Below are positions 1 to 64,000 of a stretch of DNA of 64,000 nt, piece by piece. This DNA comes from an uncultured virus (IMG/VR IMGVR_UViG_3300013137_000012). Lineage: Duplodnaviria; Heunggongvirae; Uroviricota; Caudoviricetes. The stretch is taken from IMG/VR virus record IMGVR_UViG_3300013137_000012. The stretch is one strand, 5' to 3'. How positions within the stretch are numbered: position 1 is the stretch's first letter; every line of letters begins with the position of its first letter. Both the position numbers and the translations under genes were made by a program. Below the pieces are notes generated by a model. That model was not told the origin of the DNA. It did no database searches and saw nothing but the letters and a program-made list of their open reading frames with translations.

Positions 1-54
1 AAAAAAGAAGATCCACAACCTGCAGAAATATATATAGCAGATATTGAAAGGATA

Positions 55-678
55 ATGTCCCAATTAATTACTCTAAACAATCAAAATATACTACACGAGC
101 CTACTTGTCCAATATGTAAAGATCCATTAAGAAAAGAATTAGAAAATGTATGGTTAGAGGCTGCTTCCGATAAAAAACACAAAGCAGTAATAGATTTCTT
201 GGCTTCTAAAAATCTCCCTAAATATCCACGTTCTGTTATTACAAATCATATGCAGTTACATTTGGAAAACAGGGAAATACGTGAATTACAAAAAATAGAA
301 TATGCCAGTTCTATTTCTCGTTTAAATAGTACACACTTAACAACATTGGAATATATACAAACTTGCATTTCTATGTTAATTGAGAGAATTATGGGTGTAA
401 ACAGTTTAGTGCCGGATCAAGTAACAAGCGCAACGGAAATAGAAAAGATTAAGTCCACTGAGAGCGCTAAATTGATGAATATCTTTAATCAAACATTGAA
501 ATTAAGAGCGTCTATTTTGGGTGAAATGAGGACTTCTGGAGAATTATTGTCTGTACCACGTCAGGAATTTATTGATATATTTAAAGATGCGTTAAAGAAA
601 ACAAATACTGAAGGCGAAAGAGAAATTGTTAATTTTATATTGTCTAAATTGGAAGAAGTAAGTAGATTGGCAAAATGA
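55..678 (+). CDS. hypothetical protein with N-terminal CxxC/His putative Zn-binding region
   Basis: 207-aa ORF, GGA-like RBS, CPIC...HMQLH. Confidence 0.6.
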   Translation: MSQLITLNNQNILHEPTCPICKDPLRKELENVWLEAASDKKHKAVIDFLASKNLPKYPRSVITNHMQLHLENREIRELQKIEYASSISRLNSTHLTTLEYIQTCISMLIERIMGVNSLVPDQVTSATEIEKIKSTESAKLMNIFNQTLKLRASILGEMRTSGELLSVPRQEFIDIFKDALKKTNTEGEREIVNFILSKLEEVSRLAK

Positions 679-709
679 CGATAGACTACATCCAAATTGA
701 GGGAATAAT

Positions 710-1759
710 ATGAAAATTGATAACGTTGATATTTCTTTTTCGGACATATTAATTGATCCGCAATATTCAGAAGTAGAATCTAGAAGCACTGTTAATATTT
801 CAAGCAATTTAGGATTTACTGTTTTAAATCTCCCCATTATTTCCTCTAATATGCCCTCAATTACTGAATATAAAATGGCAATTGAGATGTTTAATCATGG
901 CGGCATGGGAATATTACATAGATTTTATAGTGTAGAAGATGCGGTTGAAGATTTTAAAAAGGCTAAAGAAAATATTGATGCTACGGGTAAAGATGCCTCT
1001 AAAATAATTGGAGTATCTATTGGAATTAAAGAGGAAGATAAATATCGTTTTGAAAAGTTATATGAAGCGGGAGCAAGAGTTATAACGGTAGATGTTGCTC
1101 ATGCTAATTCTCTAATGGCAAGAAACATGATTGATTGGTTAGTAAGATGTGGAAAAGATATTAAGATTATTGCGGGTAATGTTGCTACGGTAGAAGGCGC
1201 ATTAAACCTTGTTGATTGGGGTGCAGATGTAGCCAAGGTCGGGATCGGGGGCGGATCAATTTGTCGTACCCGTTCACAAACCGGAGTAGGAAAAACACAA
1301 TTATCTGCCATAATGGAAATCAAAAAAGCATTTATAGAACGTAAAATTTCTAATCCTATTATAAGTGACGGTGGAATAAAAACAGCAGGAGATATTTGTA
1401 AGGCATTAATATTTTCTGATGCGGTTATGGTTGGTGCAGTATTGGCAGGAACTTCAGAAACACCAGGAAATGCTTATCCAGAACCAGGAACAGATTTAAC
1501 CAATAGAACTTATTATAAAATGTATGGTGGCAATGCTTCTATGGAAACAAAAGTAAATAATGGACAAATCGGTAGATTTGTAGAAGGCGAAACCAAAAAA
1601 ATACCTTTTAAGGGACATGTAAAATATCTATTAAGAGAAATAGATGATAGTATTAGAAGTGCATTATCATATTCAAACGCAAATAATCTTGAAGAATATA
1701 GAAAAAATGTACAGTGGCATATAATAAGTGAAGGTGGTAAAACGGAAAGCAAATTTTAA
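710..1759 (+). CDS. IMP dehydrogenase / GMP reductase family protein (no CBS domains)
   Basis: PIISSNM, GGMGILHRF, VDVAHA, IAGNVAT, KVGIGGGSICRTR (catalytic Cys), SDGGI, VEG motifs; guaB vs guaC not resolved. Confidence 0.92.
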   Translation: MKIDNVDISFSDILIDPQYSEVESRSTVNISSNLGFTVLNLPIISSNMPSITEYKMAIEMFNHGGMGILHRFYSVEDAVEDFKKAKENIDATGKDASKIIGVSIGIKEEDKYRFEKLYEAGARVITVDVAHANSLMARNMIDWLVRCGKDIKIIAGNVATVEGALNLVDWGADVAKVGIGGGSICRTRSQTGVGKTQLSAIMEIKKAFIERKISNPIISDGGIKTAGDICKALIFSDAVMVGAVLAGTSETPGNAYPEPGTDLTNRTYYKMYGGNASMETKVNNGQIGRFVEGETKKIPFKGHVKYLLREIDDSIRSALSYSNANNLEEYRKNVQWHIISEGGKTESKF

Positions 1760-2283
1760 TGAGAAGAAATTTTCTAGAAGGTAAAACGGCATATTTATCA
1801 GGATGTATCAAATTAATGCCCGATAGTGGTATGAGTTGGAGAAGTTATATATCCCGTAGATTAAGAGGTATGCAGATTAAGGTAATAGATCCTTGCAAAA
1901 AAACAACTAAAAATTTATCGGAAATAGGTGATGATAAAAATAAATTCAAGAAAATAATTGAAAAAGAAAAATGGGGACAGATAAAAGAAGCGTTCTGGCC
2001 TATTGTAAGATATGATTTGCGTGGAGTAGATAGGGCTGATTTTATTATAGTTAATTATGATCCAGATATTCCAACAATAGGTACAATACATGAACTGGTT
2101 GTTGCTAATTTTGAAAAGAAACCTATACTGTTAAAATATGATAAGGAAAAATTAACTAATTTTAACCCTTGGATGTGTGTATTTATCAAGGAGCATCATT
2201 TTTTCAGTGATTGGGATAAATTAATGAAATATTTAGGATTAGTAAATAAAGGGGAGTTTGATACTTCATTATGGGTAATATGA
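1759..2283 (+). CDS. nucleoside 2-deoxyribosyltransferase-like protein
   Basis: YLSG...SWR, D-L-RGVDRAD, GTIHEL motifs; coupled to upstream gene (TAATG). Confidence 0.75.
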   Translation: MRRNFLEGKTAYLSGCIKLMPDSGMSWRSYISRRLRGMQIKVIDPCKKTTKNLSEIGDDKNKFKKIIEKEKWGQIKEAFWPIVRYDLRGVDRADFIIVNYDPDIPTIGTIHELVVANFEKKPILLKYDKEKLTNFNPWMCVFIKEHHFFSDWDKLMKYLGLVNKGEFDTSLWVI

Positions 2284-2600
2284 AAACAGTTATTATAGAA
2301 TCTCCTTATGCTGGTAATGTTTTAGATAATGTTCAATATGCTAATCGTTGTATGTTAGATAGTTTGAAGCGTAAAGAAGCACCGTTTTTATCTCATTTAT
2401 TATATACTCAATGTTTAGACGATAAAATAAAAGAAGAAAGAAAAATGGGTATGAATGCTGGATGGGCTTGGATAGAAAAATCTGATTATACTGTGGTTTA
2501 TAAAGATTATGGTATTTCTGAAGGTATGGAAAAGGGGATAGAAATAGCGAAAAAACTAAAACATAAAATAAAGTATAGAAAGATAGGCAAAAATGGATAA
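2280..2600 (+). CDS. conserved phage protein (VIIESPYAG / PFLSHLLY family)
   Basis: recognisable motifs VIIESPYAG, APFLSHLLYTQ, DYGISEGM; ATG overlaps upstream stop. Confidence 0.6.
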   Translation: MKTVIIESPYAGNVLDNVQYANRCMLDSLKRKEAPFLSHLLYTQCLDDKIKEERKMGMNAGWAWIEKSDYTVVYKDYGISEGMEKGIEIAKKLKHKIKYRKIGKNG

Positions 2601-3232
2601 TCAAAAAGAGATAGTGTTAGATAAAAACTTTTTTGAACATTTATTGAATTGTATGGCTAATCAACGCTTTATTGCAAGTTTAAGTGAAGAAGAAAAAGAA
2701 GTAAATCAAAGTATAATTGACAAGGCATGGAATAAGGGAATGTTTATTTTGAATTTAGACGGTTGTAAAAAAAGACTGCAAGATGGGTTATTAGATAGGG
2801 CACAAGTATATTGGAATAGTCGCATAAAAGATATACAAGTATTTATTGAAGAAGAAAGTAAAGATGTGTTGGAAAATGAAAAAAGCACAATTATGTTTAA
2901 GTGGACACAATTGGTATGGCAAGAAATATGGATGTGGTGTTTGTTATGTGGAGATAAAGATTCTATAGTAGATATGGATAAATGTTCGCTTACTACGGGT
3001 CAGGTTTCTACACAAGATTTTAATGACATAGCTACCAGAAGGGGATTTAACGACAATAAAACAAAATTACTTAAAGATGCTCTGATATTTATTGGTATAG
3101 GTGAATTGTTGAAAGATGCTCCAATCAATAATATTCCTGACAGTACTATAGTTGAATATTGACTTTATATTTAATGCGTCTATAATTACTAACAGGAAAA
3201 ACAAAATGACACTCTGTAATTCTAAGTTGTAA

Positions 3233-3940
3233 ATGAAAATATATAAGATTTCTTTTAGAAACGAACTGGACATTTTAGCTAAAAATGTAGCCAAATACGT
3301 TTTTGATCAAATTGTCAAAAGTTCTAATCATAGGCAAATAATTGTGGTTTCAAACCCTGATAAAAACATAGATCTTAGTATTTGTAATTTACCAAAAATA
3401 GTATTTGAGATAACAGATCCTGCTTCGGGAAAAGTTACTATTAGCGGAACATTCTTGTTGGCATTTAAAAATCCATATCCCTACATTAGAGTAGGCATAG
3501 ACACTTTTAACTTTTCTAAAAGGGACTATGAATTTCTTTTGCAGCGACTTAAATATACTACCAGACACGAAATAGAACACGCCCTACATTACAATAAAAA
3601 TCATAAAATATCTCCTTCCTATAATATTCCTACTGAAAATCCAGGTTTATTGGGTGGTATAAATATATCGCGGCAATATTTGTTAGATGTTTCAGAAATG
3701 GATGCGTATATTAGAGATTTGATGATGGAGGCTAAGAATAAAAGAGTTCCTATAGAAAGGCTGGTTGACAATCTAATCAGGTCTAAGTTGTACGAGATAA
3801 ATCCGGATGAAGTTGCACACAATGTTGATTTAAATACGCCATTGGGACAACAAGTATTAACCATGTTTAAAGAAATAAAAGATAAATATTATAATAGAAT
3901 TGGTCAGTTGTATAACAGGAACAAAAATGAAAGAAAATAA
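3233..3940 (+). CDS. HExxH (zincin-like) protein, paralog of 39383..40132
   Basis: RHEIEH and YLLDxSExxA motifs shared with 39383 and 18611. Confidence 0.6.
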   Translation: MKIYKISFRNELDILAKNVAKYVFDQIVKSSNHRQIIVVSNPDKNIDLSICNLPKIVFEITDPASGKVTISGTFLLAFKNPYPYIRVGIDTFNFSKRDYEFLLQRLKYTTRHEIEHALHYNKNHKISPSYNIPTENPGLLGGINISRQYLLDVSEMDAYIRDLMMEAKNKRVPIERLVDNLIRSKLYEINPDEVAHNVDLNTPLGQQVLTMFKEIKDKYYNRIGQLYNRNKNERK

Positions 3941-4223
3941 AAGTATTAATAGTTCTATTCCCGATATAGTTATTGGTAAATATGATGATGTAAAGAGTTT
4001 TAAATCTAATATTGGTTCTATACTATCTTCTAAATTTGGGTTTTTGTCTAAAGAAGACATTAAAATAATGATTGATAAAGTTGTAAGAGATACGTCTAAT
4101 AAATTTAAAAAGGGCGATAAAATTATTCATTATGATGATTGTGAAGTTCTATCTGGAATAGAGGGAATATTTTTAATTAGAAAAAACAAATCGATATTAG
4201 CAAGCATAATAAGAAGAAAATAA
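3927..4223 (+). CDS. hypothetical protein homologous to C-terminal half of 18611..19276
   Basis: F.FL..EDIK and LIRKNK..SI shared with 18611. Confidence 0.55.
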   Translation: MKENKSINSSIPDIVIGKYDDVKSFKSNIGSILSSKFGFLSKEDIKIMIDKVVRDTSNKFKKGDKIIHYDDCEVLSGIEGIFLIRKNKSILASIIRRK

Positions 4224-5107
4224 ATGCCACTGTGCTCAAATTGTTATATGTTTTATGACCCCAAACACTATATTTGTCCTCATTGTGGCAAGATAGTAAA
4301 AACTAAAGAATATTTGAAGAAAAGAATTCCCCATATTTGTGTTTTTATGGTCGTAATTGTAATAATAATATTCATGATATATTCTTTGTCGGTGTGATAT
4401 GGAAAATTTGAATAATAACTCGCCAGAAGACACCAAGATGGACATGCGATTTTTGAATTATATAAAGAACTCTAATGCGCCTGATCAAGTAAAAAAAGAT
4501 CTTATTGACGAACACGGAAAACCCTCTAAAATTTTCGATGCCATGTCCTTTATTATGGACTATGTTGAAAAGTTTATAGATTTGCATATATTTAGGATTT
4601 TCAATGTAGATCCAATTGACGATCTAATGGGTGCAATGGTTGATCTCAAGCCTTTTGTGGAGAAACACGTAAAAGATTTTGAAGTTAAGTTTAATGAGAA
4701 GGTATTGGTTAAGGCTGGACAAGATACGAAAGACAAATTTGAAAAGCTTATTCCTATACAGGTTTTAAGTGTTTTATATCAAAAAAGATTATTGGAGAGT
4801 ATGTCAAGTTTAATATATATGGTTAAAGCACTGGACATTAATCGACAAGCAGCACTATGTTCTAAACTATATAAAGATTTTAATATAGATATTACCTTAA
4901 ATGAGCAATATGTGCTTGTAGTTCAAAAGAAGATTGAAGAATTATTGAATAATTTTGATAAGTCTCTACATAAATGCCATGAAGATATTAAACTAAGGCA
5001 TCAAGATATAATATTAGATGATTTTAATAATGGCTCTATGTCTAAAGAAACTATGCTTTTTGTGATGGATATAATTAATAAAAGTGAACTAAAAACGGGA
5101 GATAAAA

Positions 5108-5635
5108 ATGTTCAAAGGAATATTTAGTTTTATATTTTTATTATTTCTTGCGTGGTCTTTTTTATTTATAAGAGGCTGTGTACGAGTGAATTACGAATGG
5201 GAAAATAAATATGGATCTTTTTGGGAATTAGCAGATAGAAGTTCTACATTGGAAGCAAAAGCAAATTATATTAATTTATTTGTACAGGCAATAGAAAGCA
5301 ATAAGAATGATTTTGCTGAATATAATGCAATATATTACCCTACATTGCAAAATAAAACACAAAATAATATTGAAGCATTAAAAACACTACAAAAGAGATT
5401 ATCCGAAATTAAAAAGATGAAGTCTGATAGCTTTGAATATAATCAGGCAATACAACAAATTACTGCGCAGGAACAAGACGATGCTAAATTGCTTATTAGT
5501 GATATATCTGGTTCTTGGTTTTTGCAGAGTCATAAAATGTACTGGAATTGGATAGGTGGTATAATGTGTGGTATAATAATTATTGGGTTTATTGCGAGTA
5601 TTGTAGTGTTTGTTGCCATATTAACCGATCTATAA
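5108..5635 (+). CDS. membrane protein (N- and C-terminal TM helices)
   Basis: two hydrophobic segments flanking a helical region. Confidence 0.6.
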   Translation: MFKGIFSFIFLLFLAWSFLFIRGCVRVNYEWENKYGSFWELADRSSTLEAKANYINLFVQAIESNKNDFAEYNAIYYPTLQNKTQNNIEALKTLQKRLSEIKKMKSDSFEYNQAIQQITAQEQDDAKLLISDISGSWFLQSHKMYWNWIGGIMCGIIIIGFIASIVVFVAILTDL

Positions 5636-5654
5636 TACCGATCCATTTTTTAAT

Positions 5655-6080
5655 ATGAGAATTTGGAGCATACATCCCAAATATTTAGATGCCAAAAGAC
5701 TTGTAGCGTGTTGGAGAGAAAGTTTATTGGCTAGAAAAGTATTAGAGGGCAAAACGAAAGGCTATAAAAATCATTCGCAACTAATTCGTTTCAAAAACCA
5801 TATAGATCCAGTAGGTGCAATTAATCAATATCTCCATTATATAGCAGACGAAGGTGATAGAAGAGGATACAAGTTTAATAGGAGCAAGTTGTATCCCACT
5901 GATCATACTTATAAAATCAATGTTAATGCGGGGCAATTAGTCTTTGAAATGAAATATCTTCAAATTAAACTTAATAACAGGTTTGAGGTTGATGATTCTT
6001 TATTGAAGAAAATGGTTGAACCCAATCCTTTTTTTGCTATAATAGACAATAACAATGTTGAACAATGGGAGAGAATTTGA
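5655..6080 (+). CDS. pyrimidine dimer DNA glycosylase / endonuclease V-like
   Basis: MRIWSIHPKYLD..RLVACWRE.LLA..VL.G.TKGY.NH signature. Confidence 0.85.
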   Translation: MRIWSIHPKYLDAKRLVACWRESLLARKVLEGKTKGYKNHSQLIRFKNHIDPVGAINQYLHYIADEGDRRGYKFNRSKLYPTDHTYKINVNAGQLVFEMKYLQIKLNNRFEVDDSLLKKMVEPNPFFAIIDNNNVEQWERI

Positions 6081-9000
6081 AAAATAAAAATCCATATGAC
6101 CTATCTATTCCAAGAAATCAAAGGGGAAAACTATCATTGTTTATCCCAAAAAATAGACCCTACGAACTATATCCAATGAAAGGCTATCATTACGAAATAA
6201 ATCCTTATGACACAAGCGGCATAATGTATAGGCAATTGAAAAAGGATAGAAATAATGGTATGGAAATAAAAGGAGACTTGAAGTAAAAGGAATAGTTAAT
6301 TCTATTCTGTATTTAGTACATCTCTTAGTCGCCATAAACGTCCAAGATAGTGGCGACATTATTTAGAGGGGAACAATGAAACAAGTTATTAAATATGTAT
6401 GCGAAATATGCCACAAAGAATACTTAAATAAACAAGATGCTATTGATTGTGAAAATTCTACCGTACACAAAGAATGGCAAAAACAAAAATGCGAACAAGA
6501 TAAGCTTATAACAGAATTAATAGATAAAGGAATGGCTGTTTGGTGGGAATATGACGGCATGAAACACGCTCTTAAGGTAGATGAAACTAAATTTGGTCCA
6601 CACGAATATGATCCAGATCATGATGTAACTAGTGATTGTAAATATGGTTGTGGTTGTTGGATGGGACCTTGTAGAAGTGGCGGTATGGTTGATCCATTTG
6701 GCGCATGTCCTAAAAATCCAAAAACAAGGAATAAAAATGCGAGTAGATTATAAAAAATTATTAAAACGTTGTATTAAAAGATGGTTTGAAGCAGAAGGTA
6801 GTGCTTGGGATGGAGATGGTTCAGATGACGGCGATTTAACTGAAGAAGAAAAAGAAACCGTAAGATTGATATGGGAAGAAGAGCATAGTGCCTATTTAAA
6901 TAGTGGCGAAAAAGGTATAAGCTATCCAGAATTAGAATTGGGCGAAGATGGAAAACCCTATAAAGTAAGAGATCGTGAAGAAAGTGAATATAAGAAGGAA
7001 TAATTAAAATGGAACGATTGCATATACAAACGAAAAAATTATATAGTCCACTAGCACCAAATCCACTATTTGCTTTTTTAGTATTTATGAATAATACAAA
7101 TTATGAAACTGGTGAACAAAAAATACTTCAAACTTATATTATGACTACATTTTTAAACCAAGACAGTTTCAATGAAACACTTTATAATAGTGGTCGCTCT
7201 CCCAATAATGAATTGATACTAGATACGATTTTTAATTGCGTTAGTTCTCCTTGCAGAAATGAGTCTTTTGACAAAATATTAGAAAAAATTATTGAAGATG
7301 GTCCTAATGGCGATATAGATGAAAAATATATAGATTGGAGTGATATTAGAAGTTCTTTGGTGCGTTGTAAAATTTTTGAGGAATAAATATGAAAAGGAAT
7401 AATTAAAATGAGTTATTACACAGTTCGTAGAGATGATGCAGAACTTAGAGTTGTTACGTGCCCAAAATGTAAAAGCGCTAGTGTAACAAAATTTAGCGAT
7501 GTTATTCCTTATCAAAATGACGGATATTTACTTCGCTTAATGCGCTGTAACGAATGCGGATCATATTTTACTTTTTATAGAGAAGACGGAGTACACGAAA
7601 TTGATGAAAAAACAGTCAAAATAGGAATTGAAAAGGGTTGTTTTGATATGGAATCTAATGGTAAGGATTGTCATGGGCATTCTTTCTATATATTGTTTAA
7701 ATCTAAGCCGCCAACAATAAGCGATAAAGAATATGATGTGTTAATGGGAAATAATGTTGATGAAGATGGGTGCGTTTTACCATCTGATAAGATATTTATG
7801 AAATGGAAGAAAAATATTCCATCTATAAATCAACTTGTTCGCTATAAAAAAATGCTTGAAAATATAGATTTTGATAGCATGACGTATTTGGAGGATGATA
7901 AAAATGAGTGGTTTGAATAAAACGAAAAAGTATTCTGTAAGTGAGCTATATAATGCTCTTAAAGAATCATTATCTCTTCAGTCTCATTATGCAACATTAT
8001 TAAATGAGTATGATGGTGGGAAGAGAAGGGGGTTGTATTTTTTGATAAATGGAATGAACCCAAAGATGGCAGCAAAACAGAAATTGTATTTGTAAGCAGA
8101 TATTCTAATAAACCAAACCCCGATTCAGATTTCATTGATTTAGATGCTTTATTGAAGAATGTTTGTATTGAAATTAGAAATGAACGAAGAATGTTTGATG
8201 AGTTTAATAGAAAATATGAAGAATAAACTTGGACGATAATTAGAAAACTCTATAGAAAGGGCAATAATATGACCAAACTCATTGCCGTAGGTTATTGGAA
8301 CGACAAACCTTTTGAAGAAAGGTTTATTTATCCTCAAGAAGTTGTTAGTGAAAAGAAATTGCCCGACATGTTAAAACTAGCTGATTATGTCGCAAAAGGA
8401 AATTCAGCTATTGCATGGAAGGGATATTCTGCATGTAGAATATGTGATAAAATATTGGGAACACGGTGTCTTACAGATGGGGCTTATATATGGCCGGAAA
8501 AGTTAGAACATTATATTGTTGAACACGATATATTTCTCCCTCAAGAATTTATAGATCATGCTAAAAACAACAAGTGGCAAGTTAAAAAAACCGATTATAA
8601 TGGTTCTTATCATGGGGAAATTGATCGTTCATTTTGGATTAATTGGTGCGAAAAACACAGAAATAAGTCGTTGCAACCCAATTTTACTTACAAGCAATAT
8701 TCTATACCAAAGAAAACTGGAAAGGGCAAATTAACTCCTGAAATTTTAAGCGAGGCATTTCATACAATTGAAGACCTAGACTGCATCGTAGATTTTATTG
8801 AGATGGATGATAGAGAGATTCCACTAAATATTTTAGACAAACATAATGGAAAAGAATACTGTTGGTCAGCAGAAATACATCGTGGTTTTCCCTTAATAAC
8901 AGTTGTTGGAAGAGACTATGTTGCTTATTCATCAATAGTATTTCAAAATAAGAAACCAATTATTTATTGCGAACAAGAAGCAAGTATGTATGGTAAATAT

Positions 9001-11012
9001 GATGTAGAAACCAGATATTGTCCTGATTTAGATTTGAGGAATGAAAATGAACATAAATGAGGCAGTAGATTTGATTTTTGATATAAGAAAGGCCCAAAAG
9101 GACCCTAAGACTCCAATTGGTGCTGCTGAATCATTACAAAATTATTTAGGTAATGAGGGTATTGCGCTAATAGGTCCATGTTTGCCAGATGGTCGTTTTG
9201 CTCTTTATGCTAGAAGTAAAACAAAAGAAATACCTTCGGAATGGTGCGGTTTTCCTGTTGTGAATACTGGAAATTAATGTATAATATTTTTGGGTAAATA
9301 ATAATATAAGGACGTGTAATATGAAATTCAATAAATATCATAAAGAAGTTTTAAGAATGACATTAGATAATTTTGCATGTAACTCAGATGATTCATTTTT
9401 AGATGTAAAAGATGATCCTAAGTTATATAAGGCTTTTAAAGAACTAAAAAATGCTTCAATCACCGACGAAACAAAGCCCACAACATTAAATAAGAAAACA
9501 GTATTAAAATGTTTAAAAATATTAGGAAGTTAATGTATAATATATTTGGTTGTACTCTAATGGTTTAGAGTATTTATAAAAAATAGGTTAATATAGGAGA
9601 CGTTATATGTTAGGTAATCTTACTAGTTCTCTCGTTTTTCCCCATCTAAAATATATCGGACATACAGTATTTAATAACGATATATCCAAAACAGAAAGAT
9701 CTCTCTATTATCTAGATTGGACAATAAAAGATCAAAAGTGCGAAGAGAAACATAATAAGTGGTTAAGAGATCACTGGAAAGATAAGAATATTCCACTTTC
9801 CCCATCTTTGCCAGAAAAATATGAGGTATGGGTAAAAAATCTTCAGTTTGCAATACCCCCAGATTACATGGAAGAAATTATTAGGAATTCAAGAGAAGGG
9901 CTTCAAGAGTGGAATATTCAAAGATGTTTCGATACTAATGTTAGAGAATTTTGCCTTAAACCTGCAATAGCTCATATTTATAGTGCTTTTTATCTCATGT
10001 CAGATTGTATTTATGATCCCAAAACAAATTATTATATTCGTGGTACAGATAAAATAATGGCACAACATTTATTGACCTATAGATTCTGGATGCATCAAAC
10101 AGGTAGAGGATGTGTGTGGGATCATGCTTTTATGGATGATTTAAGATCAAAGAACGGATATGAGATAGTAGACTGCATAGAACAATTTGAGAAAGAAAAC
10201 GAAAAGTATTACGCAGATATGTCTATAACAGAAAATTTACAAAGTCCAAAATGAAAAACCAAAAATCAACAGTTGACAAATACGCCATCGCTCATGAATT
10301 TAAAAATGGCATAGTAGATTGTTTGCGTGGTAGTCCCATTATTAACTCTAATTCTCAAGCATGGCACGACGGCTATGCTTTTGCTTTTGAAAAAATAAGA
10401 CCAAAAATTAATGAAGTAACAAATGATTATGTGGTGAAATTGGGCTATAAACCTTTCAGTATAATAGAGGCGTTGAGGAAATAATTTTTGTTGACTTTAA
10501 CAACTTTCCATCTATAATAAACATGTACAAAAATTAAGGAGCATTAAAATGATATGTTTGACAAGAGAAGTAAAACCACATGATAGAACAACTGATGGCT
10601 CTCAAGAAATACTTTTTACCGGAGAATGGGAAATATTGGAAGCATTTAATATGACCGTAATAGCTAAAACCAACCTATCCAGAGACTTTGCAGATAGAAT
10701 AGTTGCTGCTCTTAATAAGGAAGACAATACAGATCACATAGACGTTCCCATAGATATCGCTCAACTATCTTTACTTATAAAACATTATCTAAGAGATTGG
10801 ATTAGTGCCAATATTAACTCTATACGTCAGACGGGAAGTTTAGATTATGAGAGTGCCGTTTATTCAACTATAGGGAAAATATTAATCAAGAATCCCCCAA
10901 TATCAGCAACCCTTATAGACTCATTGATAAGGCTTGAAAGAAAAGTATGGGAAGATGCAAAATTAATGGACATGTATCCCCTAAATTGTATGACATACTA
11001 AGGAGCATTAAA

Positions 11013-11361
11013 ATGAGTCTATTTCCTGTTTCTACTCCAATAGTTAAAGCTGCTGCACAAAAAGCCATTCAACACATAGAAAATAAAAGACATTCTATTT
11101 ACGAAAATACACTAAAAGAATACATGAAGCCACGACACTTTCTTTGGTTTAAACTGAAAACACGTACTAAAGAACAGGCAGAAAAGAAAATGCATAAGAA
11201 TTCATGTGTTCCTTATATTCCCCCCTTATTGGTTGGTATATGGGATGGAGCAATTAGAACAAGCTGAACATTTATTAAAGGCTTGTTCTGTTACTGACGA
11301 TATAGTGTACCTTGATGGAAAAGATGCTTCCTTCGTAAAAGAGTGGACTAATGAAATTTGA
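11013..11361 (+). pseudogene. probable frameshifted gene (C6 run at 11220-11225)
   Basis: removing one C extends the ORF to TGA 11359-11361 (115 aa), filling the gap to the next promoter. Confidence 0.5.
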
Positions 11362-11437
11362 ATAAATTTCTTGATTTTAAAGATAGTATGGGTATAATAG
11401 GCAAAAATAGAAATACATAACTAAAAGGAGAAATAAA

Positions 11438-12004
11438 ATGAATCAGGGATGCATCGTTGGATTGGGAATACTTGGTATATTGGTATTAATTGTCGTAGTT
11501 ATCGGTAGTATGCTTATTGGTACTTATAATCAAGAAGCACAATTAAGAGTGACCATAGAGCAAAAACAAGTTGATAATACCTCGGAATTTGACAACATGT
11601 GGAAGAAAATATCACAGGTTGCTCAAGTTACAGATGCGCAGAAAAATGCCATTAAAGAAATACTTGTTGGTTACGCAGATGCCAGATCTCAGGGTAGGGA
11701 TGGTAGCGGTAGTTTTATTAACGCATTACACGAAGCTATTCCAAATGTAGATATGAAGACATTTGAGAACCTACAGAATATTATTGTAGGCTCAAGGGAT
11801 AGCTTTGCAATGCGCCAGAAAGAATTATTAGACTTAAAGCGAGAACATGATAAAATGCTTAGAACCTTCCCGTCTAACATTATTTTGGGAATGTTTGGGA
11901 AGAAGCCTATCGATGTTAAAATCGTAACATCATCTAAAACCGAAAAGACATTTGAAACTGGTAAAGACGATGATGTAAACGTATTCAAAAGTACAGAGAA
12001 ATAA
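11438..12004 (+). CDS. LemA-like membrane-anchored protein
   Basis: AGGAG RBS, N-terminal TM followed by YN, helical body, FPSNII near C-terminus. Confidence 0.6.
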   Translation: MNQGCIVGLGILGILVLIVVVIGSMLIGTYNQEAQLRVTIEQKQVDNTSEFDNMWKKISQVAQVTDAQKNAIKEILVGYADARSQGRDGSGSFINALHEAIPNVDMKTFENLQNIIVGSRDSFAMRQKELLDLKREHDKMLRTFPSNIILGMFGKKPIDVKIVTSSKTEKTFETGKDDDVNVFKSTEK

Positions 12005-12096
12005 TGGAAGAATATTTCTGCGTTGCGATGGGTGATGTCGAAGGCTATGTTGGCGATGGAGATAGTACCGTCGTCAATATAGCCCAAAATTCAGTA

Positions 12097-12909
12097 TTAA
12101 AATTGATTTATTTTGATGGGCGATAAAAGTCTTTTCTTTCTGCCTGGCCTTTTTATCCCCAATTTATCTGATTTTCTCTGAACCACAGCCAGTGTTACAC
12201 CTAGTTTTTTTGCGACCTTTCTCCACGAATATTTGGTAAACATTTTTTCTAGTCTTTTTTTACTTGGCCATTTTATTTTGTTTGAGTCTTCCCAATAACA
12301 TTTATGGCTACAATATTTTGCCTTTCGGTCAGACAATATTATTTTACCACATTTTTTACAGATACTCTTGTAAATGGGGCGCTTATGATAATTGCACATG
12401 TAACAGCTATGACAGCGCCCATAATAAGATCTGGTTATCAACTTTTTACAATCTATACAAAATCTTTCTCTGAAATTAACTTTTATTGGACAATTTTTAT
12501 ATAATTCTTCGATCTCTTTTATTTTTATCTCTTTAAAATTTATTTTGTGGCGCATGTAGTCTTTTTTCTTTTTTTCTATTTTTTTATTATATTTTTTAAA
12601 GCTGGTCATGCCGAAAATTTCTACATATGTGTTTTTTATTTTAAAATCAGCGATATAGGGTAAGTTTTTGACGGAGATTTCATGACCATGTTTTATGTTT
12701 TGCCAATGTAAATACGCATCATACATCCCCTCATAAACAGATCTACACGGACTTCCTTCTTGGGTCAAAATAAAGCCGGTAAAAGCAGGAATTCTAAGTT
12801 TTTTTCTTACATAACAAATACGTCTTCTGGACGTGTTTAGTTCACGGGCTATTTGAGAATCCGGTTTTTGGCCCAACGACACCATACTCCAATCAATGTT
12901 TTGTTTCAC
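12097..12909 (-). CDS. putative homing endonuclease (HTH + PD-(D/E)xK + Zn-finger repeats)
   Basis: RSVYE...YIADF...YVEIFG nuclease-like motif, CxxC pairs, YCSHKC, terminal HTH; opposite strand to neighbours. Confidence 0.6.
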   Translation of the reverse strand: MKQNIDWSMVSLGQKPDSQIARELNTSRRRICYVRKKLRIPAFTGFILTQEGSPCRSVYEGMYDAYLHWQNIKHGHEISVKNLPYIADFKIKNTYVEIFGMTSFKKYNKKIEKKKKDYMRHKINFKEIKIKEIEELYKNCPIKVNFRERFCIDCKKLITRSYYGRCHSCYMCNYHKRPIYKSICKKCGKIILSDRKAKYCSHKCYWEDSNKIKWPSKKRLEKMFTKYSWRKVAKKLGVTLAVVQRKSDKLGIKRPGRKKRLLSPIKINQF

Positions 12910-13054
12910 TGTACCCCTTTATTTTTTTATATACTTCACCAATTGTTTTTCTAAATAGATCCGACGTTGATATAAAATATTTATTTCTAAGAATTTTTAT
13001 CTTCATAAAATCGCTTTTATTTATTCTAATTGCTATTATTTTGTTTTTTTTCAT
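12893..13054 (-). CDS. small ribbon-helix-helix-like DNA-binding protein
   Basis: 53 aa, IAIRI strand then STSDLFRKTI helix pattern. Confidence 0.45.
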   Translation of the reverse strand: MKKNKIIAIRINKSDFMKIKILRNKYFISTSDLFRKTIGEVYKKIKGYSETKH

Positions 13055-13187
13055 TGCTATCTTCTTGTATAACATTGTTATACCTATAAAAAAATACAAA
13101 ATCCTTCTTGACTTTTTGATATTGGTTAGTATAATAATATGTATAATATTAGAAAGGTTGATTTTAAATTATAAGGCGGGGCAGATT

Positions 13188-14303
13188 ATGTATGTGTTTT
13201 ATTTTATTGCATTAGTACCCTCAATTATAGGAGGAATACTTTTTATATGTAATAGAAGGGTGGTGTGGCAAGAATGGATAGGTGGTACAATCATAGCTCT
13301 AATATTGTCGGCTATAATGCACGGAGTAGCAATTTATAAGATGGTTTCAGACCAAGAATCGTGGAGCGGGAAAATAACCCATGTATGTCATTTTCCTAAA
13401 TGGACAGAAGAATATACAGAAATTCATACCGAAACCGAAACAGATAGCGAAGGCAATGTAACAACTAGAACCTATACAGATACTCATCACGATACACATC
13501 CTGAACATTGGGTAGCTTATTTAGATTTTGGGACAATACAAGAAGAGCGTAGAATTGATTATAAGCTTTTTTGTGAAATAAAACATAATTTCGGTAATTT
13601 AGTAGAAAATGGTGGCAAACAATCTTGTAATTATTTATCTGGTGATTTTGATGGTGGCGATAATAATATTTATAGAACAAGCAATAAAACTGGTTATATT
13701 TACCCTGTTACTACATTAAAATATTTTGAAAATAAAGTAAAAGCTGCTCCTACATTATTTTCATTTGCCAAAGTTCCAACTAATGCACCTGTTTATGAAT
13801 GGCCTGAAAACCCTAATTGGATGGCTTCTGATAGATTATTGGGGGTATCTAAAATTACGCCTAGAGAATGGGATTTAATGAATACTCGTTTAGGCGCAAA
13901 GAAAAAAGTAAATGTTATAATGATAGGATTTAATAGTGCAGATAGTATGTTGGGTCAATGGCAAGAAGCGAAGTGGGTTGGCGGTAAGAAAAACGACGTT
14001 GTATTGTGTTATGGTTTTAATAGAACCAACATAATATGGTCCTATGTTTACGGATGGACGGAGAAAACAATTTGTAAAAGAAATTTAGAAACTATACTTT
14101 TAAATAATCCAATTAATGATTCAATAATTCCTATAATTGAAAAAGAAATAATCATGAATTATGAGATTAAAGAATGGCGCAAGTTTGACTATATAACAAT
14201 TGAACCTCCTAGATGGGCATATATTACTTTGATTTTAGTTATGCTTTTTACACAGACTGGTTTTTGGTGGTGGGCGAATATGAACGAATTTGAAAAACAA
14301 TGA
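13188..14303 (+). CDS. membrane protein, likely partner of the LemA-like gene
   Basis: two N-terminal TMs, large soluble domain with W.GGKKNDVV, C-terminal TM. Confidence 0.6.
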   Translation: MYVFYFIALVPSIIGGILFICNRRVVWQEWIGGTIIALILSAIMHGVAIYKMVSDQESWSGKITHVCHFPKWTEEYTEIHTETETDSEGNVTTRTYTDTHHDTHPEHWVAYLDFGTIQEERRIDYKLFCEIKHNFGNLVENGGKQSCNYLSGDFDGGDNNIYRTSNKTGYIYPVTTLKYFENKVKAAPTLFSFAKVPTNAPVYEWPENPNWMASDRLLGVSKITPREWDLMNTRLGAKKKVNVIMIGFNSADSMLGQWQEAKWVGGKKNDVVLCYGFNRTNIIWSYVYGWTEKTICKRNLETILLNNPINDSIIPIIEKEIIMNYEIKEWRKFDYITIEPPRWAYITLILVMLFTQTGFWWWANMNEFEKQ

Positions 14304-14893
14304 TACTTTCTGCAATAACTGGTTCAAATGATGAAATATTTAAAGATATTATTTCTTTATATTGTCCAAAGGGATTTAAAATAGCCGATGTTACTTATGG
14401 CAATGGAGTGTTCTGGAAACAAGTTAATATAGCTTATTATAATTTAATAAAATCCGATTTAAATAACGGTACTGATTTTAGAAATTTACCCTATAAAGAT
14501 GAAGAGTTTGATTGTGTTATTTTAGACCCTCCCTATATTTATAATCCAAGCAATACAATCAAAAAGTCTATTTCTAATAGTTATAACAATAATATAACAG
14601 ATGGATTAAAGAGCAACAACGACGTATTAAGGTTATATGATGATGGAATAAAAGAAATTAAAAGAATATTAAAAATTAAGGGCATATTAATTATTAAGTG
14701 TCAAGATATTATAGAAAGTGGCAAAAATAAGTGGAACCATATAGAGATTTATGAGTTAGCTATGAATCGTGGATTTTTCGCTGAAGATTTATTTGTATTG
14801 GTGCAAAAAACAATTCCTTGCAAACGATGGGACAGGCAACTACATGCACGAAAAAATCACTCGTATTTTTGGGTGTTCAGAAGAAAAATTTGA
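14300..14893 (+). CDS. DNA amino-methyltransferase (m6A/m4C)
   Basis: ADVTYGNGVFW SAM-binding motif and LDPPY catalytic motif. Confidence 0.8.
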   Translation: MILSAITGSNDEIFKDIISLYCPKGFKIADVTYGNGVFWKQVNIAYYNLIKSDLNNGTDFRNLPYKDEEFDCVILDPPYIYNPSNTIKKSISNSYNNNITDGLKSNNDVLRLYDDGIKEIKRILKIKGILIIKCQDIIESGKNKWNHIEIYELAMNRGFFAEDLFVLVQKTIPCKRWDRQLHARKNHSYFWVFRRKI

Positions 14894-14916
14894 CATTTCT
14901 AAACTACGTGTATAAT
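14890..14916 (+). promoter_or_regulatory. class B promoter TTGACA-15-TATAAT (representative)
   Basis: same pattern with 15-16 nt spacer at 3159, 10491, 11371, 13108, 23627, 38323, 45536, 47319, 54908. Confidence 0.6.
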
Positions 14917-14923
14917 AAATACT

Positions 14924-15412
14924 ATGAAAGAAATCCAATACACTACGGGTGATGCTACAAGACCTATTGGCGAAGGTAACAAAATAATAACTCACTGTTG
15001 TAATGACTGTATTCCAGGAAGGTGGGGAGCGGGTTTTGTTTTAGCCATTTCAAAGCGCTGGAAAGAACCTGAAGAGCAATATAGAAAGTGGAGCGTTAGT
15101 AAATCTAATGATAATCCATATAAATTAGGTCAAGTTCAATTTGTAAAAGTAGAAAAAGATATTGTTGTTTGCAATATGATAGGACAGCATGGAACTGGTT
15201 TTTACAACAATATTCCTCCAATACGATATGATGCAATAGAATCATGTTTGCAAAAAGTATCTGATGTGGCAAAGAAATATAATGCCACTGTAAATTGTCC
15301 ACGTTTTGGTTGTGGATTAGCGGGAGGAGATTGGGAGATTATTGAAGATTTAATAAAAAACAATTTGTGCGCTAAAGATATAAGTGTTATTGTTTATGAT
15401 TTCAAAAGGTAA
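14924..15412 (+). CDS. macrodomain (ADP-ribose/Appr-1-p processing) protein
   Basis: GDAT, H.CN...WGAGF, PRFGCGLAGGDW motifs. Confidence 0.88.
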   Translation: MKEIQYTTGDATRPIGEGNKIITHCCNDCIPGRWGAGFVLAISKRWKEPEEQYRKWSVSKSNDNPYKLGQVQFVKVEKDIVVCNMIGQHGTGFYNNIPPIRYDAIESCLQKVSDVAKKYNATVNCPRFGCGLAGGDWEIIEDLIKNNLCAKDISVIVYDFKR

Positions 15413-15858
15413 TTATGTATTTTTCCGATAGAGATTATTATTGCCCTAAATGTGGTGGTTGGCTTGAGTTTATAACCGAAGAGATTTTTTATTGTGACAC
15501 ATGCGAATATACTAATGATCCTGAAGAAAGGAAATAAAATGAAAAGCTTTATTGAAATATCCTTCCCATTATATCCCAAAAAACAAAAAATACTTATCAA
15601 GGAAGCACTCAAAATTAATACTGATTCTTTAAGTTTCATGTTAGATGTTAATAAAGAAGAAAATGATAAAGAAATAGAGCTGGCAAAACATAAATCACAT
15701 ATTATTGAAGGATTAAAATTAGTTTCTTTCAATCATAATGTTTATAATGAAGAACATAGATATCAAGAAGTGATATTTAGTGGTTATTATAGAAGAGAAA
15801 ACGAAAAAACATTAACGCCATGTGATATAATTTATAAAATATATGGGAGAGACGATAT

Positions 15859-16239
15859 ATGAAAATTCGTAATGGTTTTGTATCTAATAGTTCTTCTGCT
15901 AGTTTTATAATAAAGTGGCAAATAGATGATGAGACATATAAACAAGCTATAGAAGATGGCATTGATGTTTTTGATAGAGCATTTTGTTTATTATTTGATG
16001 TTTATATAAAAAATTCAAAACCTAATTTTTCAATATGGAAACAAGAAGAACAGGTATATAACGATATAAAGAAACATACAATAATGGATAAAAACACATT
16101 CTGTTCTACGTTTTCTACAATTATGTTAAATAGTGTTGTGGATTTCGGTTCATCTGCCGCATATTTGTTATTAGCATTAGAAACAACCGAAGTTTCAAAT
16201 AGTGTTAAATTGATAGAAAAACATATAGAATATAGATAG
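15859..16239 (+). CDS. FVSNSSS-tag protein 1
   Basis: begins MKIRNGFVSNSSSASFII. Confidence 0.85.
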   Translation: MKIRNGFVSNSSSASFIIKWQIDDETYKQAIEDGIDVFDRAFCLLFDVYIKNSKPNFSIWKQEEQVYNDIKKHTIMDKNTFCSTFSTIMLNSVVDFGSSAAYLLLALETTEVSNSVKLIEKHIEYR

Positions 16240-16260
16240 GGATTAGAATAAGGAGATAAT

Positions 16261-16644
16261 ATGAAAATTCGTAGTGGTTTTGTATCTAATAGTTCCAGTA
16301 GTTCTTTTATAATTAGAGGCATAAGAATCTCAAGAGAAGAATTTGAAAAGCATATAGACTATATGCCAGAATTAAAAAAGGGCGGTGTGTTTTCTTGGGA
16401 ATTAGAAAAGAAATTACAGTTAAATATACATCCAGACACTAATTATTTTGAGCATGAGCCTGATGACGAAGTAAAAGATCTAATAGTCGGGAAGTCATTA
16501 GATAGTTTAGACGACGGTATATTCAAAGAAATATGTGAAAATCCTGAATTAGATAAAGAACTGAATAAAATCTTTGAACAACTGGGTATTCATTATAATA
16601 AGCTCTCCACATTTATTCAGTACATTAGTAATGATAATTGCTAG
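16261..16644 (+). CDS. FVSNSSS-tag protein 2
   Basis: AGGAG RBS; begins MKIRSGFVSNSSSSSFII. Confidence 0.85.
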   Translation: MKIRSGFVSNSSSSSFIIRGIRISREEFEKHIDYMPELKKGGVFSWELEKKLQLNIHPDTNYFEHEPDDEVKDLIVGKSLDSLDDGIFKEICENPELDKELNKIFEQLGIHYNKLSTFIQYISNDNC

Positions 16645-16896
16645 GATTAAAAATGTTTGATAAAAATATTTATTCCAAGAACAAGGAAATAATATGAAAA
16701 ATCTGACAATAAAACAAAGAAAACAAATTGAAAAAGCCTATATTAAAGTATGGGACAATATTTATGAAAATATTCTCACTAAAGAAAATAAGGGTAAAAA
16801 GGGCATAGTTAATAAAAATGTTCTCTTTGAAATGGAAGATATAGTTAAGTCACATGCAAGCGAATTTGGATTAGCCGCATTAGGGGAGGGATAATT

Positions 16897-17757
16897 ATGC
16901 ACGATCCAATGACAGTTGCTTTTGAGATTAAATATCCTTGGAAGTATCGTGCAAAACCAAAGAATGGAAAAGACTATATAGAAACCGAATTTGATAAAAA
17001 TTATAGAGAATCATTTATTACTATCTGGCATGTTGATCCTGAAAAAGATGGCTCAGACGACTCATGCGGCTGGTTTATGCGTAGTAGACATGGCGATAAG
17101 AAAATACTGGAGAAAATTGAAAGAGAATTTGAGTTTAATTGGGACTCTATGTTTGTATCAGATAATAAACATACTTATTATACTGGTTGGTTTAAGCCTA
17201 CTGGTGAAATTAATATGACTTTGCAAGGCGTAGTTCTAAATATGTTCTATAGAGCGGCATTCATTGTATTTCATAATAATTGGGATAAAGCAAAGAAATA
17301 TATGCAAAAAAACCTATTTAATATATTGTTCTTTGCCGATAATAATATGGATTCACTTAATGAAGGATTATATAGAACATTTGAAAACGCCTGTAATGAA
17401 GAATATACCGAAACGATAAGAAAAGTGTGGATTCATAAAATGGCAGATATAGTTTATGGGTATATTCTAAGGGGTACTCGTCCATGGTATAAACATCCTA
17501 AATGGCATATTTGGCACTGGAAGATTCAAATACATCCATTACAAAAGATTCTAAGATTTTTGTTTGATAGATGTTGTGTTTGCGGTAAAAGATTTGGATA
17601 TAATGAGTATCCACTTAGTAATTGGGAAGGAAATCATTTATGGCATTCTAGTTGTGATCATACATTAAGAGTACCAGATGATGAGATTGAAAAAAGAAGA
17701 AAAGAAGTACAAAATATAAAAATAATGGATATACCGAAACAAGGAGATTTATTTTGA
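16897..17757 (+). CDS. hypothetical phage protein (Trp/His-rich, C-terminal CxxC)
   Basis: 286-aa ORF with GGAGG RBS. Confidence 0.6.
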   Translation: MHDPMTVAFEIKYPWKYRAKPKNGKDYIETEFDKNYRESFITIWHVDPEKDGSDDSCGWFMRSRHGDKKILEKIEREFEFNWDSMFVSDNKHTYYTGWFKPTGEINMTLQGVVLNMFYRAAFIVFHNNWDKAKKYMQKNLFNILFFADNNMDSLNEGLYRTFENACNEEYTETIRKVWIHKMADIVYGYILRGTRPWYKHPKWHIWHWKIQIHPLQKILRFLFDRCCVCGKRFGYNEYPLSNWEGNHLWHSSCDHTLRVPDDEIEKRRKEVQNIKIMDIPKQGDLF

Positions 17758-18610
17758 AAAAAAGACATTTAACACTTGAACTTTATAAGCCTTCAGAAAT
17801 GGCAAGATTAATGGATGGAAGGCATGAGATATTTTTAGGTAATTATTGGGATTTTCACGCAGGTTGTCATGGAACAGAATTGATAATGAGAGATGGTAAA
17901 ACAATAGATTTAAAAGACGAATGGATTTCAAATCGTCCTTTTGGATTAGCCTCATTACTTACTAAAAAACTAGGCTATGAACCTTTTGTAGTGATTGATA
18001 GAAAAACACCAATAGAGTGCTAAAACATGAATAATGATAACGGTAAAAATTGCGCTTATGAGAGAATCTGTAAGGGTGTTTGCAAATCTCCTTCTTCTTG
18101 TATAAAACATGGCAAATCAGAAAAAGAATATTGGCAGGATATTAAAGATGCGACGATTGCTAAATGTAAAATGGACGAACTCAAACATCTATTAGAAGAT
18201 AATAGGTGTTTCACAAGAGAATGGCTAATTAGGTTTTTAAAAAATGTATAAAACAAATGAAACATATTGTAAATCTTGTAAATATCACAAAAGATCTTAT
18301 AGACGTTGTTTTAATTGTAGTAGATGGAATTTTGAACGTCCTCCAACAATGTATAGAAAAAGAAAATTATGAAATTTAGAGACAAAAATATTTATGGTGA
18401 TTGGGATAGTCCTCATACTTTTTGTAGATATCAAACAGATGATGAAAAATATGGGTTTTTGTGTACTGAGAAAGTATTTGAAGATGACACAAATAACCCC
18501 GAAAAATGCAAATGTCCATATGTTTTAAAAAATGCTAACGGTTGTAAGCAATTTGAATATTATAAACACGATAAAAATCCTGGCGCTAAAAGATATAAGG
18601 GAAATAAAAT

Positions 18611-19276
18611 ATGAACACACCTGAGCAAATTTTAGAAAGAATAAGCGCAAGCAGGGATTATTTGTTAGATTCGTCTGAAATGAATGCACTTATAAGAGAG
18701 TTTATGTCGAGAGCAAAACATAATAAAAAAGACATAGAAGTTTTAATTGACGAATACATCTATAACAGTTTAAAATCTTTTTGTCCTGAAGAAATAGAAA
18801 CGCATATACAAAATAACACCGAGATTGGTGTTTATTTTTTAGAACTATTTAAAAACGTTAAATCTCAGTATGCCAGTTTAATTAACAAAATATATCCCAA
18901 TAGGAAAAAATCAAAAAAATCAGCGGTAGACAGTGTTGGCACAAATAATATTAATAACGATACTGTGCGCGTTAACAGAAGAAATATTTTTCCAGAAACA
19001 ATAAAGGCAAAATTTAGTTCTGTAGAAGATTTTACTAAATACTGGACCGAAAATGATTTAAAATTGTATCACGAGGAATTTTCTTTTTTGCCGATTGAAG
19101 ATATAAAAAATGCTACTAAGGAAGTTGTAGATGAGGTTAAAGATAATTTTAAAGAAGACTGTGAGATAATACATTTTAGTGACTTTGATATAGCTCCAAA
19201 AATGATGGAAAGAGAATACGTTTTAATCAGAAAAAATAAAGAAGTTGTACGTTCTATATTAATCAGGATGTCTTGA
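18611..19276 (+). CDS. fusion-like paralog of 3233 C-terminus plus 3927
   Basis: SRDYLLDSSEMNALIRE aligns with SRQYLLDVSEMDAYIRD; C-terminus aligns with 3927..4223. Confidence 0.65.
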   Translation: MNTPEQILERISASRDYLLDSSEMNALIREFMSRAKHNKKDIEVLIDEYIYNSLKSFCPEEIETHIQNNTEIGVYFLELFKNVKSQYASLINKIYPNRKKSKKSAVDSVGTNNINNDTVRVNRRNIFPETIKAKFSSVEDFTKYWTENDLKLYHEEFSFLPIEDIKNATKEVVDEVKDNFKEDCEIIHFSDFDIAPKMMEREYVLIRKNKEVVRSILIRMS

Positions 19277-21792
19277 TATGGATGATTTAACACTACCAGA
19301 AGAATTAACGCCAATTAATTTAAAAGCATATTTCTATAATGCTTTCAATATGTGCGGTTGTTGGGAATTTGGACCAGTACATTATAATATTCTGTTTCTT
19401 TTGAAATGGCTAAAAACAAATTCAGAAGAAAATCCAAAAAAGTCTTATGAAACTTTGTATGATAGTGTTGGTATATTTTATTTATTAGTGGGCATATTTG
19501 ATAGATTAAACCTTATAGAACATGGCATATCTATTAGGTGTGCATGGTTAACAAATAATGGAAAAAGACTATTAGAGGCATTACTTAAATATTCTCCAGA
19601 AGAAATAGATAGTGCGGAAGGGAAGGCATATGATGAATGTGAATATGCAAAATGATATAACAATTATTCCTCCAGACGATCCTAAAAAACTTAAATTAGG
19701 GTGGAAAATATATGAGAATACTGGTCCGTGTTATTTGCCAAGCGCTTCCACCGAATGTTATAAGTTTGATAAGGCGGATAAATACAAAAATACTTGTGGA
19801 GTTGCTGTTAAAAAATCTAAATCATGGTCTTTTGCAGTTGTAAGAGTTTTAGAATTTTTGTGGGGACAACCATGGAATAATTTGGCATTAAATTATGTAA
19901 TGGGGTTAAATCCAACTTCTATAAGAGTTTCTACTGGAACAATCACAGCAGATGCATATTTTGGCAGAGTAACCGTATTATTAGATAAAGACGAAAGAAC
20001 AATTAGAAAAATAGAACAGGAAATGCAGGTGGGCTTAATAGGCTGTGAAAATGGATGGGACTTGAATTTAAAATTAATGCAACAAAAAACCGGTAAGAAA
20101 ATAGAACCATTTGATATCAATAGTGCATTTATTAATCCTAAAGCTATTGCAAAAATTGAAATAGAGAAATAATATGAAATTTGAAACAATTATAACAATG
20201 CTTGTGCTTTCATTATCTGTGCTTTGTATTTGCAATATAGTGATGATAAAAAAACTTCAAAAATTGCATAATCCTGGTTTTTCTTTTGTTTGTAAAAATA
20301 ATGATGTTTCAACTGGTCCGATGAGAGTAGTTGTAGAATGGTTGAATAATGATACAATTAAAATGGAAGAGAATTACTTTGATTTTGAGATGGTGTTTAG
20401 AAAAGATGGGCTAATTGGATACAAAAATGCACATATGGCTGGTCCTGTTGATTCGGATTCTTTGTGGACATTAACTACAGGTATAAATTTGAGCGATAAA
20501 GATATAGAAAATAAACAGTAGGAGAATAATGTGTAGAAAGGCAAATTAATATGGAAGAAAAAAAGAAGTTACCCAAAGGACACGATTTACCATATCGTAC
20601 AGAAGCGTGTTTTCAAAATAGTAAGGTTATTGAATGTAATGGGGAAAGAGATACCAGAAGATGTAATATTTGTGGCAAAGAATGGACAGAGCGTTGCAAT
20701 TTTGAGGATGATTATGACTAAAAAAGTACCAGTTTATTATAAAGATAAGCAAATTGGTTATATTAATCTAAATAATAAACGTGAGCAAATTATTCATTTA
20801 TATAAAAATAATAAAAGTGCTGAAGATATTTTGGACATATTAAGAGATAAAGAAAATATCAGTATGGATTGTAAAATAGAAAGAGATAAGCAATGAGTGT
20901 TCAACAATTAAATCTTCCATTAATAAGTTTTGATTTTAAAAAGCAGTTTGTACCTTGGCGCGGAATTTATAGTTTGATGCAAGGTGGTTGGCGTCAATTA
21001 CCAATAAAAGTTCAAGATTTTAAATGGGAAAATTACGGAGAATTTAAGGATATATTACACACTGAATTAGAAAATGCTTTGATAAAATATAAAATTAATG
21101 AGGTCGTTAACTTTTCAATATTGTGTGATAATTATATAACGGTCAAAATTAAATAAATGAAAATATTAAAAGAGAGATAACATGGCAAAAGCAACAAAAG
21201 AATTATGTAGCTATTGCGGTGGAAAAGGCTATATTCCTATTTTAGTTAACGAACGCTATAAAGAGTTCAATATTACGACTTATAATAACAATCCATGCCC
21301 TAAATGCAGCAAAAAAGATTGTAAAGCGGTAGTGGTAGAACACAAACCATTAATACCAAAAATAGAGATAATATGAAAACTAGAGCAACGCCATTTTCTC
21401 AGGCACATACTTTATTTGAAAAATACATGAATAAAAACCGTATATTATCTGTTAAAGAAGCTTCTAAAATTCTATTGTTTTCTACTGGTTTTACATTTGG
21501 AACTGAAAATGACTCAATTGGTTTTTTAAAAGATATGGAAAGATTTAACTTGATTAGATTCTGTAAGGATGTACAATATATACGGGTACAGGAGTGGTAA
21601 GATATGAAAAAACTTAACAAAAAAAATTATAGAAGGTGTTGAAGTTGAAATGTACGAATTTTACAATGAAGCCCAAGATGCACAATTTATGGCCGAAACA
21701 CTAGAAAAAATTCTCAAGACATATAAGAAAACTGGCATATTAACAAAAGAAATGAAAGAAGTAGTAAAAGAACCTTGGAGGGGGTGGAAAAA

Positions 21793-22371
21793 ATGAAAAC
21801 CAGAATAGGCTTCGTATCTAATTCCTCCTCTTGCTCTTTTATAGTGTCTACAAAAGAGTTTCCTACAACTTGGGATTTGGCAGACTATATGATTGAAGCA
21901 CGTTATCAATATGAGAAAAATTGTTATCAAGAAGATATTTGCTATGCCAAAAGAAATCTGCCAAAAGAACCCCTATCTGACGCCCAAAAAGAATTAATAA
22001 AAGAAGATGAAAAACTACTACAAGATAATGAAGAAATATATAAAACACTAAAATCAAATCTGTCCAAAATACTCAAAGGCGATTCTAATTTAGCATTTAG
22101 ATCAGTTAATTTTGATACTTTTATTACTCAAATTGATGTAAATGGCACTAAATATTTATATGTTTCTACATGTAATAATGTTATATGGGATATACCTAAA
22201 ACTGTTCCTAATGGTCATGGAGAAACTATTCCAGAGCTTTTTAGTTTTGGGGGGTTAGACGATGGCGAATGGGACGAAGAATATATAGAAGGCAACACTT
22301 TTATTAGATTAGACGATAATAAAGAAATAAAAATAAAAGATAGATTTGATGGATTAAATCAAAAGGAATAA
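21793..22371 (+). CDS. FVSNSSS-tag protein 3
   Basis: begins MKTRIGFVSNSSSCSFIV. Confidence 0.85.
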   Translation: MKTRIGFVSNSSSCSFIVSTKEFPTTWDLADYMIEARYQYEKNCYQEDICYAKRNLPKEPLSDAQKELIKEDEKLLQDNEEIYKTLKSNLSKILKGDSNLAFRSVNFDTFITQIDVNGTKYLYVSTCNNVIWDIPKTVPNGHGETIPELFSFGGLDDGEWDEEYIEGNTFIRLDDNKEIKIKDRFDGLNQKE

Positions 22372-23694
22372 CAATGATCCTCAAAACCATATTACTAGTG
22401 CTAATATTGTGGACTGGAATTGGACCATGTATATGTATATTGCTTTCTAAATTCTCTATATTTTCTAATAAAGGAGAGCCAAAATATTTCTGGTTAATTG
22501 GTGGTCCTTCTTTTTGGGCGCTTTTTATATTGCTTAAATTATTTTCGCCTGTAAAATAAATGAATAAAAATGAGCGATAGTTCTTATAGAGAATTAACTT
22601 GTGATGATTTAAGAAATCATGACAGGATTTTAAACGGAGATAATTGGCTTGATACCCATATAGAAGAAAAATGAATCAAAAGTAGACATAAAATGAAAAA
22701 CTACCTATTCAGCGAAATCGGTTGGAGTAATAATTTTGTCGTAATGGCTTCTTCTAAATTCAAAGCCCAATACGCATTAGCAGAATTCCTTAGAAAAAAG
22801 AAATATCATGGACAAAATAACCAAATAATCCAAAACACCAGAGATATTGCTATAAATTTTGAAGTTAAAGAATTTGATAAAGAGAAAGTAATACAAATCT
22901 AATGTCACGCATATATTTTCATAGTATTAATGGCGAAAAAGAAATATGGGGCGCAGAAAGAGCCTTGGCAGGACACTATATTAATCAATTAGCACTTTCC
23001 ATATTAAACGTTAAAGAAAATTATAGTAAATTATATTCTGTATTAAATCCTGAATCATATCTAATTAATCCTAGAATTGGGCATGAAGTAGATGATATGG
23101 AAACTGCTATTAGAGTTAATTGGGGTTTTGGCAGTCCGCTTTTTATTATTGATAATAAACCAGTAAATATATGGCAAGTTTTATTGAATACTGCTATGGC
23201 TATAGGATCTGATCAAATTAGATTATTAACAAGACTTCATGCCCAATGTGAAATCTATAGTTACATTAAAGGTAAAAATAGAGAGTGGTTCGCAGACATA
23301 ATATCTGGTGGATTGGATGCCAAAATATATCGTGAACAAAGTGGTTGGAAAGAACTTATAGAATTTTTAATTTCAGACAATAAAAATACAGTAGTAACGA
23401 GTTATAGCGTGTGTACTTGTTTTCCAAACCCCTATATATTGGGTTATGGTGGCGATAATGCATGGGAAGACTTCGCTAGATTAAATAAAAAAGCTCAATG
23501 GGAAAAATGTTTGAAAGAGTTATATAAAAGCAGCGAAGGTCTAGAAATATCTCCTGAAAACTTCTATGTTCGCTTTGGAAACGAAATAAATGCTTTTGAG
23601 TTAATTAATAAGTTGTATAAAAGAACTTGACGGGAAAGTAGAACATATATAATAATGGTATTATCATGAGTAAAGAAAAACGAAAAGAACTATA

Positions 23695-23753
23695 TTCTAA
23701 CGCCCACGATGACCTTCCGGCGGTAGCCGGTAAGGTCCGGCGTGTTGTTGGAG
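23695..23753 (-). other. attC-like recombination site 1 (59 bp)
   Basis: minus strand CTCCAAC-AACAC-GCCGGACC-tt(a)ccggc-tacc-gccgg-aa-GGTCATC-GTGGGC-GTTAGAA: R''/5/L''8...L'7/6/R' geometry, hairpin with bulged base. Confidence 0.75.
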
Positions 23754-23760
23754 ATTCTGA

Positions 23761-23997
23761 ATGATTTGGAGACCGAGAGAGCAGCGAGGGGCGAGCGTCA
23801 TTAAGACGTGGCGCGGGGCAAGTGTTGGCCGAGCGTTTATCCGCTCGTACTCCCTGGCACGCCTCTGCCGCAAGGCAAGCGCAAATTGCGCCGAGGATTC
23901 CGGCTTCGCAGGCGATTGGCGGACAGTCGGCGTCGGCATCGCGCATCGTAGCGACCTGGCCTCTCTCGGTATCTCCAACGTGAAAGCTGAGGATTGA
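23761..23997 (+). CDS. cassette A ORF, hypothetical (78 aa)
   Basis: GGAG upstream, ATGA overlap with the upstream 32-aa ORF; ends inside attC2. Confidence 0.45.
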   Translation: MIWRPREQRGASVIKTWRGASVGRAFIRSYSLARLCRKASANCAEDSGFAGDWRTVGVGIAHRSDLASLGISNVKAED

Positions 23998-24046
23998 CGA
24001 ATGAAGCGAAGCGAAATAAGACATATCCTCCAGCGACTTGTTCGCT
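23973..24046 (-). other. attC-like recombination site 2 (74 bp)
   Basis: minus strand AGCGAAC-AAGTC-GCTGGAGG-at...at-CCTCAGC-TTTCAC-GTTGGAG; L''/L' pair perfectly except one extrahelical G. Confidence 0.8.
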
Positions 24047-24333
24047 GGATTTTCGGGAACGACGAGTACGCCAATGGGCAGCACATCGCGCACGAGCCGT
24101 CATGGTGGCAGATGCGCAAAGCAAAGCGTGATGCTGAGGACTGGCTGTGGAAGCAGATACCGTCAGTCATCGAGATAGACCTTACAGCGAACAGTTATAT
24201 GAGTCTTTTTTCTAACGGTGAAATAGGTTTGAGTGATGGAGTTGGCTATGTAGATACTCTTTGTGCAGACGAAGTAAAGGATTTATATGTGGCATTGAAA
24301 AATTATTATAACAAAAAAAGTAAAGAAAAATAA
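24001..24333 (+). CDS. chimeric ORF: cassette B N-terminus fused to 3' part of the interrupted phage gene
   Basis: GC-rich to 24191, AT-rich afterwards; junction at ...TAN|SYMSLF. Confidence 0.55.
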   Translation: MKRSEIRHILQRLVRWIFGNDEYANGQHIAHEPSWWQMRKAKRDAEDWLWKQIPSVIEIDLTANSYMSLFSNGEIGLSDGVGYVDTLCADEVKDLYVALKNYYNKKSKEK

Positions 24334-24612
24334 ATGAAATGGGAATGTGTATTATGTAATAAAACCCCTGATAAAGGATGGTACTATATTGCTTCTACAG
24401 ACGACAATATAGACTATTTTTATTGCGATGATTGTGTTCCTAGAGGTTGTTCATGTCGAAAAGAATTAAAAAATGATATAGATATTAATAGTAAAGAAGC
24501 TAAAGATCCAAAAAGCTATCATGATAGATTAGATGCAAGTGGTAGGAAGTTGCCTTGTGTTGAGTTTTCGTTTGTTGATAATGATTTTGAAATAAAACAA
24601 AGATTAGGATAA

Positions 24613-25992
24613 ATGGATTTAAACTTTTCAACTTTAATGGGCGGAGGAGCTATTTTTGCTACTGTTGCTTTATTATGGCAGAAAATAAAATGGGTGTGGG
24701 AGAGAATTTCTTCTATAGTTTTTGTTACTTATACCATAGAGCATTACAAAATAACTATTGCAGTAAATTTTTATTTATCTAAACATTTTTCATTATTAAA
24801 ATTTCAGCCCAGAATCATCTGTGGTGAAACTCTTTATGTCCGTCCAAGAAGAAAATATGGACTTGTTGGTTTTGAATGGAATAGAATGAAGTCTATATAT
24901 ATTTCTAAAAAGGGAGTGGTCGTTTTTGGCATGTCTTCATCTGGAAATAAAGGAGATGTCAGTAACGCACAGATAACTACCATTAGGGGCTTAATAGAAC
25001 TTAAACAACTTATAACAGATGCTATAGATGAGTATAATTCTAGTACCGATCAAGTAAAACAGAGATCCAGTAACCAAAGTACAAGATTTAAAATAATTCA
25101 GTATTGTGGACAAGGAAGAATAACGAAAAACAATAAAACTAGTGATGGCGGGTATTCAGAAGACTCTAAAGGTCCAATTGCTGTAGGCGGAAACAATGGG
25201 TGCGGCATAGATAATAGTGAATTATTAAGTGGCAAAATTGAATTTTTAAAATGGACTATAAATGATATTGGCGAAGAGGACAAACAAAATGCGGGACTTA
25301 AAAATTTAGCGTTGCCACCATATGTAGACGGGTTAATAGAAGAAGCTAATAGGTGGATGGATAGTCAGTTATGGTTTGAGGAAAAAGGTATTCCGTGGCG
25401 TAGAGGATGGCTATTACATGGAAAACCTGGAACTGGTAAAAGTTCTTTAATCAAGGCTATAGGTCAACATTTAAGAATTCCTATTTGTCTTTTTGATATT
25501 GCCTCTATGGGGAACAATGAATTTAATAAATATTGGGAAGAAATGTTAAATCACACTCCCTGTATAGCTTTGATAGAGGATATAGATGCCGTATTTTCCG
25601 GAAGAACAAATAAATTAGGTGAAATGGGTGGTGGATTAACCTTCGATTGCCTTTTAAATTGTATGTCGGGTGTTAAAAGTGCAGATGGAGTATTCTTAAT
25701 TATAACCAGTAATCATATTGAGGATATAGATGAGGCATTAGGTAAGCCAAGAACTGATAAAGATGCTAATGGAACACTTATATCTACCAGACCAGGAAGA
25801 ATTGATAGAGTATTCGCTTTGCCATTATTAGATGATAAATGCAGACTAAAAATAGCAAACAGAATACTGTGTGATTGCCCAAGTTATATAGAAAAAACAG
25901 TTAAAGACGGTGATGGAGATACTGGGGCACAATTTCAGGAACGTTGTGCTCAAATTGCATTAAGGGCATTTTGGGATAATAAATCTGTATAA
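24613..25992 (+). CDS. BCS1-like AAA+ ATPase with N-terminal membrane anchor
   Basis: GIPWRRGWLLHGKPGTGKSS, IEDIDA, LLNCMSG, ITSNH, RPGRID. Confidence 0.85.
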   Translation: MDLNFSTLMGGGAIFATVALLWQKIKWVWERISSIVFVTYTIEHYKITIAVNFYLSKHFSLLKFQPRIICGETLYVRPRRKYGLVGFEWNRMKSIYISKKGVVVFGMSSSGNKGDVSNAQITTIRGLIELKQLITDAIDEYNSSTDQVKQRSSNQSTRFKIIQYCGQGRITKNNKTSDGGYSEDSKGPIAVGGNNGCGIDNSELLSGKIEFLKWTINDIGEEDKQNAGLKNLALPPYVDGLIEEANRWMDSQLWFEEKGIPWRRGWLLHGKPGTGKSSLIKAIGQHLRIPICLFDIASMGNNEFNKYWEEMLNHTPCIALIEDIDAVFSGRTNKLGEMGGGLTFDCLLNCMSGVKSADGVFLIITSNHIEDIDEALGKPRTDKDANGTLISTRPGRIDRVFALPLLDDKCRLKIANRILCDCPSYIEKTVKDGDGDTGAQFQERCAQIALRAFWDNKSV

Positions 25993-26740
25993 TGCTACAA
26001 AGAGGTGAATATGCAAATTAAAAAAATAAAAAGCGCTATAAAAAATTCTAGAAATGCCAAAATCATTATAAGTAATGAAGATAAAAAAATGAAAAAACTT
26101 GTTAAATTAGCCCAAAAGAAAAGGCAAAAAACAATTAAGCAATATAATAAGATTAATAAGATAAAAAGAATTAAAAAGCCCAAAAAGATACAAAAACTCG
26201 TTGATATAGAGAGTCTATATAATCGCGCAGACAAAAAAACACAATTGGCTATGAGGCAATTATTAGAAAAAGAAATTGTTAGAAAAAGGTTTATAAAACG
26301 GTTATTAGAAGACGACAAAATAGTAAAAATGATTTCGTGTGCGAGTAACGACATATTTGACATAATTAAACCCAAATTAAGTAAATATATGTCAAATATT
26401 AAAAGATACTTAAGCAAAAAATACATTAATAAAAATATAGATGTTAATGTTGATTATTTGTGTATACTGAAAGTAAAGACATTGTTAGACCTAATAAACG
26501 ACAATATAGACCAATATTTGTTAAAAAGATTTGACAAGGAAAAGAAAATAAGTACTTTTGATTTATCTCATGTGTTATCTATTGATGATTGTATTCCTTC
26601 AGATAAAAAAATAGTAATGCCCGAACTATCAGATCCAAAAGATATTAGTTTTGATGATTCTATAAAAGAAGATCCAAGTTTAGATGGTTATGGCGCTGAT
26701 ATATTTGGTAAAACCGAATTATTTGACAATATAAGAAGAA

Positions 26741-27052
26741 TCAAAGATAAGTAACCAGCATTTTCATTATATTCTTTACTTGTTTTGCAGTAATAGAATT
26801 TATTATGTGTTTTTCATGTTGTTCTACTTTACTTTCACACCAATCAGGATACCATTTATGTAAGCACTCATGTATTAATGTGGGTATAATATCTCTTCTA
26901 AAATCAATTTCTATAGTATCTGTATCGGGTTTATATTCACCATAATAATTACGTTGTTTTCTTTTTAATACGATGTCTACAGAGCGTGTTTTTAACATAT
27001 AATTAAGCTTTTTTATTATATTATATATTTGTTTTTTGGTGTAGGAAGACAT
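26741..27052 (-). CDS. small HExxH metallopeptidase-like protein
   Basis: YYGEY...TLIHECLH. Confidence 0.55.
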   Translation of the reverse strand: MSSYTKKQIYNIIKKLNYMLKTRSVDIVLKRKQRNYYGEYKPDTDTIEIDFRRDIIPTLIHECLHKWYPDWCESKVEQHEKHIINSITAKQVKNIMKMLVTYL

Positions 27053-27103
27053 AATTATATTTTTGAAGTATATTTCTAGAATTTAATTAAATTATCCTAT
27101 AAA

Positions 27104-27319
27104 ATGAATTGGTATAAAAAAGCTAGTAAAGAATATGATTTTAAAAAAGATAAATTTAGATATTGTCCCGTTTGTGGAGAGTATTATAATTCTCAATGTA
27201 GGTGCGCAGGTCCACATGGTTTGCAAGATTTGAAAAGTGGGCATGGGTTTTCTTGTAAAAATGGGCATAGATGGTCTGGTCATGATTATCCGAATATAGT
27301 TTATATTCCGGAGAAATAA
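27104..27319 (+). CDS. MNWYK-motif small Zn-finger protein
   Basis: MNWYKKA start; CPVC, CRC, C.NGH.W. Confidence 0.65.
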   Translation: MNWYKKASKEYDFKKDKFRYCPVCGEYYNSQCRCAGPHGLQDLKSGHGFSCKNGHRWSGHDYPNIVYIPEK

Positions 27320-27330
27320 GGAGAAATAAA

Positions 27331-27684
27331 ATGAATTGGTATAAGAGGGCTATGACTTTTGAAGAAATGGAGAGAAATTTAGAAGAATTTGTAGGAATAG
27401 ATAATAAATTAGAAAAAATAAAACATAATTATATTAATGAAGTTGTAAAAAACGATCCTAACTATTATCCTTTTAAAAAAAATGTAAAAAACGATCCTAA
27501 TCCTTTTAAAAAAACATTTAAAAATCCAACCCTTCCAGTTTCTCCCAAGCCATTTCCAGGTCCTATAATGCCTATAACTCCTAAAAAACAAGAGCCAGTA
27601 ATACCAACAGGATCAACAGTACAAAGTGATTTACCAGTAGCGCCATTAGCAAGTGAAGAAGATATTCAAAGAGATATCGGTTAA
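27331..27684 (+). CDS. MNWYK-motif Pro-rich protein
   Basis: AGGAG RBS; MNWYKRA start; internal 18-bp repeat at 27444 and 27483 (VKNDPN x2). Confidence 0.65.
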   Translation: MNWYKRAMTFEEMERNLEEFVGIDNKLEKIKHNYINEVVKNDPNYYPFKKNVKNDPNPFKKTFKNPTLPVSPKPFPGPIMPITPKKQEPVIPTGSTVQSDLPVAPLASEEDIQRDIG

Positions 27685-27968
27685 TATATATGGGGTTTTG
27701 CTTCCCTGCCAGTTATTCCAATTTCATCTTTATAATGCCATAATAATTCTTTTCCGCTACTTGTCATAACCCAATCTTCAATAATAATCTCTCCAAGATG
27801 GGTGCGATCATGGCAATTTGGGCAGATGTACGCAATATTAGAGAAGTGATTATAATTTGTTATTTTTCTACCCCGTATATGATGTGCTACAAGGAACGAA
27901 ATTGCGTCACATAAATCACAATTTCTTTTACCACTACGAGCATATAATTTTCTATTTTTTAGCGACAT
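27681..27968 (-). CDS. HNH endonuclease
   Basis: CDLC...HHI...N...ICPNCHDRTH. Confidence 0.8.
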   Translation of the reverse strand: MSLKNRKLYARSGKRNCDLCDAISFLVAHHIRGRKITNYNHFSNIAYICPNCHDRTHLGEIIIEDWVMTSSGKELLWHYKDEIGITGREAKPHIY

Positions 27969-28029
27969 TATTATATATTTCTTCAAAACAAACAAATTGC
28001 CCTTTTCAAAATCTGTATATAATATAAGT

Positions 28030-29715
28030 ATGTTCGTATTAAGACCATATAATAAAAACAAAGAAGAGTTATATAATAAAAACAATCCCCGTTTAATATC
28101 TCGTTTATTATCCCAAAGAAATATTGATAATATAGATGAATTTTTGAAGTGTGATTATGATGCATTATCAGATCCTTATACACTGAATGGAGTAAAGGAA
28201 GCCTCTAAATTATTCTGTCAAGTTATTTTAGAAAAAGGTGCAATTTCTTCTTTTGGTGATTACGATAGTGACGGTATTATTTCTTCTGTAATGATTCATG
28301 AACTTTGTAAAACATTAAAACATGATTGTACTTCATTTTTACCTTCACGATTAGAACATGGTTATGGACTAAATAAAACAGCAATTGAACACTATAAAAA
28401 AACCGTTAAAAATCCGCCAAACTTACTCGTTATTTTGGATTGTGGTTCTAATTCCGAAGAACACATATTGGAGTTGAAAAAATGGGGCGTAAAACATATC
28501 ATTATAATAGACCACCATACAATTGAAGCAAATAAGGCTACTAAATCTGCAAACGTATTAATTAATTGGCATATTGATAATAAAAGTGAAATGTGTACTT
28601 GCGGATTAGTATATCAATTTATACGTGGAATAAGGAAATTAACCAAACGAATAGATCCCATAGAATATTTAACATATGCCGCTATTGGAACTATTGCAGA
28701 TATAATGCCTATAATTGGAGATAATAGGATAATTGTTAAAAACGGGTTATTATCCAGTACATTAAATAAAGTATCTGGATCTGGATTAAACTCTATATTG
28801 TCTACGAGATTTTCAAACGGATTAAACCAGAAGAACATTGCTTATCAAGTTGTTCCAAAACTAAATGCACCTGGGAGAATACATACGCCAGATTTTGTAT
28901 TGAAATTCTTAATTGAAAGAAATTCAGACCAAACAGAAAAAATGTTAGAGCTTTTAAATAAACTGAATAAAGAAAGAAAGAGTATACAAGAACGCATAGA
29001 AAAAGAAGCGTTAAATAAGATAAATGGCAATATTGATGCGTATAAACATGGCATTTTAGTTTATGATGATAAATGGCATGTGGGAGTAGTGGGTATAGTG
29101 GCTTCTAAATTAGTAGAAAGGTTTAAGAAGCCCGTTGTAATTGCAGGACTACATGAAAAGCTATATAAAGGCAGTTCTCGTGCAAATAACGATATTAATA
29201 TATATGAGATATTAACATCATGTAAAGAACTATTCACTGAATTTGGTGGTCATAAACAGGCAGCGGGTATAATTCTAAATCCTGATAAATTAAATGATGC
29301 TAGTACAATATTTAATAATGCCTGTCAAAAATATTTAGAAAAACACAATATATGCACTGAATCAAGTCGTTTTTATGATGCAGAATTAAAAGCAAAAACA
29401 GTAAATGTAGAAACTAAAAATATGTTATTAGATACTTTATATCCTTATTGTGCATCAAATAATCCTGAACCTATATTTATGATTTCTGGAATCGTAACCG
29501 GATTAACATTAAAAGAAAAAGATGATTGGAAGAAAATGTCATTTAAAATAAAACAAAATAACGATATAACTGAATTAAATTTTGTTACTTTTTCGCCGGA
29601 ATATGGGACAGATTTAAATGGTTGTTTTGTTAAGGTTTATTTTACTTTCCCACAAAACGAATTTAACGATGTATTAGTGGAAGAAATAGTAGTAAAAAAT
29701 GGAGAAAAAATATGA
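28030..29715 (+). CDS. recJ: single-stranded DNA exonuclease RecJ
   Basis: GDYDSDG, PSRLEHGYGL, LDCG, IDHH, GTIAD, PKLNAPGR, WHVGVVGIVAS, FGGHKQAAG. Confidence 0.93.
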   Translation: MFVLRPYNKNKEELYNKNNPRLISRLLSQRNIDNIDEFLKCDYDALSDPYTLNGVKEASKLFCQVILEKGAISSFGDYDSDGIISSVMIHELCKTLKHDCTSFLPSRLEHGYGLNKTAIEHYKKTVKNPPNLLVILDCGSNSEEHILELKKWGVKHIIIIDHHTIEANKATKSANVLINWHIDNKSEMCTCGLVYQFIRGIRKLTKRIDPIEYLTYAAIGTIADIMPIIGDNRIIVKNGLLSSTLNKVSGSGLNSILSTRFSNGLNQKNIAYQVVPKLNAPGRIHTPDFVLKFLIERNSDQTEKMLELLNKLNKERKSIQERIEKEALNKINGNIDAYKHGILVYDDKWHVGVVGIVASKLVERFKKPVVIAGLHEKLYKGSSRANNDINIYEILTSCKELFTEFGGHKQAAGIILNPDKLNDASTIFNNACQKYLEKHNICTESSRFYDAELKAKTVNVETKNMLLDTLYPYCASNNPEPIFMISGIVTGLTLKEKDDWKKMSFKIKQNNDITELNFVTFSPEYGTDLNGCFVKVYFTFPQNEFNDVLVEEIVVKNGEKI

Positions 29716-29927
29716 AAGATAAATATATCACGTATTTCACCAGTACTACAATTATAGGGGTATTGGCAGAAGCAGAAAATAAAGAAGAGGCTTTAAATAT
29801 TGCTAAAACAAAATTTAATGATAAAGATAATCTTGAAAAGTTTTATTTTAATCAAACACCGATGACGCCGATCAAAACTGAAAAAGTTAATTAATTCCTG
29901 TATCATAACAAAAACATTGGAGTGAAT

Positions 29928-31997
29928 ATGGAAAAGCAATTTACTGAAGCATCTTTAATTAAGCACATAAGACAAAAGCAACAAGTATTAAAGCGTGTAT
30001 CAAAAGAACTCAAAGCACATTTTGTAGGTATAGATCATATTATAGATAAAATAATAAAAGCGGTAGAAGTCTGGTATATATTGCCTCAATTATTAACTCG
30101 TCCTTCTATTATTTGTTTATGGGGTCCAACAGGCGTAGGTAAAACAGATTTGGTTAGACGTTTTGTAAAGGCTATTAAGTTTTTTGACAGGTTTTGTGAA
30201 ATAGAATTGTCCAGTAAAGGCGCATATTCGTGGCATACAACTATTTCAAGTATTTTGTCACAAGATCACAGTATGGAATCTGGAACACAATCTATATTGC
30301 TCTTTGATGAAATACAGAACTTTAGAACACTAGATGAAACAGGCGTGGAAATAACCGATTATCATTTCAAGGATATTTGGAGTCTTTTGAGTGATGGTAA
30401 ACTTCCCTATAAGCCCGATATGGATTATTTGTTATCGATTATTTATGATGATGAAAGACGTAAAAAGCGCCAGAAAGAACGTAAGAAGACTAAGAAGATA
30501 GTAGTTCCTACAAAACAAATTGCAGAAACCTATAAATATGATTATGATGATAGCACTACACAAACTCCTCAAGTTACCGAAGTATCAATTAATAATGATA
30601 GGCTTTTAAAGGAAATTTTTAATGCCGATCCTGGTGACGATGATGAGGAAGACGATCATTCTTTTTTCTCTTCTCATTATCACAATATTAAACGTTTTAA
30701 ATCGCTTTTACGACTACCTGAATCTATAGAAGAAATTGCTAATTGGTCAGAAGATAAGAAACGAAGTGTATTACTAAACAGGTTAAACGACAAGGCACTT
30801 TATGAAGAAGAGAATTATTGTCAGTCTCTGATATTTATTTCGGGCAATTTGGACGAAGCTTATCAATTTGGAAAGCGAGCAGAAGATGTTGATACAGAGG
30901 CAGATACGTATCATGAGTGGTCTAAGAAAATAACCATTATAGACATTAAAAACGCACTAAAGTTAAGATTTAAGCCTGAACAAATAGCCAGATTTGGTAA
31001 TACGCACATGATTTATCCTTCTTTGAGCAAAAGTAGTTACGAAAAAATCATTCATCGTAAAATTGTGGAAATAGAAAAAAGAACATTTGATAATTTTGGT
31101 ATTAAGGTACACATAGACAAATCAATAGAGGCTCTTATCTATAGTAATGGTGTTTTCCCAACACAAGGTACTAGGCCCGTTTTCAGCACAATATCGGAAA
31201 TATTGGAAGCACAACTGCCTACTATTTTAATGCAATCTATGATAAAAAGAATAAGAGAAGTCGAAGTTAAATATGAGAATCAGAAAATAATTGCAGAATC
31301 TGTTAAAAACACATTGATAAACAGTATTCCTTATGACGGTACTATTGATAAATTAAGAGGGTTTAAGAATAAGAATTTGGATAGAAAAACGATGTCGGCA
31401 GTTCATGAATCAGGACATGCGGTTATTTATGCATTATTAACTGGTATTGCTCCGCCAGAATTTGTGGTTACTCCCGCAACTGATGAAGTAGAGGGATATG
31501 TTTTGTTGCATAATATCTGTGGATCTAAGGTGTCTATTTTGGACAAGATATGCGTTTCATTAGCGGGTAGCGAAGCAGAGAAAGTGGTGTTTGGTGATAA
31601 TTACTTTACTTCTGGTGGTATTAGTGATTTGAATTATGCAACAACAATGGTAGGAGAAATGGTTAGAAGTTATGGTATGGACAAGTTTTCTTCTTCTATC
31701 TTGACAGAATTTAATCAAAGAGCAAATCATTTGAATAACGATTTAAAAGACAGCAATACGCGCATAGAGAGTATTATTAAAGAACAGCGTGAAATAACCA
31801 GAAAATTATTGTTAGATAACGTCGTGCTATTCAAAAGCGTTGTAGATACTTTACTTACTTTAAATAAAATTACGCCAGATGAATTTGTTAAGTTATGTAA
31901 AAAGGCAAAATTAAGCATTAAAGTAATTGCAAATTCTACAGAAATAATTTATCCTAATTATTTGGGGATGTATAATAAATTTAAGGAATCAAAGTGA
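29928..31997 (+). CDS. AAA+ ATPase fused to FtsH-type (M41) peptidase domain, no TM
   Basis: GPTGVGKT, LLFDEIQ; AVHESGHA, LAGSEAE, GGISDL..AT. Confidence 0.8.
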   Translation: MEKQFTEASLIKHIRQKQQVLKRVSKELKAHFVGIDHIIDKIIKAVEVWYILPQLLTRPSIICLWGPTGVGKTDLVRRFVKAIKFFDRFCEIELSSKGAYSWHTTISSILSQDHSMESGTQSILLFDEIQNFRTLDETGVEITDYHFKDIWSLLSDGKLPYKPDMDYLLSIIYDDERRKKRQKERKKTKKIVVPTKQIAETYKYDYDDSTTQTPQVTEVSINNDRLLKEIFNADPGDDDEEDDHSFFSSHYHNIKRFKSLLRLPESIEEIANWSEDKKRSVLLNRLNDKALYEEENYCQSLIFISGNLDEAYQFGKRAEDVDTEADTYHEWSKKITIIDIKNALKLRFKPEQIARFGNTHMIYPSLSKSSYEKIIHRKIVEIEKRTFDNFGIKVHIDKSIEALIYSNGVFPTQGTRPVFSTISEILEAQLPTILMQSMIKRIREVEVKYENQKIIAESVKNTLINSIPYDGTIDKLRGFKNKNLDRKTMSAVHESGHAVIYALLTGIAPPEFVVTPATDEVEGYVLLHNICGSKVSILDKICVSLAGSEAEKVVFGDNYFTSGGISDLNYATTMVGEMVRSYGMDKFSSSILTEFNQRANHLNNDLKDSNTRIESIIKEQREITRKLLLDNVVLFKSVVDTLLTLNKITPDEFVKLCKKAKLSIKVIANSTEIIYPNYLGMYNKFKESK

Positions 31998-33118
31998 AAG
32001 AGTGGCTAGATAAAACATGTCAAGATTGTATCTATAGAGACAATAATATCTGTCGCAAAAATCCTCCAAGTTCAAATCAATATCCCGTTGTTGTGTATTT
32101 GAATTTGGTTGGTGAAGTAGATTTGAATGCTGAATATAAAATGGCTTGTTCTTGCTGGAAAAAAGATGAGAAATGACATTATTAAGCAATTCATATCATA
32201 TCACCAAACAATATGAGCAAAAATTAGAATATTGCCGTATTGCTTCTCAAATATATCTTAAGTATGGTCCCAAGAAATTCTGGAAAGAAGAGTATATATC
32301 TGAATTTTGGGATTATAAAAAGAATTTGTCAAGCCCTTCTATAGAACCGTTAAAACATTCTATTTCTATAGCTAATATTAGATGGTTTATTTATAATTAT
32401 GTAGAATTTAAAGATAATATTTGGAATTCCGATTTTATAAGGGGTGTTGCTACTGGAGGCACATTGGTAGAACGACAAGATTTTCCATGTATTAAGTGGT
32501 ATGATAATAATAGTATAATTAAACTGTTAAAATTAGCCCCTTTTTATGTTGGACTATATAAGATTAAAAGGGCACATTTTTGGTCTAATATTGTTGCGTT
32601 TTGTTCTAAATATTCCGAAGATACATTATCATTTATGGCGGGGGTATTGGCAACTGGAAATAAAATAACCATCAATAAAAAAGTATATATATTTTATAGT
32701 CATAGTGCCGTTGATTATATTAGAAAGTGGTGTATACCCGAAGAAACATGTGATATAAAAGCAATAAAAATAGCTAGGAGATGTTTAAAACTGCCAGATA
32801 AGTATTGTTTAATATCTCCGTTTTGGACAGCGTTATTAAGTTTTAAAATGCCTGAAATGTTTAAAAAAAGATGGATTGTTTATAACGCTATTAATGCTAA
32901 AATTTATGCTTTATTAATGTATAAATTATATGTTAATAGATCAATTAAATCACGATTATTGCCTTATTTAATTGGTAGAACGACATTGTTTAAGAATAGA
33001 AAGAAACTTGAAGATATTCCTGGATTATGTATTAAATATAAGATTGTTTCCGTAGATAATATAGTTAAAAATGCCGCAAAAGAATATGCGAATTGGTATA
33101 ATAACAAAGAGGTGAAAA

Positions 33119-34168
33119 ATGATGTTAATAGTTGATGGCAATAATATGGGCTGTAGAAGTTGTTTCGCTAACGCAGAATTAAAGAATAATTTGGGAATTC
33201 CTACCGGATTACATTATGGATTTTTTAATTCTATTATAAAATTAAAGAAGAATTTTAAAGATTCTAGAATATTGGTAGTATGGGATGGTAAATCTAAAAG
33301 GCGAATGGAAGTGTCTCAAAAAGCTGTAAATGATAAAATTATTCCAGAACTTTATAAGGCTAATAGACGCAAAGATCCTAGACCACAACCACTAATAGAT
33401 TTTGAACAGCAATCGCCATTTCTTAAAAAAGCATTAGAACAAGCTGGAATTCCTCAAATAAGAATGGCAGAATATGAAGCTGATGATTTAGTTGCTTCTT
33501 ATGCACAAAAACTATCCACTGAATCAGAAGTTATTATAGTAAGCAGTGATAATGATTTTTATCAATTATTAACCGATAAGATTTCTACGTTTGATGGTAT
33601 GACAGATAAAACAGTTACAAAAGCGTCATGGGAAAAAGAAAATGGTGTTACTATTGATAAATATTTGGAAATTTGTGCATTAACGGGCGATAGTAGTGAT
33701 AATATTTTTGGCGTTCCTAGTTGGGGGGAGGTTACGGCACTAGAAACAATAAAAGAATTTGGAACATGTAAAAATTTATTAGAAAAAAAGAATGCTCAAT
33801 ATGGTTGTCTGAAAAATAGTTCTCCGGATATTAAAGACGAGATTGTTTTTAAGAGCCTATTAGAAATTAAAAATAAAAAGGATATACCTAAATATAAAGG
33901 TGCGTGGTTGGGAATGCCGTTTTCCGGAGTTGCTTTGGATATAGAAAATAAAAAGATTAAAACAGATTTATCTAAAAAAGATTTAATGTTACTAATGTTT
34001 CAAGATAGAATCCCCATTTCTCAATCTCTAAAAACAATTGATATAGTTGTTAATATTCCAAAAATACCTGCAATACCGTTTAATCGTAAAAGGATATTGG
34101 AATATTTTGCTTATTATGATATTAGGTCAATAAGCGAAAGCGATATAGATGTGTTGGAAAAACAATAG
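33119..34168 (+). CDS. 5'-3' exonuclease / T4 RNase H-like (FEN/PIN)
   Basis: IVDGNN, VWDG, YKANR, YEADD, SSDNDFYQ, GDSSDNI.GV. Confidence 0.9.
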   Translation: MMLIVDGNNMGCRSCFANAELKNNLGIPTGLHYGFFNSIIKLKKNFKDSRILVVWDGKSKRRMEVSQKAVNDKIIPELYKANRRKDPRPQPLIDFEQQSPFLKKALEQAGIPQIRMAEYEADDLVASYAQKLSTESEVIIVSSDNDFYQLLTDKISTFDGMTDKTVTKASWEKENGVTIDKYLEICALTGDSSDNIFGVPSWGEVTALETIKEFGTCKNLLEKKNAQYGCLKNSSPDIKDEIVFKSLLEIKNKKDIPKYKGAWLGMPFSGVALDIENKKIKTDLSKKDLMLLMFQDRIPISQSLKTIDIVVNIPKIPAIPFNRKRILEYFAYYDIRSISESDIDVLEKQ

Positions 34169-34631
34169 TTGTAGGATGTTTTTTGAATTTTGGGGAAATA
34201 CATAATATGGAACAAGATTTCTTAAATTTTGATAATGTATCTAAAATTGATTCCGAAATATATCAATTAGCTATGTATGAAGTTACTGAGGGCAAGTTGT
34301 TTTTTTTAAAAGAGTCATCTGAACTGGTTAAATTACAGGGGCTTGTTATTAGTAAGTTTAATTATTTGAAAAGTTTAATTCAACGTGGATCGATTACTTT
34401 AGAACAATTAAGGAAAGATATTCTAAGTAAAAATGGACCTTTCAAGCAGAATGAGACCTCAAAACAAGTATTAGATTTTGATGAGTTGGTAAATAAAAAA
34501 ATAGTAGAAATAAAGAAACCAAAAGCATTGTTGTCAAATAAGGTAAGCGGCTCATTCACTGAATATCTAAATAAATTTGATGACGGTGAAGAAAATATAT
34601 TTATTAAGTTATCTCATAAAAAGAAGAAAAA

Positions 34632-35252
34632 ATGAACGTTGTTGAAAGACAATTAGAGGCACAACGAATAATACAACAGTTTGCGGACACATTGGCTAAT
34701 CTTAAAATTAATAGTGACTTTTCAAACATTATAGATGTGCTTATAAATTGCAAGGGTATTATAATTGTTTCAGGAATGGGTAAGGCAGGAATAGCAATGA
34801 GGAAATTTTCTTCTATACTTTGTTCTTTGGGTTTTCCTTCTACTTATTTACATCCAGGTGAAGCTTCTCATGGTGATTTGGGATTGATAAAAAAAGAAGA
34901 TGTATTGTTTATTGCAAGTACGAGTGGTAAAACAAGAGAAATATTGGAGCTTGTAGAACTCTCAAGGCATATGAGTGTTTCAAAAATAATCGGTATTACT
35001 TCTCATATAGACAGCCTAATTAGAACAAAATGTGATTACGTTTTAGATATGGGAATAATAGAAGAGGCTGGACATTTATCATTAGCACCTACTTCAAGTA
35101 TTTTAGTTATGTTGGCATTAACCGATTCACTAGCATTAATAGCAGCAAAAGAAAAAGGATTTACCACTGAAGATTATTTGTTAAGACATCATTCTGGATA
35201 TTTAGGGGAAAAGGCGCGTGAGAATATGGCAAATAACAGGAGAGAAAAATGA
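34632..35252 (+). CDS. SIS-domain sugar-phosphate isomerase (KpsF/GutQ/KdsD-like, no CBS)
   Basis: SGMGKAG, LHPGEASHGDLG, STSGKTRE, LAPTSS, HHSGYLG. Confidence 0.85.
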   Translation: MNVVERQLEAQRIIQQFADTLANLKINSDFSNIIDVLINCKGIIIVSGMGKAGIAMRKFSSILCSLGFPSTYLHPGEASHGDLGLIKKEDVLFIASTSGKTREILELVELSRHMSVSKIIGITSHIDSLIRTKCDYVLDMGIIEEAGHLSLAPTSSILVMLALTDSLALIAAKEKGFTTEDYLLRHHSGYLGEKARENMANNRREK

Positions 35253-36142
35253 ATATTTGGACATTATTAAATAGTTTAATTAAACTTATTTTTGGCAAAC
35301 CACCAGTAACCAATACTACAACTACTACTTCTACAAAAACCGAAATACCTGCGGGGAAAACAAAAATAGCACTATGTATGGGTATAAATGATTATCCTGG
35401 AACTAACAATGATTTACAAGGTTGTGTAAATGATGCAAAAGATTGGGCAGAATTATTGACGAATTGTTACGGGTTTAAAGACTGTAAAGTGCTTTTGAAT
35501 AATGCGGTTACGAAAAATAATGTTAAAAATGCTATGGAAAAAATGTTGACTGGTTCTAAGGCTGGTGATATTATGGTTATTACTTATTCTGGTCATGGAA
35601 CCTCAGTAGTAGACTCTCAAAATGATGAAATAGATGGTAAGGATGAGGCAATTTGTTTATATGATGGACTATTATTGGATGACGAAATAAGGGCTATTTT
35701 TGATAAGTTGCCAAAAGATGTAAAATTAACCTTTATATCGGATAGTTGTTTTTCGGGAAGCGTTACAAGAAGCTTTTTAAATGCAATGAACGATTTTAGT
35801 TTCTACTCAAAGCCTAAATATATGCCTCCAAAAAATGATGACGAAGCTCTTAGATTAATGATGTTGCCAGTTCTTAAGTCATTTGCATATTCGGAAAAAG
35901 ATATGAATCACTTATTAATTAGTGGCACCGATGATAAAAGCTATAGTTATGATGCAAATATAAATGGAAAACCTGCCGGTGCTTTCTCTTATTATGCAAT
36001 CAAAATATTAAAAGAAACTCCCAAAATAACTTATAATGATTTTTATAAAAAGCTAAGAACTATTCTTCCTAATTCGTCGTATCCACAGGTGCCACAGTTA
36101 GAAGGATCGGACACAAATAAAGGCGCTATGATGTTTGAATAA
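35249..36142 (+). CDS. metacaspase / peptidase C14 family
   Basis: GINDY, LQGCVNDA, YSGHG (His), DEIDGKDE, SDSCFSG (Cys), GAFS, QVPQL. Confidence 0.92.
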   Translation: MNIWTLLNSLIKLIFGKPPVTNTTTTTSTKTEIPAGKTKIALCMGINDYPGTNNDLQGCVNDAKDWAELLTNCYGFKDCKVLLNNAVTKNNVKNAMEKMLTGSKAGDIMVITYSGHGTSVVDSQNDEIDGKDEAICLYDGLLLDDEIRAIFDKLPKDVKLTFISDSCFSGSVTRSFLNAMNDFSFYSKPKYMPPKNDDEALRLMMLPVLKSFAYSEKDMNHLLISGTDDKSYSYDANINGKPAGAFSYYAIKILKETPKITYNDFYKKLRTILPNSSYPQVPQLEGSDTNKGAMMFE

Positions 36143-36253
36143 ATGACGCAATGAAAAATAAAATTATGTGGTAATAGAAAGTTGTTGCAATCTGTTTTGG
36201 GTTGGCGTACCGTAGTCGCATGAAAAATCGCTTGGTTTTATTAATGTTGAATT

Positions 36254-36264
36254 TTCTGTAGTAC
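36254..36264 (+). promoter_or_regulatory. TTCTGTAGTAC upstream motif, copy 1
   Basis: identical 11-mer starting 49 nt before the -35 box (36303). Confidence 0.65.
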
Positions 36265-36302
36265 AACGGGAAATAAATAAAGTATCGCTGAATTTATTTA
36301 TA

Positions 36303-36331
36303 TAGACATACTTATTTTGATGTGTTAGACT
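36303..36331 (+). promoter_or_regulatory. class A promoter TAGACA-17-TAGACT with extended TG
   Basis: same architecture as seven other intergenic sites. Confidence 0.6.
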
Positions 36332-36365
36332 GCTGGCAAAGATGGAAGAACTATCTGGAGGAACT

Positions 36366-37202
36366 ATGTACAACGATTTTAAACCCGATATAAGTTTTGA
36401 AAAATACTCAGAATATATGAAAAAGTATCCCTTATTGACCGAACAAGCTGAAAGAAGTATTGTTAATAAATTGTTTTTTGGTAATGATACTGAAAGACAA
36501 ATATCTCGTGAACAATTAATAAATCATAATTTAGGACTTGTAACTAAAGAAGCTCTTAGATACCATTATAGGTTTTCCGGTAATTATGTAGCAAAAATGG
36601 ATTTGGTTAATGCTGGTATTGTCGGTCTTATAGATGCCGTTGATGCCTTAGACCCCTCATATAAAAACAGATTTAGTACATTCGCAACCTATAGAATACA
36701 TTTTAGAATAGCTGAATATGTTCGTTTATTTATGCAACCAGTTAATTATCCCAATAATATTGTTTTAAGCCTAACAAAATATCGTAGAATCAAAGAGCAG
36801 TACGATATCAATAAATTTACGGACGAATCAATTGCGAATAAATTGGGTATCACTAAAAACGAACTATTACTATTGAAAAGACTAGATAGTACAAGATACA
36901 TATCGCTTGCTGAAAGAAATAATAGTTCTGATAGTTCTGAAAAAATCCAATTAATAGAAGATAAAACGGCTATTCAAGCTTATACACATATAGAAAACGG
37001 AGAAACAAAAGAGGTAATTGAAAAATTAATGTCAAGATTAAACGATATAGAAAAAGATATTATTAAGTCACATTTTTTAGATAATGATACTCAAACTTTA
37101 GAAGAAATAGGTAGTAGATATGGAGTATCTAAAGAACGCATAAGACAAATTGAAAACAAGGTTCTATCACTATTTAGAAAGAGAATAAAGAAGTTGTTGT
37201 AA
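36366..37202 (+). CDS. RNA polymerase sigma-70 family factor 1
   Basis: REQLINHNLGLV, DLVNAGIVGL, RFSTFA, QTLEEIGSRYGVSKERIRQIE; GGAGG RBS. Confidence 0.92.
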   Translation: MYNDFKPDISFEKYSEYMKKYPLLTEQAERSIVNKLFFGNDTERQISREQLINHNLGLVTKEALRYHYRFSGNYVAKMDLVNAGIVGLIDAVDALDPSYKNRFSTFATYRIHFRIAEYVRLFMQPVNYPNNIVLSLTKYRRIKEQYDINKFTDESIANKLGITKNELLLLKRLDSTRYISLAERNNSSDSSEKIQLIEDKTAIQAYTHIENGETKEVIEKLMSRLNDIEKDIIKSHFLDNDTQTLEEIGSRYGVSKERIRQIENKVLSLFRKRIKKLL

Positions 37203-37211
37203 GAAAGACAT

Positions 37212-38138
37212 ATGCCAAATAAATCATTAAATAAATATATTGAAAGTATTAAGAAGTATTCTCGTATAGATAGAACAAAAGAGATATCTCTGTCTAAAAT
37301 TATTCAAACCAGTCATAATACTATTGATATAAACGAAGCTATTAAGCAGTTGACCGAAGCAAATTTGTTATTGGCTTTAAAACATGCTTTTTCTTTTAAT
37401 TGGGCTATAAAAAACAGCAGACAGTTTTCAATATTAGATTTGGTTTCTGAAGCTAATATTGGGTTATATGAAGCTGCAAAACACTATGATGCTCAAAAAA
37501 ATCCGAACATTAATTTTTGTGGGTATGCTATTAAAATTATAGATAACGCGATTATTAATGCAATTCAGAAAAATGGCTTTATAAGAGTTCCAACACATCA
37601 TTTCAAATACTATTCTGAAATTAAAAAAATATTAAACGAATTTGGAGACGAGATAAAAAGTTCGTTTATTTTAAATAGACTAAAAAATCATAAAAAGAAG
37701 ATTTCTGTTAAATTTATAGATATGATTAGACAGGAAATTAAGGCTTCTATTATATCTTTGGATTCAGATCCTTTAATAATGAATTTGGCTAATATTGACT
37801 CTAGCCCATCTAAAAATATGGAAGAAATAGAACGCAAGAACGGTATAGAAAGTATTTTGAAAAATCTTAATGAAAAAGAAAAAGACATTATTATTTGTCA
37901 TTTCTATAAAAACGAAACCTTTGAAGCAATAGCAAGGAAATACGGAGTGACCAGACAGTATATCTCAATTTTAACCAAAAATGTACTTAGGAAGTTGAAA
38001 AATAAAATAAAGGGGAAAAGGGAAATAAATGAAAACAATAAACGAACAAAGTGTTTTACCAGTTTTACCAACAGAAGAAACTATAAAATCAGACAAAGCG
38101 CAAAATTCGTTCAACAACTTATTAAAAACTCATTTTGA
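37212..38138 (+). CDS. RNA polymerase sigma-70 family factor 2
   Basis: LTEANLLL, DLVSEANIGL, IRVP, region-4 HTH ETFEAIARKYGVTRQ. Confidence 0.88.
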   Translation: MPNKSLNKYIESIKKYSRIDRTKEISLSKIIQTSHNTIDINEAIKQLTEANLLLALKHAFSFNWAIKNSRQFSILDLVSEANIGLYEAAKHYDAQKNPNINFCGYAIKIIDNAIINAIQKNGFIRVPTHHFKYYSEIKKILNEFGDEIKSSFILNRLKNHKKKISVKFIDMIRQEIKASIISLDSDPLIMNLANIDSSPSKNMEEIERKNGIESILKNLNEKEKDIIICHFYKNETFEAIARKYGVTRQYISILTKNVLRKLKNKIKGKREINENNKRTKCFTSFTNRRNYKIRQSAKFVQQLIKNSF

Positions 38139-38370
38139 CGCATGTGTAAAACCGGATACCATGTTGAATTTAGAATGCCCTTCATGCAAATATCGTTTCT
38201 CTATTGATTATAAATTCATTGACAATATGGGGGTAATGGTTGGAACAAATATAAAAATTTCATGTCCTTATTGTAACATAAGCGCCTCTCTTTCAAATAA
38301 TTAATACGCCATTATTGCTTTATTGACTTTTTAGTGGCGTGTATATAATAGGTGTAGGAAGGAGGGGACC

Positions 38371-39366
38371 ATGACAACTGATAATCCCAAGTACACCATA
38401 AACTTAGTAACATGTGATGAGAATCCTGTTAGACCTTTACATGTTATTGAAGGCATTATCGGTCAGGAAATTGTAAAAAAGAAACTGCTTTTTTTGGTTC
38501 AATCTCATAGTATTGCCACTCCATTTCCTACACTGTTATTTGCCGGTTCTCAGGGACTAGGTAAATCATTTATGGCACAAAAAGTAGCTGATGCATTGGG
38601 ACGTGATTTTGTAGAGGTTAACTGTAGTGGTATTGCAACTAAAGAAGATTTTGTAGAGAATGTTCTTCTAGCCAAAATAGTAGGTAATAAAGAAAAGACG
38701 TTGTTGTTGGATGAAGCTCACAAGTTGACCTCTGAAGTTACTACGCTGTTATTAACCCTAACCAACCCAAATCTTTCTTATACAAATACTCTTAATTATA
38801 AAGAAGATATTGATATAGTCTATAACTTTTCTAAAATTAATATTATACTGGCAACTACTGATTCCTATATGATATGTAGGCCATTAGCAAATAGAGCCAA
38901 GGTTATCTATTTTAATATGTATGAAAAACAGGAAGTGCTAGATATATTAAGTTTTTATTTGGGCGATATAAAAACGAATTGCTCTACTCAAGTGGCAGAA
39001 GAAATAGCTTATGCCTGTAGAGAACGTGCAAGAGATGCCTTTTTACTTTCGCAAGATATCGTTCGTTACGTAAACTTATATAATTTACCTTGTTTTAGTG
39101 ATAAAGATTGGCGAGAAATCAAAACGATATTAGACATACAATTATTGGGTTTAAATAGTACAGAACTATTATTATTCAAAAAAATTCATGAAAATCAACC
39201 AATTTCATGCAAAAATTTAGCATTGCAGTTAGGGGTAAATGAGAGTAATATTGAATCTGAATTGGAAGTTCGTTTAAGAGAATTGGGATTAATTGATAAT
39301 ACTAATCAGGGTAGAATATTGTCGCCCAAAGGAAAAGATCTTATTGAAAAGGGAATTCTTGTATAA
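38371..39366 (+). CDS. ruvB: RuvB-like Holliday junction branch-migration ATPase
   Basis: IIGQE, LLFAGSQGLGKS, LDEAH, ILATT, C-terminal winged helix with IE...E...L...GLI..T.QGR. Confidence 0.75.
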   Translation: MTTDNPKYTINLVTCDENPVRPLHVIEGIIGQEIVKKKLLFLVQSHSIATPFPTLLFAGSQGLGKSFMAQKVADALGRDFVEVNCSGIATKEDFVENVLLAKIVGNKEKTLLLDEAHKLTSEVTTLLLTLTNPNLSYTNTLNYKEDIDIVYNFSKINIILATTDSYMICRPLANRAKVIYFNMYEKQEVLDILSFYLGDIKTNCSTQVAEEIAYACRERARDAFLLSQDIVRYVNLYNLPCFSDKDWREIKTILDIQLLGLNSTELLLFKKIHENQPISCKNLALQLGVNESNIESELEVRLRELGLIDNTNQGRILSPKGKDLIEKGILV

Positions 39367-39382
39367 TTTAGAAAAATATAAT

Positions 39383-40132
39383 ATGAATTGGTATCAGCTA
39401 TATAAAGAATCGCGTAGAAATCCTTTAGATAAAATAGCAAGGGATATTGCTGCCCTAATATTATCTTTTATTTCTAAGAGAGAAACCAATAAAATGCTTA
39501 AAGGAGACATAATTAATTATTATGATTCTCCTTTAAAAATAGATTTTATTAATTTTAATGCTACTTATATAGAATCAATTTATCATGATAGAAAATTTGA
39601 TGTTGAAGCCGCATTTTATGTTAATAAGGTTTTTACTACAATATTTAAGGCAATACATGTAGGTGTTTTTATAAATACTGCGACCTTTAGTAAAAACGAT
39701 TATAATGATTTATATGTTGAATTAATAGGGGCAATAAGACACGAATTAGAACACGCAATGGTTTTTTATAAAGATCCAAATATTAGACCGCAATATAATA
39801 TTGAAGAAATGAATTCTAAATCTAAAGAATATTGGTTAAATAAAAACATGTTAGAATATGCCACATTCAAATTTAAGAATTATTTGTTAGATAAATCAGA
39901 AATAGAAGCATTTGTGAGAGGCTGGATGTTACAGGCTAAAAAGAAACATCTTCCCCTATATACTATGTTAGAAAATAACATTTATGATTTTTTGGTAGGC
40001 AGAGACAATATTCCTGTTGTTAAAAATCTTATAAATAAACGAGAAGATACTGGACTAGATATAAAACAAATGGCAGACACAATCAAAATGAGATATGTTG
40101 AGAGATTACACCAATTATATCCTGACTTTTAA
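39383..40132 (+). CDS. MNWY-motif HExxH protein, paralog of 3233
   Basis: MNWYQLY start; RHELEH; YLLDKSEIEAFVR. Confidence 0.65.
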   Translation: MNWYQLYKESRRNPLDKIARDIAALILSFISKRETNKMLKGDIINYYDSPLKIDFINFNATYIESIYHDRKFDVEAAFYVNKVFTTIFKAIHVGVFINTATFSKNDYNDLYVELIGAIRHELEHAMVFYKDPNIRPQYNIEEMNSKSKEYWLNKNMLEYATFKFKNYLLDKSEIEAFVRGWMLQAKKKHLPLYTMLENNIYDFLVGRDNIPVVKNLINKREDTGLDIKQMADTIKMRYVERLHQLYPDF

Positions 40133-40413
40133 AATGAATAAAATATCGCTACAAAATGCTGAGTTTTGGATTAATAAAGAAGGTCAACATCCCAAACCAT
40201 TGACTATAATTTGGGCTGAAGATATTGTAGAAAATATAAATGAGGCAATAAATGGTAAATGGATTACTAGCGATAATTCTAAGGTTAAAGAAGTAAAAAA
40301 TGCAATGATGTGTTTTAACAATGTGCGAAATCCTCTATGTATAATGACGGAAAATAATGATGAACTGGTATAGTTTATATAAAGTAAATGTAAAAATAGA
40401 ATAAAGGAATAAT

Positions 40414-40926
40414 ATGAATCCAATAAAAAAAGCTAGTTTTAATGAGCTGTATGAAACATTTACTTGTGTTTTATCTAAAATTGATGAATTGTTTATAAAT
40501 TATAAATGTGTTATGGAAGAAAAAAATAATAAGTGTATTTGGAATGATACAGAATATAATAGTTTTGATGAATTTATAAGGGGCGTAGAAAGAGAATCAA
40601 TAAAATATACTTCCGAAAAAACAGGACTGTCGGATACTGCTGTTAGAGAAAGATGGAAAATAATGACGTGCCCATTACCTGTATGGGACGCAATAGAACA
40701 TGGAGAATTATCATTAACTAAAGCAAAGTCTCTTATATCGATAAGCTTAGATCCTTTTAGTAAACATGATGAGGAATGGGTTGGAAAAATCATAGAAAAA
40801 ATCAAGGATATGGGATGTAAAGAGATAAAAGAATTAGTTAAACAAGAATCCTCTACAAAGATATGGAATAAAAGCGATATAGTGATGATTAGATTAGCGG
40901 GTCAACATAGAATAAGTACATGCTAA
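40414..40926 (+). CDS. ParB/Spo0J-like HTH protein lacking the ParB N-domain
   Basis: EKTGLSDTAVRER...P.PVWDAIEHGELSLTKAKSL pattern. Confidence 0.55.
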   Translation: MNPIKKASFNELYETFTCVLSKIDELFINYKCVMEEKNNKCIWNDTEYNSFDEFIRGVERESIKYTSEKTGLSDTAVRERWKIMTCPLPVWDAIEHGELSLTKAKSLISISLDPFSKHDEEWVGKIIEKIKDMGCKEIKELVKQESSTKIWNKSDIVMIRLAGQHRISTC

Positions 40927-41259
40927 GAAAAAAAATGAAAAGATTTTTGTTTGTTATAATCTTGTTGTGTATTATGTTTTTTACTAGTGGCTGCTGCACA
41001 TATATAGTTTTTAAGAATTCTGAAGAAAAAATTGCTAGGCGAAGGAACGTAGAAAATAACCAAGATAAAGTGGGTTTATATGAGATTATAAAAGAGCAAC
41101 CGTATCTTCAATTGGGAGCACTTTTGGCAGATGCAACAATTATAAAACGTTTAGAAGTAGAATTTTTATTAAAAATTGTTTTAAAATAATTTGTGTTGAA
41201 ACCTTATTTAATCCATGTATACTAATATTGAATGAAATAATAATGGTTTAATACTGACT

Positions 41260-43161
41260 ATGAAAGACGACATACAAAAATACATCTATGACGAAAAAAC
41301 GCTTTCTTGCTATGCTAAGGAAGTGGCCGAATATCCTCGTATTACTCCGGAAAGAGAAATAGAACTGTCTAAAATAATTATTAATAAGAAACAACCAAAA
41401 AATAAAAGGGATAAAGCTAGAAATGAATTAGTTCTTGCTAATTTAAAATTAGTGTTAATGTGTGCCCGAAATTATCACAAAGATCATTTCTATCTAAACC
41501 TTTGTGATTTGATTCAATATGGTAACGTAGGGTTGATACAAGCCGCTATGCATTTTGATTGGCGTAAGGGTTTTAGGTTTTCAACATATGCTGTTACATG
41601 TATAAAAAGGAATATTGACGAAACCGTTTTTGCTGAAGATAACGAGATTAGATTCCCTGATAATTACAATGAATACATAAAGAAGATTAATGCGTTGGAA
41701 GGCGATTATGGTCCTAATTTGCCCTTTCATTTCTTAAGCGAAAAGATCGGTGTAAGTATAAATGTAGTTAAACAAGCTTTAAAAATAAGACAATATAAGA
41801 TGTTATATTTAAATGCTACGATTAGTGGTGAAGATAATTCGGTTGATTTTAATAATGTCATAGAAGATACTAGTTCGCCAGATCCATTAATGTTACTTGA
41901 AGATAAACAAACTAAAGACCGTGTAATTGATATAATTGAAAAAATGCCACGTCAGGATCAGGTAGTTGCTTTTAAGAGATTATTTGGGGATATAAAAGAT
42001 CAACATAGTCTTCAATATATTGCCGACGAGTTTGATCTTACAAAAGAATCTGTTAGGTTAAAGGAAATTAAAGCTTTCAATACTATTAAAAAGGAATTAA
42101 AAATAGAAAATAATAATGAGGACTTGCGAAATATGGGCAAGTATAGAAGTCTAAATCCGTGGACAGAAAAAAACAGAAGCAGACGTATTAAAAGAGATAT
42201 TAAAAAGGGGTTGTTGCCATTGCCGTATTTGTCTTTTCCCGAATTATCTGATATCTCTGATAAAATAAGGGCTAAAATTACAAAAAATATTCCGATGAGA
42301 CTATCGGAAATGATTAAGTCACTAAAGAAAATATCTTCCACTGAATTAGGTTATAGACTTACAAAAGTAGTGCAAAACGATTCAAGAATAGATGTGTTTT
42401 TACCAAAAGAGTTTTATCATGCACTTAAAGCAAAAAAGTGGATCGCTGTTTTTAATAAAGAAGATGACGATTTTCTATTATTTAATGTTTTTCGCGGTAA
42501 TAAATGGCTGGCGAAAAACATGTATTGCAAACCTAAACACATAACTTGTCGTTTACGAAAACTAAATATCAGTTCAAATTATAAAGGTTATACACCGAAA
42601 GAAATAGAGTTTTTGATTAAATATAAGGATGCTGAATGGAGCTTTTTGACATCATCTCTACATAGAACAGTAGATAGTATGAAAAATAAACTTGTAAGAT
42701 TGAATATTACTAGAAAATATGTTCGTAAATATGAGACTCCAAAAGAAATTGAGATAATAAAAAATAATCCAAATAGAACCTGTTCGGATTTTGTAAAAAT
42801 GTTCGGGTGGAAAAGAAGTAAGGTAAAATATCATGTTAGAAAAAACAATATTAAACTCGCTGTTGTATGTGTACAAAAAAAATATAATTCGGAAGAAGAT
42901 AGTTTTATAAAAGAAAACTATTTAAAACAAACGTGTAAATGGGTTGCTAATAAATTAAATCGTACTGTTGCCTCTATTAGTAAAAGAATGGCGATATTGA
43001 ATTGCAAGAAGGTTATAAATCATCAATATACCACAAAAGAACTTGAATTTATTCGCAATAACACAGATAAGGGTTATGTTAATATGGCTAAAATATTAAA
43101 TATAAAGCCTAAAACGCTACATAGAAAATTAAGAAGGATGAAAATTCCATGCCGTCCATAA
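41260..43161 (+). CDS. sigma-70 family factor 3 with long C-terminal HTH/Myb-like repeat extension
   Basis: ARNELVLANLKLV, DLIQYGNVGLIQA, FDWRKGFRFSTYA, region 4; then repeats Y(T/N)xxExxF(I/L)...L.RT..S. Confidence 0.88.
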   Translation: MKDDIQKYIYDEKTLSCYAKEVAEYPRITPEREIELSKIIINKKQPKNKRDKARNELVLANLKLVLMCARNYHKDHFYLNLCDLIQYGNVGLIQAAMHFDWRKGFRFSTYAVTCIKRNIDETVFAEDNEIRFPDNYNEYIKKINALEGDYGPNLPFHFLSEKIGVSINVVKQALKIRQYKMLYLNATISGEDNSVDFNNVIEDTSSPDPLMLLEDKQTKDRVIDIIEKMPRQDQVVAFKRLFGDIKDQHSLQYIADEFDLTKESVRLKEIKAFNTIKKELKIENNNEDLRNMGKYRSLNPWTEKNRSRRIKRDIKKGLLPLPYLSFPELSDISDKIRAKITKNIPMRLSEMIKSLKKISSTELGYRLTKVVQNDSRIDVFLPKEFYHALKAKKWIAVFNKEDDDFLLFNVFRGNKWLAKNMYCKPKHITCRLRKLNISSNYKGYTPKEIEFLIKYKDAEWSFLTSSLHRTVDSMKNKLVRLNITRKYVRKYETPKEIEIIKNNPNRTCSDFVKMFGWKRSKVKYHVRKNNIKLAVVCVQKKYNSEEDSFIKENYLKQTCKWVANKLNRTVASISKRMAILNCKKVINHQYTTKELEFIRNNTDKGYVNMAKILNIKPKTLHRKLRRMKIPCRP

Positions 43162-43420
43162 AAGAACAAGTTTTGGATATATTAAGAGATATCGTTTTAA
43201 CTTTAAAGACTCATGGAAACGATTTAAAGACTGATAAGAATTTTAGAGATAAATGGATTGAAAAAAAGAAAAAATTAGACGAGCTTATTCCGTTATTATC
43301 AGAGGATGATTATGTATGGCTGGATAAAGAATATAATATTTGGATAAAAGAAATTATCAAAGACGTAGATCCTCGTATTATCGCTCTGGCAAAAAACAAT
43401 TCTTGAGAAATATTTAGTTC

Positions 43421-43449
43421 TTGCGCATTAATTGACCTTGTGTTACGCT
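43421..43449 (+). promoter_or_regulatory. class A promoter TTGCGC-17-TACGCT (ext. TG) for rIIA
   Basis: 17-nt spacer, TG at 43441. Confidence 0.55.
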
Positions 43450-43473
43450 CTTCCCATAACAAAGGAGAAACCC

Positions 43474-45561
43474 ATGATCGTACAGAACGAAGTATCTACC
43501 GTTGAGAGAATTGGAGTCAAAGCTGAGTCTACGTTTAAAATCAAAACTACCGCAAAAGCTTTTAGGATTCTTTCAAGCGGGTTGTATTCTGATAAAATTA
43601 CTGCCATTATAAGAGAGTTGTCCTGTAATGCTTATGATTCACATGTGGCTGCAAACAAGGAAGATAAACCCTTTGAGATCCATTTACCTAATCCAATAGA
43701 ACCATTTTTTAGTATTAAAGACTTTGGAATAGGGCTTTCTCATAAGGATGTAATGACACTTTATACCACTTATTTTGACTCTAACAAAACTGATTCTAAT
43801 GAATATGTCGGATGTTTGGGACTAGGCAGCAAATCTCCATTTTCTTATGTTGATAGTTTTACAGTAACAAGTATATTTGAGGGCAAGAAAACTGTCTATA
43901 ATTCATTTATTAACGAAGAAGGAATTCCAACAATTGTACCATTAGGATCTGAAAACACAAAAGAGCACAATGGATTAGAAGTAATGTTTTCAGTAACGGA
44001 AAAAGACTTTAATGAATTCAAAAACAAAGCCGCACATGTACTTAGGTATTTTCCTGTTGCTCCTATTATAAATGGAAATGCGGTAGAAGTAGAAAAGATT
44101 AAATATGTAGTAAAACATCCTTTATGGGGTACTAAAATAAATGATGGGGACGGTAAAAAGACATATGCAATAATGGGTAATGTTCCTTATCTTGTAAACA
44201 CGTCTGATTTTGAAAATCTAGAAGAATATCAGGATAGTATTTTGCGTTATTTTAATTGTGATATGTTTTTTAAAATAGGCCAGTTAGACGTAACACCTTC
44301 ACGAGAAAAACTATCCTATACTGAAGAAACTAGAAAAATTATACTTGAACGGTTGAAAAAGATCTATCAGGACATACAAGTAGATATTGAAAAAAGAATT
44401 AAGGACATTAATAGGTTTTGGGATGCTTGTATTGTGTTTGACAAAATTAATGAAGAATTTAGTGGGTTAGTAAAGCAAATTAATTGGAAGGACAAAAAAA
44501 TAGATCGTCATACTATTATTGAATCAAGCAAAGAAATAAAAGTAATACGGCGTGGGGGATTTAGAAAGCCATTTGATGTCATTAAACAAAAACTAATCAA
44601 ACCTTCTAAAAATTGTGTTATTTATGTTGCAGATACTAACTTTGCTATTCTTAAAAGGGCAGATCAAGTATTATCTGACAAAATAGAAAGAGTTTATTTA
44701 ATTCCGCAAGAACTGGTTGATGAAGTATGTGCTAAAACAGGATTGGATAAGAATGTTGATTTGAAAATGTGGAGTTCTGTTTCTGTGCCTAAAGTAGAAA
44801 GAGAAAAAAGAAAGCAAACGGTTTACGTATATAATAATAGTTATAACTATAGCTATAGGTGTAAAAAGAGAAATCTTTGGAATGCTGAAGACGATGTTTG
44901 TCTAACTAGTTTATCGGGCTATTATCTTTCTATAGATCGTTATAATATTGTTTATGATGGGCACACATATGTGGTGGATTATATGGCTAATGACATGAGT
45001 GAAATTTTTAAGGCTATAGGTATGCCGACAGATTTGTTTACAAAGGAAAAGGTTTATGGTTTTAATAAGGCGCAAATGAAAATTGTAAAAGACAATGTTA
45101 ACCTCAAAAACCTGATAGATGTGGTTATTGCTAAAATTGAAACAAAATTAATGAATGATCTTGGTACTAATTTTATAACCCTTTATAATTCGTATAAAGA
45201 AAATATGTCTGATTATAATAGGAGCGATTTTAAACCCATACAGGACATCTTAACTGGCAAAATAAAAATGAATTATAATGCTCTAAACAAGGAGATAAAA
45301 GAATTTGCTTCTATTTACAAGTATATCAATCTTATTGAATTTCTAAACAAATATTCTACTTCTAAAATGAATATTGTAACGAAAAATCCATCCGTAAAAA
45401 CTGTTGATTTTAAAAAGGAATTATTCAAGAGATATCCTATGCTTAATCTTGTAAGTGGTTATCATTATGGCGGTAATAAAACCGATATAGGTATGCTTCA
45501 AGAGTATATAGATTTAATAGATAATACAAAAGAACTTGACAAAACAAATGCAAGTGTATAA
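43474..45561 (+). CDS. rIIA: rIIA-like protein (GHKL ATPase N-domain)
   Basis: KAFRILSSGLYSDK..AIIRELSCNAYDSH, KDFGIGL, GLGSKSPFSY, VTPSREKLSY; AGGAG RBS. Confidence 0.9.
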   Translation: MIVQNEVSTVERIGVKAESTFKIKTTAKAFRILSSGLYSDKITAIIRELSCNAYDSHVAANKEDKPFEIHLPNPIEPFFSIKDFGIGLSHKDVMTLYTTYFDSNKTDSNEYVGCLGLGSKSPFSYVDSFTVTSIFEGKKTVYNSFINEEGIPTIVPLGSENTKEHNGLEVMFSVTEKDFNEFKNKAAHVLRYFPVAPIINGNAVEVEKIKYVVKHPLWGTKINDGDGKKTYAIMGNVPYLVNTSDFENLEEYQDSILRYFNCDMFFKIGQLDVTPSREKLSYTEETRKIILERLKKIYQDIQVDIEKRIKDINRFWDACIVFDKINEEFSGLVKQINWKDKKIDRHTIIESSKEIKVIRRGGFRKPFDVIKQKLIKPSKNCVIYVADTNFAILKRADQVLSDKIERVYLIPQELVDEVCAKTGLDKNVDLKMWSSVSVPKVEREKRKQTVYVYNNSYNYSYRCKKRNLWNAEDDVCLTSLSGYYLSIDRYNIVYDGHTYVVDYMANDMSEIFKAIGMPTDLFTKEKVYGFNKAQMKIVKDNVNLKNLIDVVIAKIETKLMNDLGTNFITLYNSYKENMSDYNRSDFKPIQDILTGKIKMNYNALNKEIKEFASIYKYINLIEFLNKYSTSKMNIVTKNPSVKTVDFKKELFKRYPMLNLVSGYHYGGNKTDIGMLQEYIDLIDNTKELDKTNASV

Positions 45562-45579
45562 TAAATACAAAGGAGTAAT

Positions 45580-46509
45580 ATGAAAAATCCAGCATGTGTT
45601 ATAAGCGGTAATGGCAATATCTCTATATTGGTAAATGGAAGGCCATATACTGTTGCGCCTAATCATGTCAATTATGAGTTAATTAAAAGTGCATTAAAAA
45701 ATGAGAGATATGACGATCTTGAAGCTCTTTTAGATGCCAAGAAATATATTGAAAACATGTCTTTTGGTAATATAAAGATCAAGAATGAAAACATATTATT
45801 CCGCAATAAAGTAATGCATAACGCTATGACCAAAAAGATTATAGAATTGGTTAAAGGTCAGTTCCCATTTCAGTTTATGATTAATTTTATGAATAATGTT
45901 ATGCAAAATCCAACCAAATCAGCACGAGAAGAACTTTATGAATTTTTGGAAAATGGCAATATTCCAATTACGCCAGATGGATGTTTCTTGGCGTATAAAA
46001 AGGTAGATAATAATTACAGGGATTTTTATACTGGTAAAGTAGATAATCACATTGGACAAAAACCTAGAATGCCACGTAAAAACGTAGATCATAATAGGGA
46101 TCATGATTGTTCAAGGGGCTATCATTTTTGTTCTTTTACTTATCTACCTATATATCATGGTGGACAGGGCAAGGTTATTTTGGTAAAAATTAATCCTAAA
46201 GATGTTGTAAGTTTTCCAAAGGACTTCAATATTTCCAAGGGTAGAACCTGTTATTACGAAGTGATTGCTGATTATAAAGGTGGTGAAAAGAAAGAGGCAT
46301 TTACGGGTCCGGTTTATAACAAAAAAGCAAAGCCTGTTTCTGCTAAGTCTTTCTGTCGTAGATGTGGAAAGTCTGCTGGAAAATGTAAGTGTAATTACAG
46401 GCATGATTTAAGAGATTCTAATGGTAAGTTTAAATCAAAATTAATCTCTAAAATAGCAAAAATTATGAGGGACAGTTATGGACGTTTTGTTAGGACCAAA
46501 TCAGTTTAA
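45580..46509 (+). CDS. rIIB: rIIB-like protein
   Basis: NP...AREELYEFL, ITPDGCFLAYK, CSRGYHFC, KINPKDVVS.P.D, KGRTC.YEV; follows rIIA. Confidence 0.9.
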   Translation: MKNPACVISGNGNISILVNGRPYTVAPNHVNYELIKSALKNERYDDLEALLDAKKYIENMSFGNIKIKNENILFRNKVMHNAMTKKIIELVKGQFPFQFMINFMNNVMQNPTKSAREELYEFLENGNIPITPDGCFLAYKKVDNNYRDFYTGKVDNHIGQKPRMPRKNVDHNRDHDCSRGYHFCSFTYLPIYHGGQGKVILVKINPKDVVSFPKDFNISKGRTCYYEVIADYKGGEKKEAFTGPVYNKKAKPVSAKSFCRRCGKSAGKCKCNYRHDLRDSNGKFKSKLISKIAKIMRDSYGRFVRTKSV

Positions 46510-47393
46510 ACCTAATTATCATAATATTAGAGGGTCAAATGGACGATTTATTAAGGTAGATAAGCCCCCTATTGAATCTAAGGTTATTCAATCTGATTAT
46601 TATAAAGAAATGGATTGGTTGGCACATAATCCAGTATATTTGGGAATTGGTGGACACCCTAATGCTCTAAATGAAAATGAATGGATAGATGTTGCTGCTA
46701 AATTTGTTAAAAAAGAAGGCGTCAAAACGTATTTAAGCAAAATGGTTAAAATGCTTAGGTCGTATAGAATTGGTGCATAGTTTTTATGGCTAATAATGTT
46801 TCATATAGCGTAAATTTTGAGGATATAAATACCACTAGTCTATTTAGTGATCCATCCTTTCAATGGGCGGTAGACAAACAAATAAAAGAACTGTCCAAAC
46901 AGGAAGTTCCTTGTTTGTTTTTGGCGGCACAAGTTTTTGAGCGAACCATGAATAACCTTTCTTTTTTACCCGACTGTCATATTAGATATACGGGAACGCC
47001 TTTTAATAATGTTGAACATTTTATTGATGGTAATATTGTAGAGAAATTTAAAGATAGTTTCATGTCAGCTTTTAATAAAAACAGATTTGAAGATGAGATT
47101 CTTATCATAAATAGTTGTACTTTTGAAAATACTGTTGACAAACCATTTGTTTTTTCTATAAGATGCCAATTTGACGGAAGGTTGCGTGTTTTATCGGCAT
47201 CTGCATTTCCATTTTTTTTGACTTTAATGTTTGAACAAGGTTGGAATATACAAACAAACAACTTGCTCAAGCTGTATCCGGTTGCAAGTCAACGAGATAT
47301 ACAAGAAGATATTGGTACTTGACTTTTTATTTTTATAGGTATAATAAATAGTGTTAAGTAAAAAGTGATGGTTTCTAATAAAGGAGTAAAAAA

Positions 47394-48416
47394 ATGAACG
47401 AAGAAAAAACACCAGAAGCTAAACCGGAAGTAGCACCAGAAGTTAAACCCGTAACGCCCGAAGTAAAGCCAGTCGCTCAACCTGAAACCACAAATATTCC
47501 TGTAAAGCGTGGTAGGGGGCGACCACGAAAAAATCCAATTGTTACACCTCAACCCGATATGCCTAAGCGAAAGCGCGGAAGACCTAAGAAAATAGTAGAA
47601 ACTCCGCCTGTTTCTGTGCCCACTGAAACACCTAAAAAGCGTGGACGCCCACGAAAGAATCCAATCGATCCTATGCCTGTAGAAACTCCCAAAAAAAAGC
47701 GTGGAAGACCTAAGAAGAATGTAGAAACTCCAAAGAAGCGTGGACGCCCACGAAAGAATCCTATTGATCCTGCTCCAAAACGTAAAATAGGGCGACCAAG
47801 GAAAGATAAGGGTCGTATTAATCCATCCACTGAAACACCTAAAAAGCGTGGACGCCCACGAAAAAACCCAATTGATGAAGCTCCAATAGTAAAACGTGGT
47901 AGGGGGCGACCAAGGAAGAATCCCGTAGATGGAGTAAAAAAACACGCACGTAGGGGAAGACCTCCAAAGAATTTAGCTGCTTCTTCTGGACCAAAAAAGA
48001 TATTGGTAATTAAAAAGCGTAGAATCGCGGATGGCAAAGAAGTAATTCTGAGCAAAGAAACTAAAATTATTTATGATGCTAATACTCCTGTGCCTCAAGA
48101 AAATAGAACCGTGAAAGATCAAAAGTTTGCCGGATATTGCAGTAATTGTGGGTTGCCTATTGCCCAAGAAGAAATTCAGGACGGATTTTTCCTTTGTAAG
48201 AAATGTGGAAATACTGGAAAATCTACAAAACTAGTTGAAAAACCAGACATGGCAAAGAATTTTACAAAAAAAGACTTTGATATTTCCAAAAAAGATGAAA
48301 ACGATATGGGTAGTGGGGATACAGAAAAAGAAACAGATCGTGATGAAACGGAAGAACAAGATTTGATAGATGACGATGATGATTTGGAGGAAAACAATGG
48401 CGAAGAACAAAATTAA
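47394..48416 (+). CDS. multi-AT-hook DNA-binding protein with Zn ribbon and acidic tail
   Basis: nine GRP cores (mostly KRGRP(R/K)K), CSNC/CKKC, Asp/Glu-rich C-terminus. Confidence 0.8.
   Translation: MNEEKTPEAKPEVAPEVKPVTPEVKPVAQPETTNIPVKRGRGRPRKNPIVTPQPDMPKRKRGRPKKIVETPPVSVPTETPKKRGRPRKNPIDPMPVETPKKKRGRPKKNVETPKKRGRPRKNPIDPAPKRKIGRPRKDKGRINPSTETPKKRGRPRKNPIDEAPIVKRGRGRPRKNPVDGVKKHARRGRPPKNLAASSGPKKILVIKKRRIADGKEVILSKETKIIYDANTPVPQENRTVKDQKFAGYCSNCGLPIAQEEIQDGFFLCKKCGNTGKSTKLVEKPDMAKNFTKKDFDISKKDENDMGSGDTEKETDRDETEEQDLIDDDDDLEENNGEEQN
47496..47972 (+). repeat. imperfect coding tandem repeats (AT-hook units)
   Basis: recurrent aagcgtggacgcccacgaaa and ccactgaaacacctaaaaagc units. Confidence 0.8.
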
Positions 48417-48795
48417 AAATGTAGTTTATGAGCGTAATAATAGCCCCCAGAGAATCAAAGAAATAATAAGATATGCACAGACAAAAATAGGTTCTGTTCA
48501 TTTTATTAAAAAAGATGGTACGTTACGCAAAATGACATATAGGGTTAAGGTGTTTAAGCCCTCTATTGCGCCCAAAGTAAAAGGTAAAAAAGATTGGAAA
48601 GAAAGAAAGACATTTCAAGAAAAACACAATATAATGACCGTTTTAGATACTAACAAGGTTATAAGAAAAAGAAATAAGATTGTTGGTCGTGGAGCTTGGC
48701 GTTCTATCCCTTTAAATAGAGTAGTAAGAGTAATTGTTAATAATATTGAATATTTAATTGTCCCGAATCTGCGTTTGGCCACTTCTAATACTTAA
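48397..48795 (+). CDS. SH3-fold/WYL_2-like phage protein
   Basis: V.FIKKDGTLRKM ... AWRSI motif; GGAGG RBS. Confidence 0.55.
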   Translation: MAKNKIKNVVYERNNSPQRIKEIIRYAQTKIGSVHFIKKDGTLRKMTYRVKVFKPSIAPKVKGKKDWKERKTFQEKHNIMTVLDTNKVIRKRNKIVGRGAWRSIPLNRVVRVIVNNIEYLIVPNLRLATSNT

Positions 48796-48797
48796 TT

Positions 48798-48808
48798 TTC
48801 TGTAGTAC
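48798..48808 (+). promoter_or_regulatory. TTCTGTAGTAC upstream motif, copy 2
   Basis: 49 nt before -35 box TTGCGT (48847); -10 TAACAT at 48870. Confidence 0.65.
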
Positions 48809-48896
48809 TCTTCCTGAACAAAAAAATAGCGCATAATATTTTGTTATTGCGTTACTTTGTCCTTTCTGCTAACATGCCTTCAACAATGGGGGGCAT

Positions 48897-49556
48897 ATGG
48901 ATAATGTAGAACTATATAATGATCTTGTTGATATAAAACATAATGATGGTAGAAGTCTAAAATTGGTTAAATTTGATGGAGAATATCTCGTCTGTTGGCA
49001 TAATTACCGTTCAGATGCTACTAATCATAATATATGTGGGTTTTATGATGTGCGTGATTTTGAAATAGAAGAATTAAAAAGTGCCGGTATATGGAACAAA
49101 ATACCTGAAAAAATACAAAAAGAACTATCTGGTGAACTTAAAAAAGAACAAGAAGAACTTCAAGAAAAAATGGATGCATTAAGAGAAGCAAGAAAAGATA
49201 GATTTCCAGGATTTCCAGAAGAAGTAGCCTGTATTCAATGTGGCAAAACACAAAAAATCAACAAAACTGTTCTTAGAAATAAAATAGATAAATCAATGGG
49301 TGCCTTAAATATAGAAAAATATATTGCAGGGTTTAAATGTCAAAATTGTCGTCCATTTAAAAGAGGTAAAAAACCAAGTTTAGAGTTCGTTGGTTTACCT
49401 AAAAAATTGGTTTGTAAGTGTGGAAATGAAGTGCCCCTAAATCCTAGTTTTTTAAAGAAAAAGGCTGAAAAATTTAATACTACAATGAAATATCTGATTG
49501 ATAACTATGTGTGTCAAGCATGTAAACCGACAAAAGGAAGACATAAGAAAACATGA
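48897..49556 (+). CDS. Zn-ribbon repeat protein
   Basis: CIQC, CQNC, CKC, CQAC in two repeated units. Confidence 0.55.
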   Translation: MDNVELYNDLVDIKHNDGRSLKLVKFDGEYLVCWHNYRSDATNHNICGFYDVRDFEIEELKSAGIWNKIPEKIQKELSGELKKEQEELQEKMDALREARKDRFPGFPEEVACIQCGKTQKINKTVLRNKIDKSMGALNIEKYIAGFKCQNCRPFKRGKKPSLEFVGLPKKLVCKCGNEVPLNPSFLKKKAEKFNTTMKYLIDNYVCQACKPTKGRHKKT

Positions 49557-50014
49557 TGGACGAATCATACAGTTTAATATGTGACATTTGCAATAAAAAA
49601 ATATTAGGCGGTCACATCGTTGTAAAGTGTCGTAATGTGTTTAGTTCCGAAGTATCTGATAAAGATATATGCAGCAAATGTTTTAAAAAGATCCCATATC
49701 CCTTACAGTTTCAATTATATAAAGACGGAAGTGATATAGATTTTAATCATAGAATTATAGAGGCAATAAAATCTAATCGTTCTTCTGAGTCGTTGCGTCA
49801 TAATTATGTTGTTATGTATAAGAATCCACCAGAAATAACCAAATATTTTAATAAAAAGAAACTCGCCAAAGCTATTATTTATGCTAGAAATTCAGATAAC
49901 GAAATAGAGATGATTATATTGGATGATAAAGAACTAAAAAAACAAGTATGGGAAAAAATAGTTAGGAACTACATAATAAACGCTAAAAATGATGAATTAA
50001 TTATAGGATAAATT

Positions 50015-50614
50015 ATGGACACATTAAAAACATTATTGGTGCGTAGGGGTAATCATAAAATTCCTTCGAGTATAGCAATTTTTAATATGGGGAGTGCATT
50101 TAATTGTCCCTCAAAACATTTAGGATTATGTGCTGCCTGTAAAGCTCATATTAAATGTTATGCCATAAAGTCAGAAGAGTTTTATCCCAATGTTACTCAA
50201 TTCAGAAAGCGGCAGGAAAAATTATGGAAAAATATAACCGCTGAAAAATTTGCATTAGACTTTATACGGATTCAGAAAAATAAGAAAAATAAATTTATGG
50301 GGCTTAGATTTAATGAGTCGGGAGATTTTTGGAGTCAGGAATGTTTGAATAAAGCTGATAAAATAGCTCAGTATTTAAAAGAATTTGGGGTAACTTGCTA
50401 TTGCTATACTTCTCGTTCTGATTTGAATTATCGTAATATTAAAAATTTAGTTGTATCGGGTAGTGGATTTAAAAAAGACGGTATAGCTAATATATTCCAA
50501 ATAATTGCTAATAAAGAAAATAAGCCTAAAGATTATGTGTTATGTATGGGAAATTGTAGGAAATGTCACCGATGTATGAAAAGAGGATTAAAAACAGCAG
50601 TAATTAAACATTAA
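50015..50614 (+). CDS. Gp88-like Fe-S/radical-SAM-related phage protein
   Basis: GN.KI, CP...C..C....CYA, RFNESGDF, YCYT, C-terminal CxxxCxxCxxC. Confidence 0.65.
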   Translation: MDTLKTLLVRRGNHKIPSSIAIFNMGSAFNCPSKHLGLCAACKAHIKCYAIKSEEFYPNVTQFRKRQEKLWKNITAEKFALDFIRIQKNKKNKFMGLRFNESGDFWSQECLNKADKIAQYLKEFGVTCYCYTSRSDLNYRNIKNLVVSGSGFKKDGIANIFQIIANKENKPKDYVLCMGNCRKCHRCMKRGLKTAVIKH

Positions 50615-51011
50615 ATTGACAATATGTTTTTAATAATGTATAATGATTATGAGTATGAATTCAAAAAGGATTATCGCCTATAGACAAAAAGTGATAGAAT
50701 GTAAAGACATTATAGAACGCTGTAAAGATCACATCCCGCCATTACAATATAAAAAATGGATTAAAGAGTTTGCGGATATAGACGGTGATTTAGATGCTTT
50801 AGAAGAAGAATCTAAACAAATAGAAGAAAATATAAAGAAAGATAAAGATGAAGCATTAGATAGTTATAACGATAAAAAGATGTCAACACAAGAATTAAAT
50901 TTAATAATGCGTTCACTATCTAAAATTGAAAAGAAATTTAATGATATATATCAGGACGAAGATCTTTAATCCCCATTGTTAAGGCAAAAGGGACAATGGG
51001 AGCCTTTTAAC

Positions 51012-51668
51012 ATGAAAATAATATGTTTATCTGATATTCATGGTAATTTGTTAAAAGATTTACCCGTTGGCGATACTATTGTTATTACTGGAGATATTTG
51101 TCCAGTAGATCAAAGTCATGGTAAAACATTCCAAAAGATGTGGGTTACTAATGAGTTCATCCCTTATTTTTCTTCTTTGCCATATAAAAACAAGTTATTT
51201 ATATTTGGTAATCATGATTTCTGTGGCGAAGTAAAAGAATATGTAAAAGAATTAAAGAAACTATGTGATGATAAGAACATCCATTTATTACACGATACAG
51301 AGGTGATTATTAATGGTATTAAGTTCTATGGTACGCCTTATACTCCGTTTTTTTGCAATTGGGCATTTAATTTATATGAACCCGAATTAAGTGAAGTTTA
51401 TGAAAAAATACCAGTTGATACTAATGTACTATTGACACATGGACCACCTTTTAAAATTATGGATTTGAATTTTGCAGGTGGAGAACATTGTGGCTCTCAA
51501 TCTTTAGCAAAAATTATTGATAAGAAGCTATATGGTTTAAAACTCCACGTATTTGGGCATATACATGAACCTTCTGGAATAATTAATGGTACGCCTATTT
51601 ATGTTAATGCTTCAATATTAGATGATTTATATATTGTAAGATTTAAGCCAAGAGTTGTTGAGATATAA
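51012..51668 (+). CDS. calcineurin-like metallophosphoesterase
   Basis: SDIHG, TGD, GNHD, THGPP, FGHIHE. Confidence 0.92.
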   Translation: MKIICLSDIHGNLLKDLPVGDTIVITGDICPVDQSHGKTFQKMWVTNEFIPYFSSLPYKNKLFIFGNHDFCGEVKEYVKELKKLCDDKNIHLLHDTEVIINGIKFYGTPYTPFFCNWAFNLYEPELSEVYEKIPVDTNVLLTHGPPFKIMDLNFAGGEHCGSQSLAKIIDKKLYGLKLHVFGHIHEPSGIINGTPIYVNASILDDLYIVRFKPRVVEI

Positions 51669-51692
51669 AAATCTTTGAAGAATATTTTGTTA

Positions 51693-51721
51693 TAGACACG
51701 CATTTTGAAGTGTGATACGAT
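51693..51721 (+). promoter_or_regulatory. class A promoter TAGACA-17-TACGAT (ext. TG)
   Basis: preceded by TTTTGTTA as at 48839, 53747 and 61132. Confidence 0.6.
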
Positions 51722-53451
51722 GCTTGTAAACATTGGAGAAATATATGAGCAAAGGCATATTTGATAGTAATGGAATCTGTGATGGTTCTCATTGGGGATT
51801 GACAGATTGGTATAAAGAAAAAGAAATAGCTCTTGAAAAAGCTATTAAAAAGGGTAATGCGTTTACTACTAATTGGTATTCATCTAAAAAAGAACTTGCA
51901 TCTGCTAAAATTGATTTTGATGGTGAAAGTGCTTTTACTGTTTCGGTTTCTGTTTTTGATGATCTTGATACCGAAGGAATGGCAGTTGATACGTTTTTTT
52001 GCAATCCCCATAGTAATCTTGCTGAAATAATTTACATGATAAAGAATACTATTGATAGAACATGGGGTAAGGCAATTAAAAATCAAAAAGAAAATCAAAT
52101 GTATATGGGGTTTTCTATTTTACATAAAAGCAAAGTATATGGTGGCTATGTAGGTGGAAAAGGTATTGGCAAGCCTCAAACAAGATTGTGTTGGGTAGAA
52201 ACTTATTTGAAGAATACTCATGGTTTAGATTCTCCTACTGGCGACTGTTATTCTCAATGGGGATTTCAAGACGAGATAGAAATTCCAGTAAATGTCAAAA
52301 ATAAGCTTTCAAATTGGGCTGAAAATTGGAATGGAGAAAAACAATATAGGTATAAGGAATGGGTAATTAAGCCTTGGGAGAAACAAATATGAAGATGTCC
52401 ACTGAAACGACAGAATTAGATGTGCTAGATTTGGTTTATAGGGCATTAAAAGCATTTAAAAATTCTAAAATAAAACATGTTGATTGCGATGTGGATAATG
52501 AGGATGGAAGCGTTGAAATTATTCTAAAGGATGGTACTAGTTGGTTTATTAGTTCATGTGATATCGTGAGTATGGAAGAACTAATGGAATAAAATGAAAA
52601 AGGCAAGAAAAATCCGAATAAACGGCGAAGATTTCAAGTATTTCGTTGATAAGGGCGCGAAAGATGAACGCGATGAAAATACTTTTATACGAGTTATTTT
52701 GTATGCACCGAACAACATAAAACATTATTGGAATCTAGATCCTAAAGACGCTATAAATAGATGTTTTTATGCCAGTGAAATTAAAAGGGCATATTTGGAA
52801 GGAAAGTTCAAATGACAAATGCTGTTTCTCATAAAACTACGATAAAATTAGAATGCGAAACAAAAATTAATCAGGTACTTGCTCAAATATTAGATAGATT
52901 AGGACCAGAATTAACACTTAAAGTTATGGCTATATTGTGTTTTGATGAGAGCATTGATAAAACATCATTTCCTAGTTGTCTATTAGGAACTAAAAAAGAT
53001 GTTAAAAACATAGAGGCTGGTTTTGTATTAACATATGTGGCTCATAATTGGAAAAAACTTGTTAAGCCAGCAGAAAAGTATTGGAAAACATTAAATGAAC
53101 TTAAAGAGGCTAAATCTTCATGAAAAACAAAAATAAAACTAATATTCCTTATAAAGATCCAGATTCTTTGCCTCTTTTTGATATTGGTGATTGGGTTACT
53201 ATTAAAGATGAATATGTTAATGATGATTATATATCTGGTTATGCTATGATAGAAAAAGAAACTGCTTATTTGGTAATGGGTTCAATAATGATAAGAAATG
53301 ATTCTTTTGTATTATTGCCTAAAATTAATAGTTGTCTTCTGTTTAATTCAAAGTATTTTAGATGTGCAACGGGTAGAGAAATACAAAATGCTAAAAAAAA
53401 GATGAGAAAACACTTGTCGGTCAATTTCAACTCAATTAACTGCATATAAAA

Positions 53452-53727
53452 ATGTCAACCAAAGTAGTCCATTGCAAAAAAGAAAAATATGATGTTTATA
53501 TTGGTCGTCCTTCTAAATGGGGAAATCCTTTTGAAATTGGCAAAGATGGAAATAGAGAAGAAGTGATTGAAAAATATAAAGAATGGATAAAAAATCAACC
53601 AGAATTGTTAAAAGATTTACCGGAACTAAAAAACAAAATATTAGCTTGTTGGTGCGCTCCTAAAGCTTGTCATGGAGATATTTTAGCGAAATTAGCAGAC
53701 GACTGTTCTGTAGTACGTCACGAGTAA
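53452..53727 (+). CDS. DUF4326-like protein
   Basis: YDVYIGRPSKWGNPF ... LACWCAPKACHGDIL. Confidence 0.85.
   Translation: MSTKVVHCKKEKYDVYIGRPSKWGNPFEIGKDGNREEVIEKYKEWIKNQPELLKDLPELKNKILACWCAPKACHGDILAKLADDCSVVRHE
53706..53716 (+). promoter_or_regulatory. TTCTGTAGTAC upstream motif, copy 3
   Basis: 49 nt before -35 box TTGCCT (53755); -10 TATCCT at 53778. Confidence 0.65.
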
Positions 53728-53805
53728 ATAAAATCTTTTTCTATTATTTTGTTATTGCCTTGTTAATGCCTGTGTGCTATCCTCGTGTCAAAGATGGGGG
53801 ACAAC

Positions 53806-54906
53806 ATGGATAAATACGAATATATTATTGATGGTAAGAGGTATGTAATTGCTGAAGATAAAGACAATAAGTACGCTATTAGTGACTCCTATAATTATCA
53901 CTTTAATAAGCGTAATGGGTTTTTTGCCAGATGGGGTAAAAATGAAAAAGACGATCCTGCATTTAGTCCTGTTGGCGGCGAGATACTTGATATAGAAATT
54001 ACCACTATATGCCACGGAATAAGAAATAGAGAGACGAATAAACAAATATTGTGTCCGTTTTGCTACAAATCTAATACTCCTAATGGCAAAAATATGTCGT
54101 TTGAAACATTTAAAAAGATTATAGACAAAATTCCTAAAACACTAATGCAAGTAGCTTTTGGTTCAGATAGCCAAGCAACATCTAACCCTGATTTATGGAA
54201 AATGGCAGAATATTGTAGGTCTATTGGCGTAGTTCCTAATATTACTGTTGCGGATATTTCAGATGAAACGGCAGACAAATTATCTAAGGTGATGGGTGCC
54301 GTTGCTGTTTCGCGTTATAATGATAAAAATGTTTGTTATGATTCTATTAAGAAACTTGTAGATAGAAAAATGACGCAAATAAATATGCATTATATGATAA
54401 GCGAAAACACTTATGATGCTTGCCTAGAAACGCTTAAAGATATAAAAACAGATAATCGTTTAAAAGGTCTTAATGCCATCGTATTGTTATCCTTAAAAAA
54501 GAAAGGCAGAGGAACTGGTTTTACTAGTCTTTCACCAGATAAATATGCCTATATAGTTAATTACTGTCTTGAAAACAATATAAATTTTGGTATGGACAGT
54601 TGTGGGGCTAAAAAATTTCTAGATGCCGTAAAAGATAATCCTAGATATGAAGAGTTTAAAATAGTGGCCGAACCTTGTGAATCTACGAATTTCTCCCAAT
54701 ACTGTAGCGTTGATGGAGAATTTTTCCCTTGTTCTTTTTGTGAAGGAACTGAAGGGTGGGAAAAGGGTATAGATATGACATGCGATAATTTTGATTATTT
54801 TAAAGATTTATGGTATAACGAGAGGGTTGTAGAATTTCGTAATAAACTAAATTATAACTGTAATAATTGCCATAAAGCACGAGAATGTCCGATATATCAA
54901 ATATAA
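53806..54906 (+). CDS. radical SAM enzyme with SPASM/Twitch domain
   Basis: DIEITTIC-x13-CPFCY cluster motif, MSFETFKKII, PNIT; C-terminal PCES..DGEFFPCSFC..CNNC....CP. Confidence 0.85.
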   Translation: MDKYEYIIDGKRYVIAEDKDNKYAISDSYNYHFNKRNGFFARWGKNEKDDPAFSPVGGEILDIEITTICHGIRNRETNKQILCPFCYKSNTPNGKNMSFETFKKIIDKIPKTLMQVAFGSDSQATSNPDLWKMAEYCRSIGVVPNITVADISDETADKLSKVMGAVAVSRYNDKNVCYDSIKKLVDRKMTQINMHYMISENTYDACLETLKDIKTDNRLKGLNAIVLLSLKKKGRGTGFTSLSPDKYAYIVNYCLENNINFGMDSCGAKKFLDAVKDNPRYEEFKIVAEPCESTNFSQYCSVDGEFFPCSFCEGTEGWEKGIDMTCDNFDYFKDLWYNERVVEFRNKLNYNCNNCHKARECPIYQI

Positions 54907-54948
54907 ATTGACAAATAATAAAAACGTATATAATTATAAGGAGCAATT

Positions 54949-55611
54949 ATGAATGCAATATCGCGTAATTATTTGTTAGACTTTATAGTAATAATAATCG
55001 CCGTATGTTATTCTTACTTTTATTGTCCAGCAGAAAAAGATGTTTGGGATAGTGCTAATGTGGCTTCTTTGATGATGTTGAGCGGTGCATTATGGTTTTT
55101 CTTTTCATTATTCAAATTGGGAGAGATATATACTAAATTTTTAAGTATATTCTCTGCTTTAGCTTTATTTATTATTGGTTATATATGGCACGATATAGGA
55201 TTATTTAGTTCTTTTTGGATATTGGGTATTGTTATTATAGTAGTAAGTTATTGGATAACGCCGTTTTTAGAGATGGGTGGATGTGGATTTAAACGATTTT
55301 ATGCTTTTTTTGTTCTAAGTGGATTTATATTGTTAATTGTAGGCTATTCATTAAAAGGATTTGACAAGCCCTATAATAGCGATGATAGTAAAATATGGAA
55401 TAAACCGGATAAAATCTCTAATTATCTTGATGAAAATTGTAACAAAATACCTGATTGTTGGGAAGAAAGTAGTCATGCCAATTATTATCGTGATTATTCT
55501 CAATCTGTATTTGCAATAGATTATGATAAGTTTAAGAAAGAACGCCCTCAACAATATGAAGAGACAATGAGAGTATTGAACGAAAGAGCACTTCAATTAA
55601 AACAAGAATAA
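54949..55611 (+). CDS. multi-pass membrane protein
   Basis: several hydrophobic helices in the N-terminal 135 aa. Confidence 0.6.
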   Translation: MNAISRNYLLDFIVIIIAVCYSYFYCPAEKDVWDSANVASLMMLSGALWFFFSLFKLGEIYTKFLSIFSALALFIIGYIWHDIGLFSSFWILGIVIIVVSYWITPFLEMGGCGFKRFYAFFVLSGFILLIVGYSLKGFDKPYNSDDSKIWNKPDKISNYLDENCNKIPDCWEESSHANYYRDYSQSVFAIDYDKFKKERPQQYEETMRVLNERALQLKQE

Positions 55612-55626
55612 ACTTTTTGATTTATA

Positions 55627-55655
55627 TTGCATAGTTCTTTGGAGTGTGGTAGAGT
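55627..55655 (+). promoter_or_regulatory. class A promoter TTGCAT-17-TAGAGT (ext. TG) heading the FVSNSSS cluster
   Basis: 17-nt spacer, TG at 55647. Confidence 0.6.
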
Positions 55656-55688
55656 GATTGTAAAGATGGATAAAACATAGGAGAAAAT

Positions 55689-56198
55689 ATGAAAATACGT
55701 AATGGTTTTGTAAGTAATTCAAGTTCAAGTTCTTTTTTACTATTTGCTGAGAAATTGAATTCTTTGCCTAGTAAATTTGAACCTAAAATACTTGTAGTTG
55801 ACGATGATACTGAAAGTAATGATGGGGGCGTATTTATTTATGAATTAGATAAAGAAATGTATAATATGGCAAAGGCAAATATTAACTTGTTACATCTTAA
55901 AGGCTTGAGATTTTTTAGAGATATCGGATCTGTTAATGAGGGCGGCAAATTAACTTTTCAAGAAATTGACGAGAAAACAAAGAATATTACAGGTGAGCGA
56001 AGGAAAAACATAGTTGTAGAGAATTTTACTACCGATATTAACGTTCCTTATGATGCTAACGAACTACGTGAATTTTATGATTTAATGAATGCCGAAGAAA
56101 TTGCAGCAGAAAAAGAGCGTATAAAGAAAGAGCGTGAAGAGCTTGAAAAGAAAGAAAGAGCTGAATTGGAAAGACTTACAAAGAAGTATAATAAGTAA
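55689..56198 (+). CDS. FVSNSSS-tag protein 4
   Basis: begins MKIRNGFVSNSSSSSFLL; AGGAG RBS. Confidence 0.85.
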   Translation: MKIRNGFVSNSSSSSFLLFAEKLNSLPSKFEPKILVVDDDTESNDGGVFIYELDKEMYNMAKANINLLHLKGLRFFRDIGSVNEGGKLTFQEIDEKTKNITGERRKNIVVENFTTDINVPYDANELREFYDLMNAEEIAAEKERIKKEREELEKKERAELERLTKKYNK

Positions 56199-56207
56199 AG
56201 GGAGATT

Positions 56208-56516
56208 ATGAAAATACGTAATGGATTTGTATCTAATAGTTCTTCTGCTAGTTTTGTAGTTTACTGGCGTTGTAATGAGGCAGTAAATAAAGATGTCGAT
56301 ATTGGAGGTCTTATTTCTGGTTCTCATTTAGAAGATATTAAAAAGTGTACTGAATCAACTGCATCTAATGGGGTATATAAAACACATGGATTTACTTCAA
56401 TGTATAATGACGAAAATGATATTCCCGCAAAACTGGCATATTTGGTTTTAGCTCTTACAATTCATAGAGGAAAATACGAGTTGATAGATTTTAATATAGA
56501 AAATGATGGGGATTAA
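56208..56516 (+). CDS. FVSNSSS-tag protein 5 (paralog of 15859)
   Basis: begins MKIRNGFVSNSSSASFVV. Confidence 0.85.
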   Translation: MKIRNGFVSNSSSASFVVYWRCNEAVNKDVDIGGLISGSHLEDIKKCTESTASNGVYKTHGFTSMYNDENDIPAKLAYLVLALTIHRGKYELIDFNIENDGD

Positions 56517-56710
56517 TATGAAAACGCCTAGAACAGATTCAATAGCTTGCGACATATCACAATACTTTACGGACCTTAAAACAGGTAATAGACCCCAAAT
56601 ACAAAGAATGGTAGTTCCAGCTTCTTTTGCACGTAAATTAGAAATAGAAATAAGAAAATTAAAAAACCTTCTAAAACCAGTGGATATGAATGATATGGTT
56701 GAGGTTTAAT

Positions 56711-57262
56711 ATGAAAATTCGTAATGGTTTTGTTAGCAACTCAAGCTCTTCTAGTTTTATTGTTAAATACAGTGAAACAACCTATGAGAAGTTAACAGAT
56801 CCAAAGCCAAAAAAGAAGAAAATCGTTTATTATTTAATTCCTGAAGAGCTTAAATTACTTGAAAAATCTGGATTTAAAAAAACCGCTATGAATAGTCCAA
56901 CGGCTTATGAGTTTTTGCCCGAAAAAGAATTTGAAAATAAAAAGACTCAAAACAAATTTTTTAAGAATTATTGGTGTAATTTGGCATATAATATAACATG
57001 TAATCAGGATGATGTGATTTGCTTTTTACTTAAAAATAATATAGGTTTTACTGCTTCTTGTCATTATGGGCACGAAAGTGTGTTTTATAAAAAGGACGAA
57101 GAATATTTCTATATTATCCCAAATTTAGGTTTAAGTTTTGAGACATATGGAATCGACGACAAACATATGGAAATGTTCAAAGACTCTAAAATTCAAAAAA
57201 TTAAAGTTGTAGATTTTATTAAAGATTATGACGAACTAATAAAAAGGACAAATGAAAACTAA
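56711..57262 (+). CDS. FVSNSSS-tag protein 6
   Basis: begins MKIRNGFVSNSSSSSFIV; GAGG RBS. Confidence 0.85.
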   Translation: MKIRNGFVSNSSSSSFIVKYSETTYEKLTDPKPKKKKIVYYLIPEELKLLEKSGFKKTAMNSPTAYEFLPEKEFENKKTQNKFFKNYWCNLAYNITCNQDDVICFLLKNNIGFTASCHYGHESVFYKKDEEYFYIIPNLGLSFETYGIDDKHMEMFKDSKIQKIKVVDFIKDYDELIKRTNEN

Positions 57263-57723
57263 AACTATATTAATGTGTTGTGTTATATTTCTAAGTTATT
57301 GTGCCACAGAACCTTATGATGTAAAACAAGTGGTAGGAAAAGCTAAAACCGAATATACTTATAATGTGAACTATTTTGAAAAAGCACCCGATTGTCCTGT
57401 GTGTAATGAGGATGGAAATTATTTGGATTCAAGAAAAGTAAATTCTGATAATATTGTAATAATTCATAGATTTAATTGTATAGATGGACATAAATGGATT
57501 ATAAAAGATATAAAAGATGGCTCTAAAGAAACGGTTGTAATAAAATGAAATCAAAAAGAATATGTAATCTTTGTAAGCGTAAGTCTTTTGACAATTTAAC
57601 TACGATAGCAGATCCCGTTGGTACTAGAATTATAAATATTTGTGATACTTGTGTGGCAAATCTAAATATTGCTTTTTGGAATGAATATCATAGAATACAA
57701 AAGAAGGCGGGAATATATAATAT

Positions 57724-58383
57724 ATGAAAATAAGAAACGGATTCGTAAGTAATAGCTCTTCTTCTTCATTTATTGTGCTTTTGAAACATAAGCCTAAAGA
57801 TGTCAAAGATTTAATGAATATGCTTTTCCCCGATTTTGAACCAGATTATCAAATTACAGGCGAAATAGAAGACGTAGTTAAACCTATTACAGTTGAAGAA
57901 GTGTGTGCTAGAGTGTTCCAAGATATTATCCATAAACAAAAAGGAAGATATAACTGTTATAGCCTACAAGAAGCTATGGGAGGATATATAACCGAAGTAG
58001 ACGAAGAATCTATTGTAAAACTCTATGATAAAAGCTATGCCGAAGCTAATAGTATTGAATGTAATCTTTGGAACGAATTGAATAGAAAATGTAATCCCAA
58101 AGGCACAGATTTAGATTACGGTAAGCTTATAATACTGTTTAAAAAAGAAAAAGAACTATACAAAAAATGGCATTTAGCTAAAAAAAACGATGAAAAAGCC
58201 AGAAAAGAATGGGAAAAAGAAAGAAAAAAAGAAACAAAAGAATTCTATAACAAATTCAAAGCTAAATACCCCAAACATAAATTTGAATGTGTACTGGAAT
58301 ATGGAGATAGACACGGTGAATATGTATTAGAAACAGGCGATATCTTCAGGAATGTACCACATATAACAATAAGTAATCACTAA
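57724..58383 (+). CDS. FVSNSSS-tag protein 7 (paralog of 58778)
   Basis: tag plus C-terminal GDIFRNVPHITISNH. Confidence 0.85.
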   Translation: MKIRNGFVSNSSSSSFIVLLKHKPKDVKDLMNMLFPDFEPDYQITGEIEDVVKPITVEEVCARVFQDIIHKQKGRYNCYSLQEAMGGYITEVDEESIVKLYDKSYAEANSIECNLWNELNRKCNPKGTDLDYGKLIILFKKEKELYKKWHLAKKNDEKARKEWEKERKKETKEFYNKFKAKYPKHKFECVLEYGDRHGEYVLETGDIFRNVPHITISNH

Positions 58384-58392
58384 GGAGAAAAT

Positions 58393-58776
58393 ATGAAAAT
58401 AAGAACAGGGTTTGTAAGTAATAGTAGCTCTTCTAGTTTTATAATTGCTATAGATATTACTAAAAATAAACCCTGTCCTCATTGTGGCAGAAGTAATCCA
58501 GATATTTTGGCATTAATAGAAACTGCTTCTTGTGAAAGTGAAGACAACGATGTAAACGCTATTGGATATGATGATGTAATGAAATCTTTTAAAGAAAATA
58601 CATGGAGGTCCGAAGAAGAAATAAAAAAACTTATAAGTAAAATTGAAGAATATGAAAGCAATCCTAAGTATAAAATGGCTAGTATTAATATTTCTTATCA
58701 TAATGAAGCTTTGAATACTATATTAAATACAATGGTTAAAAACAAAGAGGTTATAATAGTTAGCAAAGGGGATTAA
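58393..58776 (+). CDS. FVSNSSS-tag protein 8
   Basis: begins MKIRTGFVSNSSSSSFII; CPHC. Confidence 0.85.
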   Translation: MKIRTGFVSNSSSSSFIIAIDITKNKPCPHCGRSNPDILALIETASCESEDNDVNAIGYDDVMKSFKENTWRSEEEIKKLISKIEEYESNPKYKMASINISYHNEALNTILNTMVKNKEVIIVSKGD

Positions 58777-58777
58777 T

Positions 58778-59599
58778 ATGAAAATACGTAATGGTTTTGT
58801 ATCTAATTCAAGCTCAAGTTCTTTTGTGGTAGTATTTCCTAGAAAACCAGAAAATACTAAAGATGTAATGGAATTTATGTTTAATGGTAAAGAAGGTGGT
58901 ATATCTGTTTATGATTTAAATGGGTTGTCTCATTCCCAAATAGCTGAAAGGGTTTTTAGAGATATAGAACATAGTGGTTTTAAAACAGCAACAAAATCAG
59001 AAATAATTGATCGGTTTTCGGGTCGTTATAATTATTATATTGATAGTTATAGTTTAATGTTTTTTAACAACATAACAAAAGATACGTTAGGTGGGGCATG
59101 GGATGAAAAAATTGGTAAATATTGTGGTTCTAATATCAAAAATCTGGACAAATTACGCAATATGGTTATAGAACACGAAAAAGAACAAAAAAGAATTAAT
59201 ACTAGACAGTCTGAAATTATAAAAGATTCTGGTATTAATTGCGATATACCATGTGCTTATAAGGGTGGCACAAATCCTATTACCAAAAACCCCTATACGT
59301 CACAAGATATTGAAAAATGGGAAAAACACCACAAAGAGATTGAAGATTATAAGAAAAACAACAAGGAATATCAGAAACTTGAAAAAGAATACGAAAAATC
59401 ATTTGAGGATTATGGAAAACAACACAAATTAAGAGAAATAATTGCTGCGGAAGACGCCGAAGTATTTTTGAAAGATTATGATACACAGTTCATATTTATT
59501 GTTGAATATTCTGATAATGATGAGGGAGATGTCGGAACAACTTTGGAGCATGGTGATATTTTTAGGAATGTACCGCATATAACAATCAGTAATCATTAA
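58778..59599 (+). CDS. FVSNSSS-tag protein 9
   Basis: tag plus C-terminal GDIFRNVPHITISNH. Confidence 0.85.
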   Translation: MKIRNGFVSNSSSSSFVVVFPRKPENTKDVMEFMFNGKEGGISVYDLNGLSHSQIAERVFRDIEHSGFKTATKSEIIDRFSGRYNYYIDSYSLMFFNNITKDTLGGAWDEKIGKYCGSNIKNLDKLRNMVIEHEKEQKRINTRQSEIIKDSGINCDIPCAYKGGTNPITKNPYTSQDIEKWEKHHKEIEDYKKNNKEYQKLEKEYEKSFEDYGKQHKLREIIAAEDAEVFLKDYDTQFIFIVEYSDNDEGDVGTTLEHGDIFRNVPHITISNH

Positions 59600-59609
59600 A
59601 GGAGAAAAC

Positions 59610-60167
59610 ATGAAAATACGTAATGGATTCGTATCAAATAGTAGCTCTTCTAGTTTTATTGTAAGTGGCACAGATATTAAAGAAATTGCCACTTCAATGC
59701 TGGATATTGTTGTAGAAGACTTTTCAGAATGGAATGAAAATAGCAAAGAACGATTAAAGATATATGGTAAATGGCAAAAAAACCTACAAACAATCTTCAA
59801 ATTAAATAACAAAGACATATTAGAAGGTAAAATTGGCGTGTGTTTTCCTTCTACTAACTATGACACCTATATATTACTAAAAGATGAAGACATTATACAT
59901 GTTGATACCTGTAATAATCATTCATGGGACCTAAATACATGGAGAGAACTGGATTGTAATGAAATAGAAGGCATGAATGATTTTTTATATTTTGATGTGG
60001 CGATTAATAAGCTTAGAAAAAAACTAGACTATTATATACACGATCATAATAATAAGACCAAAATAGTAAAAACCTGTAGTTGTGATATTTATACGTATTA
60101 CCATGACGCAAAAGACTACCCAATTTGTCCTGAATGTGGCAAGAAAATTAAAATTGTTGAAAAATAG
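59610..60167 (+). CDS. FVSNSSS-tag protein 10 (paralog of 21793)
   Basis: tag; S.N.DT.I and TCNN..WD shared with 21793; C-terminal CPEC. Confidence 0.85.
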   Translation: MKIRNGFVSNSSSSSFIVSGTDIKEIATSMLDIVVEDFSEWNENSKERLKIYGKWQKNLQTIFKLNNKDILEGKIGVCFPSTNYDTYILLKDEDIIHVDTCNNHSWDLNTWRELDCNEIEGMNDFLYFDVAINKLRKKLDYYIHDHNNKTKIVKTCSCDIYTYYHDAKDYPICPECGKKIKIVEK

Positions 60168-60226
60168 ATTTATATTGCATTGTTTAATAGGCTGTGCGAT
60201 ACTACTGGTGTAATAAAGGAGAAACT

Positions 60227-60655
60227 ATGTTCAGGTTCATAAGAAGTTGGATTCTGCCTATTATAGTAGTAACCGCACTATTATATTTAAGCGGAGAAAT
60301 TGAGACATTAAAACAACTGCCAGAATTAGAACAAGTTGCTGCATTTTCGTTTTTAGTATGTATCTCCACAATATTTTCACCTTCTAGTAGACTTCTAACA
60401 GCTCCTACTTTTGTTATAACTATTACTTGTTTGTTTTTTAATAACGGCGATTATTCTTTAGGCTATGTTTTTTCTGGAATATTTTGTACAATAATTGCCT
60501 TAATAGTATTACCCCATATAACAGAATTAAAAGAAAATGATGAAATAGACATATATAGTTATCAATTAGGTAAAATTGTAAATACTATAATGTTAATTTA
60601 TGGTATATTTGCATTAATATGTGGATTCACTAATATAACAAACTTTACTAAATAG
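60227..60655 (+). CDS. membrane protein
   Basis: multiple hydrophobic helices; AGGAG RBS; class A promoter at 60175-60203. Confidence 0.6.
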   Translation: MFRFIRSWILPIIVVTALLYLSGEIETLKQLPELEQVAAFSFLVCISTIFSPSSRLLTAPTFVITITCLFFNNGDYSLGYVFSGIFCTIIALIVLPHITELKENDEIDIYSYQLGKIVNTIMLIYGIFALICGFTNITNFTK

Positions 60656-60662
60656 GCGATAT

Positions 60663-61094
60663 ATGTTTGGAAGATTATTGCTTTCTTTAATACTGTTGCC
60701 ACTATGTAGCTTGTTACTTTTGACATTTTTAGGTGGCGATAATTTTAACTACATGAATGAGTTAGGACAAACTTATGCGGTTTGTGCATTTTGGTTATTT
60801 GGTTCTGTGTTAGCATTTTTACCATCATATATTAAATTTCCAAATATTCTAATATCTCTAACTATTTTTATATTCATGAGCATTGTAAATAGTGTCGGAT
60901 TATTTACTGGATTAATTGTTTTAGGAGTATTTATTATAATTGTTTTGAGCATGTTGACTTCATTATTTGAATTACTTGATTTTGATGAAATAAAACCGTT
61001 TTTAATGTTGATTTTTATAATTGGTATAGGGTGTATTATCGTTGGAATATGTTTTAACCGATATGATGTCGCACTACACTTTTATCAATTATAA
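60663..61094 (+). CDS. membrane protein
   Basis: multiple hydrophobic helices. Confidence 0.6.
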   Translation: MFGRLLLSLILLPLCSLLLLTFLGGDNFNYMNELGQTYAVCAFWLFGSVLAFLPSYIKFPNILISLTIFIFMSIVNSVGLFTGLIVLGVFIIIVLSMLTSLFELLDFDEIKPFLMLIFIIGIGCIIVGICFNRYDVALHFYQL

Positions 61095-61139
61095 ACTATT
61101 GAAGCACTAAAGAAAAAATTATCCGAAAATATTTTGTTA

Positions 61140-61168
61140 TAGACACGTTTAAACTCTTCTGTTACAAT
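61140..61168 (+). promoter_or_regulatory. class A promoter TAGACA-17-TACAAT (ext. TG)
   Basis: TTTTGTTA prefix, 17-nt spacer. Confidence 0.6.
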
Positions 61169-61206
61169 GGCGGCACAATAAACGAAGATGTAGAAAGAAC
61201 GTACAC

Positions 61207-61872
61207 ATGTCAACCAGAGGCGCATACGGTTTCTATAGGGGTGGTAAGGAAAAGGTAACGTATAATCATTTTGATAGTTATCCTACGGGACTGGGTAAAG
61301 ACGTAATTGTTTTTATTGGCGACACAAGCAATGAAGAGTTAAACGATATATCTGATAAGATAAAGTTAGTAAATGGCAATAAAGAGGCTACTCTAAAGCA
61401 AATTGAAGAATGTAAGGAGTTTAGTGATACACATGTAAGTACTGGTAAATTAACTGAATGGTATTGCCTTTTGAGAAATGCACAAGGAGAATTAGGTGCA
61501 TTTAAGAAGGGACTAAAATATATGGTTGACGGTAAGAGTTTTTTGAATGACAGTCTATATTGTGAATGGGCATATATTATAAATCTAGATACCAGTGTTC
61601 TTGAGATCTATAAAGGATTTAATAAAAATAAGAATGCTAAAGGAAGGTATGCGAGAAATTGGGATAAAACCAACGAAAAAGAAAAAGAAAATTCTGACGT
61701 TTATTATGGCGTAGAATTGCTAAAAGAAATTCCTTTGGACGAAATACGAGAAATTGCAAAAGACGAAGATAAATTACATGATTTTCTTACTAATGTGGAA
61801 GAATCGGGTGTTACTAATGGCGGCAGAAAGCCCACATGCTTTAGCTGTGGGATGAATGCCGCATACTCTTAA
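61207..61872 (+). CDS. hypothetical phage protein whose C-terminus is replaced by IS left-end sequence
   Basis: MSTRG, YNHFDSYP.GLG, CEWAYIINLD; residues after ...ESGVT derive from the IS. Confidence 0.7.
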   Translation: MSTRGAYGFYRGGKEKVTYNHFDSYPTGLGKDVIVFIGDTSNEELNDISDKIKLVNGNKEATLKQIEECKEFSDTHVSTGKLTEWYCLLRNAQGELGAFKKGLKYMVDGKSFLNDSLYCEWAYIINLDTSVLEIYKGFNKNKNAKGRYARNWDKTNEKEKENSDVYYGVELLKEIPLDEIREIAKDEDKLHDFLTNVEESGVTNGGRKPTCFSCGMNAAYS

Positions 61873-61984
61873 TTTATTCACGTTTTTATTATACAAAATA
61901 GTATAAAAAATAAAAAGGAATTTGTATAATAATCTTGAATAAGAAACATATGTAAACTTAATAAATTTAATAGGATAAATACTT

Positions 61985-62398
61985 ATGGATATTCAAAATC
62001 CCTCAAAACAATATAAAAAATCTAATACAGCAATTTATTCTTGTCAATATCATGTTGTTTTCTGTCCTAAGTATAGAAGAAGTATTTTTGTCGATGGAAT
62101 CGACAAAAGACTTAAACAACTTGTTCGTGAAAAATCTAAAATATGGAATTATGAAATATTAGATATGGAAGTAATGCCAGATCATGTTCATTTACTTCTT
62201 GATATTAATCCCAAAATTGGTATCTATAATGTTATTAATCATATTAAGGGTTATGCTTCTAAGGTATTGAGAAAAGAATTTCCAAGTCTTAAGACTCGAC
62301 TTCCGTGTTTATGGTCAAGAAGTAAGTTTATCAGTACAGTAGGTGCCGTTAGTCTAGAGACGGTTAAAAAATATATTGAGAATCAAAAAGGAAAATAA
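61985..62398 (+). CDS. tnpA: IS200-like Y1 (HUH) transposase
   Basis: YHVVFCPKYRR, MPDHVHLL (HUH), KG.AS, LWS, KKYIENQ. Confidence 0.95.
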   Translation: MDIQNPSKQYKKSNTAIYSCQYHVVFCPKYRRSIFVDGIDKRLKQLVREKSKIWNYEILDMEVMPDHVHLLLDINPKIGIYNVINHIKGYASKVLRKEFPSLKTRLPCLWSRSKFISTVGAVSLETVKKYIENQKGK

Positions 62399-62401
62399 CA
62401 C

Positions 62402-63676
62402 TTGACAAAATCTGATATAATCAAAGAAACACTGAGACAAACACGATTAAAACGATCAACTCAAGATTGTAAGGTTTTTGAATTAAAAATAGATACTTCG
62501 CATATTTCTAACAAAAAACTCAATGATCTAAAACTTCTTTTTACTGAATCAAAATGGCTATATAATCATATTCTAAATCAGAAAAATATCTTTGATTTTG
62601 ATACTAAAATAAGCGTGGTACAAGCATTAGATAAAGATAAAAATACTGTTGATAAAACACTATCAATAATTGGATCTCAAATTAAACAATCAATACATTC
62701 AAGAATTATAGATTCTATAATAGCATTATCAAAACTAAAAGAAAAACACTATAAAGTTGGAAAACTTAAATTTAAATCCAGAATAAAATCTATTCCTTTA
62801 AAACAATACGGAGTAACTTTTAGATTTAATCCAACCAAACCAAACTATATAAAATTTCAAAACATTAAAGGTTATTTTAAGCTTAATGGTATTAAACAAA
62901 TTCCACAAAATGCAGAAATAACAAATGCTATTTTAATTAATAAAAATAATAACTATTATATCAAATTAACTTGTTATATACAAAAAGAAACCAAGAATTT
63001 TTTAGAAAAAGAAATAGGAATAGATTTTGGAATTCAAGATAATATCGTATTGTCTAATGGAGAAAAATTCAATATCAACATTCCAGAATCTACAAGAACT
63101 AGAAAACTAAGACGTAAATTATCTAGAAAACATGGATATAAAAAAGGACAGAAGAAATCCAAATCTTTTTATAAAAATCTAAATTTGATAAACGCATCTA
63201 TAGATAAAATCAATAATCAAAAGAAAGATTGCAAAAATAAAATTGTATCAAAAATAGTAAATAACTATGAAACAGTATGTGTTCAAGATGAAAATATTAA
63301 ACAGTGGAAAGATGGGATGTTCGGTAAGCAAGTTCACAATTCTGTTTTGGGAGGAATAATGAAAGATTTGTGTGTCAAATCTCATACTCTCAAAATAGTT
63401 GATAAGTATATGCCTACAACTCAATTATGTCCCGTTTGTTTTAAGCTAAATAAGATTAGTTTGAAACAAAGAGAATATATTTGTGAGTGTGGTTATAAAA
63501 ATGATAGAGATATTCATGCCGCTCAGAACATATTGAATATTGGCATGAACAGACTTGATATTAATAAAGTGTCTACGGAGTATAGACACTATAAATCTCC
63601 GATGGAGGGAATAGTCTCTGCTGTTGATTTAAACAGCAAGCTGTTTCTGTTGAAGTCGGAAGCCAACGTCCTTTAG
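62402..63676 (+). CDS. tnpB: TnpB RNA-guided nuclease family protein
   Basis: IGIDFG (RuvC-I), VQDENI (RuvC-II region), TTQLCPVC..CECG, DRDIHAAQNI (RuvC-III). Confidence 0.92.
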   Translation: MTKSDIIKETLRQTRLKRSTQDCKVFELKIDTSHISNKKLNDLKLLFTESKWLYNHILNQKNIFDFDTKISVVQALDKDKNTVDKTLSIIGSQIKQSIHSRIIDSIIALSKLKEKHYKVGKLKFKSRIKSIPLKQYGVTFRFNPTKPNYIKFQNIKGYFKLNGIKQIPQNAEITNAILINKNNNYYIKLTCYIQKETKNFLEKEIGIDFGIQDNIVLSNGEKFNINIPESTRTRKLRRKLSRKHGYKKGQKKSKSFYKNLNLINASIDKINNQKKDCKNKIVSKIVNNYETVCVQDENIKQWKDGMFGKQVHNSVLGGIMKDLCVKSHTLKIVDKYMPTTQLCPVCFKLNKISLKQREYICECGYKNDRDIHAAQNILNIGMNRLDINKVSTEYRHYKSPMEGIVSAVDLNSKLFLLKSEANVL

Positions 63677-64000
63677 GCGTTGGTAGCTCACAAGTGATGA
63701 ATAAAAACTGTTTAATTTGCAAATATAGCGTGCTTGATCCAGAAATGCAAGGTTATTCTGAATATACGCCAGGATCTTCAGCATCTTGGGATTGTATAAA
63801 GGGTCATTGGGTAGATAATCCTTTAATGTTACAGAAAGATGATTTTTTGAAACTTATTGAAACCGCAAAAACGTGTAAAGATTATGAACATTATAGAAAG
63901 GAATAATATGAAACTGGAAAAACAAGGCGATAAATATATTCTAACCGGAACGGTAATGTGTGTAAGTTGTGAAGGTACAGGGCTTTATAGAGGAATAGCA

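Follow-up and report, generated by a model that had tools for sequence, protein, structure and literature searches.

A gene of an AT-rich lake phage split by a GC-rich island of two probable integron-style cassettes

In the DNA of an uncultured virus of the Caudoviricetes (IMG/VR record IMGVR_UViG_3300013137_000012; the whole analysed stretch of 64,000 nucleotides is referred to below as the window) a gene of an AT-rich lake phage is split by a 491-bp GC-rich island of two integron-style cassettes. The reading of this island as inserted cassettes was put forward in a preliminary description and has gained support: the insertion is precise, both junctions are bridged by other contigs, the homologues of the split gene are uninterrupted, the island has the syntax of a cassette array, attC models match it on one strand, its modules occur independently of each other, and like arrays of attC-like sites are present elsewhere. 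Probably, the island represents two integron-type gene cassettes lying on the minus strand, which were inserted via attC x attG recombination by the IntI integrase of a host. The features of the region are the following:

23627-23656, plus strand: sequence resembling a sigma-70 promoter (TTGACG-18-AATAAT), located 10 nt upstream of the split gene; it is a consensus match only, with two such matches in the region against 1.6 expected
23666-23701, plus strand: 5' fragment of the split 58-codon gene, 12 codons, MSKEKRKELYSN, aligning with residues 1-12 of homologues such as P0006 and P0017
23699-23701 and again 24190-24192: triplet of the target, which reads GTT on the minus and AAC on the plus strand, at both junctions
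23695-23753, minus strand: hairpin attC of cassette B, imperfect and 59 bp long, recognized by the attC models R1 and R2 and by its fold
23701-23978, minus strand: cassette B, 278 bp, 62.6% GC, a 232-bp ORF-less body with pairing ends and then the hairpin attC
23973-24046, minus strand: putative attC of cassette A, 74 bp, with R'' AGCGAAC (24046-24040) and R' GTTGGAG
23979-24191, minus strand: cassette A, 213 bp, 53% GC, comprising its putative attC and, on the opposite (plus) strand, the body of a small ORF
24001-24333, plus strand: chimeric ORF of 110 codons, of which codons 1-64 encode the cassette protein, fused in frame to the last 46 phage codons
24193-24333, plus strand: 3' fragment of the split gene, 46 codons plus stop, matched by 34 of the 43 phmmer hits

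The island itself (23702-24192) has 58.5% GC between 1-kb flanks of 30.8% and 31.6%, and the only 300-nt bin with a GC fraction above 0.5 in the whole window (23701-24000, 0.617) falls within it; the counts reported earlier, 38 of 60 in 23821-23880 versus 16 of 60 in 23581-23640, were identical on recount. Removal of the 491 bp at the shared AAC restores a 58-aa ORF, exactly as had been predicted, and the 12-aa and 46-aa fragments abut with neither gap nor overlap in the alignment with nine homologues, all the relatives of the phage part that were fetched and aligned, every one of which is uninterrupted and reads straight over the junction. At present the reading of the 5' fragment continues into the island and stops at 23764, which makes a peptide of 32 aa. 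The empty allele, expected in the preliminary description among related phages, is known only from these homologous proteins, since at the DNA level no close relative phage with an empty site was found by INPHARED blastn or by the search of viral contigs with two neighbouring proteins, and the 23-nt empty-site word had 0 matches in viral contigs. The island had no relative in INPHARED either, and no match among plasmid records. The Rfam scan of 23000-25000 resulted in four chance-level matches only (E 1.4-9.6), all far under the gathering scores, so no group I or group II intron or known RNA is indicated.

On the minus strand the island is organized as an array, cassette A (24191-23979) being followed by cassette B (23978-23701). 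The first bases of each cassette, TTGGAGAT in cassette B and TTCGCTG in cassette A, are the reverse complement of the R'' end of that same cassette, and the complementarity of own start and own R'' described previously was confirmed at 9 bp and 8 bp, respectively. The inverted-repeat words concerned, GTTGGAGAT at 23747, ATCTCCAAC at 23971, CAGCGAAC at 24185, and GTTCGCTG at 24040, occur once each in the window. The same own-end pairing is retained with different letters in related loci, both in L014 (GTTGTCTG and CAGACAAC) and in L001 (GTTGGAGG/CCTCCAAC and GTTGTGC/GCACAAC).

For the recognition of attC sites two stand-in covariance models were used, R1 trained on 10 and R2 on 16 true attC sites, which came from class 1 integron plasmids, Tetrasphaera phage TJE1, and a Shewanella phage, with a Vibrio phage added in R2; no training site belonged to the hairpin family of the window, and the E-values should be taken as rough. 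Two of the 12 sites chosen for R1 (She_a and She_b) were misaligned by MAFFT, and the model was built without them. Held-out true attC sites were recovered by these models at 13-47 bits. In the window both proposed sites were matched on the minus strand only, and the plus strand gave no match at E <= 10; with Infernal default filters neither site was reported. The claim of two minus-strand sites with attC geometry stands in full for the site of cassette B (site B, 23695-23753), which is the best in the window (28.6 bits with R1; 30.2 bits with R2, E 1.3e-4 for 64 kb and both strands, rank 1) and has a match that covers the whole length of the model and agrees precisely with the coordinates first proposed. 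The second site (site A) turned out to be weaker: its match at 23977-24042 has 11.4 bits with R1 (E 0.28 in 4 kb) and 15.8 bits with R2 (E 0.3 in 64 kb, rank 3), which alone is not significant, and is separated by 224 bp from the rank 1 site of the same strand. Rank 2 with R2 (15.9 bits) is a 17-nt palindrome at 13067-13083, which has neither stem nor loop and is not an attC. Because the models match the minus strand only, the canonical sites of the loci L004, L007, and L011 share the strand, and the junctions fit only that polarity, the minus strand is regarded as the attC top strand; the plus strand, which had been held as the top strand because the genes run that way, was dropped from this role.

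Site B carries R'' CTCCAAC (23753-23747) and R' GTTAGAA (23701-23695) on the minus strand, the final six bases of the latter (TTAGAA) being phage-derived, so that the outer site is a hybrid. According to the rule for attC bottom strands, R' 5'-RYYYAAC-3' and R'' 5'-GTTRRRY-3' complement each other (Nivina et al. 2016); on the plus, that is bottom, strand site B has the hybrid R' TTCTAAC and R'' GTTGGAG with the AAC/GTT pair present, copies of the hairpin elsewhere have GCCCAAC, GTCCAAC, or GGCCAAC together with GTTGGGA, GTTGGGC, or GTTGGGT, and a perfect 9-bp pair is regained when the own start of cassette B is placed at site B. The hairpin is imperfect and has spacers of 6 and 5 nt; on the plus strand its 3' arm contains a T bulge and one additional C. 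Its fold has z -3.65 on the minus strand, where 0 of 200 shuffles were as good, and z -4.22 for the other fold, and the stem changes between the copies of the hairpin are compensatory.

The folds of the body of cassette B (23745-23982) have z -2.6 and -3.1. Its longest plus-strand ORF (78 aa) and the ORF at the same place in L001 (69 aa) are alike only in the first few residues, and the body is therefore treated as non-coding. In the comparison with Logan contigs, which took in 4 of the 24 listed runs, the body (23748-23979/80) was found in the runs X3 and X6 at about 95-98% identity with different flanks, and the homology stops at 23979/80 versus the predicted boundary 23978|23979. Overall, the homology breaks of the separately found modules lie within 1-2 nt of the predicted cassette boundaries, and discrete units in varied contexts, as expected of gene cassettes, are seen in the body in X3 and X6, the hairpin in 11 contigs, and the ORF family in L014. 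In the run X6 the hairpin attC is missing after the body, which is unexpected for a fixed unit of body plus attC. The word taken from cassette B had 0 matches in viral contigs.

In site A the L'' arm GCTGGAGGAT with one extra base may pair with L' ATCCTCAGC, the L pair being GCTGAGGAT / ATCCTC[C]AGC with spacers of 6 and 5 nt. The fold is near that of shuffles (z about -1.1; an equally good fold was reached by 32 and by 26 of 200 shuffles), and R'' on the bottom strand, GTTCGCT, deviates from GTTRRRY. The homologous place in L014 scored 22.7 bits with R2. The assignment of site A as an attC is thus the weaker one, suggested by its position, strand, and relatives, with its own score not contributing. 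The ribosome-binding site and the start codon of the cassette A ORF lie within this site on the plus strand. The island part of the chimeric ORF, which has the conserved motif GxH[IV]AHEPSxWQR, has eight stand-alone homologues with lengths of 57-115 aa, among which P0001 matches best (78% identity, E 7.5e-30), and in L014 two model hits flank the relative of this small ORF in the same arrangement. The protein belongs to no Pfam family, its best Atlas neighbour (0.75) is uninformative, and no member of the ORF family was confirmed in the one-genome-per-species collection.

The 53-bp hairpin (23699-23751) is present in two viral and nine metagenome contigs with constant boundaries. Models trained on true attC sites score this family at 21-36 bits with a strong strand asymmetry, and R2 recognized 25 sites at E <= 0.5 in the related loci, which share one common strand within each locus. 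Arrays of two to five co-oriented attC-like sites exist in GC-rich metagenome and viral contigs, including that of a Mu-like phage: L004 has five sites within 1.9 kb, unrelated attC types stand in one array with the hairpin in L004 and L011, DNA methyltransferase genes are carried in L003 and L008, and L012 is a textbook gene-then-attC array with META and DUF2961 genes and a site no more than 18 nt after each. The orientation of L012 is canonical; in the window, L002, L003, L008, and L014 the genes are placed on the attC bottom strand; for the window this means a plus-strand ORF and a minus-strand attC top strand. Such an orientation is opposite to the common layout of cassettes and was counted against the cassette reading; co-orientation of gene and attC in cassettes is usual but not obligatory. 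The hairpin pattern had 0 matches in 185,579 species genomes, and hence no donor integron is known.

The preliminary description stated that the window holds no integrase, and the search agreed with this: no Phage_integrase match was obtained in 48 window ORFs, including all those of at least 250 aa, nor in the neighbouring genes. None was found among the 55 ORFs tested in the related loci or in three viral records (27-43% complete). The combination of intI, attI, and a Pc promoter adjoining the array, characteristic of the complete integron, was not found in the window, and the element is what is usually called a CALIN, with two sites. As no integrase was seen in the window or related loci, the action of IntI is an inference, as are a GC-richer integron or CALIN as the donor and a single event of entry. 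In the study of Loot et al. (bioRxiv 10.1101/2022.09.11.507474) IntI inserts cassettes at 5'-GWT-3' genome sites and is able to disrupt genes, so the use of secondary sites by IntI, on which the preliminary description relied, is published as attG insertion, and the GTT target of the island fits this consensus. In the study of Qi et al. (2023, Front Microbiol, PMC9892861) IntI1 recombines phage-borne attC sites.

The proposed reaction would be of the attC x attG type of integron integrases, with the enzyme supplied in trans from the infected host. The cassettes probably entered as one circular two-cassette molecule, two separate steps being less likely. The hairpin attC would react as its folded bottom strand, which is the plus strand of the window, and its partner would be a secondary site of the phage gene in double-stranded form. 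The crossover is placed at G|TT of the phage GTT, between G and TT of the minus-strand GTTAGAA, and the intermediate would be resolved by replication. As the outcome, the phage gene is split, its 5' end is left as the 32-aa peptide, the outer site has become a hybrid (R' GTTAGAA), and the 3' end is fused in frame behind the small cassette protein with start signals inside the putative attC of cassette A.

Among the other explanations of the island, an assembly chimera, in which foreign GC-rich DNA was joined to the phage contig via the repeated hairpin, is hardly credible. The 42-nt core of the hairpin is indeed a repeat node in the source sample, with other contigs entering and leaving it, and 23722-23739 with long flanks is spanned by no single Logan contig. 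The chimera named in the preliminary description as a possible refutation is nevertheless opposed by contigs from a second assembly of the reads of the likely source sample, in which both junctions are bridged: a 6.1-kb contig passes from phage sequence 38 nt into the island, and a 23.9-kb contig leads from the hairpin via both cassettes to the right flank of the phage, which gives a bridge of at least 31 nt on either side of each junction. As these contigs come from the probable source sample, they count as a second assembly and not as a second sample. Their depths are alike (11.7 and 12.5, versus 3.3 and 4.4 on other paths), and the flanks of the island are two halves of one conserved gene with no codon lost, which is not expected of a chimera. 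The run X2 has the phage left flank only to 23703 and nothing of the right side. A non-autonomous element of the IS200/IS605 type (PATE-like), mobilized by a Y1 HUH enzyme and inserted 3' of a short word ending in AAC, is very improbable too. It would agree with the subterminal imperfect hairpin at the left end of the island, with both junctions falling after the same word AAC in the absence of a long target duplication, and with the IS605-family TnpB gene at 62402-63676 of the same window; against it, the right end, which codes for a conserved protein, has no hairpin nearby, the island is pieced together from modules that are found apart, no further copy of any island part exists in the window, no TnpA was seen among the window ORFs tested, and the internal site and nested inverted repeats would have no role.

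A phage-specific exchange of modules, where attC-shaped intergenic stem-loops border small accessory genes and no integron integrase takes part, deserves more attention, being unlikely rather than remote. The agents offered for it are a phage recombinase, homologous recombination between the repeated hairpins, or joining by AAC microhomology. PeSL cassettes of T4-type phages are small accessory genes bounded by repeated stem-loops and swapped as modules, and their exchange is attributed to homologous recombination between the repeats; they are not known to have an AAC/GTT crossover or own-end complementarity. In accordance with such an exchange, the contexts of the hairpin are mostly phage-like (Mu F, Mu I protease, and DUF3164 in L002; crAss001_48-like, RdgC, and DUF5131 in L001; DnaB in L007), no integrase was found in the window ORFs, related loci, and viral records tested, the species genomes searched contain no match to the hairpin pattern, the genes are opposite to normal cassette polarity, and the hairpin stands directly after genes like a terminator, a simple scan calling a terminator-like site at 23726-23741. 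However, models trained on true attC alone recognize the hairpin family in a strand-asymmetric manner, pairing of own start and own R'' with compensatory changes is the product of circularized integron cassettes and not of homologous exchange, L012 is a classical gene-then-attC array with non-phage genes, the arrays of L004 and L011 mix the hairpin with unrelated attC types, and the crossover at G|TT also speaks for insertion of integron-type cassettes.

Compared with classical sites (attC-aadA7 and attC-aadA2), the proposed sites of the window show the same pairing of R' and R'' via AAC and GTT, a variable terminal loop, and a length of 59-74 bp. By eye, the bottom strand of aadA7 as given in Table S3 of Qi et al. 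and the plus strand of all the sites have one layout in common: the unpaired spacer is 6 nt on the 5' side and 5 nt on the 3' side, and the L'' arm has one additional base, placed 3 nt from its end. The differences are the score (30 bits versus 52-78 bits for class 1 sites), the extra base, which is C and not G in both window sites, and the R boxes, which fit RYYYAAC and GTTRRRY only partially. The phage attC clusters of Qi et al. (PMC9892861) resemble the island in having at least two attC sites in a phage without intI and inverted GTTRRRY-like words at the borders, and DNA methyltransferase genes are found both in those phages and in the related arrays L003 and L008. They were detected by IntegronFinder and HattCI on isolated phages as intergenic arrays with genes and attC mostly co-oriented, whereas the island is intragenic, has both junctions resolved to the base, and carries its cassette genes on the attC bottom strand. 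With attG insertion as described by Loot et al. the island shares the double-stranded 5'-GWT-3' target, the G|TT crossover, the gene disruption, the lack of a nearby integrase or attI, and an inserted ORF expressible from local signals. Their cases are laboratory bacterial chromosomes and single-attC (SALIN) elements in RefSeq genomes, and in contrast the island is a natural event with two cassettes in an uncultivated AT-rich phage, where the empty allele is known from homologues only.

In summary, phage CALINs and off-site (attG) cassette insertion are both already published, and the island joins the two. It presents a natural, base-resolved event in an uncultivated phage, in which the triplet, the junctions, the hybrid site, and the intact gene in relatives are visible, and provides evidence at the sequence level that foreign genes can be brought into phage genomes by integron-type recombination, even to a place inside a gene, where a fusion protein was the result. 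In addition, it offers a defined family of hairpins, of which the species genomes, phage records, and plasmid records searched contained none. A further and rather speculative suggestion is that hairpin attC sites mark a cassette pool circulating mainly among phages, composed of small accessory genes, including anti-restriction methyltransferases, with attC upstream on the coding strand. If so, the upstream attC would provide the genes with their own start signals and make the integron promoter unnecessary, the cassettes would move between unrelated phages that differ widely in GC content, from Mu-like phages of about 60% GC to a large lake phage of 31% GC, and the transfer would occur upon meeting an integrase-bearing host or via a recombinase not yet recognized. 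In that case the mosaicism of phage genomes would be driven generally by integron-type recombination, which would not be just an occasional contaminant.

The DNA of the window is AT-rich overall (30.8% GC) and contains a single sharp island of high GC: when the whole window is divided into 300-nt bins, 23701-24000 is the sole bin above 0.5 GC (0.617). In 100-nt windows the GC content changes from 0.24 at 23600-23699 to 0.58-0.67 over 23700-23999, stays at 0.50 or above up to 24199, and is down to 0.27 at 24250-24349. The GC counts of the preliminary description (38/60 and 16/60) were exact on recounting, and its four repeat words are each present as a single copy in the 64 kb, at 23747, 23971, 24040, and 24185. 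The island is 491 bp long (23702-24192, or any register inside the shared AAC), and when it is deleted the 12 codons at 23666-23701 run in frame into the 46 at 24193-24330 to encode the proposed 58-aa product. The only other GC-richer bins (0.45-0.46 GC, AT skew about 0.42) fall at an AT-hook-motif ORF (47394-48416, +), which is a one-gene compositional oddity and not a second island.

A phmmer search with the 110-aa ORF at 24001-24330 against 1.84 billion representative proteins gave 43 matches at E <= 1e-3, where 34 matched the phage part alone (query residues about 54-109; 26 of them are 47-73 aa long) and 8 the island part alone, while one repetitive 582-aa protein was set aside. The expected uninterrupted form of the gene was found in relatives: in an alignment of nine homologues the two fragments abut at ...YSN/SYM... 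without gap or overlap (a slash marks a junction or crossover here and below), and the sequence across the junction is ...KTIYSN/DYFSIF in homologue P0017 and MEKKEKKSLWEN/SYLVLF in homologue P0006. Because the fragments abut exactly in all nine, the split gene is real and no codons were lost or gained. Another homologue of the 58-aa protein (P0016, 184 aa) is fused to a DUF7736 domain, and this fusion is the only hint of what the functional context of the interrupted gene may be.

The minus strand of the island is organised like an integron cassette array, with the following elements.

24191 to 23979, minus strand: cassette A, start TTCGCTG
24047-24040, minus strand: R'' of the cassette A attC, CAGCGAAC
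23978 to 23701, minus strand: cassette B, start TTGGAGAT
23755-23747, minus strand: R'' of cassette B, ATCTCCAAC

In cassette A, R'' and L'' (GCTGGAGGAT) are separated by a 5-nt spacer, L'' and L' (ATCCTCAGC) by a loop of 30 nt, and L' and the closing G/TT by a 6-nt spacer; in cassette B, R'' is followed by an imperfect 45-nt hairpin and then by G/TTAGAA, where the last TTAGAA is phage-derived. A start complementary to its own R'' is the signature of a cassette that was once circular, and the complementarity described earlier was reproduced as reverse complements of 8 bp in cassette A and 9 bp in cassette B. In viral contig L014 the small homologous ORF carries GTTGTCTG close to the start and CAGACAAC at the other end, so that pairing is kept and the letters are changed; in viral contig L001 a cassette B-like module has the paired ends GTTGGAGG...CCTCCAAC, and the next module GTTGTGC...GCACAAC. 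No conserved ORF lies in the body of cassette B, whose two ends pair as a long stem (z -2.6 and -3.1) and which matched no Rfam family. When the sites were compared by eye with validated bottom strands listed in Table S3 of Qi et al. 2023 (PMC9892861), such as aadA7, all of them shared the canonical layout on the plus strand of the window: an RYYYAAC-like box and a 6-nt spacer lead to L' and the loop, and L'', which has its extra base 3 nt from the end, is followed by a 5-nt spacer and the GTT box. According to this layout plus is the bottom (recombining) strand and minus the attC top strand, as had been assumed.

The attC covariance models were self-built stand-ins for the IntegronFinder model, trained on true attC sites located in class 1 integrons on plasmids (L018, L020, and L021), the CALIN (attC cluster without integrase) of Tetrasphaera phage TJE1 (L016), and the integrons of Shewanella phage M16-3 (L017) and a Vibrio phage (L015), the three phages all being named in Qi et al. 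2023 (PMC9892861). Model R1 comprised ten aligned sites of 50-78 nt with the canonical structure imposed and two misaligned rows left out, and model R2 comprised 16 true sites; calibration was short for both, making the E-values approximate. R1 recovered held-out true sites (aadA2/cmlA, dfrA12, blaOXA-1, blaIMP, and Vibrio-type) at 13-47 bits and clearly preferred the right strand (about 75 versus 20 bits for class 1 sites); the near-symmetric TJE1 site 1 scored 24.8 bits on its wrong strand. With default filters R1 reported nothing in the window. With filters off it matched, within 22000-26000, the hairpin attC at 23695-23753(-) over its full length (28.6 bits, E 2.5e-5) and the cassette A attC at 23977-24042(-) (11.4 bits, E 0.28), the plus strand being silent at both positions. 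In the R2 scan of the whole window on both strands, also with filters off, the hairpin attC ranked first with 30.2 bits (E 1.3e-4) and the cassette A attC third with 15.8 bits (E 0.3). Thus both models match both sites on the minus strand, as predicted, the cassette A site not being significant alone; by a rough estimate from the E-value, about one window in a thousand should show so strong a match in the same orientation as the best one, no more than a few hundred bases away from it, and placed at the predicted cassette boundary. The second-ranking R2 match was rejected as a bare palindrome without stem or loop. This perfect 17-nt palindrome (13067-13083, 15.9 bits) consists of two inverted R-box-like heptamers (GTATAAC A/T GTTATAC type; here A or T), resembles the inverted GTTRRRY pair which borders the TJE1 CALIN in Qi et al. 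2023 (PMC9892861), and could be a secondary site.

A 26-nt degenerate hairpin word was absent from 185,579 species, a single genome being searched for each, and matched two viral contigs (L001 and L002) and nine metagenome contigs (L003-L013), with L005/L006 and L009/L010 duplicating L001 sequence. The homology in every locus is one 53-bp unit (23699-23751, AAC to GTTGG), and stem differences are compensatory (CCCCCGC with GCGGG versus CCCACGC with GCGTG). R2 with filters off found 25 sites at E <= 0.5 in the related loci, on one strand per locus: five in 1.9 kb of L004, four in L012, three each in L011 and L007, two each in L001, L002, L008, and L014, and one each in L003 and L013. Hairpin-type copies make up 10 of these 25 (20.9-35.9 bits); the remaining sites are unrelated attC types, some near class 1 (L011 1288-1347, 37.2 bits; L004 1507-1562, 38.9 bits). 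Three weaker hairpin copies (L001 3814-3866, L007 893-937, and L011 1559-1623) were missed by R2. L012 is a textbook array with all sites on one strand, and the other loci are phage-like by gene content.

L012, site at 702: follows a META-domain gene ending at 685
L012, 949-1006: hairpin-type site, between the META and DUF2961 sites
L012, site at 2125: follows a DUF2961 gene ending at 2107
L002: MuB-like, DUF3164, Mu F, Mu I protease, and tail S genes
L001: crAss001_48-like, RdgC, and DUF5131 genes
L007: DnaB gene

L008 holds C-5 and N6/N4 DNA methyltransferases between and beside the hairpins and L003 another N6/N4 methyltransferase, which recall the methyltransferase cassettes described in phage CALINs by Qi et al. 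2023 (PMC9892861). No tyrosine recombinase was present among 55 ORFs of the related loci or found in three viral records, each only 27-43% complete. One cassette, consisting of the hairpin attC and then a 102-107-aa coiled-coil-like ORF (MTKDKLKQ...), occurs twice in L004, 721 bp apart, and once in L013, which reflects either duplication or repeated capture.

L004, 370-1151: duplicated MTKDKLKQ cassette
L013, 228-612: the same cassette; the upstream sequence is different each time

The 232-bp body of cassette B was found at about 95-98% identity in two public runs that belong to other studies, X3 (a subsurface metagenome by its label) and X6 (a rhizosphere metagenome by its label), where the homology stops at 23979 and 23980, the predicted boundary lying between 23978 and 23979. 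The X3 copy keeps about two thirds of the hairpin, and in X6, at the flank of 23748, a different GC-rich sequence (30 letters seen) comes directly after ...CCAA in place of the hairpin attC; such a body without hairpin is not predicted by a fixed body-plus-attC cassette.

The cassette A ORF has small protein homologues (57-115 aa) that share the conserved motif GxH[IV]AHEPSxWQR, and for this protein family no Pfam family and no Atlas lead were obtained. Its relative in L014 is flanked by opposite-strand R2 matches at 2918-3015 (22.7 bits) and 3156-3246 (23.4 bits), the arrangement of the window. In the window, L002, L003, L008, and L014, it is the attC bottom strand that carries the homology-supported genes, so that on the coding strand each cassette has the order attC, ribosome-binding site, gene; in L012 the hairpin type is also used in the usual gene orientation. 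The start codon (24001) and the preceding GAGGA sit within the cassette A attC, and the ORF has no stop of its own inside the cassette and continues over the AA/C border into the next sequence, which explains the variable C-termini of its homologues and, in the phage, produces an in-frame fusion of 64 cassette codons with the last 46 phage codons. Read-through of this border also accounts for the ...N-A-x-x-DLPAVAGKVRRxVG tails of ORFs in L001 and of the 32-aa fragment in the window. The hairpin has one open coding-strand frame, which adds this near-identical peptide to ORFs entering in frame, and the remaining two run into TGA, TAG, or TAA within it.

L001, 3544-3879: ORF with hairpin-encoded tail
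L001, 4087-4716: ORF with hairpin-encoded tail
Window, 23666-23764: ORF with hairpin-encoded tail

By the proposed mechanism the hairpin attC, with G/TTCGCTG from the cassette A start as its R' in the circular form, would exchange its bottom strand with the minus-strand phage word ...AACTG/TTAGAA..., and the predicted product would be ...AACTG/TTCGCTG-A-attC(A)-G/TTGGAGAT-B-hairpin-GGGCG/TTAGAA.... The sequence seen at the junctions is that expected from such a single attC x phage-word reaction, and with 8 GTT and 11 GWT words on the two strands of the rejoined gene such targets are plentiful. The integron integrase IntI is reported to put attC-bearing DNA into 5'-GWT-3' genome sites (attG) at frequencies near att-site levels, disrupting genes and possibly allowing expression from nearby promoters (Loot et al., bioRxiv 10.1101/2022.09.11.507474); attC strand choice is described as set by extrahelical bases, spacer, and terminal structure (Nivina et al. 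2016), and attC sites from virulent phages as recombined by IntI1 (Qi et al. 2023, PMC9892861). We infer that IntI acted at the phage locus.

The window itself lacks an integrase, as first described, among 48 ORFs tested, including every ORF of at least 250 aa, and the island neighbours. Among rival explanations, it is rather unlikely that a hairpin exchange system specific to phages made the insertion without IntI. A hairpin-guided element of IS200/IS605 type is much less probable still: the window does carry a 424-aa ORF at 62402-63676 (+) with OrfB_IS605 and Cas12f1-like TNB domains, a TnpB-type gene of an IS200/IS605-family element within the phage, but no TnpA was found among the window ORFs tested.

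Least probable is an assembly chimera, against which two halves of a conserved gene meet to the codon, a coincidence very unlikely for a chimera. In public run X1, marked as the possible source sample, 99% of the sampled words of 23300-24600 are present, and the Logan contigs of this run assemble the same reads separately, which makes them a second assembly and not a second sample. A 6,097-nt contig covers 23300-23739, reaching 38 nt inside the island, and a 23,928-nt contig covers 23722-24600, from the hairpin through both cassettes to the right phage flank, so both junctions are bridged, with no fewer than 31 nt to either side, in contigs and not single reads. The hairpin core is repeated in that sample, which is why the contigs break within the hairpin: other GC-rich contigs enter and leave a 42-nt unitig (23710-23751), with depths of 11.7 and 12.5 along the phage path and 3.3 and 4.4 along the other.

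Elsewhere in the window three sigma-70-like proteins are encoded near each other, and the set of genes listed below suggests, as judged from annotation, a large phage genome.

36342-37202, 37212-38138, and 41260-43161, plus strand: sigma-70-like proteins
35249-36142: caspase-like C14 peptidase, near the sigma-70-like genes
29922-31997: FtsH-like AAA+M41 protein
27997-29715: DHH/RecJ-like protein
710-1759: GMP reductase/IMPDH-family gene

In summary, the preliminary observation is confirmed and its interpretation as cassettes inserted into a phage gene is supported; the island is best filed as a two-cassette CALIN made by attC x attG-type insertion. Both ingredients, phage attC clusters and attG insertion, are already in print, and the value of the present case lies in a natural insertion readable to the base in an uncultivated phage, with cargo of foreign base composition, and in bringing to view a family of hairpin-type attC sites that has inverted gene polarity and seems to live mainly in phage contigs.

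Follow-up and report, generated by a model that had tools for sequence, protein, structure and literature searches.

The peptide MKIRxGFVSNSSSxSF opens ten plus-strand ORFs of the window, i.e. the whole 64,000-nucleotide stretch of viral DNA analysed here, and the link of this N-terminal tag with a radical SAM enzyme encoded in the same stretch is real. As the tag-enzyme pairing recurs across hundreds of phages, the tag is most likely the handle of the enzyme and its modification site in an undescribed system; no published account of the pairing was found in the literature. We consider it probable that the two constitute a two-component protein-modification module, in which the enzyme, as modelled, would capture the tag and modify every tagged protein (client) there. 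We infer that the tag is a substrate and not only a handle.

The tag and the proteins that carry it

The first-pass annotation had claimed ten ORFs with a common start. All of them were confirmed, at starts running from 15859 to 59610 on the plus strand, each preceded by a GGAG-type ribosome-binding site, and with a looser pattern the number of real copies in the window stayed at ten. Residues M1, K2, R4, G6, F7, V8, S9, N10, S11, S12, S13, S15 and F16 are invariant in the ten tags. Over the 48-nt tag region the mean identity was 92.2% for amino acids compared to 73.6% for nucleotides, and the codon differed in 279 of 664 same-residue codon pairs, Ser codons being of either the TCN or the AGY type and Arg codons either CGT or AGA, in agreement with the earlier proposal that selection acts on the peptide and that the tag is not a DNA repeat.

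Seven of the tagged genes form a single run, which begins 782 nt past the radical SAM stop (54906 to 55689), matching the distance of about 0.8 kb given before, with a single gene, encoding a membrane protein (54949-55611), in between. This run, entirely on the plus strand, encodes proteins of 169 aa (55689..56198; a singleton body with an acidic coiled-coil tail), 102 aa (56208..56516), 183 aa (56711..57262), 219 aa (57724..58383), 127 aa (58393..58776; with a CPHC motif), 273 aa (58778..59599) and 185 aa (59610..60167; with a C-terminal Cys4 zinc-ribbon-like end). The three other tagged genes, also on the plus strand, encode proteins of 126 aa (15859..16239, about 38 kb upstream of the enzyme), 127 aa (16261..16644) and 192 aa (21793..22371), the last with the tag variant MKTRIGFVSNSSSCSF. 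The bodies behind the tag had been described as mostly unrelated, which is nearly right, except that 57724/58778, 59610/21793 and 15859/56208 are pairs of paralogues. The 57724 protein belongs to a body family with the ending ...LExGDIFRNVPHITISNH, and its body forms one family with KP15_102 of Klebsiella phage KP15. All seven tagged proteins submitted matched phrog_7397, five of them only within its first 18-34 positions; PHROG labels this family, like phrog_7293 matched by the enzyme (E 5.9e-101), 'unknown function'.

The tag string is rare, being found in 521 stretches among 2.9 million viral contigs. A Met exactly 5 residues ahead of G6 was present in 594 of 623 tag occurrences, giving 402 unique proteins, and in proteins the tag always starts at residue 1. 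Among these 402, K2 is conserved in 394, R4 in 400, and G6, F7, N10 and S11 in all. A looser pattern gave 412 unique tags, 410 of them with an aromatic residue at position 7 (F 399, Y 5, H 5, W 1). Conserved Cys are absent from the tag. The clients are small (80-390 residues), strongly acidic and fast-diverging, and at 50% identity the tagged proteins form about 19,000 clusters. BLAST clustering of the bodies of 387 proteins gave 115 clusters, i.e. at least 115 body families, none of whose 115 representatives had a Pfam match at 1e-4.

Genomic linkage of tag and enzyme

Tagged genes, from 1 to 13 in number, lie within 10 kb at 76 of the 80 viral loci found via the enzyme. At 74 of the 80 a strict tag is present within 10 kb on the same strand, and two more (L139, L141) carry the H7 tag variant; at L097 the stretch ends 2 kb past the enzyme, and three loci (L109, L140, L152) are without a tag within 10 kb. 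The arrays are downstream of the enzyme in most loci and upstream in e.g. L104, L107, L124, L129, L131 and L134. Starting from the tag, the enzyme was found within 10 kb at 43 of 72 loci. Among the 29 tag loci that have no enzyme close by, ten, mostly on longer contigs, were checked: in four the enzyme lies farther away on the contig, and no enzyme was seen in the other six, all of them 12-51% complete fragments. Over 81 loci the enzyme family occurs at 80 and the tag family at 73, the next commonest family occurring at 13, so that no third shared gene family was found at these loci. The first-pass annotation had raised the possibility that tagged proteins occur independently of this enzyme; instead, the two co-occur in both search directions, in varying arrangements and with no third family in common. 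Since many of the loci come from related phages, some of this co-occurrence is shared ancestry.

The linkage persists through gene-order inversion and through separations of 20-160 kb. The pair is present in coliphage RB43 and Klebsiella phage KP15, where two tagged genes lie about 20 kb away from the enzyme, and T4-like phages include members of the tagged family. It is also present in two bacterial STAND operons, which have no virion and carry the tag on a single protein. In two Acidobacteriota operons the tag is almost unchanged though the enzyme is merely 26-30% identical, and the neighbouring genes of the bacterial pair are entirely different.

The radical SAM enzyme and its predicted complex with the tag

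The window contains one copy of the radical SAM enzyme (53806..54906, plus strand), with an N-terminal beta-rich part predicted to bind the tag and a C-terminal twitch-like Fe-S domain. The start previously assigned, ATG 53806, is plausible because the SD-like GGGGGA sits 5 nt upstream; GTG 53785 and ATG 53794 are other possible starts, and the residue numbers used here run from GTG 53785 (minus 7 for ATG 53806 numbering). The three-cysteine SAM-cluster motif is present, C76, C90 and C93 being invariant in 35 of 35 enzyme sequences, with a CX13CX2C spacing in the window copy and CX3-CX8 spacings, mostly CX3CX2C, in homologues. Only four auxiliary Cys (C273, C298, C316 and C368) are kept across the family, and extra Cys of the window enzyme, e.g. 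C319, are unconserved. The twitch domain is a shortened C-terminal domain with one auxiliary cluster, as in BtrN, MoaA, SkfB and TqqB. Four conserved auxiliary Cys would fit one auxiliary cluster, so that the enzyme looks twitch-like rather than full SPASM, and the SPASM label of the earlier annotation is best weakened accordingly. A SPASM domain has two auxiliary clusters and a seven-cysteine motif including CX2CX5CX3C, which the family does not conserve, and PF13186 (SPASM) scored 14.6 bits with a cut-off of 21.5.

The window enzyme scored 13.4 bits against PF04055 (Radical_SAM; cut-off 29.5), whereas the homologue at L163 passes with 51.5 bits, and no NCBIfam family matched. The AlphaFold2 (AF2) model (pLDDT 94.5) exhibits a partial (beta/alpha)6 TIM-barrel fold, and the modelled fold as a whole is of the radical SAM type and resembles peptide maturases. 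Foldseek returned 158 PDB matches at E <= 0.001, the top 50 all being radical SAM enzymes, and every one of the best folds belongs to a maturase of peptides or proteins: SuiB (E 8e-10), TigE, CteB, SkfB, anSMEcpe, PqqE and EpeE, among which SkfB is a twitch-domain enzyme. The N-terminal part (residues 9-50) has five beta strands and zero helices in this model. An RRE-bearing RiPP maturase was therefore rejected, this part being all-beta and not winged-helix, and no RRE family was detected in Pfam or NCBIfam.

A structure prediction of enzyme plus tag had been suggested by the first-pass annotation. In a controlled run the complex gave an ipSAE of 0.85 (runs 0.88, 0.84, 0.85) compared to 0.01 for the best control, above a mark passed by 116 of the 157 solved complexes and by 2 of the 215 mismatched pairs, a calibration that is only rough since our own alignments were used. 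The runs share at least 61% of contacts, with a partner pLDDT of 56-61. The predicted interface comprises tag residues 1-19 inside the conserved barrel cavity of the enzyme, and 31 of its 57 enzyme residues are invariant or near-invariant compared to 33 of 316 elsewhere (Fisher p 9e-13). This pass may partly reflect likeness to the solved SuiB-SuiA 5v1t, anSME-peptide 4k39 and CteB 5wgg structures. Since neither SAM nor Fe-S clusters were included in the prediction, residue 7 may lie where a cofactor would be. The one lineage in which all four tags carry H7 has S at enzyme position 122; the other enzymes, 35 of 35, keep Q122, which is predicted to touch residue 7. This Q122S/H7 correlation is a single evolutionary event.

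Considering the predicted complex, the enzyme would capture the free N-terminal ~19 residues of each tagged protein. Tag residues M1-R4 would pair as an extra strand with the conserved GFFxRWG strand (residues 45-51), with K2 beside E296, while G6-F16 would run through the partial TIM barrel, with the SAM-cluster site on one side and the single auxiliary Fe-S cluster on the other, and the aromatic residue 7 would sit in a pocket of Q122, N152 and G171/A172. The 5'-deoxyadenosyl radical would then take a hydrogen from the invariant core F7-V8-S9-N10-S11-S12, and the identical modification would be put on every client, probably before folding. For the chemistry, our leading guess, a tentative one, is a triceptide-type cyclophane joining the residue-7 ring to the C-beta of S9 (Phe7-Val8-Ser9). 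An anSME-like Ser oxidation and an epimerisation are both unlikely, to the same degree, an ether or other crosslink is somewhat less likely again, and the remainder is left to some other chemistry. A point against the module is that the ten clients have no obvious common need for one identical modification.

Known systems and alternative explanations

The leader-guided maturase systems SuiB-SuiA, CteB-CteA and SkfB-SkfA are the best structural matches. Like them, the enzyme combines a partial TIM barrel with a C-terminal Fe-S domain, is predicted to bind its substrate peptide N-terminally by strand addition so that it reaches the barrel, and has its gene clustered with putative substrate genes. 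Unlike them, it is without sequence-level family membership (Pfam below cut-off, no NCBIfam family), its N-terminal part is all-beta in place of the winged-helix RRE, and its clients are not short precursors but proteins of 80-390 residues from at least 115 unrelated families; in place of a leader followed by a variable core, the conserved tag at residue 1 is itself the predicted reaction site. ProcM is likewise a single enzyme serving many gene products, the prochlorosins, whose N-terminal recognition peptide is conserved while the remainder varies. It is, however, a lanthipeptide synthetase and not a radical SAM enzyme; the modification is placed on the varying part, and the leader is removed. 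Here, in contrast, the reaction would take place in the conserved part, and what varies is a whole protein.

AtsB and anSME are described as radical SAM enzymes acting on whole proteins, and abstraction of the Ser C-beta hydrogen as established chemistry (PMC10114670). With AtsB/anSMEcpe, one radical SAM enzyme modifies a short N-terminal-proximal Ser/Cys motif of many whole proteins, and anSME 4k39 is a structural neighbour of our model (E 4e-8). Membership in anSME/AtsB was nevertheless rejected: the (C/S)-x-(P/A)-x-R motif is missing, the tag GFVSNSSSSSF having no Pro/Ala-x-Arg after any Ser. Moreover, anSME has two auxiliary clusters whereas the enzyme here has four conserved auxiliary Cys only, and sulfatases are one homologous family whereas the tagged bodies are unrelated. 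Triceptide synthases act, as described in PMC11499958, on aromatic-X-X motifs, joining the ring to the C-beta of the third residue, and accept H/F/W swaps at motif position 1. The tag has an aromatic-X-X stretch in F7-V8-S9, with the F/Y/H/W range at position 7; membership in the family of these enzymes (XyeB, FxsB, HaaB, HtkB) was not detected by sequence in Pfam or NCBIfam, and triceptide precursors are, unlike the tagged proteins, short peptides with leaders and an often repeated motif. CrpC-CrpA of Methanococcus voltae is described as a RiPP-like radical SAM/SPASM enzyme that modifies a protein-sized neighbour (PMC13692751); it differs in its thioether chemistry, in having a complete SPASM domain with three clusters, and in acting on a single family of cysteine-rich substrates.

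The tag could also be a docking handle only, which we judge unlikely. The tagged proteins would then be adaptors, regulators or plugs, recruiting other targets to the enzyme or switching it off, and the true substrate would be elsewhere, e.g. a nucleotide, a host protein or a client body. The complex prediction indeed gives binding geometry and no chemistry, ten bodies on one handle look like interchangeable specificity subunits, and a bacterial enzyme member weakly matches viperin-type profile models. Nevertheless, the tag is predicted to lie within the catalytic barrel in contact with family-invariant residues, the nearest folds are peptide maturases, which modify the bound peptide, and nine consecutive small or aromatic residues are near-invariant, beyond the usual need of docking. 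It is much less probable that the motif constitutes the opening structural element of one fast-diverging paralogous phage family, with the enzyme as an old syntenic neighbour. In the model of 57724, the sole body modelled, residues 13-20 form a confident core strand paired with C-terminal strands (so that a modifying enzyme would need to reach the tag ahead of folding or while that end is unfolded), several of the copies in the window are paralogous to one another, and for two different bodies the ESM Atlas lists clusters of exclusively viral proteins whose predicted structures are similar (TM 0.57-0.71). Against this, it is the unstructured part of the same model that is most conserved (residues 1-12; mean pLDDT 48 for residues 1-10), and only 1 of 136 pairs of body profiles is detectably related (>= 90% probability in hhalign); together with the 115 clusters, these data indicate that the motif is more than a strand within a single shared fold, a possibility that the first-pass annotation had named as refuting its reading. 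The linkage also outlasts inversion, long gaps and transfer to bacterial operons, and synteny alone does not explain an invariant tag at 26% enzyme identity.

T4 internal proteins bear a capsid-targeting sequence, and a sorting signal of this kind, read by another machine, would fit a peptide that is strictly N-terminal and portable and that heads small proteins unrelated to one another in arrays of variable make-up, with members in T4-like phages. We regard it as very improbable: at the 81 loci compared the enzyme alone travels with the tag, with no protease, portal or transport gene doing so, the virion-less STAND operons have the tag as well, and the window copies are surrounded by replication and transcription genes, not structural genes. 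Of the readings offered by the first-pass annotation, the shared substrate or recognition peptide is thus supported in silico by co-occurrence, the lack of a single fold and the complex model, and the sorting signal is unsupported; every refuting condition named there that lends itself to computation turned out in favour of the former reading. The RVxG[FY] motif is the C-terminal fingerprint of glycyl radical enzymes, which R4-x-G6-F7 loosely resembles, so that the enzyme could be an activase leaving a stable glycyl radical on G6. The Gly in all 402 strict tags, the adjacent aromatic residue and the whole-protein targets of radical SAM activases are in line with this, yet we give it hardly any probability. 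Known activases have no twitch/SPASM domain, whereas the enzyme here has a C-terminal Fe-S domain; their targets carry the Gly near the C-terminus in a large radical-shielding barrel, not at residue 6 with R at -2; 17 of the 412 looser-pattern tags have S, C or A in place of G6; and small unrelated bodies do not offer a common shield.

For the protein-modification module, which remains our preferred reading, the make-up of the clients and the bacterial STAND-operon version point to a role in phage-host conflict.

The tag and its copies in the phage genome

A six-frame scan of the 64-kb window recovered all ten ORFs, called here by start coordinate, which the first-pass annotation had described as headed by the N-terminal tag MKIRxGFVSNSSSxSF. 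The core GF[VIL][STA]NS[ST] was found ten times, always on the + strand and exactly five residues past an ATG, and a GGAG-type ribosome-binding site precedes each ORF; a looser pattern gave no further copy in the window, save one chance match on the opposite strand. Among the ten copies, 13 of the 16 leading residues are invariant. Over the 48-nt tag region the nucleotide identity is 73.6% compared to 92.2% for the residues, and different codons are used in 279 of 664 same-residue codon pairs, serine being encoded by TCN or AGY. These identities and the codon switching indicate selection on the peptide rather than on the DNA, as had been proposed.

As first described, seven copies lie in one run, from 55689 to 60167 (+), starting 782 nt past the gene of a radical SAM protein (53806..54906, +; hereafter the enzyme, with residues counted from the alternative start GTG 53785). 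The gene of a five-helix membrane protein (54949-55611) stands between the enzyme and the run, three small untagged ORFs are scattered within it, and the remaining three copies are found 32-38 kb upstream. Small multi-helix membrane proteins border the array (54949-55611, 60227-60655 and 60663-61094) and are not common to other loci; a DUF4326 protein (53452-53727, E 8e-31), encoded directly upstream of the enzyme gene, is likewise a neighbour not conserved elsewhere. Promoter-like sites in 53000-61500 were not above those of shuffled sequences, and no terminator-like site was found there.

The window corresponds to a large phage-like, AT-rich genome (31% GC) with 103 of 109 ORFs on one strand. 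Its products include three sigma-70-like proteins (two from adjacent genes, plus a third of 633 aa with sigma region 2, within 36342-38138 and 41260-43161), AAA+ proteins, a caspase-like peptidase, a DHH phosphoesterase and an IS200-type transposase. The caspase-like C14 peptidase (35249-36142) and a 689-aa AAA+/M41 FtsH-like protein (29928-31997) are encoded near the sigma-like genes. The Y1 transposase (PF01797, E 1e-40) and, after it, a short ORF bearing a Cas12f1-like/TnpB zinc-finger (TNB) domain (61985-62398 and 63317-63676) constitute an IS200/IS605-type element within the phage genome.

Among 623 occurrences of the tag, 594 have a Met exactly five residues before G6; 20 further occurrences present no upstream Met, and those displayed start with Leu or Val instead, so that TTG or GTG may be the start codon. 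Tagged proteins that begin with Met number 402 when counted once each, with lengths of 18-390 residues (median 130). G6, F7, N10 and S11 are conserved in all 402, S12 in 401, R4 in 400, S9 in 397, K2 in 394, V8 in 384, S15 in 380 and F16 in 375 (Tyr in 26). When position 7 was left free, the 412 unique tags presented Phe in 399, Tyr and His in 5 each, and Trp, Leu and Met in 1 each. A tag-dominated profile of the ten window proteins matched 19,235 representatives of 50%-identity clusters at E <= 0.001 and 215 at 1e-10. The match begins at residue 1 in 138 of the 150 listed representatives, and half of the 12 others (6/12) are two-tag proteins, with an internal tag that has its own Met or Val in all six.

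Two tags within a single predicted protein were seen in the representatives P0246, P0248, P0251, P0253, P0254, P0259 and P0339, the last of which presents another tag variant, with D6 and T9. As the internal tag retains its own Met or Val, two-tag proteins probably represent two neighbouring tagged genes predicted as a single one, owing to a lost stop or another genetic code.

Linkage of tag and enzyme in phages and bacteria

We surveyed this linkage from both sides. Starting from the tag, 99 of 521 IMG/VR stretches encoding GFVSNSSS were confirmed and 72 loci kept; together the loci contain 338 copies of the motif (1-14 per locus), and in 43 loci a homologue of the window enzyme lies at a distance of 10 kb or less. 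Starting from the enzyme, with an alignment of 35 enzymes as the query, 230 stretches yielded 200 confirmed ones, from which 80 loci were kept; 74 of these loci carry the strict tag within the same distance, always on the enzyme's strand and in arrays of 1-13. Two more loci, L139 and L141, negative under the strict pattern, have four tags in which position 7 is His (H7). The association of tag and enzyme seen in the window recurs in both directions. Another negative locus, L097, stops 2 kb beyond the enzyme, and in L109, L140 and L152 the enzyme is present and the tag was not found nearby. The arrays are downstream of the enzyme at most loci and upstream at several. A tag-enzyme fusion in L051 was ruled out by a stop codon between both genes.

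Of the 29 tag loci in which the enzyme was not nearby, ten, chiefly those on longer contigs, were re-examined. The enzyme was present elsewhere on the contig in four; the other six are fragments, with an estimated completeness of 12-51%, and, within the limits set by contig completeness, no complete genome with tags and without the enzyme was found among these ten contigs. Clustering of all ORFs from 81 loci gave only two widely shared families, that of the enzyme, in 80 loci, and that of the tag, in 73, the next one occurring in 13 loci, and a third conserved gene (protease, transporter or partner) was not found among these ORFs. The unit therefore has two components, in freely changing surroundings.

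The pair is also present in cultured phages. The enzyme was found at 42-47% identity in 172 GenBank phage records, including Klebsiella phages KP15 and KP27, Cronobacter phage GAP161, Citrobacter phage CfP1, Escherichia phage RB43 and Vibrio phage D479. KP15 and RB43 have two tagged genes each, about 20 kb from the enzyme, and D479 has five at 2-11 kb. KP15_102 shares its body (the protein minus the tag region) with the family of window ORF 57724; KP15_102 was found in 175 records, with a host distribution almost matching that of the enzyme. A term search of the KP15/KP27 genome paper found no mention of the enzyme (PMC5219037). In the RB43 record NC_007023.1 (92712-93858, L211) the enzyme is annotated as ORFs 169c and 168c, with 88% of the query matched, and it is whole in the RB43 record HE981739; the discrepancy is a frameshift or a sequencing difference.

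Among 185,579 species, with one genome each, the tag pattern was located at 13 loci. All of these belong to MAGs from unrelated phyla, and phage-like arrays make up the majority (e.g. 12 tags in L153 and 14 in L159). Two Acidobacteriota loci (L163:6736-11502 and L164:6757-11484) are unlike the rest, as they present a conserved, tight four-gene operon encoding a 959-aa STAND NTPase (SMEK_N and NACHT; Avs2-like according to PADLOC), a protein of 128 aa, a single tagged protein and a homologue of the enzyme with only 26-30% identity to the window copy. The four components are 40, 36, 61 and 58% identical, respectively, between both genomes. The L163 operon, on a 1.47-Mb contig, is bordered by integrase-like genes, and the enzyme occurs in 2 of 401 sampled Acidobacteriota genomes. 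The operon is possibly a defence system employing the tag-enzyme pair.

The enzyme and its predicted complex with the tag

The enzyme matches phrog_7293 ('unknown function') with an E value of 5.9e-101 and scores under the Pfam cut-offs for both Radical_SAM and SPASM. NCBIfam contains no family for it, the sole match being NirJ2 at 17.7 bits, and its sequence gave nothing below E 0.3 against the PDB. The AF2 model, of very high confidence (pLDDT 94.5, pTM 0.91), exhibits a five-stranded N-terminal part that precedes the barrel. The PDB structures closest to it are all maturases of peptides or proteins: SuiB (E 8e-10), TigE, CteB, SkfB, anSMEcpe, PqqE and EpeE. In the alignment of 35 enzymes, an N-terminal block YNYxFNxxxGFFxRWG is fixed together with the cysteines C76/C90/C93, DSC273, C298ES, PC316SF and C368. 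The four conserved auxiliary cysteines would fit one auxiliary cluster, i.e. a twitch-like domain. Of the initial assignment as a radical SAM protein with a SPASM/Twitch cluster, the radical SAM fold is retained and the C-terminal domain is probably twitch-like, the seven-cysteine SPASM motif being absent. At 90% identity the family comprises at least 2,703 clusters (E <= 1e-10), almost none of them named.

Some enzyme genes are irregular. The L039 gene (6237-7298) presents an in-frame TGA precisely at the conserved Trp of the RWG block, so either TGA is possibly decoded as Trp in this phage or the gene is possibly defective. The enzyme match is split in two pieces about 0.9-1.4 kb apart in L008, L009, L011 and L036, a pattern that suggests insertion of an intron, an intein or a homing endonuclease. 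The enzyme gene of Vibrio phage D479 has a homing endonuclease gene immediately next to it.

The enzyme alignment was then combined with residues 1-40 of the 57724 family for complex prediction, alongside three controls and with our own alignments. The predicted complex, folded without SAM or Fe-S clusters, reached an ipSAE of 0.85 (0.88, 0.84 and 0.85 in the individual runs) compared to 0.01 for the best control, and so passed a mark that 116 of 157 solved complexes had reached in calibration, along with 2 of 215 mismatched pairs; at least 61% of contacts agreed between runs and the partner pLDDT was at least 56. As similar maturase-peptide complexes have already been solved, this result may be partly due to likeness to known structures. 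The modelled interface comprises tag residues 1-19: K2-R4 pair with enzyme residues 46-50, K2 is near 293-296, F7 is near Q122, N152 and G171/A172, and the remaining tag contacts barrel strands and the DSC273, C298ES and C316S segments. Invariant or near-invariant residues make up 31 of 57 positions at the modelled interface and 33 of 316 elsewhere (Fisher p 9e-13). In the H7 lineage (L139:9493-12226, also L141 and L173; all four tags H7), Ser replaces Q122 of the enzyme, the modelled contact of tag residue 7, which is invariant in the other 35 enzymes. This covariation, a single evolutionary event, is an independent hint for the complex model. The interpretation that the enzyme takes the tag is thus supported in silico, by co-occurrence and by a controlled complex prediction.

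Regarding the chemistry, triceptide synthases are described as acting on an aromatic-X-X motif, in which the ring is joined to the C-beta of the third residue and position 1 tolerates exchange of His, Phe and Trp (PMC11499958). The tag core F7-V8-S9 is such an aromatic-X-X sequence, and the F/Y/H/W found at residue 7 parallels this tolerance, so that by analogy F7-V8-S9 may be a triceptide-type site. Oxidation of the Ser C-beta, reported for AtsB/anSME (PMC10114670), is a possible alternative, as are epimerisation, as in EpeE, and ether crosslinks; the anSME target motif itself is not present in the tag. The rival glycyl-radical and T4-style capsid-targeting readings were set aside.

The tagged proteins and a possible common mark

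The first-pass annotation had considered most bodies unrelated. After removal of residues 1-20, 387 proteins fell into 115 BLAST clusters, including 79 singletons, and when the 17 largest clusters were compared by profile, a single pair of 136 reached at least 90% probability (3 at least 50%), in agreement with this view, although three window pairs (57724/58778, 59610/21793 and 15859/56208) are paralogues. The bodies are strongly acidic, with a median pI of 4.54 and a pI below 5.5 in 88% of the 387. None of the 115 cluster representatives matched Pfam at 1e-4, and no common C-terminal motif was found among them; as last residue, Gly (19/115) and Cys (13/115) are enriched over their 6% and 1.8% in bodies overall. 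PADLOC gave no match for four tagged proteins (three from the window, one from L163) or for the window enzyme, and NCBIfam gave nothing for the two tagged proteins submitted.

The 57724/58778 family, with 201 metagenomic relatives, also keeps a C-terminal ...YSDxDG...LEHGDIFRN...ISxH, whose last residue is an invariant His. The AF2 model of 57724 has a pLDDT of 82.8, with only 48 for residues 1-10, and contains a long helical hairpin insert. In this model residues 13-20 form a confident strand alongside two C-terminal strands, and because they are buried the N-terminus would need to be unfolded for the enzyme to act on it. Foldseek found no match for the model at E <= 0.001 in the PDB or BFVD, the top VIA-align Z of 7.8 is confined to the generic helical hairpin 89-173, and the 58778-family profile gave nothing below E 0.24 against PDB sequences. 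For two bodies, the ESM Atlas contains virus-only, unnamed clusters of similar predicted shape, and part of the superfamily may therefore have a common small alpha/beta core.

The proposed mode of working resembles that of leader-guided radical SAM maturases, and anSME is likewise one enzyme serving many whole proteins. The system lacks defining features of SPASM, RRE-bearing maturases and anSME. It differs from all of these in three respects: its conserved peptide always stands at residue 1, is predicted to be the reaction site and is borne by a very large set of unrelated proteins. No publication on the tag or on the tag-enzyme pair was found in the open-access literature and bioRxiv. We tentatively propose, with slightly less than an even chance of being right, that the 16 residues are a portable N-terminal 'radical handle', on which a twitch-type radical SAM enzyme sets the same covalent mark, perhaps a Phe7-Ser9 cyclophane, in thousands of unrelated small acidic proteins, the mark arming, stabilising or addressing effectors of phage-host conflict.

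The system ranges from coliphage RB43 up to half-megabase phages, plus single tagged proteins in bacterial STAND/Avs-like operons, and its presence in cultured phages, such as RB43 with one enzyme and two tagged proteins, makes it directly testable. If the proposal is true, it would be a protein-level counterpart to combinatorial RiPP biosynthesis, with the reaction taking place on the conserved peptide and with a whole protein as the variable part. If the enzyme modifies the tag, the 16 residues together with a single enzyme would offer a ready means of modifying proteins site-specifically. Phage accessory proteins, in a very large and entirely unannotated proportion, would then bear a new post-translational modification, giving dark-matter phage genes a common biochemical handle, and the STAND NTPase operon version would suggest a link to immunity.
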